Below are positions 1-37,664 of a DNA stretch of 37,664 bases, piece after piece. The first letter of the stretch is position 1. Every line of letters starts with the position of its first letter. The stretch comes from Thermoplasmatales archaeon SW_10_69_26 (lineage in GTDB: Archaea; Thermoplasmatota; SW-10-69-26), in assembly GCA_003009755.1 (NCBI GenBank), contig PXUB01000026.1, positions 1 to 37,664 on the forward strand, read 5' to 3'. The notes under the pieces were generated by a model. That model saw only the letters and a program-made list of their open reading frames with translations. It did no database searches and was not told where the DNA came from. The position numbers and the translations under genes are program-made.

Positions 1-177
1 CGTACTCGTCTGAGACCGAGCGCGCGGTGTCCATCAGCCCTCTGCCGCGGTTGGAGACCGCCCTCCGCAGTGGGAACGGCGGTCCCCAACTTCGTACGAA
101 CGACCATCGCCTCGATGTCCACGGTCGTTCGTACTCGTCTGAGACCGAGCGCGCGGTGCCACCGCTCGGTCTCAGAC
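1..177. repeat. 29-bp direct repeat plus three consecutive GC-rich hairpins downstream of the Lrp gene
   Basis: CGTACTCGTCTGAGACCGAGCGCGCGGTG occurs at 1-29 and 130-158. Inverted repeats lie at 50-62/78-90 (one mismatch), 94-105/123-134 (12 bp perfect) and 137-151/163-177 (15 bp perfect, overlapping the Lrp stop codon). Confidence 0.75.
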
Positions 178-615
178 CTCTTCCTTCCACGTGCGGAACA
201 CGGCGGAGGTCTGGGTCTGGCCGACGCCGCCGAGGTCGCGGACGCGGTCGATGACGAGGTCGCCGATCTGCTCGAGGCTTTCGCCGCGGACCTTGGCGAT
301 GATGTCCCAGTCGCCGGAGATCATGTGGACCTCGTAGACGGCGTCGATGTCGCCCAGTTCGGCGGCGACGTCCTCCTGGCTGACGGAGGATCGGGCGTCG
401 TAGGTGAGGAAGACGAAGGCGGTCGTGGCTTCGCCAAGCGCCTCGTAGTCGGGGATCACGGTGTACTGGCGGACGATGCCGCGGTCCTCCATGCGCGTGA
501 TCCGGTCGTGGACCGTGGTGCGAGGGATGCCGGTCGTCTCGGCGATCGCTTTGGTCGTCTCTTGGGCATCCTCGCGGAGCGCTTCCAGGATGCGCCGGTC
601 CTTGTCGTCGAGCAC
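172..615 (-). CDS. Lrp/AsnC family transcriptional regulator (147 aa)
   Basis: LDDKDRRILEALREDA...IAETTGIPRTTVHDRITRMEDRGIV HTH, then a RAM domain (VHMISGDWDIIAKV). The start is trimmed to GTG at 615 because TTTATA lies 26 nt upstream. Confidence 0.93.
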   Translation of the reverse strand: MLDDKDRRILEALREDAQETTKAIAETTGIPRTTVHDRITRMEDRGIVRQYTVIPDYEALGEATTAFVFLTYDARSSVSQEDVAAELGDIDAVYEVHMISGDWDIIAKVRGESLEQIGDLVIDRVRDLGGVGQTQTSAVFRTWKEEV

Positions 616-640
616 GCTCGTCGGACCAGCGGACGCCTCG

Positions 641-646
641 TATAAA
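641..646 (-). promoter_or_regulatory. TATA box for a leaderless Lrp transcript
   Basis: TTTATA on the minus strand, 26 nt upstream of the GTG at 615, in an otherwise very GC-rich context. Confidence 0.7.
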
Positions 647-779
647 GGATTGTCAGAACTCCGACGGGGGAGGGGAGGACCGGCCAAAGCGACGTCCTCC
701 CCGCCCTCGTGGAGCGATGCCACAGGCTCAGCTGCGCCCGATGAAGGGATGAGGCTCGTGCCGGCGCGTGTGTTGGACC

Positions 780-1211
780 TCAGATCAGGACCTTGTCGGA
801 GTGGTCCTGCCAGTCGCCGGGGTTGTCGTGGGCTTGACTGGTGCACTCGTACCCGGACCGTTGCAGACCGGAGAAGCCGTTCGTCTCGAGCCAGATGACG
901 CCGGGCGTCAGGGCATCGGCGCCCTCGCCGCCGCCCTGGCCCCCGTCGGCAGAGTGGACGTAGGCCTGCACCGAGGCATCGCCGGTCACGGCGAAGCCCA
1001 GGGACTCCTCGACGACGCTGTCGTCGGTCCACATGTGGTTGCGGACACCCGTGCACTTCTCGTGCGCGGGCGGGTCCTCGTCACTGTGCTCGCACCGCCA
1101 GTTGCGGTCTCGGTCGTCGCACTCGCCGGGATAGGCGGCCTCGTGGGCCACGGCCGGGACGGCAACCGTCACCAGCCCGACGGCCAGCGCGAACGCGATC
1201 ATCCTCTTCAT
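780..1211 (-). CDS. Secreted hypothetical protein, Cys/His-containing (143 aa)
   Basis: GGAGGA RBS before ATG 1211; signal peptide MKRMIAFALAVGLVTVAVPAVA; acidic mature part with 4 Cys and the motif IWLETNGFSGLQR. Confidence 0.75.
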   Translation of the reverse strand: MKRMIAFALAVGLVTVAVPAVAHEAAYPGECDDRDRNWRCEHSDEDPPAHEKCTGVRNHMWTDDSVVEESLGFAVTGDASVQAYVHSADGGQGGGEGADALTPGVIWLETNGFSGLQRSGYECTSQAHDNPGDWQDHSDKVLI

Positions 1212-1328
1212 GGGATCCTCCACCGGTGCGTTCACCAGCTCCCCCATCACCCATCGCCTGTCACGGCTCGGTAGTGACATGGACCGACCGACGGGAACCG
1301 GCCAGGGCCTCGGGGGGGGACCCGGACG

Positions 1329-1496
1329 CCGGCTGTCTCGTTAGGCAGGGGCCGCGAAGGACACAAAGGATCGCCAAGGCCACGAAGGGCCTGTGACTCG
1401 CCGCCGGGCGGCCTTGTCACGGCAGCTGCTCGCCTTTGTGCCCTGGCGTCCCCTCGCGTACTTGGTGGTCCCCCCGTTTCTTATCCTTACAGCCCG
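1329..1496. mobile_element. MITE-like non-autonomous element, copy 1 (168 bp)
   Basis: About 94% identical (10 substitutions, no indels) to 15600-15767. Imperfect terminal inverted repeats CCGGCTGTCTCGTTAG / (rc) CGGGCTGTAAGGATAAG. Flanked by the direct repeat ACCCGGACG at 1320-1328 and 1497-1505 (10 bp if the boundary G is counted). Confidence 0.8.
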
Positions 1497-1545
1497 ACCC
1501 GGACGACAGGAAAGTTCTAAGGGCTACGCCGGATAAGGGTCGCTC

Positions 1546-1872
1546 ATGGGCGCTGACGGCTCGCCGACCCAGCTCACCGACGACGAATTCGATGGCTTCG
1601 TGAACGGCAACGACGTCGCTCTCATCGACTTCTGGGCCCCCTGGTGTGGCCCTTGCAAGCAGATGGAGCCGATCCTCGACGAGCTGGCCGAGGAGCGGGA
1701 CGACATCGCCATCGGCAAGATCAACACCGACGACAACCCCCAGACCCCGCAGAAGTTCGGGGTCATGTCGATCCCGACGCTGCTTCTCATGGTCGACGGG
1801 GAGGTCGTGGATCAGATGGTCGGTGCCCTGCCGAAAGAGGACATCGTCGAGCGCCTCGACAAGAACACGTGA
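1546..1872 (+). CDS. trxA: Thioredoxin
   Basis: DFWAPWCGPCK active site, GVMSIPTL cis-Pro motif, 108 aa; TATA-like TTCTAAG at 1515-1521. Confidence 0.96.
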   Translation: MGADGSPTQLTDDEFDGFVNGNDVALIDFWAPWCGPCKQMEPILDELAEERDDIAIGKINTDDNPQTPQKFGVMSIPTLLLMVDGEVVDQMVGALPKEDIVERLDKNT

Positions 1873-1881
1873 GGCCGCGGG

Positions 1882-2784
1882 TCAGTCCGGCATCACGGGC
1901 CGGACGCCGGCCACGATCCGTCCCCGGATCGTCTCCCAGGTGAGCGCGAGCACGACGAGCCCGAGCACCGAGATCACGCCGACAGCGACCAGCAGCGCGG
2001 CCGAGCCAGCGCCGGGGTCGACGGAGAAGTAGAACAGGTTCACGCCGGCGTGACCGACCATGCAGGCGCCCAGGCCACCGATTGACCGCAGCGCGCCCAT
2101 GCCGAGACCGAAGACGAGCGGGCCCAGCAGGTGGGCCAGGCTCGTGTAGCTGGCGTGCGCGAGAGCGAAGATCACGGCTTGGGCGAGCAGGGCGACCCAG
2201 GCGCCGCGGGCCCCGGGCCACAGGGTCTCGAGGCCGCCTTGGAGGAGGTTGCGGTAGTACAGCTCCTCGGCGACGGCGGGCGTGACCGACAACAGGACGA
2301 CGTGGACGAGGGTGGCGTTGGCGAACAGGGCGCTCTCGTCGGCGGTCTGCAGGAAGGAGGCCGGTCCCTGGAGCGCGGCCAGTGCCAGGCCCTCGGCGGC
2401 GACGATGAGAGGGACGGCCGCCCAGCCGAGGGTGAGATCCATCGACCAGGCCGAGGCTCGCCGACGGAACGGGGCCAGGAACCGCCCGGCGGTCTCCTGG
2501 GCCCCCAGCGCGGCCGCGAGGGCGAGCCCGGTGAGGGGGACGAGCAGGTTGCTCTCGACGATGTTCCACGGCATCCGGGCCAGCTGTCGGGGCGTCAGGG
2601 CCTTCAGCGTGGTCGGCTGGCCGACGAGCTCGGCGACGTGGACGAAGTCGAGGATCGCGTCGGTGGCCGGGTAGAGGATGGCCCCGATAGCGATCGCAGC
2701 CGGCAGGCAGGCACGCTCGTCCCGGGCGAGCCAGAGCAGCGCCCCGGCGAGCGCGGTCGCGCCGGCCAGCAGCGTCTGGCTCAT
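1882..2784 (-). CDS. CPBP (CAAX protease/Abi) family intramembrane glutamic metalloprotease (300 aa)
   Basis: Motifs EELYYR, FALAH and HAGVN in a multi-TM protein. The ATG at 2784 overlaps the rpe stop (ATGA). Confidence 0.88.
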   Translation of the reverse strand: MSQTLLAGATALAGALLWLARDERACLPAAIAIGAILYPATDAILDFVHVAELVGQPTTLKALTPRQLARMPWNIVESNLLVPLTGLALAAALGAQETAGRFLAPFRRRASAWSMDLTLGWAAVPLIVAAEGLALAALQGPASFLQTADESALFANATLVHVVLLSVTPAVAEELYYRNLLQGGLETLWPGARGAWVALLAQAVIFALAHASYTSLAHLLGPLVFGLGMGALRSIGGLGACMVGHAGVNLFYFSVDPGAGSAALLVAVGVISVLGLVVLALTWETIRGRIVAGVRPVMPD

Positions 2785-3449
2785 GCCTGGCGGCCACGGA
2801 GCCGGGGGATGCGCTGCTCGAAGGGTTCCCCGGCCCCGAAGACGGCGGAGCCGGCGACGAGCACGTTGGCGCCGGCCTTGCGGACGCGGGGGGAGGTGTC
2901 GGGACCGATGCCGCCGTCGACCTGGAGCTCGGCACCGCTGTCGTGCTCGTCGAGCAGCTGGCGGGCCCGGCGGACCTTCTCGGGGGAGGTCTCGATGAAG
3001 TCCTGTCCGCTGAAGCCGGGGTTGACCGTCATGACGAGCAGCAGGTCCACGAGATCGACCACGTTGCGGACGACGCCGACGGGGGTGTGCGGGTTGAGCG
3101 CGACCCCGGCCTTGGCGCCGGCGTCCCGGATGCGGGTGAGGGTCCGGTTGAGGTGGGTGGCGGCCTCGGCGTGCACGGTGACGATGTCGGCACCGGCGTC
3201 GAGGAACTCCTCGAGGCGGTCGTCGGGCTCTCTCACCATGAGGTGGCAATCCAGGGGCGCGTCGGTGATCGCGTCGAGGGCCTCGACGACGGGCGCGCCG
3301 AACGTGAGGTTCGGAACGAAGCGCCCGTCCATGGCGTCGACGTGGAGGTAGTCGGCGCCGGCGTCGAGGACGGCCTGGGCTTGGTCACCGAGGCGAGCGA
3401 AGTCCGCCGACAGCAGCGAGGGTGCGACCTTGACCTGGTCGGGAGCCAT
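2781..3449 (-). CDS. rpe: Ribulose-phosphate 3-epimerase
   Basis: APSLLSADF, HVDAMDGRFVPNLTFG, DCHLM, VMTVNPGFSGQ, QVDGGI, VAGSAVF; TGATG overlap with the upstream ORF. Confidence 0.96.
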   Translation of the reverse strand: MAPDQVKVAPSLLSADFARLGDQAQAVLDAGADYLHVDAMDGRFVPNLTFGAPVVEALDAITDAPLDCHLMVREPDDRLEEFLDAGADIVTVHAEAATHLNRTLTRIRDAGAKAGVALNPHTPVGVVRNVVDLVDLLLVMTVNPGFSGQDFIETSPEKVRRARQLLDEHDSGAELQVDGGIGPDTSPRVRKAGANVLVAGSAVFGAGEPFEQRIPRLRGRQA

Positions 3450-3655
3450 CAAGGGCGCACGGGCGTGGACGCTCTAGTAGCTTGGCCTTCCTCGGGGGCG
3501 ATGTCGGCGACGGTGAGCACCGTCTCGGCTTCGGGGCCGTCGTCGGTCGTGATCCGGCGGCCGGTGTCGAGCACCGCGAGGCCGGCTTCGGCGAGCGCGT
3601 CGCTGACGAACTCGGCGTCTTCGGTCGGGACCGTGATCGTCGTCTCCCGTGTCAT
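3449..3655 (-). CDS. Small acidic hypothetical protein (68 aa), first gene of the rpe operon
   Basis: Acidic composition and host-like codons; its stop overlaps the rpe ATG, which suggests translational coupling. Confidence 0.6.
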   Translation of the reverse strand: MTRETTITVPTEDAEFVSDALAEAGLAVLDTGRRITTDDGPEAETVLTVADIAPEEGQATRASTPVRP

Positions 3656-3703
3656 GGGAACCTGTCAGGACCTCGGCGAGCCCTTCAACGGAATGGTATC
3701 GTG

Positions 3704-3777
3704 ATGTTCTCATTTTGAGAACATGTTGGGACGGGATCGCCCGCTGAATGGTTCGCTCGTGGGAACATGTTGGGACG
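3704..3777. promoter_or_regulatory. Operator-like palindrome and direct repeat
   Basis: ATGTTCTCA-TTT-TGAGAACAT (3704-3724, perfect 9-bp arms); GAACATGTTGGGACG repeated at 3719-3733 and 3763-3777. Confidence 0.65.
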
Positions 3778-3870
3778 ATAGAAGAGGGAACGAGCAGGAG
3801 AGGGCAGCGAGGGCCGCCCTTACGACCGTTTCCTATAGTTCGAAGGCGTTCGGGACGCCCTCGGAGCCCC

Positions 3871-4107
3871 TCACATGAGGGAATCGACGGTCATGTCGGA
3901 CAGCTTCTCGAGCCGCTTCCCCTCGGGATCTTCTGAGAGGATGTCGAAGTATCTCGTCAAGGCTTGCTCCACGGTCGAGCTGATGTTTTGACCCTTCAGA
4001 ACCTTCAGAGTGTGGAGCTTCACGTGGTACTCCACGGGGATCTTCACCTTGATCTCTTTCTCTTCGTCGCAGTCTTCGAGAGCGTCTTGCGTTGCGTTTC
4101 GAGCCAA
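3871..4107 (-). CDS. Small putative ribbon-helix-helix-like DNA-binding protein (78 aa)
   Basis: Strong GAGGGGTGAGG RBS before TTG 4107. KEIKVKIP (strand), VEYHVKLHTLKVLKG (helix), NISSTVEQALTRYF (helix) fits the RHH pattern. Confidence 0.65.
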   Translation of the reverse strand: MARNATQDALEDCDEEKEIKVKIPVEYHVKLHTLKVLKGQNISSTVEQALTRYFDILSEDPEGKRLEKLSDMTVDSLM

Positions 4108-4205
4108 ATTCCTCACCCCTCCCACCCCATGGGGAGTCAGCCACCCATGCGATGGGAACACACAGACAGGGTAGGGTTCACTTAACGTTTCTCCTACTTA
4201 ACCCC

Positions 4206-4226
4206 ATATTCCCATCGTGGGAACAT
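4206..4226. promoter_or_regulatory. Second operator-like palindrome between the divergent RHH and PadR genes
   Basis: ATATTCCCA-TCG-TGGGAACAT has the same arms and 3-nt spacing as 3704-3724; an extra half-site TGGGAACA is at 4153-4160. Confidence 0.6.
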
Positions 4227-4302
4227 CATGTTGTCACAGTGAGACTATTCCGTGCGGTCACGGAACAAACGTTATACGGTTCCATTCGCAGGGCCCTCTG
4301 CG

Positions 4303-4899
4303 ATGGAGCCCGTGGCCGACCAGGTCCTCGACGGCTTGCTCGAGGGGCTGGTCCTGCACGCGATCGAGCGCGATCCCAGCCACGGGTACGGGATCATCAA
4401 GGACTTGGAGGCCGCCATCGGCAAGGAGCCGAGCAAGAACCGCGTCTACCGGCTGTTGCGGGAGCTCGAGGAGGAGGGCCTGGTCGACTCCGAGGAGGAG
4501 ACCGAGGACTCGCGGACGCGGCAGGTCTACTCGCTCACGGACGAGGGCATCCAGCGCCTGGAGGCCTACCGGGATCTCCCCGGCCCGTTCACGGGCCGGC
4601 TGACGGGCTTGTTCGACGTCGACGGGACCCACGCGGCCCCCCAGACGGAGGCCAGTGATCCCCCAACGGGCCCGGACGTGGGTTCCGATTGGGTGGCCCA
4701 GCAGCTGGCGGAGCTGCCGGCCCGACCGGAGGTGCAAGCCCCGCACGCCGAGTTCTCGCTGGAGCGCAGCCCCGGCGAGGCTCGGTGGCGGTTGGTCGTG
4801 GAACGCCACGAGCCCGAGGACTACGAGGGCGCCGAGTCCTGCCCGTTGACGTACGTTTACCTCGCCATCCACCGGTTGCTTTACGGGCCGAGGAGCTGA
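4303..4899 (+). CDS. PadR family transcriptional regulator with C-terminal extension (198 aa)
   Basis: HGYGIIKDL...VYRLLRELEEEGLV...RQVYSLTDEG; TTATAC at 4272-4277 upstream of ATG 4303. Confidence 0.9.
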   Translation: MEPVADQVLDGLLEGLVLHAIERDPSHGYGIIKDLEAAIGKEPSKNRVYRLLRELEEEGLVDSEEETEDSRTRQVYSLTDEGIQRLEAYRDLPGPFTGRLTGLFDVDGTHAAPQTEASDPPTGPDVGSDWVAQQLAELPARPEVQAPHAEFSLERSPGEARWRLVVERHEPEDYEGAESCPLTYVYLAIHRLLYGPRS

Positions 4900-4902
4900 G
4901 GA

Positions 4903-5037
4903 TCAGCCGTTGTACCGCTGCCAGAGGTAGGCGATCCCCAGGGAGAGGACCGTGAACGCGACGGTGAGGGCCAACGCGAGGTAGACGACCTCGCTGACCT
5001 CGAGCTGCGAGATGTCCAGGAAGTCGAACGCGCTCAC
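4903..5037 (-). CDS. Small single-pass membrane protein (44 aa; not in the ORF track)
   Basis: Translated by hand as MSAFDFLDISQLEVSEVVYLALALTVAFTVLSLGIAYLWQRYNG. Codons are host-like (C/G-ending), GAGG precedes the GTG, and an AT-rich TTTTCAT lies about 25 nt upstream. Confidence 0.65.
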   Translation of the reverse strand: MSAFDFLDISQLEVSEVVYLALALTVAFTVLSLGIAYLWQRYNG

Positions 5038-5160
5038 GCCTCGGCGAGGCGGCCTGGAAGATGAAAAGAGCTTCGCCGGCGGCCCGGTGCACCGACAGCG
5101 GCGGAGGTCGCCGGGCAGGTTTGAGCAAGGATTAAATGGAGTGACGGGAACAGCTCGGGC

Positions 5161-8100
5161 GTGGCAAGCCTGCGGCCTGGCTCGCCGGACGGTGACGATC
5201 CGAGGGCCACCTCGGCGGCTCGCGAGCCCTCAGCCTCGGCCGGTCGCTGGCTGCTCGTGGCTCTCGCGGTGCTCGTCGCGACGTTGACGTTGGCCACCCC
5301 GGCCAGCGCCGCCGGCGAGGACCTGACGATCCCCGAGGAGTTCCGGGACGTGGTCGAGGGCGACAGCGTCCCGATCAACGTCACCTTCGGCACGCTCTCC
5401 GACGACGAGGACGACGAGGCGGACATCCGGGTCACCTGCGACGGCTGCCCGACCTGGATCCGGACCGTCACGTTCGACGAGGAGAAGGCCAACTGCGAGA
5501 CGACGGACGCCTTCGTCGACACCGAGGACGGACAGGCCAAGCGCTCGGAGGCCGTCTGCCGGATCTCGTTCCCCGAGGGCTTCCGCGACGAGGACGGAGG
5601 CCCGCGGCCAGCCGAGATCGGCGAGCCCGCGCGCACGACCACGTACGACGTACGGATGGGGGTGGCCGGCGAGGAGGCGCGGACGACGTTCCAGGCGCAC
5701 CTCTCCTCGGCCTCCACGTGTCGACCGCTGCCCGGCGAGACGAAGACCGGCGTCGGGCAACGCAGCGACGTCCTCCTGCTGTCCACGAGCGGGCACCCGC
5801 AAGGCGAGGAGGTGACCTTGACGATCCGGTCGGCCAACACCGACCTGTTCGAGCGCACGTTCCAGAGCGCGGGCGAGTCGATCGCCTACCACTTCCGCTG
5901 GCAGGTTCCGCTGGATCTCCCGATCGAGGGCGACGGCCGCGAAGCCACGCTCATCGTGGATGCCGCCAGCGGCGGCGAGACCGAGACGATCGCGTTGCGC
6001 CCCGCCGTCGCCCAGGCGAGTCCGTTCCTGCAACCCGGCCGGTTCAACCAATCGGTGGAGTACAACCGGACCCAGGAGGTCAACGTCCAGACCGGGTTCG
6101 ACTTCTTCGCGGCCCCCCAGGACTGCAAGGACGTCGCCTGGAACCGGGACATCCAGCCGGTGAGGGAGGACCAGGTCGGGGACGATCCTCCGCGCGTGCT
6201 CGTCCGACGGCTCAGCGAGGCGCCCGGCTCGCCCCCGGTGGAGACGGTGGACACGGCCGACACCGTGTTCCGAGCCTCCGACGACTTCTTCCTCGTCAAC
6301 TACACGATCCCACGGGACGCCGACGCCACCGAGGCCGAGGAGGAGGACCCCGTCTACGACGTCAAGTTCGAGGAGACCGAGCTCGCCGACGGCAACTACA
6401 TCGGCGAGTGGAACTCCACCGACTACGAGGTCTACCCCTACGAGATCGAGCCGGAGTTCGCTGTCCTGCAGGAGGAGGTCGAGCGCCTGGAGACCGCCAG
6501 CCTGGTCATGAACCTCACCTACGCCGACGGGAGCACGTTCACGCCGGCGGACGCCGACGGGGACCTCGAGGTGGCCTTCGGGTTGGAAGGCGAGGATCCC
6601 GAGTTCCAGCAGGTCGCCAACCACCGCGGAGACGGGGTGTGGAACGTCTCCTTCGACCTCGGGTTCGACTACGAGCCGCTGGGCGAGTACACCTGGCGCA
6701 TCAGCGAGCTTCGCGACAACAACGGACCCCGGGGCGAGCGGAACCGCGTCCCCGAGACCGTCACCGACGTCGTCGACGTCGTGAGCGCCCGCCCCCGGCT
6801 GAACGTGACCACGATCGTGGACGACACGCGGGTGGAAAGCGTGGAGCGAACCCAGCGCGTGCAGGTGCGCGTGGATGCGCGTTTCCAGAACGGACAGCCG
6901 CTCACCGAGGAGAACATCGACCCTGCGATCGGCGGGATCGGGCTCGACGTCGACAAGCGCAACGAGTTCGGGCGCGTCGTCGACCAGGACAGCTACGTGA
7001 TGAAGCACGCCGGGGATCCCGGCACCTGGATCGAGTCCTTCCGGATCGGACGCAGCCCCTCCAGCGCCCCGGTCGGGACCTGGGATCTGAGCTTCGAGGC
7101 CCGCGACGACCGGACGCCGGCGAACGAGAACGTCACCTCGGTCCCATTCCGGGTGAACCCCGCGAACGTGACGGTGGCGGACCAGAAGGCGCCCCCGCAA
7201 CTGGTGAACAGCTCGCAGGTCTCCTACGAGTTCCGGCTCAACTACCCGGACGGCTCCCTGGTGTCCGAGCGCCTCGTCGACGAGTCCCGCGGAGGCCAGC
7301 TCGACGTCCGGCTCGAGCGCGTGACCCGGGCCGACCAGCCGGCCACCGTCGAGCGCGAGCTCGAGCCCCGCCCGGTCGCCGGGGGGCAGGCTTGGCGGGT
7401 TCAGATGAACACGTCCAAGATCGTGCCGGGCACCCACTTCTTCAACGTCACCGGCCAGGACGTGCACGGGAACGCGATCGGGCCGCAGGCCAGCGACCTG
7501 TTCACGGTCCTGTTCAACGGCGAGTTCCGCAACTCGACGACGCCGATCTGCCCCGAATCCGAGCAGGGTTGCTCGGTGCAGCGCGGCGAGACGGTGTACG
7601 TCGTCTTCCCGGGCGCCTCCGGCGACCAGGGCATGTTCGGCGAGCGGCCGGAGATCCGCGTCCTCCGCCAGGACGAGGAGTCCGGGCGGTGGATTTTGTT
7701 CCGCGAAGACGTGTGGCTGTCCTCCCAACAGTTCTTCAACCAGACCGGCCGCGACGCCGGCAACAACCACGTCGGTCGGTTCTCCACCGATCGGTCCACG
7801 CCGGCGGACACCTACCGGCTCGTCATGCTCGGTCGCGACAACGATGATCGTGGCTTCGTCGGGTACTCGCAGACCTTCAACGTCACGCGCGTCCCGGTCG
7901 AGCGCGAGATCGTGCAACCGTTCCCGGATCGGGCGAAGAAGACCGAGGAGATCGCAGCCCGGATCGAGAGCCGCGCGGGCGACGTCATCGACTCGACCGT
8001 CGTGGACGCGGGCCCGATCCGCGCTCGCAACATCCAGACGGACACGACGGGGGTGGGCACGTTCCTGCGCTGGCAGCCGCCCAGCACCTTCCCGACCGGG

Positions 8101-9228
8101 CCGGCCTCGGTCACGGTCGAGGGGCGGGACCTGTTCGGGAACCCCTTCGAGGTCGAGCTGGGCCCGATCGAGCTTCAACCGGTCGAGATCCGCACCCAGC
8201 CGGTGGGCCAGATCGCGACCACGGCGCCGCGCGGCCAGCTGTTCAGCTTCGATCTGCAGATGACCTACGAGACGGGGACCACCTTCACCGCCGGCGACGG
8301 CGAGCCCCAGGTCCGCGTGGTGGACGCAACCGGGAGCCAGGTGGACAGCGGTCGGGCCTCCTTCCAGGGTGAGACCTGGGAGATCCGTTGGCGACCGCCC
8401 GCCGATCTCTCCTCGGGGAACTACCGGGTCGAGGTGACCGGCACCGACCGCTCGGGCAACGTCGTCGAGGACTTCACGACCGCGCCGATCTCGGTCGTCG
8501 CCGGCACGGTGCGAGGCGAGCCCAGCCAGCAGCCGCCGAGCAACGTCCGCCGCGGCGAACGGGTGCAAGCCGCCCTCACGTTCCCGGCCGCGATCGAGGA
8601 GGGCCAGGCCGTCGTCACGACCGGGACCGACGAGGTCGGCGAGCCGCAGACGACGATCGACGGCTCGACGGTCCGGCTCAGCTTCCCGACCGACCGCAGC
8701 ACGGGCCTCGTCGACGCCCGGTTCTCGTTCACCGGCACCGACATCGTCGGGAACAACATCACCGGGCAGACCGACCGGTTCTCGGTGCGCGCTCAGGAGA
8801 TGGCGATCCGATGGATCGAGCAGCCGCCGACCGAGGTCACCAAGGACCAGCCGGTCGAGGCGGCGTTCGTCGTGGAGTACCCGGACGGGACGCCGATGCG
8901 TCCCAGCGAAGGGGCACCGATCGTGGGCCTGTTCGCCGCCGACCAGCCGCTGGGCCAGATCGACGCCACCCCGCTGGAGGACAACCCGGTCGTGTGGACG
9001 ACCAGCTGGGAGCCGCCCGAGGACGTCCGCACCGACATCGCCTACCGGTTCAGCGCCAGCGCGCGCGACTCCTTCCGGAACGAGGCGCCGCCGGTCTCCT
9101 CGCAGGGGTTCTTCGTGCAGAACCCGGTCGTGCCGGATTACGTGCCCGTGGACGCGCCCAGCGCCGTTGCCGCCTTGGCCGCCCTGGCCGGGCTGGCCCT
9201 GGCTCTGCGCCGCGAGCAGCGCGCCTGA
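5161..9228 (+). CDS. Large secreted cell-surface glycoprotein with tandem Ig-like beta repeats and a C-terminal membrane anchor (1355 aa)
   Basis: Signal peptide RWLLVALAVLVATLTLATPASA; recurring YxDG[ST] and GxDxxGN motifs; many N-x-S/T sequons; C-terminal VPVDAPS + hydrophobic helix + RR; ATTAAAT at 5131-5137. Confidence 0.85.
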   Translation: MASLRPGSPDGDDPRATSAAREPSASAGRWLLVALAVLVATLTLATPASAAGEDLTIPEEFRDVVEGDSVPINVTFGTLSDDEDDEADIRVTCDGCPTWIRTVTFDEEKANCETTDAFVDTEDGQAKRSEAVCRISFPEGFRDEDGGPRPAEIGEPARTTTYDVRMGVAGEEARTTFQAHLSSASTCRPLPGETKTGVGQRSDVLLLSTSGHPQGEEVTLTIRSANTDLFERTFQSAGESIAYHFRWQVPLDLPIEGDGREATLIVDAASGGETETIALRPAVAQASPFLQPGRFNQSVEYNRTQEVNVQTGFDFFAAPQDCKDVAWNRDIQPVREDQVGDDPPRVLVRRLSEAPGSPPVETVDTADTVFRASDDFFLVNYTIPRDADATEAEEEDPVYDVKFEETELADGNYIGEWNSTDYEVYPYEIEPEFAVLQEEVERLETASLVMNLTYADGSTFTPADADGDLEVAFGLEGEDPEFQQVANHRGDGVWNVSFDLGFDYEPLGEYTWRISELRDNNGPRGERNRVPETVTDVVDVVSARPRLNVTTIVDDTRVESVERTQRVQVRVDARFQNGQPLTEENIDPAIGGIGLDVDKRNEFGRVVDQDSYVMKHAGDPGTWIESFRIGRSPSSAPVGTWDLSFEARDDRTPANENVTSVPFRVNPANVTVADQKAPPQLVNSSQVSYEFRLNYPDGSLVSERLVDESRGGQLDVRLERVTRADQPATVERELEPRPVAGGQAWRVQMNTSKIVPGTHFFNVTGQDVHGNAIGPQASDLFTVLFNGEFRNSTTPICPESEQGCSVQRGETVYVVFPGASGDQGMFGERPEIRVLRQDEESGRWILFREDVWLSSQQFFNQTGRDAGNNHVGRFSTDRSTPADTYRLVMLGRDNDDRGFVGYSQTFNVTRVPVEREIVQPFPDRAKKTEEIAARIESRAGDVIDSTVVDAGPIRARNIQTDTTGVGTFLRWQPPSTFPTGPASVTVEGRDLFGNPFEVELGPIELQPVEIRTQPVGQIATTAPRGQLFSFDLQMTYETGTTFTAGDGEPQVRVVDATGSQVDSGRASFQGETWEIRWRPPADLSSGNYRVEVTGTDRSGNVVEDFTTAPISVVAGTVRGEPSQQPPSNVRRGERVQAALTFPAAIEEGQAVVTTGTDEVGEPQTTIDGSTVRLSFPTDRSTGLVDARFSFTGTDIVGNNITGQTDRFSVRAQEMAIRWIEQPPTEVTKDQPVEAAFVVEYPDGTPMRPSEGAPIVGLFAADQPLGQIDATPLEDNPVVWTTSWEPPEDVRTDIAYRFSASARDSFRNEAPPVSSQGFFVQNPVVPDYVPVDAPSAVAALAALAGLALALRREQRA

Positions 9229-9231
9229 GGG

Positions 9232-9366
9232 TCACTCGGCGCCGGCCGAGCGCGTGAGCCGCACCCACAACGCGACGGCCAGCGTCACGACGATCGGGGC
9301 CAGCGCGAGGCCGCCGATCAGGGCGAGCTCGAGCCAGCCGACGCGCCCGACGAGCACCGTGGACAC
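9232..9366 (-). CDS. Small membrane protein (44 aa)
   Basis: MSTVLVGRVGWLELALIGGLALAPIVVTLAVALWVRLTRSAGAE; GATAAGG about 24 nt upstream. The start is uncertain because the frame is open further upstream. Confidence 0.5.
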   Translation of the reverse strand: MSTVLVGRVGWLELALIGGLALAPIVVTLAVALWVRLTRSAGAE

Positions 9367-9613
9367 GCGCCGACCAGACCCCTGGTCCCTTATCGCCTTG
9401 GCGGCGGCTGGCGGTGTCACTTCCTCCGCGTGAGGGCACCCCGTCGCCGGCGCCCCGGCGTCGTGGACCGCGACCCGGCGAGGCCGGTCAGGACCGCTCA
9501 CGCTGGCCGCCGAGGACGCGGCGTCCGCCACCGATCCCCGGTGAACCTGAGGCCCACCGAACCCCTGGCGAGGCGGGCTCTGGCCCTCCGCGTCCACCCA
9601 GCGTGCAGGAAAC

Positions 9614-9619
9614 TTTAAG
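9614..9619 (+). promoter_or_regulatory. TATA box upstream of the long TrmB-1 leader
   Basis: GGAAACTTTAAG is the most AT-rich patch in the 640-bp intergenic region, about 385 nt before the TrmB ATG. Confidence 0.55.
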
Positions 9620-9639
9620 TGTAGACTGGCGGACGTGGC

Positions 9640-10005
9640 GGTTGCCTCGGGACGCCCCGGGGCACGTTGCCGAACCCGCACGCGCCTCCGCTCCACCCCG
9701 CGCTCGCCGGTGAGCGCGACCGTGCACCCCCGGTCCCAACCACCGATAGCGTCAGCTGTCGGTCGAAGGGGGTCCACGGTCGTCGGCCGGCCCGGTCGGG
9801 GCTCGCGGTCTCCCCGCGGCGCCCGATCGGTGCGCCGTCCACGGTCTCCCCGTGGCGGTGACCCGCGTGGTGGACGCCGCCGACCCGGCGGACGAGATCG
9901 ACCAGCGCCAGCTGGGCCGCTCTCGTGCGCCGGGCTCGATCGGCCTTCCCCAGCGGAGCGTGTGCACCGCGAAACCGCACCACACGCAACCGAGGGATCC
10001 AACAC
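9640..10005 (+). ncRNA. Candidate structured 5' leader or ncRNA upstream of TrmB-1
   Basis: Nearly continuous stem-loops (9643-9664, 9717-9782 enclosing 9742-9763, 9804-9818, 9839-9855, 9958-9987). G-U wobbles favour the + strand, and there is no credible ORF. Confidence 0.45.
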
Positions 10006-10854
10006 ATGGCCATCAACCAGGAACGTCTCGCCAAGATCCAGGACTACGGGCTGACTGAGTACGAAGCGCGCGCCTACCTCGCTCTGCTGGACTTCGAGGT
10101 GGCGACAGCGAGCAAGGTCGCGCGACTGGCGCGCGTGCCGCGCACGAAGATCTACCAGGCCCTCGAGGACCTCGAGGAGAAGCAGCTGGTCCGCGTCATC
10201 CCCGAGCGGCCCAAGCGCTTCGTCGCCCAGCCCTTCGACAACCACATCGAGCAGCTCGAGCGCGAGCACGAGCGTAAGATCGAGCAGCTCGAGGAGGAGC
10301 GGCGCGAGCTCGCCGACGAGTTCGAGCCCAAGGGCACGGTCAACCTCGAGGACCCCGGCCAGTTCGTCATGATGCGCTCGCGCTCGAACGTGACCGAGAA
10401 GATCATGAGTCTGATCGAGGGCGCCGAGGAGTCGGTGCTGCTCGTCGGCTCCGAGATGACGCTGGCGCGGTTCGACTACTTCGAGCCCACGATCGCGGAG
10501 GCCGCCGGCGACGGCGTCATGTTCACCGCGATGGGGCCCCTCACAGAGGAGAACGAGGAGGCCGTCGAGGAGCTGTCCGCGCACGGACGCATCCTCTCCT
10601 ACTCCGACGCCACGCCCGGCCAGTGCCTGATGATCGTGGACGGCGAGGAGGTCCTGCTCACGCACGCCGTGCCCGACGACACGCACATGTTCCAGGGCGA
10701 GGACGTCGCGCTGTGGACCGACGACCAGGCGATGGTCGCCTCCTTCGAGTCGATCGCCGAGATCGCGCTCACGGCCGCGCAGGTCGTCGAGGACGACCTC
10801 ACAGCGGACACCGAGGCCGCCGAGGAATCCGAGACCGCCGTCGCCGCCAACTGA
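10006..10854 (+). CDS. TrmB family transcriptional regulator, paralog 1 (282 aa)
   Basis: YGLTEYEARAYLALL...VPRTKIYQALEDLEEKQLV...RPKRF wHTH, a coiled coil, and a C-terminal effector domain (MIVDGEE). Confidence 0.92.
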   Translation: MAINQERLAKIQDYGLTEYEARAYLALLDFEVATASKVARLARVPRTKIYQALEDLEEKQLVRVIPERPKRFVAQPFDNHIEQLEREHERKIEQLEEERRELADEFEPKGTVNLEDPGQFVMMRSRSNVTEKIMSLIEGAEESVLLVGSEMTLARFDYFEPTIAEAAGDGVMFTAMGPLTEENEEAVEELSAHGRILSYSDATPGQCLMIVDGEEVLLTHAVPDDTHMFQGEDVALWTDDQAMVASFESIAEIALTAAQVVEDDLTADTEAAEESETAVAAN

Positions 10855-10863
10855 GGTGGACAG

Positions 10864-11079
10864 GTGTCCCTCACGCCGCGTGACGGACCGGACCTCAAGG
10901 TCCCCCCGTCGGACAACACGGCCACGGACGAGAGCTGCCGTGAGGCCGAGCCCATGAACGACGACACCGCGTCCGCCGCGAGCGACGTGCTGGCGACCCT
11001 GTGTCGCATGTCGCTGCTCCGCAACGAGTCGCTCACCGTGAGCGGCGGCTACGCGCGGACCCCGCCCCACGACGCGTAG
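10864..11079 (+). CDS. Small hypothetical protein (71 aa)
   Basis: GAGGTGG RBS right after the TrmB stop; fills the gap to the next gene; acidic; no recognisable domain. Confidence 0.4.
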   Translation: MSLTPRDGPDLKVPPSDNTATDESCREAEPMNDDTASAASDVLATLCRMSLLRNESLTVSGGYARTPPHDA

Positions 11080-11100
11080 ATCGCTTGGAGGTAGACCTTC

Positions 11101-11961
11101 GTGCCCGAGGCCCGCGACCGTCGGCTGCTCACCCTCGCCCTGGTGGCAGCTGTGCTGACGGCGGGCCTTTTGGGCACCGTGGACGCGACCAGCCACGTCG
11201 GGAACGAGCACCTGACGACCGGCCACACCGAGTTCGCCGACGCGTCCACGTCGTTCAACTCCTGCTTCGCCGGGCTCGCCGGCCTCCTGATGCAGCGCGT
11301 GACCTGGTTCAACGGACAGACGCTGTTCACGCGCGCCGACAGCGGCGGCGACAAGCACGTGTACGTGGCCGAGCACCTGGAGGATCGCGACGGCGACGGC
11401 TTCAACGAGAGCACCGGGTTCCGCGTCGATCAAGATCCCTCGCAGCAACGGCTCTACCGGACGAACAACACGTACACGTTCACCGACCCGCACGACAAGC
11501 AGAACGACGTCGAGGACCCCAAGCAGTGGGTCGTGAAGGAGTACTTCGAGCTCCGCGACCGCAAGGACATCAACGCCGAGGTCACCAAGGGCGACACGGG
11601 CCCCGACGAGGAGGCCTACGAGAAGGACAAGTTCTACGTCTTCGTCGTCCAGACCGGCGACGCCCGCACCGACGGCACGCTGCAGAAGGACTACAACTTC
11701 GCGATGGTGATCGACACCTGTCGGTTCTACGGCGCGCAGGCCGGCGAGGCCGATCACAACGGGACGAGCGGGACCAGCGGCGACCCGTGGGGCCAACACG
11801 AGGAGCAGGACGGCAACCACACCCACGGCGTGTTCTCGATCGACCTCTGGACCGGCGGCGAGCCGAACACGGTCGCCGGCGGCAACGCGCAGGTCCCCGA
11901 CGACCGTGACAACAAGGGCAACCAGTCCGTCGACGACGACCCGAAGGACGGCCAACCATGA
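11101..11961 (+). CDS. Secreted protein of an unrecognised family, paralog A (286 aa)
   Basis: GGAGG RBS; signal peptide RRLLTLALVAAVLTAGLLGTVDA; shares colinear motifs with 13153-14745. Confidence 0.82.
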   Translation: MPEARDRRLLTLALVAAVLTAGLLGTVDATSHVGNEHLTTGHTEFADASTSFNSCFAGLAGLLMQRVTWFNGQTLFTRADSGGDKHVYVAEHLEDRDGDGFNESTGFRVDQDPSQQRLYRTNNTYTFTDPHDKQNDVEDPKQWVVKEYFELRDRKDINAEVTKGDTGPDEEAYEKDKFYVFVVQTGDARTDGTLQKDYNFAMVIDTCRFYGAQAGEADHNGTSGTSGDPWGQHEEQDGNHTHGVFSIDLWTGGEPNTVAGGNAQVPDDRDNKGNQSVDDDPKDGQP

Positions 11962-12213
11962 GAGCCCCCCAGCCGACCGTATCGCGCAGCCGACGCTCGC
12001 CGGCCCGAGGCCAGCGTCGGCGCTTCCCCCTCACCCCTCACCCCTTCACCGTCACCAGGTCCCCCGGGATGGCCCGGGCGACCGTTGACCGCCGCTCACG
12101 CGGCGACTGCCGAACCCGCAGGACGTGGCCGCCCCCCTCTCTCGGGCGGCCGCATGCCGGCGCTCAGCCGGCGACCGCGCTCACGCGCGGCTCCGAGAGA
12201 CGAGGTGTTGCAC
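11962..12213 (+). ncRNA. Candidate structured leader upstream of TrmB-2
   Basis: Hairpins at 11990-12020, 12091-12104, 12127-12151, 12156-12172 and 12175-12190; TCACC four times at 12031-12056; shares TGCCGAACCCGCA with the TrmB-1 leader. Confidence 0.4.
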
Positions 12214-13020
12214 ATGGCGATCGAACAAGAGCACATGGAGAAGGTCCAAGACTACGGCCTGACCGAGTACGAGGCTCGGGCCTACCTGGCCTTGCTCGAG
12301 CTACACGGCGGGACCGCGCGCGAGGTGGCTTCACTGTCGCGCGTGCCCCGCACGAAGATCTACCAGGTCCTCGACGACCTGCACGAGAAACGGCTCGCGG
12401 AGGTCATCCCCGAGCGCCCCAAGCGCTACGTGGCGGTGCCCTTCGAGGAGTACCTCGAGCGCTTCGAGGAGGAGTACGAGGAGAAGCTCGAGAAGATCTC
12501 CCAGGACCGCGAGCTCGCGCGCGAGGAGCTGGTTCCCACCGGGGAACGGGAACCCACGCAAGCCGGCGCGTTCCAGATCTTCAAAGGCCGCAAGAACGTG
12601 ACGACCAAGATCGAGGAGATGCTCCAGGAGGCCGACGGGGAGGTCTTCCACGTCGGCTCCGGGCCCGCCGCCGAGCGGTTCCAGTACCACACGCCGGTGC
12701 TGGAGGACCTCGACGGCGAGGACGTGACCGTCCGCGCCCTGTTCCCGAAGACCGACGCCAACGAGGCCGCGTTGGACGAGCTCGCCGAGACGTGCGTCGT
12801 CCGCGATCGCGAGGATCCGGGCGCCGGCTCGGCGATCATGATCGTCGACGAGGACCAGGCGATCGTCTGGCATCCCGTGCCCGACGACAGCCACGTCTTC
12901 CAGGGCGACGACGTCGCCATGTGGACCGACGACGGTGTCGTCGTCGAGGACCTCAAAGCCGGTTTCGAGGCCTCGTGGTCCACGGGCGAGGAGGTTCCCC
13001 CGTGTTCCCCACCAGCGTGA
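12214..13020 (+). CDS. TrmB family transcriptional regulator, paralog 2 (268 aa)
   Basis: GAGGTG RBS; YGLTEYEARAYLALL...VPRTKIYQVLDDLHEKRLA; same C-terminal HxVPDDxHxFQGxDVAxWTDD motif as paralog 1. Confidence 0.92.
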   Translation: MAIEQEHMEKVQDYGLTEYEARAYLALLELHGGTAREVASLSRVPRTKIYQVLDDLHEKRLAEVIPERPKRYVAVPFEEYLERFEEEYEEKLEKISQDRELAREELVPTGEREPTQAGAFQIFKGRKNVTTKIEEMLQEADGEVFHVGSGPAAERFQYHTPVLEDLDGEDVTVRALFPKTDANEAALDELAETCVVRDREDPGAGSAIMIVDEDQAIVWHPVPDDSHVFQGDDVAMWTDDGVVVEDLKAGFEASWSTGEEVPPCSPPA

Positions 13021-13152
13021 CACAAGGATGCCTTTGCGTAGGCTACCGAATCCGTACCCTGCACGGAGGCAACGAGTCCGTGACTGCGACCAAGCGTGGT
13101 ACGTGCCATCGCTTCACGCAGCCCCCTGTTTCGAGATTGGAGGTGAGAGAAG

Positions 13153-14745
13153 GTGAATAGCCGCAAATTGATCGCGCTGTTCCTGGTGTTCGCCCTCACA
13201 GGCTCAGCACTGGCAGCGCAACAACAGCGATTGTACCGAGGAAGTGCCGATGGCGATGCCGAAGCTTCCGGCGTCACCGCCGTGCAACAGCACAGCGTGT
13301 TCATCGAGATCGTCGTGCAGGACGAGGATGAGGACGAGCAGGTCCACAAGTTCGCGGCCGTGGTCGGGCTCATCAAGAAGTGCAAGCAGGTCCGCAACGT
13401 CTTCGACAACGCGGTCCTGTGGTTCAACGACCAGTTCCTCTTCGGCGACAAGCAGAACAACGTCGAGGAGAACGAGACCGACAAAGGCCTCGACTCCCAG
13501 CCCGACCTGACGGCCGAGGAGCTCAACGCCACCGCCGAGGAGAAGGGCTTCGTCGGCGAGTCGTGGAACGGCACCGCCCGCTGGGGTGGCTGTTACACGC
13601 CCGACGGGTTCGCCCACGCGATCGGCGCCGACGATCCCTTCGGCACCGTGAACGTCCAGGCCGGTGGCGCCGAAGAGAACGTGTCCGCCGAGGACACGCA
13701 GACCGGCATCTTCTCGGCCGACGACAACAGGGACGTCGTCAAGAACCTGATCGACCTGGATCAGGACTGCAGAGGTTGCATCTTCGAGTACGACTCGAGC
13801 TTCTTCGTGGTCGACCCCAACGGCCACGAGTGGATCGTGGACAAGTACCTCTACCCGCTCTCCGTGGTGGGCAACCTCTTCTCGTCCGGTCAGGGCGACG
13901 ACTGCGGTGACAGCGAGTCCGACGACACCGCCAGCCCCTTCACGATCGACGACCCGCGCGAGGGCCACGACCCGAACACGTGTAAGGACGACACCGAAGA
14001 CGACCGAGACAACCACCGAGGCGGCAGCGAGAGCGGCTTCGCCGACCCCGCGCTCTACGAGCCGCTGTTCTCGGTGCACCTGCAGACTGACACGGACACG
14101 CCCGACGGTCTCGGCTTCGCCGACCAGGCGCGCTTCCAGTACAACGCCACCGCGGACGACACGCAGGCGACCGCCGAGCGCAACGGTGCGATCTACCCCG
14201 GCGAGGACGCGCAAACCCGCGAGGCGTGCGAGACGACGATCACCCCCGATCGGCGCTGCTCGATCGAGTACAACTTCCTGATCGCCGTGGACTTCGCCGC
14301 CTTCGACGGTGGCGGGACCAGCACCGGCGACGGTGACCCCTCGGTCACGCAGCGCGGCGAGAACGAGAAGACGGGCTGCGCCGTGGAGCACGGCGAGGGT
14401 GGTGCGGACAACGACACCGCCTACTGGCAGGGCAACTCGCACCCGCACAACCCCGAGAACCGCTCGGCGTCCCCGAACCACTGCCACTCGTCGGTGAACC
14501 TCGACATCTTCTTCCACAGCACCGCTCCGCAGTACACCACGGACCACCAGTACTGGACGGACAGTGCTGGCACACCGGTCAGCTGGGGTCCGGAGTGTAA
14601 CAGCGAGGAAGACACGGAGGAATTCGACGACGGGCAGGACGAAAGCGCGATCGACGCTCGCACCCCGCTCGTGTGCGACGACGACAGCGACGCTGGCGAG
14701 TTCCACGCCCACGACGGCAACCAGACGATCAGCGACGACCGCTGA
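13153..14745 (+). CDS. Secreted Cys/His-rich acidic protein of an unrecognised family, paralog B (530 aa)
   Basis: GGAGGTGA RBS; signal peptide RKLIALFLVFALTGSALA; about a dozen Cys; homologous blocks to 11101-11961. Confidence 0.85.
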   Translation: MNSRKLIALFLVFALTGSALAAQQQRLYRGSADGDAEASGVTAVQQHSVFIEIVVQDEDEDEQVHKFAAVVGLIKKCKQVRNVFDNAVLWFNDQFLFGDKQNNVEENETDKGLDSQPDLTAEELNATAEEKGFVGESWNGTARWGGCYTPDGFAHAIGADDPFGTVNVQAGGAEENVSAEDTQTGIFSADDNRDVVKNLIDLDQDCRGCIFEYDSSFFVVDPNGHEWIVDKYLYPLSVVGNLFSSGQGDDCGDSESDDTASPFTIDDPREGHDPNTCKDDTEDDRDNHRGGSESGFADPALYEPLFSVHLQTDTDTPDGLGFADQARFQYNATADDTQATAERNGAIYPGEDAQTREACETTITPDRRCSIEYNFLIAVDFAAFDGGGTSTGDGDPSVTQRGENEKTGCAVEHGEGGADNDTAYWQGNSHPHNPENRSASPNHCHSSVNLDIFFHSTAPQYTTDHQYWTDSAGTPVSWGPECNSEEDTEEFDDGQDESAIDARTPLVCDDDSDAGEFHAHDGNQTISDDR

Positions 14746-14750
14746 CCCAA

Positions 14751-14862
14751 CCGGCCACCGTAGCGGGGGGGCGACCTCCCCCGCCGTTTCGGCCGCGCGG
14801 TCCGCCCTCGCTCGGTGGGGGCGGACCCACCTTCTCTCGCCGTTCTTTTTCCCGACTTTCTT
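14751..14862 (+). terminator. Two GC-rich hairpins followed by a pyrimidine/T tract
   Basis: Stems 14763-14784 and 14799-14827, then TTCTTTTTCCCGACTTTCTT. Confidence 0.55.
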
Positions 14863-14915
14863 GACACCCCACCAGCGGTGCCGTTCCCTCGGCATGGCAC
14901 CCGTAACGACGCACC

Positions 14916-15572
14916 GTGACGGACGGGTCGTTATGGGGATCCTGTCCCACGCCAGGCGTGGGTGTTGCCGTGTCCGAGACCAACGGTTGGACGCCGTACC
15001 CGCACGAGGAGGTGCGAGTCCACCGGCTCTGGCGCAAACGCATCCTGCTCGGGCTCGTGATCGCGGCCCTGTTCCTCGCCTGGGCGTTCTCTCTGGGCGT
15101 GACCACGGACACCGAGGAGCAGGTCGACGTCTACGGCGGCGACGACTCCGAGGTCTCCGTCGAGCGGCCCGAGGAGCAAGACCGCGGACCCGCGGCAACG
15201 GTGACCCTCCGACCGGGCGAGGTGGCCCGCGTCGACGAACCGTTGGACGTCGGCGAAGAACAGACCGACAGACAGGGAACCGGATCGTCGGTCCCCGAGC
15301 AACCCGATGGCATCCCGTTCCTCGGCATCCTGCTCCTGTTGGGACCGTTCATCGCGGCCGTGCTCGCCTACCGCAACCTGGCCAGCCAGGGCGACGTGGC
15401 TGAGGCCAACTACGGGATCTACACCGGCCCGATGCCCTACGAGATGATCACCGCCGGCCACGCCGAGCTCGTCCAGACCGGTGAGCACGTGGAGCAGAAC
15501 CCGTTCGGCAAGCGTCGGCGGGACTACCTGCGGGAGACGATCGAACCCCGTCGTCGGTTCCGCGAGCGGTGA
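14916..15572 (+). CDS. Hypothetical membrane protein with two TM helices
   Basis: TM1 ILLGLVIAALFLAWAFSLGV, an acidic extracellular loop, GIPFLG + TM2, and a cytoplasmic tail. The true start may be GTG 14958 or 14970. Confidence 0.72.
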   Translation: MTDGSLWGSCPTPGVGVAVSETNGWTPYPHEEVRVHRLWRKRILLGLVIAALFLAWAFSLGVTTDTEEQVDVYGGDDSEVSVERPEEQDRGPAATVTLRPGEVARVDEPLDVGEEQTDRQGTGSSVPEQPDGIPFLGILLLLGPFIAAVLAYRNLASQGDVAEANYGIYTGPMPYEMITAGHAELVQTGEHVEQNPFGKRRRDYLRETIEPRRRFRER

Positions 15573-15599
15573 CGGCTCCCGCCAACCGCGGCCCCTGGG

Positions 15600-15767
15600 C
15601 CGGCTGTCTGGTTAAGCAGGGGCCGCGAGGGACACGAAGGATCGCCAAGGCCACGACGGGCCTGTGACTCGCCGCCGGGCGGCCTTGTCACGGCAGCTGC
15701 TCCCCCTTGTGCCCTGGCATCCCTTCGCGTACTTGGTGGTCCCCCCGTTTCTTATCCTTACAGCGCG
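15600..15767. mobile_element. MITE-like non-autonomous element, copy 2 (168 bp)
   Basis: About 94% identical to 1329-1496 in the same orientation. Flanked by the direct repeat GCCCCTGGG at 15591-15599 and 15768-15776, which differs from the copy-1 flank. Confidence 0.8.
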
Positions 15768-15814
15768 GCCCCTGGGACCCAACAGTTTAACCTTCACGTT
15801 GGAATCCACCATCC

Positions 15815-16564
15815 ATGGGGCTGCGGGACGTGCTGGGGGGCCCCGGCGACCGTACCGCCGGCCGAATCCTCGCGATCTCCCTCGTGGCTAGCTTGCTCGC
15901 CGTCCCGTTGACACCGTCCGCCGGCGCCGAACACGGCGACGTCGGCGTGAGCCTGGAACCCTGGATCGTCTCCTGCGGGAACGAGGACTGGATCGGCTTC
16001 CAGGGTCGATACAGCCTCCTGTTCTACCGCTTTTGCTTCTTCGTCGACGCAGAAAGCCCCGACTACCCGTTCCGGGTGCTCGACGAGTTGCTCTTCCCGC
16101 CGGACCTCCAACGGGATCGCTGTCCCGGGGACTTCTCGGGCCAGATCGTCACCGTCGGCGACACCCGAGCCGGGCTGTGCACCAAGGTCGAACACACGAT
16201 CCCTCGCAACCCCTTCTTCATCCACGTCGGGGTCGACACCTCCAGCTGCGAGGTGCCTGGCCCCCAGGAAGGCGAGGACCCCGCCGTGTACGTCGCCGAC
16301 GGCGGCGTGGGGGTCTGCGTGGTCCCCGTCGTCGATCCAGGCCCCGACACCCCGAGCAGGTTCGTCTCCCTCGAGCCCTGCGAGCCCGAGACCGTCGACC
16401 CCGAGGCCCGCGTCGGCGGAGGCGGCGCACGCGTCTGCGCGGATTTCCACGTGCTCGGCTTCGGCTCCGACGAGGTGAACGATCTCGTGGAGCAGGGCAA
16501 CGAGACCGCCAACGAGACGCTGGACGCCGTCCGCGGCTTCGCCGGGCTGGACGAGGAACCGTAA
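15815..16564 (+). CDS. Secreted Cys-rich hypothetical protein (249 aa)
   Basis: TTTAAC at 15786-15791; signal-like RILAISLVASLLAVPLTPSAGA; 8 Cys; acidic. Confidence 0.72.
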   Translation: MGLRDVLGGPGDRTAGRILAISLVASLLAVPLTPSAGAEHGDVGVSLEPWIVSCGNEDWIGFQGRYSLLFYRFCFFVDAESPDYPFRVLDELLFPPDLQRDRCPGDFSGQIVTVGDTRAGLCTKVEHTIPRNPFFIHVGVDTSSCEVPGPQEGEDPAVYVADGGVGVCVVPVVDPGPDTPSRFVSLEPCEPETVDPEARVGGGGARVCADFHVLGFGSDEVNDLVEQGNETANETLDAVRGFAGLDEEP

Positions 16565-16610
16565 CCTCGGGCTCCGACCCTTCATGTGAGGTGCCCAGGT
16601 TCGAGACCTC

Positions 16611-18374
16611 GTGGCCGAGGACGCCAACCCCCTCCAGGAGAGCATGGAGCGGACAGCTCGCATCGGCGAGCTGTTCCTGCCAGCGCCTCCTCTGTTCCTC
16701 AGCTACCTGTTGATCGTGCTCGCGACGGTGGCCAGCGCCGCGCTCCTCGGCGCGGACCTGTCGGCCGCCGTCGACGCCGGGCTGCTCGTCGCGCTGCCGG
16801 CCGTGTTCGCCTCGCTGGTGTCCCCGATCGTGGCCCGGTTGCTCGGCACGCGGTACTACCTCGACCGGGCGGCCACCGTCGCCGCGATCGGGGCCGTCGT
16901 CGTCAGCCTGGGGGTCCTCGCCACCGTCCTGCTGGGCCTGGTCGGGCTGACGCCGGCCAAGGTCCTGTTCACCGCCGTGGGGCTCGCGTGGGTGGCCGGG
17001 TTCGCGGCCGCCGTCGTGCTCGTCGACAACCGCCACCCGGTCGCGCTGGGCTTGTCGGCGCTGCAGCCGCTGTCGACCCTGCCGGGCCTCGTCCGCATCG
17101 TCGGCACGGACGGGCTGCTCGTCGGGTTGGTCGTCTGGGTGGCGATCGTGGCCCCGTTCGTCGTCGTTTTGCGGCTCTTCGATGCACCGCTGACGCGGAA
17201 CTTCGGGATCTCGGGCGCCGATCTGTTCCGCGGCTACCTCGACCACGTCACGACCGACAGCTGGGAGGCCGAGGACCTGCTCGAGAAGGTCGGGCAACCC
17301 GTCCAGGCGCCGGTCGCCGTGCTGGCCTTCCACCGCGAGGACGGCTCGAAGAAGGCCTGCGTCGTCGTCCCCACCGTGCACCCGGGGCCCTTCGGCGCGC
17401 TCGGCGGCGGGGATCTGCCGGCCAAGATGCGGGACGCGCTGCTGGACTGGGAGCACGTGCTCGTCCCGCACGGCGCCGCCGACCACGACCTCAACCCGGT
17501 GACGAGCGAGGAGGTCGAACGCCTGGGCGCCTACGTCAGCGAGCTCGCCGACCGCGTCGACACCGAACCCGGCGGCTCCCGCTTCGTCGAACGCGGGGAG
17601 ACGGTGCGCGTGGCGGGCCAGCTGTTCGGCTCGGATGCCCTGTTGACCTACACCTCGTGGCCGGAGGCGATCGACGACGTCGACCCGGGCGTGGGCCACC
17701 ACGCCGAGCTCGCCGCCCAGGGGAGCGGGGCCCGCGAGGCTGCCTTCGTCGACTGCCACAACTCGATCCGTCCCGGCGCCGGCGCCGTGTTCCCGCTCAC
17801 GCCGCGCGCCCTCGACATCGAGGATCGGGCCGGAGAGGTGACCCAGGCGGCGCTGGACGAGCGGGTCAACCAGCTGCGCGTCGGGGTGGCCCAGGACCGG
17901 ACGCTGGGCATGCGGCACCTGATCGGGCGCGCCGGCTGCCAGGTCCTCGTCGTCGAGGCCGACGACCAGCGGGTCGCCTACATCCTGTGGGATGGCAACA
18001 ACATGGAGCCGGAGGCCACGGAGGCGATCCAGGAGGCCGCGGGGACCGTCGTGGACGAGGTGCGCGTGATGACGACCGACAACCACGCCGTCAACGTCGA
18101 AGGCGGTCCCCACAGCCCGGTCGGGATCGCCGTCCGCCACGAGGCGCTGGCCCGCATCTCGCGCGAGACCGCCGAGCGCGCGATCGAGGACCTCGAGCCC
18201 GTCGAGGCCGGGATCGCCAGCGGGCACGCGTGCGGGATCAACGTCGTCGGCCACCAGCGCACCGCTCAGCTGTCGGCCAGCATCAACGTCATGGTGAGCG
18301 TGTGGCCCGAGCTGGCCCTCGCCCTGCTGGGGCTGTGGACGTTGGGGCTGGCCACCGTGTTCCTGGCGTTGTGA
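16611..18374 (+). CDS. DUF2070 family archaeal membrane protein
   Basis: N-terminal multi-TM region, then the motifs HPGPFG, VPHG..DHDLNP, DCHNS, DGNNM, TTDNH, and a C-terminal TM. Confidence 0.88.
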   Translation: MAEDANPLQESMERTARIGELFLPAPPLFLSYLLIVLATVASAALLGADLSAAVDAGLLVALPAVFASLVSPIVARLLGTRYYLDRAATVAAIGAVVVSLGVLATVLLGLVGLTPAKVLFTAVGLAWVAGFAAAVVLVDNRHPVALGLSALQPLSTLPGLVRIVGTDGLLVGLVVWVAIVAPFVVVLRLFDAPLTRNFGISGADLFRGYLDHVTTDSWEAEDLLEKVGQPVQAPVAVLAFHREDGSKKACVVVPTVHPGPFGALGGGDLPAKMRDALLDWEHVLVPHGAADHDLNPVTSEEVERLGAYVSELADRVDTEPGGSRFVERGETVRVAGQLFGSDALLTYTSWPEAIDDVDPGVGHHAELAAQGSGAREAAFVDCHNSIRPGAGAVFPLTPRALDIEDRAGEVTQAALDERVNQLRVGVAQDRTLGMRHLIGRAGCQVLVVEADDQRVAYILWDGNNMEPEATEAIQEAAGTVVDEVRVMTTDNHAVNVEGGPHSPVGIAVRHEALARISRETAERAIEDLEPVEAGIASGHACGINVVGHQRTAQLSASINVMVSVWPELALALLGLWTLGLATVFLAL

Positions 18375-18510
18375 GGGGTGCCCCTCGGCCGATGCCCTGA
18401 CTGAGTGAAGGAAAAGCGAGGAGGGAGCCAAGCGGCGACGGCGGGCGAACGCGGAGCGCTCGTCCGCACGGGAAAAGCGCAGACGCTTATATGGGAGGCG
18501 TCGGCGAGAG

Positions 18511-19626
18511 GTGGGAGCGAGGACCCACGTGGGCTGCAGAACGACAGTTGGTGGTCACGATCGCGGCGCCGACACGGTCGTCGGCTTCGTCCTCGTGACC
18601 GGCATCTCGTTGTTGATGATCTCCGTCGTCATGCTGATGGGCGCGCCGGCCCTCGAGCAGGTGCAGTCCCGCCAGCAGACGGACTCGATGATCGGGGCCT
18701 TCCAGCGCCTCGACCGCGGCGTCAGCACGCTGTTGTCGGGCGCCCCCGCCGGCACCACGCCCGCCTGGCAGGTCTCGATGGCCGACGGTTCGATGAGCCT
18801 GGACGAGGGCGGCAAGCACCTGTGGGGGTACAACGCGAACATCGACCGGAACGGGACCACCTACGAGGTGTGGTTCGGCGAGTACGCCGACGGCGACGAC
18901 CAGCTCAAGATCCACAACAACGGGACGGCGTTCGGCTCCGACGAGTTCCAGCTGGAGGCCTACCGTTACGAAGCCGGCGAAGAGGTCGCCCAGCACGTCT
19001 TCGACCGGAGGTCGCTGAACTCCAGTGAAACCTTAAACATCAGCGACCCCGCCTTCTGGGATCTCGAGGGCCACTCTACACAGTTCAAGGTCTTCAACCG
19101 CAGCTCCAACCCCGACCGGCCCGTGGCCCACGCGTGGTTCATCGACGGCGGCGCCGTCGAGTGGGAGCTGTCCCGCGGGGGATCGATGACCCAGATCCTG
19201 TACCAGAACACCGCCATCGTGGCCGCCATCGACGGCGGCCAGGTCATGCACAACACCCCGCGGCTGCGCGCCCCCGACGATTCGGGCGAGGGAACCGAGG
19301 ACGTGTTCGTCCGCGTCGTGAAGCTCGAGGGCGCCCTCGCCACCGGCGGCCGTTCCTCCACCGAGGTGCTGGTGTCCAGCCAGGGCAACCACGAGCGCGT
19401 GGCCTCCGGCAACGCGACGAAGGTCCAGATCTACCCGCCGACGTCGATGAGCGAAGCCTGGGAGCGCTACCTCACGAACGAGAAGGCCGGGTTCACGTAC
19501 ACCTGGGAGGACGGCTTCTCGGTCTTCGACGGCAAGGAAGCGGCGGTGTGGTACACCTCCAACGATCGGCTGTCCACCTCGCTCGTCGAGACGACCGTCA
19601 CGTTGTCGCGGTCGGGAGGGACCTAG
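18511..19626 (+). CDS. Archaeal type IV minor pilin-like protein (class III signal peptide)
   Basis: DRG|ADTVVGFVLVTGISLLMISVVMLMGAPALEQ; first gene of the pilus operon; TTATAT at 18487-18492. Exact start uncertain. Confidence 0.78.
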   Translation: MGARTHVGCRTTVGGHDRGADTVVGFVLVTGISLLMISVVMLMGAPALEQVQSRQQTDSMIGAFQRLDRGVSTLLSGAPAGTTPAWQVSMADGSMSLDEGGKHLWGYNANIDRNGTTYEVWFGEYADGDDQLKIHNNGTAFGSDEFQLEAYRYEAGEEVAQHVFDRRSLNSSETLNISDPAFWDLEGHSTQFKVFNRSSNPDRPVAHAWFIDGGAVEWELSRGGSMTQILYQNTAIVAAIDGGQVMHNTPRLRAPDDSGEGTEDVFVRVVKLEGALATGGRSSTEVLVSSQGNHERVASGNATKVQIYPPTSMSEAWERYLTNEKAGFTYTWEDGFSVFDGKEAAVWYTSNDRLSTSLVETTVTLSRSGGT

Positions 19627-19628
19627 CC

Positions 19629-20189
19629 GTGGACCTGCTCGAACGCTGGCAGCGCCGGCTCCGCAACGACGAGGGCGCGACCGAGGTCATCGGCTACGTG
19701 TTCATGTTCGCCGTGGGCTCGATGGCGCTCGTCTTCGCGATGGACGTCCTCGTCGACGCCCAGCAGCGAGGCAACGAGGTGGCGGCGGCCAAACAGGCCG
19801 AGCAGTTCGGCCAGCTGACGGGCAGCCTGGCCGAGCAGGCCTCCCGGGTCGCCCAGGCCGCCCCCAACGCCACGTACAACACGACGTTCGACCTGCCGAA
19901 CCCGGTCGGCACCAACATGACCGTCACGATCAACCGCGAGCTGTTACCCAACGGGACGGCCGCCGACTGCGGCTTCGAGGCGACCGTCCACGTCCGCTCC
20001 GGTGACCAGCGGGTCAGTACGAGCTTCCCCCTCGGCAACGTGTCCACGGTCGAGATCGATGGGGACTGTCTCGAGTTCAAGGGTGAACTCGACACGTCCG
20101 CCCAAGCCGCAAGCGTTAGGTACGACCCTCCAGGGAAGACCCACGCGGCCCCGACGATCGTCCTCGAACCAACCAGCAAGGTGAGATGA
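19629..20189 (+). CDS. Archaeal type IV pilin-like protein (186 aa)
   Basis: GTG 2 nt after the upstream stop; RRLRNDEG|ATEVIGYVFMFAVGSMALVF class III signal; one Cys pair. Confidence 0.8.
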   Translation: MDLLERWQRRLRNDEGATEVIGYVFMFAVGSMALVFAMDVLVDAQQRGNEVAAAKQAEQFGQLTGSLAEQASRVAQAAPNATYNTTFDLPNPVGTNMTVTINRELLPNGTAADCGFEATVHVRSGDQRVSTSFPLGNVSTVEIDGDCLEFKGELDTSAQAASVRYDPPGKTHAAPTIVLEPTSKVR

Positions 20190-22969
20190 TGGAGAGCCTA
20201 CCCTTCGACGAGTTCCTGCAGACGCTCGCCGCCCACGATGTCTACCCCGACCCCAGCCACATCCAGGAGACGGACGTGGAAGCCATCTGGGCCAACCTCG
20301 ACCCCTCCGACCGGGAGGCTCTCATGCGAGAGATCGGGCTCCCCGTCGGGGAGATGACAGGGCTCGAGCCCCGGATGGAGGACGCCGAGGTCGTCTTCGA
20401 CGTCCCCGGTTCCCCCGCCTCGGGGCCCGACCCCGAGGACGTGACCGCACGGGACACCGACGAGCCCGTGGGACCCCAAGCGGGCCCGGGGAACCAGCCG
20501 CAGGCCTCGCCCTTCGAGGACCCGGACGCCGGCGAGGCCGGGGAGGCCGACCCGGCCATCGAGGCCGCCGACGCGTTCAGCGAGATCGATCCCGACCAGA
20601 TGGGATGGCTCGGCGAGGGCACCCCGCTCACCGACGATCCCGAGGCGGGCGAAGGGCTCGAGGATATGGACGAGCCCGTCGAGGACGCGGCCGCGGTCGA
20701 GCCCGTCGTGGAGGAACCTGGCCCCGAGGAGCCGGACGCCGAGCCGGCCGACGCCGACGCGATCGGCTCCGACGATGGCGGTCTCCCCGACGAGCGTGGG
20801 CTCCCGGACGCCGACACCGTGCCCGCGCCCGACGACGCCGACGTCGACGGCGGGGTCGGGGCCGCGGACGTGGAGCAGCTGGAGGGCGGCGAAGCGCTCG
20901 AGACCGTCGACGCGGCCGAGATGGCCGAGATCGAGGTGGACGAGCTCGACGACGGCGCCGTCGAGGAGATCGTCGAGGACGAAAGCCGGAAGGACAGCCG
21001 CCGCGAGGTCGAGATCTACCCGGTGTACGAGCCCTACGGGTACGTCCGCATCCTCTACGACGAGGAGGACCACCAGTACCTGTACGAGGTGATCGAGCCC
21101 GAGCTCACCGAGCGCGAGGAGAAGGTGCTCGACTTCATCCAGGAGACGATCGTCGACGTGATCGAGGTCGGTCTCTCCCGGTTGACCGAGGAGGAGGCCG
21201 AGGAGATGCTCGTCGACCTGACGAGCGAGATCATCGAGGACTACTCGATCGAGGTCGACGAGAAGATGCGGATGCGGCTGACGTACTACATCGTCCGCGA
21301 CTTCCTCGGCTACGGCAAGCTCGACGTCATCATGCGGGACCCGATGATCGAGGACATCAGCTGCGACGGTGTCGGGATCCCGATCTTCCTCTACCACCGC
21401 AAGTACGAGTCCATGGCCTCCACCGTGTCGTTCGAGGAGGAGAACCTGGACAGCTTCGTGATCAAGCTCGCCCAGCGCTCGGGCAAGCACATCAGCGTGG
21501 CCGACCCACTGCTCGACGCGCGCCTGCCGGACGGGTCCCGCCTGAACGCGACCCTGTCCGACGAGGTCACCACGAGCGGGTCCACGTTCACGATCCGCAA
21601 GTTCCGCGACGAGCCGTTCACGCCGACGGACCTGCTCCGCTTCGGCACGCTGAACCCGAAGATGCTGGCCTACTACTGGCTGGCGATCCAGCACGGCGCG
21701 TCGATGATCGTCGCCGGCGGGACCGCGTCCGGGAAGACGACGATGTTGAACGCGGTGATGCTGTTCATCCCGCCGCAGATGAAGATCGTGTCCATCGAGG
21801 ACACGCGCGAGCTGAACCTGCCCCACCCGAACTGGATCCCGGGCACGACCCGCAGCGGGTTCGGTCCCCGCGACGACAGCGGGCGTCAGGCCGGCGAGAT
21901 CAACATGTTCGAGCTGCTGAAGGCTGCGCTGCGGCAGCGGCCCGAGTACATCACCGTCGGTGAGGTGCGCGGCGAGGAGGCCACCGTCCTCTTCCAGGCG
22001 ATGGCGACCGGTCACGCCGCGTACGGCACGATGCACGCGGACTCGGTGACCAGCGTCATCCACCGCCTCGAGGGCGAGCCGATCAACATCCCGCGCCCGC
22101 TGCTCGAGGCCCTGGACATCGTCAGCATCCAGATCCAGACCCGCATCGGCGGTCAGCGCGTCCGCCGCACGCAGAACATCACCGAGATCGTCGGGATGGA
22201 CCCGAACACCAAGGAGCTGTTGACGAACGAGGTGTTCGAGTGGGACCCGGCCGACGACACGTTCGATCACAGCGGCATCTCGTACGTGCTCGAGCGGATC
22301 CAGAAAGAGAACAACATGACGGACGCCGAGCTCGAGACGGAGGTCGAGAACCGGACCCTCCTGATCGAGTGGATGAAGGAGCACGGCGTCCGCGACTACG
22401 TCGACGTGGGGACCGTCGTCCAGTCCTACTACAACGAGCCCGAGGAGACCGTTCACAAGATCAAGGTCGACATGGGGCTCGAGGAGCCCGAGGAGGGTGA
22501 GGAGGACATCGAGCTGGAGGACGAGCTGCTCGAGGACCGCGAGATCAAGGGCGCCGGCGAGAAGGGCGACGAGTTCGACCCCACCGCCGACATCCCCGCG
22601 CCCGAGGACGCCAGCCTCGTGGCCCCGCTCGAGGACGAGACCCTCGACTCGATGCAGGACATGGGCGGCGAGTTCGACCCCGTCGAGGCCACCCAAGAGG
22701 GCAGCGAGGAAGGGGCCGAGGACGACCTCGAGGAGATCGACGCCGTCGACGACCTGGAGGAGGTCGACCCGGTCGAGGGCGACCTCGACGACCTGGACCC
22801 GGGCCAGGCCCGGACCCTCGAGGACGGCGACGAGTTGGACCCCGTCGACGCCGACCCCCCGCCCAACGACCCCGACGAGGACGCCGACGACCCCGAGCCC
22901 ACCGAGGAGGACGAGCTCGAGGACATCGACAAGATCGAGGACATCATCGACGAGGACGAGGAGGGCTAA
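20186..22969 (+). CDS. Type II/IV secretion (PilB/FlaI/VirB11-like) assembly ATPase with long acidic N- and C-terminal extensions
   Basis: IEDISCDG, LPDGSRL, FTIRKF, Walker A GGTASGKTT, SIEDTREL, LRQRPEYITVGEVRG, TGH...TMHA. Confidence 0.95.
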   Translation: MMESLPFDEFLQTLAAHDVYPDPSHIQETDVEAIWANLDPSDREALMREIGLPVGEMTGLEPRMEDAEVVFDVPGSPASGPDPEDVTARDTDEPVGPQAGPGNQPQASPFEDPDAGEAGEADPAIEAADAFSEIDPDQMGWLGEGTPLTDDPEAGEGLEDMDEPVEDAAAVEPVVEEPGPEEPDAEPADADAIGSDDGGLPDERGLPDADTVPAPDDADVDGGVGAADVEQLEGGEALETVDAAEMAEIEVDELDDGAVEEIVEDESRKDSRREVEIYPVYEPYGYVRILYDEEDHQYLYEVIEPELTEREEKVLDFIQETIVDVIEVGLSRLTEEEAEEMLVDLTSEIIEDYSIEVDEKMRMRLTYYIVRDFLGYGKLDVIMRDPMIEDISCDGVGIPIFLYHRKYESMASTVSFEEENLDSFVIKLAQRSGKHISVADPLLDARLPDGSRLNATLSDEVTTSGSTFTIRKFRDEPFTPTDLLRFGTLNPKMLAYYWLAIQHGASMIVAGGTASGKTTMLNAVMLFIPPQMKIVSIEDTRELNLPHPNWIPGTTRSGFGPRDDSGRQAGEINMFELLKAALRQRPEYITVGEVRGEEATVLFQAMATGHAAYGTMHADSVTSVIHRLEGEPINIPRPLLEALDIVSIQIQTRIGGQRVRRTQNITEIVGMDPNTKELLTNEVFEWDPADDTFDHSGISYVLERIQKENNMTDAELETEVENRTLLIEWMKEHGVRDYVDVGTVVQSYYNEPEETVHKIKVDMGLEEPEEGEEDIELEDELLEDREIKGAGEKGDEFDPTADIPAPEDASLVAPLEDETLDSMQDMGGEFDPVEATQEGSEEGAEDDLEEIDAVDDLEEVDPVEGDLDDLDPGQARTLEDGDELDPVDADPPPNDPDEDADDPEPTEEDELEDIDKIEDIIDEDEEG

Positions 22970-22970
22970 G

Positions 22971-23846
22971 GTGGGCCTGTCCAACTTCCAGCGAACCTCG
23001 TACCGGCTGCTCGGCGGCTTCGCCGCCAAGCACCTCGACAACACGGATCTCGAGGAGGCGCTGCGCGAGGCCCGGATCCCCGTCCGCTCGGAGGCCTACC
23101 AAGCCACCGCCCTCGCCAGCGCCATCGTCACGTTCCTGGCCACGCTGCTCTTGTCCGCGTTCGTGGGCCTGGTCCTGTTGCCCGCGGCCGGCATCCCCGC
23201 CACGCAACCGATCGCGCTCGTGGCGCTCGTCTTCACCCCCGTCCTGCTCAGCGGGGCGGTCTACGGCATCCTGCTCACCAGCCCGAAGAGCAAGGCCAAC
23301 AAGCGCGAGAGCGACATCGACGAGCACCTGCCCTACGGGCTGAACTACATCGCCGCGATGGCTTCGGCCGGCGTCCCGATCCACACGATCTTCCAGTCGC
23401 TGGCCGCCCAGCCGATCTACGGCGAGCTGGCCAACGAGGCTCAGGCGATCGCCAAGGACATGCACCTGGGCATCGACAGCGTGCGCGCGCTGGAGCGCGC
23501 CAGCCGACGCACCCCCTCGGATCGGTTCGCCGAGGTCATGCAGGGCGCCATCACGACGGTCACCAGCGGCGGCGACATGCAGAGCTACTTCTCCAGCAAG
23601 GCCGAACGCTACGCGTTCGAGAACCGGCAGGAGCAAAAGCAGTTCGTCGAGGTCATGGGCCTGATGTCCGAGACCTACGTGACCGCCGTCGTCGCCGGGC
23701 CGCTGTTCCTGATCGTGATGATGGCGATCATGTCGATGCTCGGCGGCGGCGAGCCGACGACCCTGCGCCTGATCGTGTACCTGGTGCTGCCCGTGGCCAA
23801 CGCCGCGTTCGCCTACGGGCTCGCCGAGATGACGCCGGAGGTGTGA
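22971..23846 (+). CDS. Type II secretion system F (PilC/TadC/FlaJ-like) membrane platform protein (291 aa)
   Basis: IDEHLPYGLNYIAAMASAG...YGELANE...ALERASRRTPSDRF...SGGD; GTG directly after the ATPase stop. Confidence 0.9.
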   Translation: MGLSNFQRTSYRLLGGFAAKHLDNTDLEEALREARIPVRSEAYQATALASAIVTFLATLLLSAFVGLVLLPAAGIPATQPIALVALVFTPVLLSGAVYGILLTSPKSKANKRESDIDEHLPYGLNYIAAMASAGVPIHTIFQSLAAQPIYGELANEAQAIAKDMHLGIDSVRALERASRRTPSDRFAEVMQGAITTVTSGGDMQSYFSSKAERYAFENRQEQKQFVEVMGLMSETYVTAVVAGPLFLIVMMAIMSMLGGGEPTTLRLIVYLVLPVANAAFAYGLAEMTPEV

Positions 23847-23850
23847 TCGC

Positions 23851-26292
23851 GTGGATCGATCGACCCACCAGACCCTCGCCGCCGTGCTCGCCGCCGTCGC
23901 CATCCTCGGCGGTATCGCGAGCGCGATCGTCCCCGGGGACCTCGCGGCCAGCCTCGTCGCCGCCGGCGCCTTCGCGGCCCTGACGGCGGGCCTGCACGTC
24001 GTCCGCCCCCGCATCGACACCGAGCGCGCCCAGGCCTCCAGCACCGGCGCGAACCTGCTCGGCATCGCGACCGCCGCCGCGATCGGCCTGCTCGGCTTGC
24101 TGCTCGTCGCCGCCGCGGCCGCGCGCTTCGGGCGCGTGCGATACCTAGGCAACGTGCCCCTGCTGCTGTCCGAGAACTTCACGCTCGTCACCGGGCCGCT
24201 GACGGTGCTGTTGGCCCTGACGGTGGCGATGGCCAGCCGCGACGAGCTGGCGCTGGCCGAGGCCCCCACGCCCGACCGGCGCTGGCTGACGGCCACGCTG
24301 CTCGTGCTGGGCCTGCTGGCGACGGTCGTGATCGCCATCCCGGCCGCGCCCGGCGAGGCCTGGCAGGCGCCCTACGTGCTGGGTCTGGCCGCCTGCGTGG
24401 GCTGGCTGGACGCCGTGCACCTGGCCGGACTCCCCCGGCCCACCCAGGTCACCTCGTGGCTGGAGCGCGGCGACTCCCGGCACAGCCGCCTGATCGTCGA
24501 GGGCCTGGCTCGGGCCGGCAACGGTGCCGTCCTGCTGGCCGGGCTGGGCGCCACGGTGTTCCTCGTCCTCGGCTACCCCACCTACGGCGTGCTCACGCTC
24601 CTCGCCGCCTCCGTCCTGCTCGTCCTCACCACGCACAGCGCCGTCACGCTCACGAAGGCGGTCCCGGCGGCGCTCAGCGACGACCTGGCCGACGCCGAAC
24701 GCAACAAGGGTCGGCTGCGCGTGCTGTCGATCGGCACGATCGCCGCGATCGTGATCGGCGGCCTGCTCACGATCGCGGGCCTGATCTCGGTCACGACCGG
24801 CGGCTCGCTGGCGGAGACGCTGGAGCTTTTGCGCCCGATCCTGGGGGTTGGCATCGCGGCCCTGGCCGGCGTGAACTTGGCCCGCGCCAACCTCCCCAGC
24901 TTCGAGGAGCACGGCCCCGCCCGTCGGGCCGTCTCCGCCACGGCGTTGTCCATGCTCGCGGTCAGCGCGTTCTTCTCGCTGCTGCTCGAGCTGGGCATCA
25001 TGTCGGGCCCGATCACGGAAGCCCACCTGGGCCTGGTGTTCCTGTACGCCGGCCTGCTCAGCGCGGCCGTGTTCGTGCACGCCCGCGGGCTGCTGCCCGT
25101 GCCGGGCCTGGCCCTCCAGGAGGCCGACGAGCAGCACGAGACGCGCACCGAGCACGGTGACGAGCTGCAACGCCGCGTCGTCATCCTGTACGCGACCGCC
25201 GGCTTGTTCCTGGCGGGCTCGATCGGGCTCGTCGGCGCGCTCGCGACCGGGCACCTCGACGGCTTGGTCCCCGAGTCCTCGGAGGGCCGCAACGCCGCGT
25301 TCCTGGCCCTGGTCGCCGTCGGCGTGCTCATCACGCTCGGTCTGCTCATCGCGTTCATGTACTCCCGGCGGCTGGAGACGCCGCCCGAGGAGCAGATCGA
25401 CTTCGAGAAGAGCTACACGCGCGAGGAGGTCGTCCGCCTCACGGTGCTGGGCGTCTCCGGCACGCTGGCCTTCGTGCTCGGGTTCCTCGGCATCATGGTG
25501 TACGCCGGCCAGCTCGAGTCGATCGGCAGCCTCACGCTCGAGAAGCGCTACGCCACGGACTTCTTCGTGGCCGCGATCCTCATCGGGATCGGTCCGGCCG
25601 GGTACATCCGCAACCGCGAGAACAAGCGCATCAAGGCGATCGACCAGCGCCTGCCGGAGTTCCTGCGGGACCTGGCCGAGAGCCAGCGCACCGGCATGAC
25701 GCTCACGCAGGCCGTCATCACGGCCAGCGAAGGGAACTACGGGGCGCTCACGCCCGAGATCGAGAAGATGGCCGCCCAGATCGAGTGGGGGGTCAGCTTC
25801 GAGGACGCGTTGCAGAGCTTCGCCCAGCGCGTCGACACGCCGCTCGTGCAGCGCACCGTGAGCCTCGTCATCGAGGCGTCGACCGCCGGTGGCAACGTCA
25901 AGGACGTGCTCGAGGCGGCCGCCGAGGACGCCCGCGAGATCCAGATGATCCACAGCGAGCGCCGCAGCGGCATGCAGATCTACGTGATGATCATCTACAT
26001 CGCGTTCGCCGTGTTCCTCGGCGTCATCGGCGTGTTGAACGTGAAGTTCATGCCTGAGGTCGCCAAGGCGGTCGCCGGCGCCGAGGGCGTCTCCGTCGGG
26101 TCGATCACGTTCGAGGAGTTCGACATCCAGACCTTCCAGACGCTGTTCTTCCACGCCGCCATCATCCAGGGCCTGGGCGGCGGGTTCGTGGCGGGATCGA
26201 TGCAGGACGGCAAGCCCGTGGCCGGGCTCAAGCACGCCTTCGCGATGACGATGATCGCCTACGTCACGTTCCGGCTGTTCCTCGGAGGGTGA
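23851..26292 (+). CDS. Second T2SSF (PilC-like) protein with a very large N-terminal multi-TM extension (813 aa)
   Basis: C-terminal IDQRLPEFLRDLAESQRTGMTL...YGALTPEI...WGVSFEDAL...GGNVKDVL...GLKH; the first ~520 aa are mostly hydrophobic helices. Confidence 0.88.
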   Translation: MDRSTHQTLAAVLAAVAILGGIASAIVPGDLAASLVAAGAFAALTAGLHVVRPRIDTERAQASSTGANLLGIATAAAIGLLGLLLVAAAAARFGRVRYLGNVPLLLSENFTLVTGPLTVLLALTVAMASRDELALAEAPTPDRRWLTATLLVLGLLATVVIAIPAAPGEAWQAPYVLGLAACVGWLDAVHLAGLPRPTQVTSWLERGDSRHSRLIVEGLARAGNGAVLLAGLGATVFLVLGYPTYGVLTLLAASVLLVLTTHSAVTLTKAVPAALSDDLADAERNKGRLRVLSIGTIAAIVIGGLLTIAGLISVTTGGSLAETLELLRPILGVGIAALAGVNLARANLPSFEEHGPARRAVSATALSMLAVSAFFSLLLELGIMSGPITEAHLGLVFLYAGLLSAAVFVHARGLLPVPGLALQEADEQHETRTEHGDELQRRVVILYATAGLFLAGSIGLVGALATGHLDGLVPESSEGRNAAFLALVAVGVLITLGLLIAFMYSRRLETPPEEQIDFEKSYTREEVVRLTVLGVSGTLAFVLGFLGIMVYAGQLESIGSLTLEKRYATDFFVAAILIGIGPAGYIRNRENKRIKAIDQRLPEFLRDLAESQRTGMTLTQAVITASEGNYGALTPEIEKMAAQIEWGVSFEDALQSFAQRVDTPLVQRTVSLVIEASTAGGNVKDVLEAAAEDAREIQMIHSERRSGMQIYVMIIYIAFAVFLGVIGVLNVKFMPEVAKAVAGAEGVSVGSITFEEFDIQTFQTLFFHAAIIQGLGGGFVAGSMQDGKPVAGLKHAFAMTMIAYVTFRLFLGG

Positions 26293-26294
26293 CC

Positions 26295-27788
26295 ATGGGG
26301 AGCAAGTCGACGACCGGCGGCCAAGGGATGCCGGACGGGGCCCAGATGCTGCTGCTGGCCGGGTTCGTCATCTCGGCGACGGCGATCATGGCGATCGGCG
26401 CCTACAGCGCGCTGCAGAGCGGCAGCACGCAGCTCGAGGAGCGCAGCAACCGCCCGCTGGTCGACCTGTTCCTCAACACGCGCAGCCGCGCGGTCAACTT
26501 CTTCGGGATGGTCACGAGCAACGACACGGCGCTCAGCGTCCAGGAGAACCTGGACGGCTACCTCTTCTCGCAGTACCAGACGGCCCGCTCGCTATCGTTG
26601 GAGATGAACGCCTCCCTGGCCGGAGCCGACGCTCAGGCCCCCTTGAACGAGTCGGCCGCCTTCACGAGCGACCTGGACGGCGACGGCACCAGGGAGTACG
26701 TCGACCGTCGGGGGAACCTCTTGTGGAGCCACCGGGGCGGCGAGTGCTTCGGCGGTACCAAGTACGACGGGGACAACGACGGGTTGGTCACGGCCGACGA
26801 CGACGACCGCGTCCTCGGCGCGATCTTCTGGCTGAAGGTCGAGGGCGTGGACGCCGAGCTCCAAGAGTACGTCGTCATCGACGTGCCCGATACCGACGCC
26901 GTCGCGGCCTGCGAGTCGTGGCCCGGTGCCTGGGGCAACGCCAGCACGGACCCGGGCGACTACTCGGTCAGCCTGAACGACGTGGATCAGACCGGTCTGG
27001 GCCCCTACGCGGTGGGGGACGACGGGGACCTCCTCGAGCGTCAGGGAAGCCAGTGGGCCCGGATCGACGACGACGGCCCCTCGGGCAACGGGCACAACCT
27101 CCACGGCGCCGACGCCACCCCCGACGGCGACGAGCTGTGGATCGTGGGAGCCTCCGGCACGGTCGGCGAGTACGACCCGGGAACCGACACCATGAGCGAC
27201 CACACGGGCTTGGGCAACAGCTACACGGACCAGCTGACCGACGTGGCGGTGACCGGTCACAGTGGCGAGGCCAGGGTCTACGCCGCCGACTCCAGTGGTC
27301 ACGTCCAGATCAGCAGCGACGACGGCGGCTCCTGGACCGACGTCACCCCCGGCAGCGGGTCCTCGATCGAGGGGATCGACTTCTACGACACCGAGTCCGG
27401 CGTCGCCGTGGACACCAACCAGGCGGTCTGGGAGACCACCGACGGCGGCAGCACCTGGAACAAGATCGGCATCTCCGACACCTCCGAGAACTTCCACGAC
27501 GTCGACGCGAACGCCGCCTACGACATCTGGGTCGCCGCCTCCGGCGGCAAGGTCTACCACTTCGACGGCGGCTCCTGGACCGAGACGGTCGTCGACGGGA
27601 CGGACAGCCTCAACGCCATCGAGATCGAAGACGGCGCCGGCCACGCGGTGGGCGACCAGGGCGACATCTACCACTACGACGGCTCGTGGACGGAGGAGAA
27701 GACGCAGTCCGAATCGATGAGAGGCACCGAGATCGGCTCGAAGGCATACGCCGTCGGCGACAACGGGACGATCCTGGAAACGGACTAG
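26295..27788 (+). CDS. Pilin-like N-terminus fused to a BNR/WD40-like beta-propeller (putative adhesin)
   Basis: GGAGGGTGA RBS; G/A|QMLLLAGFVISATAIMAIG; repeated AVGDxG, SxDxGxSW/TTDGGSTW and YHxDGxW motifs. Confidence 0.78.
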   Translation: MGSKSTTGGQGMPDGAQMLLLAGFVISATAIMAIGAYSALQSGSTQLEERSNRPLVDLFLNTRSRAVNFFGMVTSNDTALSVQENLDGYLFSQYQTARSLSLEMNASLAGADAQAPLNESAAFTSDLDGDGTREYVDRRGNLLWSHRGGECFGGTKYDGDNDGLVTADDDDRVLGAIFWLKVEGVDAELQEYVVIDVPDTDAVAACESWPGAWGNASTDPGDYSVSLNDVDQTGLGPYAVGDDGDLLERQGSQWARIDDDGPSGNGHNLHGADATPDGDELWIVGASGTVGEYDPGTDTMSDHTGLGNSYTDQLTDVAVTGHSGEARVYAADSSGHVQISSDDGGSWTDVTPGSGSSIEGIDFYDTESGVAVDTNQAVWETTDGGSTWNKIGISDTSENFHDVDANAAYDIWVAASGGKVYHFDGGSWTETVVDGTDSLNAIEIEDGAGHAVGDQGDIYHYDGSWTEEKTQSESMRGTEIGSKAYAVGDNGTILETD

Positions 27789-27946
27789 CCCGCTGGTCAT
27801 GGTTGGCTTAGGCTCTCGCGGGTCTCGGGAGAGCGGGTACGGTCTCCCGGGAGGACGAGCCCGGAGGGCTCGTGCGCACAGTCGGTAGGCTAGATCGGGG
27901 GCGGGCGGCTGCCCGCGCCCCTCTCCCCCCCTGGCGCCTCGGACCA

Positions 27947-27954
27947 TTTATTAA
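27947..27954 (+). promoter_or_regulatory. TATA box for the carS-pyrE-purD operon
   Basis: TTTATTAA about 25 nt upstream of ATG 27979. Confidence 0.7.
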
Positions 27955-27978
27955 CCCCCAGCCGCTGGCTCCGCTCGG

Positions 27979-28551
27979 ATGCTGCACGAGACGGTCGTGC
28001 AGGGGCTCTGGCTGATCCTGCCCGCCTACGCCTCCAACATGCTGGCTACCCTCGTCGGCGGCGGCCCTCCGATCGATGGCGGCCGCTCGTGGTCCGACGG
28101 CCGGCGGATCCTGGGGGGTGGCAAGACCTGGCAGGGCTTGATCTTGGCCCCCCTGTTGGCGATCGCGATCGGAGCCTTGCAGCATGCCTACGCGGCCGAC
28201 GTCGGGTTCGGCGTCACCGACTTCGGCACGAGCCCCGCTTACCTCGTCCATGTCTACGCGTTAGCGCTGGGCGCGTTGCTCGGCGACCTGGGGGCCAGTT
28301 TCCTCAAGCGCCGCCTCGGCAAGGAACGGGGCGAGCGCTGGCTGGGCCCCGACCAGTACGACTTCATCGCCGGCGCGCTCCTGTTGGCCGCCCTGGCCAG
28401 CCTGGCGACGATGGCTTGGACGGGGAGCTGGTGGCTGTTCGAGGCCCTGACCCTGGGCCCGTTCCTCGCCATCCTTATCTTGACCCCGGGCTTGCACCTA
28501 CTCGTGAACGGGATCGGTTACCTCGTCGGCGTCAAGGAGGTCCCCTGGTGA
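27979..28551 (+). CDS. carS: CDP-archaeol synthase
   Basis: LPAYASN, GGGPPIDGGR..DGRRILGGGKTWQG, GDLGASFLKRRLG.ERG, DQYDF, C-terminal K.VPW. Confidence 0.93.
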   Translation: MLHETVVQGLWLILPAYASNMLATLVGGGPPIDGGRSWSDGRRILGGGKTWQGLILAPLLAIAIGALQHAYAADVGFGVTDFGTSPAYLVHVYALALGALLGDLGASFLKRRLGKERGERWLGPDQYDFIAGALLLAALASLATMAWTGSWWLFEALTLGPFLAILILTPGLHLLVNGIGYLVGVKEVPW

Positions 28552-29075
28552 CCCTCGCAGATCTGTTGCACGATGCAGACGCGTTGCGGACCGGCGAGTT
28601 CGAGCTGGCCAGCGGCGAGACGTCCCCGTACTACGTCGACGTCAAGCACGCCTGCTCGAACCCCAGCGTCCTGCGCGCGCTCGCGCAACACGCTCAGGTC
28701 TACGCCGTGGGGCACGATGCGATCGCCGGCACCGCGCTCGGCGGCGTGCCCCTGGCCGTGCAGCTGGGCGTCGAGACGGGGCATCCGATCCTGCTCGTCC
28801 GGGGCGAGGCCAAGGACTACGGGACCGGATCCCGGATCGAGGGACCGGTGGACGACGCCGAGGAGGTGCTGATGGTCGAGGACGTGACCACGACCGGCCA
28901 AAGCCTTCGGGAGGCGGTGGAGGCGGTCCGGGACACGGGGGCCTCGGTGGCCCACGCGGTCACGATCGTCGACCGCGAGGAGGGCGCCCGGGAGCTGTTG
29001 ACGGAGGCCGACGTCGCCCTCCACGCTTTGACGACGCTGTCCGAGCTGACTGATGCAACGGGGGTCGAGCCTTGA
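28548..29075 (+). CDS. pyrE: Orotate phosphoribosyltransferase (175 aa)
   Basis: GEFELASG..SPYYVD, R..AKDYGT...IEG, VEDVTTTGQS PRPP motif, VDREEGA; GTGA overlap with carS. Confidence 0.94.
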   Translation: MTLADLLHDADALRTGEFELASGETSPYYVDVKHACSNPSVLRALAQHAQVYAVGHDAIAGTALGGVPLAVQLGVETGHPILLVRGEAKDYGTGSRIEGPVDDAEEVLMVEDVTTTGQSLREAVEAVRDTGASVAHAVTIVDREEGARELLTEADVALHALTTLSELTDATGVEP

Positions 29076-30418
29076 CGGAGCAAGACGTACTCTTGGTCGG
29101 TGGTGGAGCCCGGGAACACGCGATGGCGAAGGCGCTCGTCGACGGTGGCGCCCGCGTGTACTCGGTGATGAGCAACGAGAACCCTGGCGTCGCGGAGCTG
29201 GCCGACGACTACGCGATCGGCCAGGAGAAGCACGTCGCCGGGATCGTGGACAAGGCCCGCCAGTGGGGCTGCACGCACGCGCTCTCCGGCCCCGAGGGCC
29301 CGATCGCAGCCGGCGTGACGGACGCGCTCGCCGACGCCGGCGTCACGGTCGTCTCGCCCAGCCAGCAGGCGGGCCGCATCGAGACCGACAAGGCCTGGAT
29401 GCGGGACCTGATGGAGCGCCACGGCATCCCGGGCCGGGTCCGCAACCGTCACTTCGCGAACCAGCAGGGCCTGCGCGAGTACGTCGAGGAGCTGGGCGAG
29501 GTCGCCGTCAAACCGGTCGGCCTCACCGGCGGCAAGGGCGTCAAGGTCACCGGGGACCATCTGGCCGGGACCGAGGAGGCGCTCGAGTACGCCAACGACG
29601 TGTTCACGAGCGGCCTCGGCGGTGGCCAGGTCGTCATCGAGGAGAAGCTCGAGGGCGAGGAGTTCACCGTCCAGTGCTTCACCGACGGCGACACCGTCGT
29701 CCCGACGCCGCCGATCCAGGACCACAAGCGCGCCTTCGAGGGCGACGAGGGCCCCAACACCGGCGGCATGGGCGCCTACTCGGGATCGGAGGGCCTGCCG
29801 TTCCTCTCCCGCGTCGACTACGAGGCCGCCGTCGACATCGTGCGCGACATCGTGCACGCCCTGCGCGACGAGGATCGCCCCTACGTCGGCCCGATCTACG
29901 GCCAGTTCATGCTGACCGCCGACGGTCCCCGCGTCGTCGAGGTCAACGCCCGCTTTGGCGACCCCGAGGCGATGAACACGCTGGGGATCCTCGAGACACC
30001 GTTCACCGACGTCGTCGACGCGATGGCCGAGGGCACCCTCGACGAGCTCGAGGTCACCTTCGAGCCGACGGCGACCGTCTGCAAGTACGTCGTGCCCGAG
30101 GGCTACGGCTCGGACCCGACGCCGGACACCACGGTCGAGATCGACCGCGAGGCGATCGCCGAGACCGGCGCCGAGCTGTTCTACGCCAGCTGCGAGCCGA
30201 CCGAGGGTGGCGTCGTCACCACGACCAGCCGCACGCTGGCGCTCGTCGGCATCGCCGACACGATCGAGGACGCCAACGAGCAGGCCGAGCAGGCGCTCTC
30301 GCACGTCAAGGGTGAGGCGATCGACGCCCGCCACGACATCGGGACCGAGAAGCTCGTCCAACGACGCGTCGAGCACATGCGCGAGCTCGGTCGGCCGAGG
30401 AACCCGGAGTCGGTCTGA
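29072..30418 (+). CDS. purD: Phosphoribosylamine--glycine ligase
   Basis: LVGGGAREHA, NPG, GPEGP, GLTGGKGV, QDHKRAFEGDEGPNTGGMG, EVNARFGDPE. Confidence 0.96.
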   Translation: MTEQDVLLVGGGAREHAMAKALVDGGARVYSVMSNENPGVAELADDYAIGQEKHVAGIVDKARQWGCTHALSGPEGPIAAGVTDALADAGVTVVSPSQQAGRIETDKAWMRDLMERHGIPGRVRNRHFANQQGLREYVEELGEVAVKPVGLTGGKGVKVTGDHLAGTEEALEYANDVFTSGLGGGQVVIEEKLEGEEFTVQCFTDGDTVVPTPPIQDHKRAFEGDEGPNTGGMGAYSGSEGLPFLSRVDYEAAVDIVRDIVHALRDEDRPYVGPIYGQFMLTADGPRVVEVNARFGDPEAMNTLGILETPFTDVVDAMAEGTLDELEVTFEPTATVCKYVVPEGYGSDPTPDTTVEIDREAIAETGAELFYASCEPTEGGVVTTTSRTLALVGIADTIEDANEQAEQALSHVKGEAIDARHDIGTEKLVQRRVEHMRELGRPRNPESV

Positions 30419-30494
30419 CGGGTCCCGAAGGGTTGATCGCGTCCCCCAGCGTCTCTAACGGTACGACGGCAGTCCGGGGGACGGAGGTCGAGGG

Positions 30495-30614
30495 ATGACC
30501 GACTCGGCGGGGGACACCCAGGCGCTTGCCCGCCGGTCCCCCACAGGGGTGGCGTTGGCGACCGCCGCCACGCTCGGCCTGTACGCGATCTTCGGGGTCC
30601 GCCGGACGAGCTAG
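30495..30614 (+). CDS. Possible 39-aa membrane peptide (not in the ORF track)
   Basis: GGAGGT 6 nt before the ATG; MTDSAGDTQALARRSPTGVALATAATLGLYAIFGVRRTS has one hydrophobic helix followed by RR. Confidence 0.35.
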   Translation: MTDSAGDTQALARRSPTGVALATAATLGLYAIFGVRRTS

Positions 30615-30843
30615 GCCGTGGCCGCCATCGACCCCGAGCGGGACCAGGCGCGCCAGGACGCACGTCGGGGGCTGCGAGCCGCCGCCGGGGCGACGACGCG
30701 GTGCACCCCGGCGTGATGATGGGGGTCTGTTCCTCGGCCTCCCCAGAGGGCGTCGACCAACGGGCCGGTGGAGCGGAGGACCCTGAAGCCTCGAACGCGA
30801 ACCCTGAAACGCGCACGCCGGGCTACCCGGCCCGGGTTCGCCG

Positions 30844-31686
30844 GTGATCGACCGCATCCTCGTCGGCACGGACGGCAGCGAGCTGGCCGACCAGGCCACG
30901 CGGGCAGCCTTGCGGTTGGCCGAGGCCTGCCAGGCCGAGGTGCGGTTCCTGCACGCGATCGAGCAGCTGTCGATGCTGGGCCCAGCCCCGGAGATGGAGC
31001 CGCGGTTGGCGCGGGCCCGCGAGGACGCCGGAGAGGAGATCCTCGCGGAGAACCTGCGGTGGGCTCGCGAGCGCGAGGTCCCCGCCGACACGGTGCTGCG
31101 CGACGGGTCGGCCGGCGCGTTGCTGCTCCAGGAGGCCGAGGACTGGCAGGCCGATCTGGTGGCGGCCGGCTCGCGGGGACGCTCGGGCTTGGAACGAGCC
31201 GTGCTGGGCAGCGTGGCGGACGCGCTCGTGCGCAAGTCGCCGGTGCCCGTGTTGACCGTGCGGGAGTCGCCGTTCGTCACGAGCGGCTCGATCGAGCGCA
31301 TCCTGTTGCCCTCCGACGGCAGCGAGCTGTCGCTGACGGCGGCCCCCTTGGCCCTGGAGCTTGCGCGCCAGACGGGCGCCCAGCTGGACCTGTTGCACGC
31401 GATCGAGGACGCCTCCCCAGGCGAGAACGGGGACGGGACCCAACGAGCCTTGGACCCGCTGGTCGAGCGCTGCCGGGAGGCCGAGGTCGCCTTCGAGCGG
31501 TTCGCCGTCGACGAGGGTCCCCACCGCGCGATCGTCGACCACGCCGACGACCGCGAGGTGGACCTGGTCGTCATGGCCACCCACGGCCGAGGCGGGCTCG
31601 AGCGGTTCCTCGTCGGCAGCATCACGGACAAGATCGTCCGCACGGTGGGCCCGCCGTTGATCAGCGTGCGGCCCCACGAGGTCTGA
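30844..31686 (+). CDS. Universal stress protein with two USP domains
   Basis: RILVGTDGS...GSRGRSGLERAVLGSVAD..VRKSPVPVLTV, then RILLPSDGS...DLVVMATHGRGGLERFLVGSITD. Confidence 0.94.
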   Translation: MIDRILVGTDGSELADQATRAALRLAEACQAEVRFLHAIEQLSMLGPAPEMEPRLARAREDAGEEILAENLRWAREREVPADTVLRDGSAGALLLQEAEDWQADLVAAGSRGRSGLERAVLGSVADALVRKSPVPVLTVRESPFVTSGSIERILLPSDGSELSLTAAPLALELARQTGAQLDLLHAIEDASPGENGDGTQRALDPLVERCREAEVAFERFAVDEGPHRAIVDHADDREVDLVVMATHGRGGLERFLVGSITDKIVRTVGPPLISVRPHEV

Positions 31687-31891
31687 GCCCCGATCTTGGG
31701 CGCTACGCGTTCGCCGAGCTCGACGGGAGCCCAACGCTCGTCGTGCCCCCACGATGGCGGGCCCGCGAGACGAGAGCACGCGGAGATAGGGCTATGCTCT
31801 CACCATGGCCGGCGGCGCCCGGTCGAGGAACCGAACCGTGCCGTGCAAGCCCAGCGAGGCCACCGCGAGGGCCAAGCCAGACCCGGGAACC

Positions 31892-32473
31892 TCACGGGCG
31901 CGTCGACCGGCGGGCCTCGAGCGCGGTGTGCTGGTCGAAGACGTCGTGCTCGACGACCTCGGCGAACCCGGCCTCCCGCAGCTCGTCGGCGATCTGCTGG
32001 GCCGAGAGCCGGTGATCGACCGGCGGGCCCTCGTCGGTGTCGATCGGGGCCCAGTCGACGACGAGCATGTGGCCGCCCTGCTCGAGGACGCGGAGGACCT
32101 CGGCCAGCATCGTTCCACGGTCGTCGACCTCGTGGTGGAGGTTCACGGACAGGACGCGGGCGAAGGAGGCCCGTCGGAACGGGAGCTGGGTGGCCGAGCC
32201 CTGCACGGTGTGGATCGCCCGAGGCGAGCCCCGGGCGCGCTGGCGCAGATCGGCGAGCATGCGCTGGCTGTGGTCGAGCGCGACGACGGTCCCGGGCTCG
32301 AGGCTCTCGGCCAGGGGTCGGGCCAGGTAGCCGGTGCCGGCGCCCAGGTCCAGGCACTGCATGCCCGGCTGGGGGGCAAGCAGGTCGACGACGGTCTCGG
32401 GCGGCAGGCGCCGGGCACGGTCGTCGGCCTCGAGCTTGGCGCGGTCCTCGGGTCCCAGCCGGTGCTCGTCCAC
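31892..32473 (-). CDS. Class I SAM-dependent methyltransferase (193 aa); in frame with the upstream channel gene
   Basis: CLDLGAGTG motif I, VALDHSQRML, LPF...F, HEV, LRVLEQGG, VVDW...GPP. Own GTG at 32473. Confidence 0.88.
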   Translation of the reverse strand: MDEHRLGPEDRAKLEADDRARRLPPETVVDLLAPQPGMQCLDLGAGTGYLARPLAESLEPGTVVALDHSQRMLADLRQRARGSPRAIHTVQGSATQLPFRRASFARVLSVNLHHEVDDRGTMLAEVLRVLEQGGHMLVVDWAPIDTDEGPPVDHRLSAQQIADELREAGFAEVVEHDVFDQHTALEARRSTRP

Positions 32474-32546
32474 GAACGGGGACCGCGGTCCACGCCTTCG
32501 CCTTTTCGGGCTCGCGGGGCACGGCGAGACCGCGGCGAGGGCGACC

Positions 32547-33394
32547 TCACTCGTGCGGCAGGCCCCACCGTCGTCGTCCTCGTCCTCGCGGGCTTCCTGG
32601 AAGGCCTCGGTGAACCCGGCACCGAGGACACCGGCCGGGAGGGCGAACATCGCGACGCCGAGCAGCGCGGCAAGGCCGGCGATCAGACGGCCGCCTTGCG
32701 TGGCGGGCGTGATGTCGCCGTAGCCGACGGTGGACATCGTGATCAGGCCCCAGAACATCGTCTGCGGGATGCTGGAGAAGGCCTCGGGCTGAACGTCGCC
32801 CTCGACGACGTACATCGCGCTGGAGACGCCGAGCAAGAGCACGACATCGATGATGAGCACGGCGCCCAGCTCGCCTCGGCGAGCGTGCAGGACGCGACCC
32901 AGCGTGCGCAGGGCCGTCGAGTAGCGGGCGAGCTTGAGCACGAGCAACAGCAAGAACAGCTGCACGATCGAGGAGAACTCGGCGCTGCCGAGCGTGAGGA
33001 TCTGCGCCAGCAGCGCCAGGTAGAACGGGAGCAGGGCGAGCGCGTCGACGAGCGCCAGGGGCGTGGTCGCGTAGCGCAGTCGGCCCTCGATCGGGCCCTC
33101 GAACTCCTCCTCGCACGTGCACGCCCACAGGCGGAGCGCGTACTCGGCGGTGAAGCCGAGGACGGCGAGCACGAGCACCGTGTCCAGCAGCCAGCCGATG
33201 CTGGCCGCGACGGCGTCGACCGTACCCAGCAGGACCGAGGCGAGCGTGAGCACGATCGCGGCGACGATCGCCACGTCCACGCCGCGGCTCGCCCGGTCGT
33301 GCCCCTGGCCGGCAGACAGGAGATCGAAGACGCGAGCCCGGCCCGTCCGCTGGTGCGGTGGGCGGTGAGCCAGGTCGGGCGCCTCCGTGAACAC
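32547..33394 (-). CDS. 6-TM potassium channel (ion transporter, Kv-like); as given it reads through into the methyltransferase
   Basis: FTAEYALRLW, VDALALLPFY, FSSIPQTMFWGLITMSTVGYGDITP (K+ filter), FALPAGVLG. The end is placed at the out-of-frame TGA at 32547 (see findings). Confidence 0.85.
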
Positions 33395-33596
33395 GGGCTC
33401 TCCGGGACGGGCGCGGGGGGTGATGAAGCTTGGTGGTAGTGGGAACGGTCCCCTCCGGTTGTCAGCCTGAGCTCGGCAAGGGTCGAGCTTGACGGTGGAG
33501 GCACAAGGGAAGGGCCGAGGCGAGCACCGTCGGGAACACGAGAAGAACGCTCCGCAGCGGGGGACGCCCGCCACGGAGCTCGTCGCCGGGAGGCCC

Positions 33597-34433
33597 TCAG
33601 CCGCGGCGCACGCGCAGTGCCCCGACGGCGCCCACGCTACCGATGGCCGCCATGGCGACCAGCGCCGGGTTCCCGAAGAACGGGATCGCCGTCACCTCGG
33701 CGGTGGGGCAGTCCTCGGCCTCGCCGGCCTCGTTGGCCGCTGTCACCTCGTAGGTGTACGTCGTCTCGGCCTCAGTTTCGGTATCCGTGAAGCTCGTATC
33801 GTTGGTCTCGGCCACGTGCAGCATCTCGCCGTCCTCGGTGGCACGGTAGACGTTGTACGTGCTCGCGTTGGCGGAGGCGTCCCAGCTCAGGCGGATGTTC
33901 TCGTTCTGCTGGGCTTGCGCCTCGAGGTTCTCCGGGCAGGCGGGAGGCTGGTTCCGCATCTGGTCGCCATCGCCCGAGCCATCGCACGTCTTGTAGTTCA
34001 CCTCATGGCTGGGCGGCCCGTGTTGTCCCTCTGCGTCGAACCGCAGGTAGATGAGGTAATTGTCACGTTCCTCGAGCGTGAACGGGCCCGCCTCGAAATC
34101 GTAGGTGCCGTTCTCGTTCTCCGTCCCGTTGAACGTGCCCACCGTGGTCACAGTGACAGTGGGTCCGGAACTGGTCGTGGCGTTGATCCACCCACTCTGA
34201 TGGGAGAGATTTTGACCCTTCACCCAGAACTCACAGTCCAGTTCCACCGGGTTCGTAGCCGTCGAGGTCCGGGGTTCTCCCTCTTCGCTATCGTGGAGCG
34301 TGAATCCCCCGTGATCCTCGGAGGACACGTGTGCCGCAGCTCCTCCCGCGAAGGCTCCGACCACCATCAAGCCAGCCAAGGCGAAGGAGATCCAGCGCTT
34401 GGCCCGTCGGATCGCCGTCTTGTTGGTGTCCAT
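33597..34433 (-). CDS. Secreted fibronectin type III domain protein with a C-terminal IPFF-TM-RR anchor
   Basis: GGTGA RBS; signal peptide; PACPENLEA...LSWDAS..ASTYNVYR...TSFTDT...YTYEVTAAN FN3 pattern; AIPFFGNPALVAMAAIGSVGAVGALRVRRG. Confidence 0.85.
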   Translation of the reverse strand: MDTNKTAIRRAKRWISFALAGLMVVGAFAGGAAAHVSSEDHGGFTLHDSEEGEPRTSTATNPVELDCEFWVKGQNLSHQSGWINATTSSGPTVTVTTVGTFNGTENENGTYDFEAGPFTLEERDNYLIYLRFDAEGQHGPPSHEVNYKTCDGSGDGDQMRNQPPACPENLEAQAQQNENIRLSWDASANASTYNVYRATEDGEMLHVAETNDTSFTDTETEAETTYTYEVTAANEAGEAEDCPTAEVTAIPFFGNPALVAMAAIGSVGAVGALRVRRG

Positions 34434-34593
34434 GTTGGTTCACCTGCACGCTGGCGTCCTCCAAGGGGGGTGATTAGGCGATTGAGGGACATTTGTGAGG
34501 ATACAGGGACGAACCGAGTGCCGACACAGCGAACCTCTCCCCCCGGGGCTTGGTCAAGAGGTGGCCGACGGCGGTCGGCGCAGGACCTGAGGA

Positions 34594-37567
34594 TTAGCCC
34601 CGCATGCTCACCACGTCCACGTGCAGGTTGCGGTCCTCGGTATCGGTGTAGGCATCGTTGGTGAAGCGGATCTCTACGTCGTGGCTGCCGGCCGCGACCG
34701 AGAGGGGTACGGTGTACTTGGTCCAGTAGTCGTGGTTCACGGTCCAGTTGGCGATGACGTTCCCGTTGACGTAGGCTTCCATGTAGGGCCATTGGCCGTT
34801 GGCGGGCTCGCCGCGGGCTATGACGCGGAGCTCGTTGGTGGCTTCGTCGACCGTGGCGGTGTCTTGGCAGGAGCCCTCGGTCCAGAGGTTCCAGTAGGTG
34901 TCGCTGGAGGCTTTGGAATCGGGTTCATCGTCGCCGACGTCGCAGGTCATGGCCTCGGCTTGTTCGACCCAGCGGACGATGTGGCGTTCGTCGAGGTAGG
35001 CTGCATCGAGGAGGAGATCGTTGTCCTCGCCGTTGTGGGCATGGTTGTTGGTGTAGCGGATCTCGAGGTTGTGGGCGCCTTCGGAGAGATCGACCTTGGT
35101 GGTGTAGGTTTTCCAGTCGGCGCTGTCGACCGTCCAGTTTTTGACGAGGTTGCCGTCGATCCAGGCTTCCATGGAGGGCCAATGGCTTCCGTCGATGGGG
35201 TCGCCGAGGGCGCGGATGCGAAGTCGGTGGGTGCCGTCGTTGTCGACGGTGAGGGGGGTTTGGCAGTAGCCGTCGTCTTGGAGGTTCCAGCGCGTGTCGT
35301 TGGAGGCTTTCTCGTCGTCGCCGGGGTTGCCGTCCGTGCACGCCATGGCTTCGGCTTGACCTCGCCAGATCTCGTGGAGGTGGCGGTCGATCTTGGTGAC
35401 GTCGATGTGGAGGTTGCGATCGTCCCCGCCGACGACGTTGTCGTTGGTGTACCGCAGCTCGAGCGTGTGGCCGCCGGCGGCGAGATCCACCGTGACACGG
35501 GGTCGGTGCCATGTGTCATTGGCGACGGTCCAATTGGCGACCTTTTCCCCGTCGATCCAGGCTTCCATGTAGGGCCACTCGTCCCCGTTGATTGGGTCCC
35601 CACGGGCCCAGACGTTGAGTTGGTGGGAGCCGGATTCGGAGACCGAGAACGAGATCGAGCAATCACCGTTTTGATCCAAGTTCCAATAGGCTCCGTTCGA
35701 GGCTTCCGAGTCTTCGCTCTCGCTGCCCACGCTGCAGGTCATGGCCTCCGCCTCGTCGTGGGAGAGGGGAACCCCGGCCTCGCTGACGTGTAGGGAGTCA
35801 ACGATCAGGTTCCGGTCTTCGCCGGTGTCGCTGTTGTAGTCGTCGTTGGTGAACCGGATCTCCCAGGTGACGTCGCCGTTCGACAGGTCGGCACGCGTGC
35901 TGTAGGCCTCGACGGTCCCGTCGTCGACGTCCCATTCGTCGACGAGTTCCCCGTTGGCGAACAGCTGCATGTGGGGCCGTTCCCCGTTGGCCTTCTCGCC
36001 TTCAGCGTGGATCGTGATTTCGCGTTCGCCGGGGATGGCGTTGGTCTCGGTTTGTCGGATCGAGCCGTTTTCCCACAGGCCCCAGGCCTCGTCGTAGCTG
36101 TATTCGTCGCCGGTGACGAGGCTGCCGACTTTTTTCGTGTCGAAATTTTCAGTTTGCGTGGCTTGGGGGAGGTCGGCTTCGCCGAGATGGAGGACGTCGA
36201 CGATCAGATTGCGGTCGTCGGTGTCGGTCTTATAGTTGTTGGTGAACTTGATCTCGAAGGTGACATCGCCCCCTGGTAGGTCAGCGCGCGTGCTGTAGGA
36301 TTCAACTTTGCCGTCGTAGACATCCCATTCGTCGATGAACGCACCATTGGCGTAGAGTTGCATGTGGGGGAGCTGGCCGTTGGCGGCTTGGCCTTCGGCC
36401 TTGATCGTGATGTCGTGAGGGCCGGGGTAGGGGTTGTGTTGGGTGTCTTGGATGGAGCCGTTCGTCCACAGCCCCCAGGCTTCATCGTGGCTGTACTGGT
36501 TTCCGGTTACCTTGCTGCCGACGTTGTGGGTTGTGAAATCCTCGGCTTGGGTGTCCTGGAGGTCGGGATCGCCGATGAAGACGATATCGACGAACAGGTC
36601 GCGGTTTTCGCCGGTGTTGTCGTTGTAGTAGTTGTTGGTGAAGCGGATCTCGAAGGTGATGTCGCCTTCGGGGAGGTCGACTTGGGTGTTGTAGGATTCG
36701 ATCTTCCCATCGTAGACATCCCACTCGTCGACGAGTTCCCCGTTGGCGAACAGTTGCATGTGCGGGAGCTCGTCGAGGGCTTGTTGGCCTTCGGCTTTGA
36801 TCGTGATGTTGCGGTCGCCGGGGTTGTGGTTGGTTTCGATGGTTTCGATCGAGCCGTTGGCGGCGATGTTCCATGCTTGGTCGCCGTTGTATTTCGTGTT
36901 GTCGACGAGGCGGCCGACGTGCTTGGTGTCGAAGTTCTCTGCTTGAATCGTTGAGTGCAGCGTGTCGGCTGTAGCTGTGTCTTCCTGGCGGAGCCAGTCT
37001 TGGACCTCGTAGAACCCGTCCTTCTTGTAGTCCATGTACTCGGAAGCGTAACCCCAGCAGCATTCCGCCGGGCCATGCCATTCGTTCTCGTTCCCGTCAT
37101 CGTTGAGGCTGCGGAAGATGAACCCCTGGAGGTCGTACTCTTCGTTGAAGGTGTCTGATTGGTAACGGAGTTCTGCAATTTCCTGGGCTTGTTCTTCCTC
37201 GTTCGTGTAATTGGAGCCTCCGCTTCCGTCGTCTCCCCAGGATGAGACGCCGAAGTCGTAGATGAAGGTCTGATCTGGATGGACGGGGTCGGGAAACTTG
37301 GTTTTCAGTTCGCTGAGGATGGTGTCGATGCGTTCGGCGGCGTCGGTGATTGGATAGCCCTGGTCACGGTAGGTTGACCATAGGAGTTGCGTGCCGAGGA
37401 TTTGGGATTTATTGACGGCGTCTTCGAATTTGGTCCAGTCACTGGTCCCCCACTCTCCGAAGCCGACGATCGTTTTCACGCCGTCGACGGCCCGGAATTT
37501 CTCGACCATGTCGACGAGGTAGGACTCAAATTCGTCCTCGTAGCTTGGGTCGGCGATTCCGTTCTTC
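34594..37567 (-). CDS. Glycoside hydrolase-like catalytic fragment followed by six CBM60-like (Ca-dependent carbohydrate-binding) repeats; 5' part missing or interrupted
   Basis: Six repeats of the type PxM...[ND]G...W.V...I[RK][FY]TN[ND]...DRNLxVD. The N-terminal part looks like a TIM-barrel C-terminal half. The frame is open past the annotated ATG 37509 with acidic protein-like sequence up to about 37567. Confidence 0.75.
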
Positions 37568-37664
37568 GCCCTCGCCCAAAACCCCAGACTGGCCTCTGAT
37601 CCGACTCGACCCAGTAGAAACTGATTCGAAGAATAAACGGCGGGTTCGGCGACTTTTGTTTTGA
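37568..37664. mobile_element. Possible IS terminal inverted repeat and IS end
   Basis: GCCCTCGCCCAAAACCC at 37568-37584 resembles IS5/IS1182-type termini as I recall them, and it coincides with an abrupt loss of acidic coding character. No transposase is visible in the window. Confidence 0.3.

Follow-up and report, generated by a model that had tools for sequence, protein, structure and literature searches.

A salt-loving archaeal group keeps a fixed block of genes in which two related regulators each precede a predicted exported protein whose family has not been described. We tentatively interpret this block, located within a window of 37,664 nt (the whole stretch of DNA that was analyzed), as a vertically inherited, class-specific gene set of halophilic Thermoplasmatota that makes exported proteins under its own regulator pair (probability about 0.4); its function is best read as the production, under autoregulation, of exported envelope proteins that possibly bind metal. 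All the genes are on the forward strand, in the order TrmB1 (10006..10854), a 71-aa ORF (10864..11079), Sec1 (11101..11961), TrmB2 (12214..13020), Sec2 (13153..14745), terminator-like hairpins with a T-run, and the gene for a protein with two transmembrane segments (2-TM; 14916..15572). The tandem duplication, on one strand, of a unit of leader, TrmB and secreted protein, which was the core of the original prediction, is confirmed by the ORFs, Pfam, profile comparison and folds, and the claim that the block contains no transporter or enzyme gene is borne out by Pfam and NCBIfam.

The order TrmB1–Sec1–TrmB2–Sec2 is retained in all five genomes of the same family, with the 2-TM gene following Sec2 in the four whose contigs extend far enough. 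A TrmB–Sec locus is also present in each of the 14 further genomes of the class that were examined, so that, as predicted, the Sec homologs are linked to TrmB elsewhere (5/5 and 14/14 genomes); 11 of these 14 genomes outside the family have the arrangement TrmB1-type–Sec–TrmB2-type, and in one genome (G010) the interval from TrmB2 to the 2-TM gene lacks a Sec2-type gene. The recurrence of this gene order across the family and the class indicates that the duplication is old rather than local. The gene order further suggests that each Sec subunit might have a dedicated regulator, as originally proposed. Between genera, the regulators are 69–77% identical compared to 33–41% for Sec1 and Sec2, a greater divergence that is expected of exposed proteins. 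The block has conserved neighbors at both ends. Upstream is the gene for a large surface-type protein of 1355 aa (5161..9228, forward strand), with an N-terminal hydrophobic segment, a C-terminal transmembrane segment plus basic tail, and only weak Ig-like matches in Pfam; its homolog lies directly 5′ of TrmB1 in G001, G003, L054, L057, L066, L074, L075, L078 and L081. At the far end is a DUF2070 membrane protein gene (16611..18374, forward strand; PF09843, E = 1.1e-117), which is adjacent in G001, G003 and G004 and, in either orientation, in L060, L063, L066, L075, L081, L083 and L085. In the family of this genome, pilus-assembly genes are also found near the block (DUF7289, a PilB3-like ATPase and a PilC-like protein; 18511–26292); they have no match at the block-bearing loci of the class, i.e., this adjacency is restricted to the family.

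Both regulators, TrmB1 (282 aa; PF01978, E = 3.8e-20) and TrmB2 (268 aa; PF01978, E = 2e-21; Shine-Dalgarno (SD) sequence GAGGTG upstream), have conserved ATG starts, at 10006 and 12214, respectively. They are paralogs, as predicted, but not close ones (45% identity over 264 aa, E = 2e-70). Orthologs of TrmB1 are present in 5/5 relatives (69–76% identity) and those of TrmB2 are 72–77% identical; in the tree, TrmB1-type genes fall on one side of a branch, and TrmB1-type and TrmB2-type genes group by position (0/500 label shuffles as low). The solved structure closest to TrmB2 is TrmBL2 (5bpd, E = 5.4e-16, residues 12–259), the protein of Pyrococcus furiosus (PF0496) and Thermococcus kodakarensis (TK0471; PDB 5bpd, 5box), which is similar in length (264 vs 268–282 aa) and likewise combines a winged-helix N-terminus with a truncated C-terminal domain. 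The PF11495 effector domain is only half present in the two TrmBs (profile positions 2–120 and 2–136 of 233), the match in TrmB1 being partial and below the cut-off, and TrmBL2, according to PMC4158304, lacks the 70 aa of the sugar-binding part. Thus, on sequence grounds, both regulators resemble TrmBL2 and, unlike classical TrmB, have no sugar-binding part, so that the absence of sugar genes is no anomaly. Nevertheless, their scores of 37.9 and 59.8 bits are far under the TrmBL2 equivalog cut-off of 530, and they are therefore not TrmBL2 orthologs. Furthermore, TrmBL2 acts globally on chromatin and lacks a fixed partner gene, whereas the order of the two TrmBs relative to exported-protein genes is conserved and they carry a specific cis element; given that TrmBL2 is global, they might also act genome-wide. 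Like the sugar-sensing TrmB and TrmBL1 (Tgr), which are encoded beside ABC transporter operons and for which autoregulation is described in PMC4158304, they adjoin their presumed target genes; unlike in those systems, the block encodes neither a transporter nor a sugar enzyme, and only half of PF11495 is present. The genome has a third TrmB paralog, on C23, which is not adjoined by a Sec gene.

Sec1 (286 aa, pI 4.5, 2 Cys, 10 His) and Sec2 (530 aa, pI 4.1, 12 Cys, 16 His, 8 N-x-S/T sequons) are exported-type acidic proteins, the short and the long member of one superfamily, with GTG starts preceded by an SD-like GGAGGT 7 nt upstream and by the SD GGAGGTGA, respectively. The N-termini are hydrophobic and signal-like, ending in ALA/VDA, and judged by eye have the look of ordinary cleaved signal peptides, not pilin-type ones. 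In BLASTP, the two proteins match with an E-value of only 0.003, but hhalign aligns them over 67 N-terminal columns (probability 95%, E = 2.5e-8), and a superfamily profile built without Sec1 matches 16/16 Sec1-family proteins (E = 1.9e-10 to 1.4e-4 at Z = 1e6), in support of the claim that they are distant paralogs. As judged by these profiles, Sec1 and Sec2 belong to one previously unrecognized superfamily of signal-peptide-bearing acidic proteins, present in 20/21 genomes of the class and in 0/130 other genomes of the phylum sample. Neither protein has a match in Pfam, NCBIfam, PDB sequences or folds, which supports the assignment to an unrecognized family; in particular, no known enzyme or solute-binding family was matched. 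Conservation within the superfamily is concentrated in three blocks (WFNDQ; DPN..W; YN...G.SH...H), separated by hypervariable acidic inserts, and there are four near-invariant residues (H47, C147, H430, H445); such conserved residues, few as they are, possibly bind a metal. The most conserved part is the hydrophobic stretch directly after the signal peptide. The predicted structures are weak (pLDDT 60.9 and 56.5), with a beta-rich model for Sec1. In being exported and beta-rich, with a conserved segment after the signal peptide, these proteins are similar to TasA/camelysin-type and other secreted fiber subunits, although neither Sec1 nor Sec2 is connected to such subunits by a match in Pfam, PDB sequences or folds. 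Many Sec paralogs are found per genome, including, in G011, five Sec2-type genes arranged in tandem, and those without TrmB account for 21/36 class loci and for a copy on C5 in this genome. The C5 paralog adjoins a camelysin/TasA-type gene (PF12389, E = 2.3e-14) and a signal peptidase gene.

The 2-TM protein, aligned for 14 sequences, is class-specific: it is single-copy in 17/21 class genomes, has one weak match (E = 2e-4) in 130 other genomes and no match in Pfam or NCBIfam. The reported IPFLG motif is present (DGIPFLG) but is limited to the family, with GIPF(L/M)G in 4/5 same-family orthologs and not in other families; the parts conserved across the class are the N- and C-terminal segments, whose predicted cytoplasmic location is based only on the two hydrophobic segments.

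TrmB1 is preceded by a BRE/TATA-like box, CAGGAAACTTTAAGTG (9606..9621, forward strand, as are all the following elements), with TTTAAG at 9614–9619; TTTAAGT is invariant in 5/5 aligned same-family genomes, and position 9614, where the original prediction started, is the first base of this box. The putative long 5′ leader of TrmB1 (9640..10005) has a fold z-score of -6.6 (9640–10010) compared to -3.6 for the opposite strand, and the TrmB2 leader (12040–12220) one of -4.0, consistent with the description of the leaders as hairpin-rich. The TrmB1 leader has no match in Rfam and varies from ~110 to 320 nt among relatives, the only conserved parts being a 3′ AGCGGAGCGTG segment and a 5′ hairpin with a motif. 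This 9-bp hairpin, TGCCTCGGG-ACGC-CCCGGGGCA (9643..9664), separates the TATA box from the motif; it is present in the MFE fold, and its stem is kept by RNAalifold (5 orthologs), with 1/7 pairs changed on both sides. Between Sec1 and TrmB2, a 9-bp hairpin followed by a C/T-rich tract (11989..12021), 3′ of the Sec1 stop, may be a terminator or processing site. It is followed by four TCAC repeats, TCACCCC TCACCCCT TCACCG TCACC (12031..12056), with (T)TCAC(C/G)GTCAC kept in 6/6 orthologous regions, and by two hairpins of the MFE fold (12058–12083 and 12090–12105) with a conserved TGAC between them; read from the alignment, their stems vary in sequence between genomes and retain pairing, and RNAalifold supports the hairpin denoted B. 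The terminator that was thought to end the unit corresponds to 14763..14850, with two G+C hairpins (14763–14784 and 14799–14827) and T5 at 14846–14850; a simple terminator scanner did not call it.

Both leaders contain, as predicted, a 13-nt motif, TGCCGAACCCGCA, at 9668–9680 and 12108–12120, of which the whole 2.8-Mb genome has only 3 copies. Copy 1, GTTGCCGAACCCGCACGC (9666..9683), includes the core TTGCCG, with a small GUU/AAC stem around GCCG, and within copy 2 (12108..12120) GCCGAACCCGC is invariant in 6/6 orthologous regions. By sequence, this 13-mer represents, locally, a TTGCC(G/A) element that precedes TrmB and Sec1-type genes across the class. In 35 TrmB-upstream regions (10,341 nt; 4.8 sites expected per strand), TTGCC(G/A) is found 35 times in the sense and 4 times in the antisense orientation, and it is missing from 11 of the 35 regions. 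There are 22 sites in 19 Sec1-type upstream regions compared to 3 in 61 other Sec upstream regions; the element is absent before Sec2-type and solitary Sec genes and so cannot be a general Sec operator. From TTTAAG to the first GTTGCC there are 52–55 nt in 6 loci, and some copies are located between the SD and the start codon, e.g., GGTGTTGCC(N1-4)ATG. The element is often in a hairpin loop with covarying stems: the motif flanks pair in 53.8% of cells (i.e., only about half) vs 36.2 ± 2.9 in shuffled sets (0/500), with the peak at slide 0, and stems of at least 5 bp are found at 10/75 motif sites vs 1.1% genome-wide. In the family of this genome, the TT of the motif is paired in the short GUU/AAC stem, whereas in other families it is in the loop, so that one common RNA shape is not established. 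The sense-strand specificity of the motif, together with the covarying stems, lends real, albeit indirect, support to RNA-level control. Protein-bound RNA operator hairpins include the phage MS2 coat-protein operator and the iron-responsive element. As in these, a short conserved loop is combined with a stem of freely varying sequence, in the 5′ leader or over the ribosome site and start codon; unlike them, the element has a pairing register that is not uniform across families, and it has no sequence relation to them and no Rfam family match.

Alternatively, TTGCC could be an ordinary double-stranded DNA operator at which TrmB1 or TrmB2 blocks the polymerase, the hairpins being incidental palindromes of a G+C-rich genome, with no RNA-level control. 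This interpretation, which we consider possible although rather unlikely, fits the location of TrmB-family operators, downstream of BRE/TATA, from which binding causes repression (PMC4158304), the fixed distance of the element from the TATA box and the varying pairing register; the energies of the hairpins preceding the motif (-23.1 and -21.5 kcal/mol) approach the strong limit of the range at 26 other genomic motif sites without exceeding it. However, the known TrmB/TrmBL1 operators are palindromic (TACT-N3-AGTA; TATCAC-N5-GTGATA), whereas here it is the non-palindromic center, TTGCC(G/A), that is conserved and the symmetric arms that are free to vary, and neither the strong strand bias (35 vs 4) nor the copies between the SD and the start codon would be expected of such an operator. 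We find it quite improbable that the adjacency is only historical, with TrmBL2-like proteins as general chromatin or global regulators and Sec genes as mere neighbors. TrmBL2 is indeed a global, abundant DNA binder (PMC4877046 and PMC4158304), many Sec paralogs have no TrmB nearby and the C23 regulator has no Sec gene, but the alternating order persists in the 11/14 class genomes outside the family, with the DUF2070 neighbor inverted in some, and the cis element is common to the TrmB1, Sec1-type and TrmB2 upstream regions only.

With regard to the exported proteins themselves, it is doubtful that Sec1 and Sec2 are the small and large subunits of an extracellular polymer (fiber, coat or matrix) assembled outside the cell, e.g., by donation of a conserved N-terminal strand to a neighbor. 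One small and one large Sec gene do stay together across the class, and the conservation of the post-signal hydrophobic stretch, the beta-rich Sec1 model, the nearby pilus-assembly genes and the neighbors of the C5 paralog point in the same direction; yet neither sequence nor fold comparisons revealed a resemblance to TasA, pilins, cannulae or S-layer proteins, only this family has the pilus genes next to the block, and the signal peptides do not look pilin-type. The fast divergence of Sec relative to the regulators, the numerous paralogs, including the five-gene array, the hypervariable acidic inserts and the small membrane protein always encoded downstream could also be signs of secreted weapons or variable surface antigens deployed against competitors or viruses, with the 2-TM protein as an immunity or docking partner. 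We give little credence to this possibility: unlike in polymorphic toxins, whose ends are swapped, conservation of the blocks is class-wide and extends to the C-terminus, the Sec genes are many whereas the 2-TM gene is single-copy, and no likeness to toxin or defense families is seen in Pfam.

Under the preferred reading, autoregulated production of exported envelope proteins, TrmB1, the small ORF and Sec1 would form one transcript starting ~25 nt past the TATA box at 9614, and TrmB2 and Sec2 a second unit that would end at the hairpin/T-run near 14850. Feedback on the regulators, and on the Sec1-type gene along with them, would act via the sense-strand TTGCC(G/A) element, located downstream of the TATA box, in leader hairpin loops or between the SD and the start codon, and bound by a protein, most simply TrmB1 or TrmB2 themselves; TrmBL2 binds double- and single-stranded DNA alike and stabilizes hairpins, according to PMC4877046. 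The Sec proteins would be exported and function extracellularly, in or on the envelope, where a few invariant His/Asp residues would probably hold a metal, and the 2-TM protein, with its conserved parts predicted to face the cytoplasm, might anchor Sec or report its state inward.

The original prediction overlooked the small ORF between TrmB1 and Sec1, which starts with GTG and has a GC3 of 0.92. It has no match in Pfam and was not found in 36 loci of other families; its frame and motifs (N-terminal MSATxRD and C-terminal LCRMALVRxxSLTVxGAY) are kept in 6/6 same-family genomes.

Gene calls, drawn from the open frames, their G+C content at third positions and searches against known families, place on the forward strand a block that comprises two paralogous TrmB-family regulators (TrmB1 and TrmB2), a signal-peptide-bearing protein encoded after each of them (Sec1 and Sec2), a 2-TM protein and a DUF2070 protein. 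The block is preceded by a 1355-aa surface-type protein (5161-9228) and a long gene-free stretch. TrmB1 starts at a conserved ATG at 10006 and extends to 10854; a small ORF of 71 aa (10864-11079, GC3 0.92) and Sec1 (11101-11961, pI 4.5, with a ribosome site, SD, before its start) follow after gaps of 9 and 21 nt, and a 252-nt spacer leads to TrmB2 (ATG at 12214, to 13020) and Sec2 (13153-14745, pI 4.1), each with its own SD. Two G+C hairpins with a T5 run (14763-14850) lie between Sec2 and the 2-TM gene (14916-15572), which is followed by a secreted-looking ORF of 249 aa (p249) and the DUF2070 gene (16611-18374, E 1.1e-117). All elements listed in the original prediction, namely the twice-occurring unit of hairpin-rich leader, TrmB and secreted protein, the terminator, the 2-TM protein and the shared 13-nt motif, are present in the window. 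The small ORF had been overlooked; its segments MSATxRD and LCRMALVRxxSLTVxGAY are kept in 6/6 same-family genomes, and no counterpart was detected outside the family of the window genome. Sec1, Sec2, the 2-TM protein, the small ORF and p249 have no matches in Pfam or NCBIfam. In the alignment of the 2-TM protein, the end segments are conserved (WTPYxHE; NYGxYKGxxPLExITA; FGKxRxDY) and the middle loop drifts. A bacterial-type promoter/terminator scan of the window was uninformative, the host being archaeal. The surface protein at 5161-9228 ends in ...DYVPVDAPSAVAALAALAGLALALRREQRA, with a VPxxxP-like motif followed by a TM segment and a basic tail, which we take to be reminiscent of archaeosortase-type sorting signals.

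The synteny of alternating TrmB and secreted-protein genes, on which the original prediction had staked its case, is kept. By tblastn on the respective regions, the order TrmB1–Sec1–TrmB2–Sec2 was found in 5/5 same-family genomes, from three other genera, with the 2-TM gene and DUF2070 coming next wherever the contig extends; in two of these genomes (G001 and G004) there is an additional copy of Sec2. Identity to the window proteins in this family is 69-77% for the regulators, 52-58% for the 2-TM protein and 33-41% for Sec1 and Sec2. For the remainder of the class, 36 regions were fetched around every strong superfamily match in the 14 further genomes having one, and each of the 14 contains exactly one locus with TrmB genes flanking Sec genes; 11 of these loci have the arrangement TrmB1-type–Sec–TrmB2-type and the other 3 are interrupted by contig ends, counts that are not independent given the kinship of the 21 genomes in the class sample. 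A Sec2-type gene, in one to five copies, comes next in 10 of the 11; in genome G010 there is none between TrmB2 and the 2-TM gene. The largest expansion among the loci, five tandem Sec2-type genes between TrmB2 and the 2-TM gene, is seen on a contig of genome G011 (C26, L054:1902-10445). In most class loci the block is flanked by a large surface protein, the 2-TM gene and DUF2070, the last in either orientation. The other 22 regions consist of 21 solitary Sec genes with no TrmB in their flanks and one with a TrmB-like gene 3.6 kb off, and a Sec2 paralog on contig C5 of the window genome (G000) likewise has no adjoining TrmB. A metagenome contig scan yielded only three loci, and L053 alone added synteny.

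In a quick maximum-likelihood tree of 18+18 regulators, the TrmB1-position genes all lie on one side of a branch, with weak support (48), and the TrmB2-position genes all group with a third paralog on another branch (SH-aLRT 85); none of 500 label shuffles matched this clustering by position. Together, the layout and the position-wise clustering across the class indicate that the tandem TrmB–Sec duplication predates the class. The third paralog, a TrmBL2-like protein of the window genome (C23:14743-15540, reverse strand), is 41-48% identical to TrmB1 and TrmB2 and TrmB2-type in the tree; there is no Sec gene within ~6 kb of it.

The secreted proteins had been predicted to be distant paralogs and this relationship is borne out: BLASTP links them only at E 0.003, and hhalign gives a probability of 95% (E 2.5e-8) over the N-terminal 67 columns. 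Furthermore, a 71-row superfamily profile built without Sec1 matches 16/16 Sec1-family proteins, several of them nearly full-length, and the window Sec1 at E 1.4e-4 (Z=1e6). We define the Sec superfamily, with Sec2 as the founding member, by a signal peptide and three blocks, (V)LWFNDQ, DPN..W and YN...G.SH...H, all of which are present. In the alignments, a cleavable-looking hydrophobic N-terminus precedes a highly conserved segment ending in (V)LWFNDQ(F)L(F); H47, C147, H430 and H445, among others, are near-invariant across the superfamily, and the conserved blocks are separated by long, acidic, variable inserts. In the Sec2 family, more His and Cys are conserved, as is a C-terminal FH.HDGSQT. 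From these sequences, a small metal site in the Sec proteins is a reasonable guess but no firmer than that. Tat substrates carry an RR motif before the hydrophobic core, and RR or RK is found at this position in most Sec homologs, e.g., RRRLxTLAL in the Sec1 family.

A known enzyme or solute-binding family, the outcome named in the original prediction as contrary to it, did not emerge: neither Sec1 nor Sec2 had a significant match by profile, sequence or fold. Specifically, no Pfam family was found in 72/72 superfamily members and no NCBIfam model matched Sec1 or Sec2; the PDB profile search gave no match with the A6 profile (72-row alignment) and three chance-level rows (E >= 0.73) with the A2 profile; Foldseek with the low-confidence Sec1 and Sec2 models reached E 0.083 and 0.39 at best; and VIA-align with the same low-confidence models reached Z 3.3 for Sec1 and nothing at Z >= 2 for Sec2. 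The Protein Atlas returned no usable match for Sec2, its own model of which is poor. Because the confidence of the AlphaFold models is only moderate (pLDDT 60.9 and 56.5; pTM 0.62 and 0.65), the Sec fold may be new or may simply be poorly modelled and lie beyond the present low-confidence models.

Among 5.8 billion clusters, a word-indexed search retrieved 27 with Sec2 and 16 with Sec1. The Sec2 profile was also run with HMMER against all of 1.84 billion representatives and recovered 99 proteins at E up to 1e-3, many of them aligning in three separate conserved blocks. With a 72-row profile, the superfamily was detected in 20/21 class genomes, the single miss being an 86% complete genome, and in 0/130 genomes drawn from the rest of the phylum. 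The 2-TM protein is present in a single copy in 17/21 class genomes and has one weak match (E 2e-4) in the 130 outside. The DNA sequencing runs that contain more than a small part of the locus (X1-X5) carry the label of halite metagenomes; the run search listed no RNA sequencing runs containing it. In class genomes of other families, many Sec matches are reported with one in-frame stop (TAA, TAG or TGA). The Sec2 paralog on C5 (L005:6644-9798) is 54% identical to Sec2 and apparently split near its C-terminus (frames 32388-33689 and 32294-32386). In tail-to-tail orientation to it are a camelysin/TasA-type protein (PF12389), a signal peptidase (PF10502) and a small secreted ORF, and its opposite flank encodes a beta-helix/PKD surface protein of 1835 aa.

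Both regulators contain the PF01978 winged helix (72.0 and 76.1 bits for TrmB1 and TrmB2; cut-off 25.6). They are paralogous, as predicted, although at 45% identity they are not as close as supposed. Only the first half of the PF11495 effector domain is represented (profile positions 2-120 and 2-136 of 233), and in TrmB1 its score, 19.2, is under the cut-off of 22.2. Neither protein belongs to the sugar-sensing TrmB/TrmBL1 group (NCBIfam equivalogs at 31-57 bits vs. cut-offs of 500-650) or is a TrmBL2 ortholog (NF041141 at 37.9 and 59.8 bits vs. 530). The best solved relative of TrmB2 is nevertheless TrmBL2 (5bpd), which aligns end to end (E 5.4e-16) and shares its architecture. According to a review of the TrmB family, TrmBL2 is without the 70 sugar-binding residues (PMC4158304); the absence of sugar genes is therefore to be expected for regulators that are TrmBL2-like and miss the sugar-binding part. 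A liking for structured nucleic acid has precedent in the TrmBL2 subfamily. On sequence grounds, TrmB1 and TrmB2 are new members of a known family, nearest to TrmBL2 in build and otherwise ordinary.

Both leaders fold much more stably than their shuffles, with z-scores of -6.6 (first) and -4.0 (second); the opposite strand of the first has -3.6. The shared 13-mer, TGCCGAACCCGCA, occurs at 9668-9680 and 12108-12120, with one more copy in the 2.8 Mb genome. Before TrmB1, 5/5 family genomes contain, in order, CAGCAAG.TTTAAGTA (BRE/TATA-like box), a G+C hairpin with some compensatory changes and GTTGCCGAACC(C/T)GCACGC; before TrmB2, 6/6 contain TCAC repeats, a hairpin, TGAC, a second hairpin with a stem wholly different among genomes and GCCGAACCCGC. 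TTGCC(G/A), hereafter the element, is the core shared by all of these at the level of the class. In two same-family genomes (L026 and L028 of G001 and G004), the TrmB1–Sec1 spacer has a third copy, GTTGCCGAACCCG, inside the small ORF, where it reads L-P-N-P; the matching place in the window has a degenerate GCCGAGCCC.

For 11 mixed leaders aligned by MAFFT, RNAalifold recovered no more than a stem of three pairs, since MAFFT is unable to align stems that are unrelated; therefore, we used per-group folds and an unselected, structure-blind set of every TTGCC[GA] site in the 300 nt upstream of 35 TrmB genes, plus the first copy in the window (36 sites, with gene starts inferred from tblastn alignments). 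The six positions on each side of the element pair in 53.8% of cells vs. 36.2±2.9 in shuffles (0/500 reach 53.8%), the covariation score of the flanks is 0.368 vs. 0.159 (0/500), and pairing falls to 31-46% when the partner is slid by 1-3 columns. Stems of at least 5 bp surround 10 of the 75 TGCC sites upstream of TrmB genes vs. 1.1% genome-wide, and stems of at least 4 bp only 13 of the 2592 TTGCC[GA] sites in the window genome. The element is strand-biased, with 35 sense and 4 antisense sites (4.8 expected per strand; starts likewise from tblastn alignments). With starts estimated from the profile alignment, the TrmB1–Sec1 spacer has 22 sites in 19 regions, and the stretches upstream of Sec2-type and solitary Sec genes have 3 sites in 61 regions, which does not exceed background (~0.14 expected per region). 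In several genomes the same letters are found between the SD and the start codon, as GGTGTTGCC(N1-4)ATG.

Several other roles for the motif were considered and set aside. In the MFE fold it masks the TrmB1 ribosome site, and by eye this pairing is seen neither in the other genomes nor ahead of TrmB2. When a short upstream ORF beginning with the motif (M-L-P-N-P/L-H) is translated by hand, only six codons prove to be shared and the lengths vary widely, so the motif is conserved at the nucleotide level. A genome-wide regulon was rejected as well, the 11-mer occurring 28 times, mostly within genes and without context.

We regard as established a fixed and ancient gene order, class-restricted exported proteins and a likewise class-restricted membrane partner, regulators of the TrmBL2 type and a sense-strand element with covarying flanks that is restricted to the non-coding stretches before TrmB1, Sec1-type and TrmB2 genes. 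Proceeding from these observations, we propose that TrmB1, the small ORF and Sec1 would form a single transcript, given the 9- and 21-nt gaps and the SD before Sec1, and TrmB2 and Sec2, each with an SD, a second one; the element would serve for feedback, the simplest assumption being that the TrmBs themselves bind it; the Sec proteins would act extracellularly and the 2-TM protein would connect the outside with the inside. We assign to this scheme as a whole a probability of about 0.4. For the element alone, a plain DNA operator without RNA control would be an unlikely but serious alternative. Six loci have TTTAAG 52-55 nt upstream of the first GTTGCC, which would place the element ~25-30 nt into the transcript, and, according to the TrmB review, operators downstream of BRE/TATA confer repression (PMC4158304). 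A single RNA shape is disfavored by the window genome's family, where both T's lie in a 3-bp stem (GUU/AAC around GCCG) rather than in a loop, by the 11/35 TrmB-upstream regions that have no element site, by hairpin energies that, although strong, have equals elsewhere in this G+C-rich genome, and by Rfam, which at E up to 5 gave three chance-level matches in 9200-15900 and none in the leaders. Against the plain DNA operator stand the strand bias and the covarying flanks; the known TrmB operators are described in the review as palindromes (PMC4158304).

A fibre or matrix made by the Sec proteins, which was among the functions originally suggested, is improbable in our estimate. Prediction of a Sec2+Sec1 complex (median score 0.27, mark 0.32) favors neither side; pilins and archaellins are recognized by a class III signal peptide with cleavage before the hydrophobic stretch, and the Sec N-termini (MNSRK-LIALFLV...ALA-AQQ), judged by eye, resemble ordinary cleaved signals. 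That the Sec proteins are agents of an arms race can be set beside their low identity and many paralogs, and also beside the blocks conserved across the class; we consider it very unlikely. We are equally doubtful that the adjacency of TrmB and Sec is mere neighborhood: solitary Sec genes are common, and the alternating order is nonetheless retained in 11 of the 14 genomes outside the family. Returning to the proposed scheme, its most far-reaching version would have TrmBL2-type proteins read a UUGCCG loop, or the same letters between SD and start, in their own leaders. They would thereby set how much is translated of their own mRNAs and of those for two exported, class-defining metalloproteins, which would build or service the envelope of halophilic Thermoplasmatota; so complete a picture is a long shot. 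If this RNA-acting reading is true, no earlier case of a TrmB-family protein exerting control at the RNA level would precede it, and an extracellular protein fold new to science would come with it.

What appears to be new are the proteins for export, their 2-TM partner, the layout in pairs and the TTGCC element, which matched nothing found in the libraries, and no description of the block was found in the main text of the open-access literature. An entire class of salt-adapted Thermoplasmatota is set apart by this block. Three things become testable with it: an exported protein superfamily without known relatives, TrmBL2-like regulators that would be tied to specific genes rather than acting globally, and a strand-specific element with covarying stems that could reveal how such regulators read structured nucleic acid. 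Should the Sec proteins belong to the envelope or handle metals, part of the explanation for the life of this lineage in salt crusts may lie with them.

Downstream of DUF2070, the stretch 18511-26292 encodes a DUF7289 protein (E 2.1e-15), a PilB3-like secretion ATPase of 927 aa (T2SSE, E 3.8e-33; PilB3_C) and a PilC-like T2SSF protein of 813 aa, a combination that has the look of a type IV pilus-like assembly set of archaea. DUF7289 and PilB3 come after DUF2070 in G001 and G003 as well, and neither had a match in the class loci carrying the block. The same A+T-richer sequence (37591-37664, reverse strand, in the window) terminates four contigs of this genome, C19, C23, C24 and the window contig C26, so that this repeat breaks the assembly; it contains GCCGAACCCGC by chance. 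In the last 3 kb of the window the G+C content drops to 58-63%, and this lower-G+C end encodes a 971-aa protein with six CBM60 carbohydrate-binding repeats (34594-37509, reverse strand; E 1.1e-87). A 560-aa protein encoded at 31892-33574 on the reverse strand combines an ion-transport channel domain (PF00520) and a SAM methyltransferase domain (PF13649) in a single ORF, an unusual fusion.
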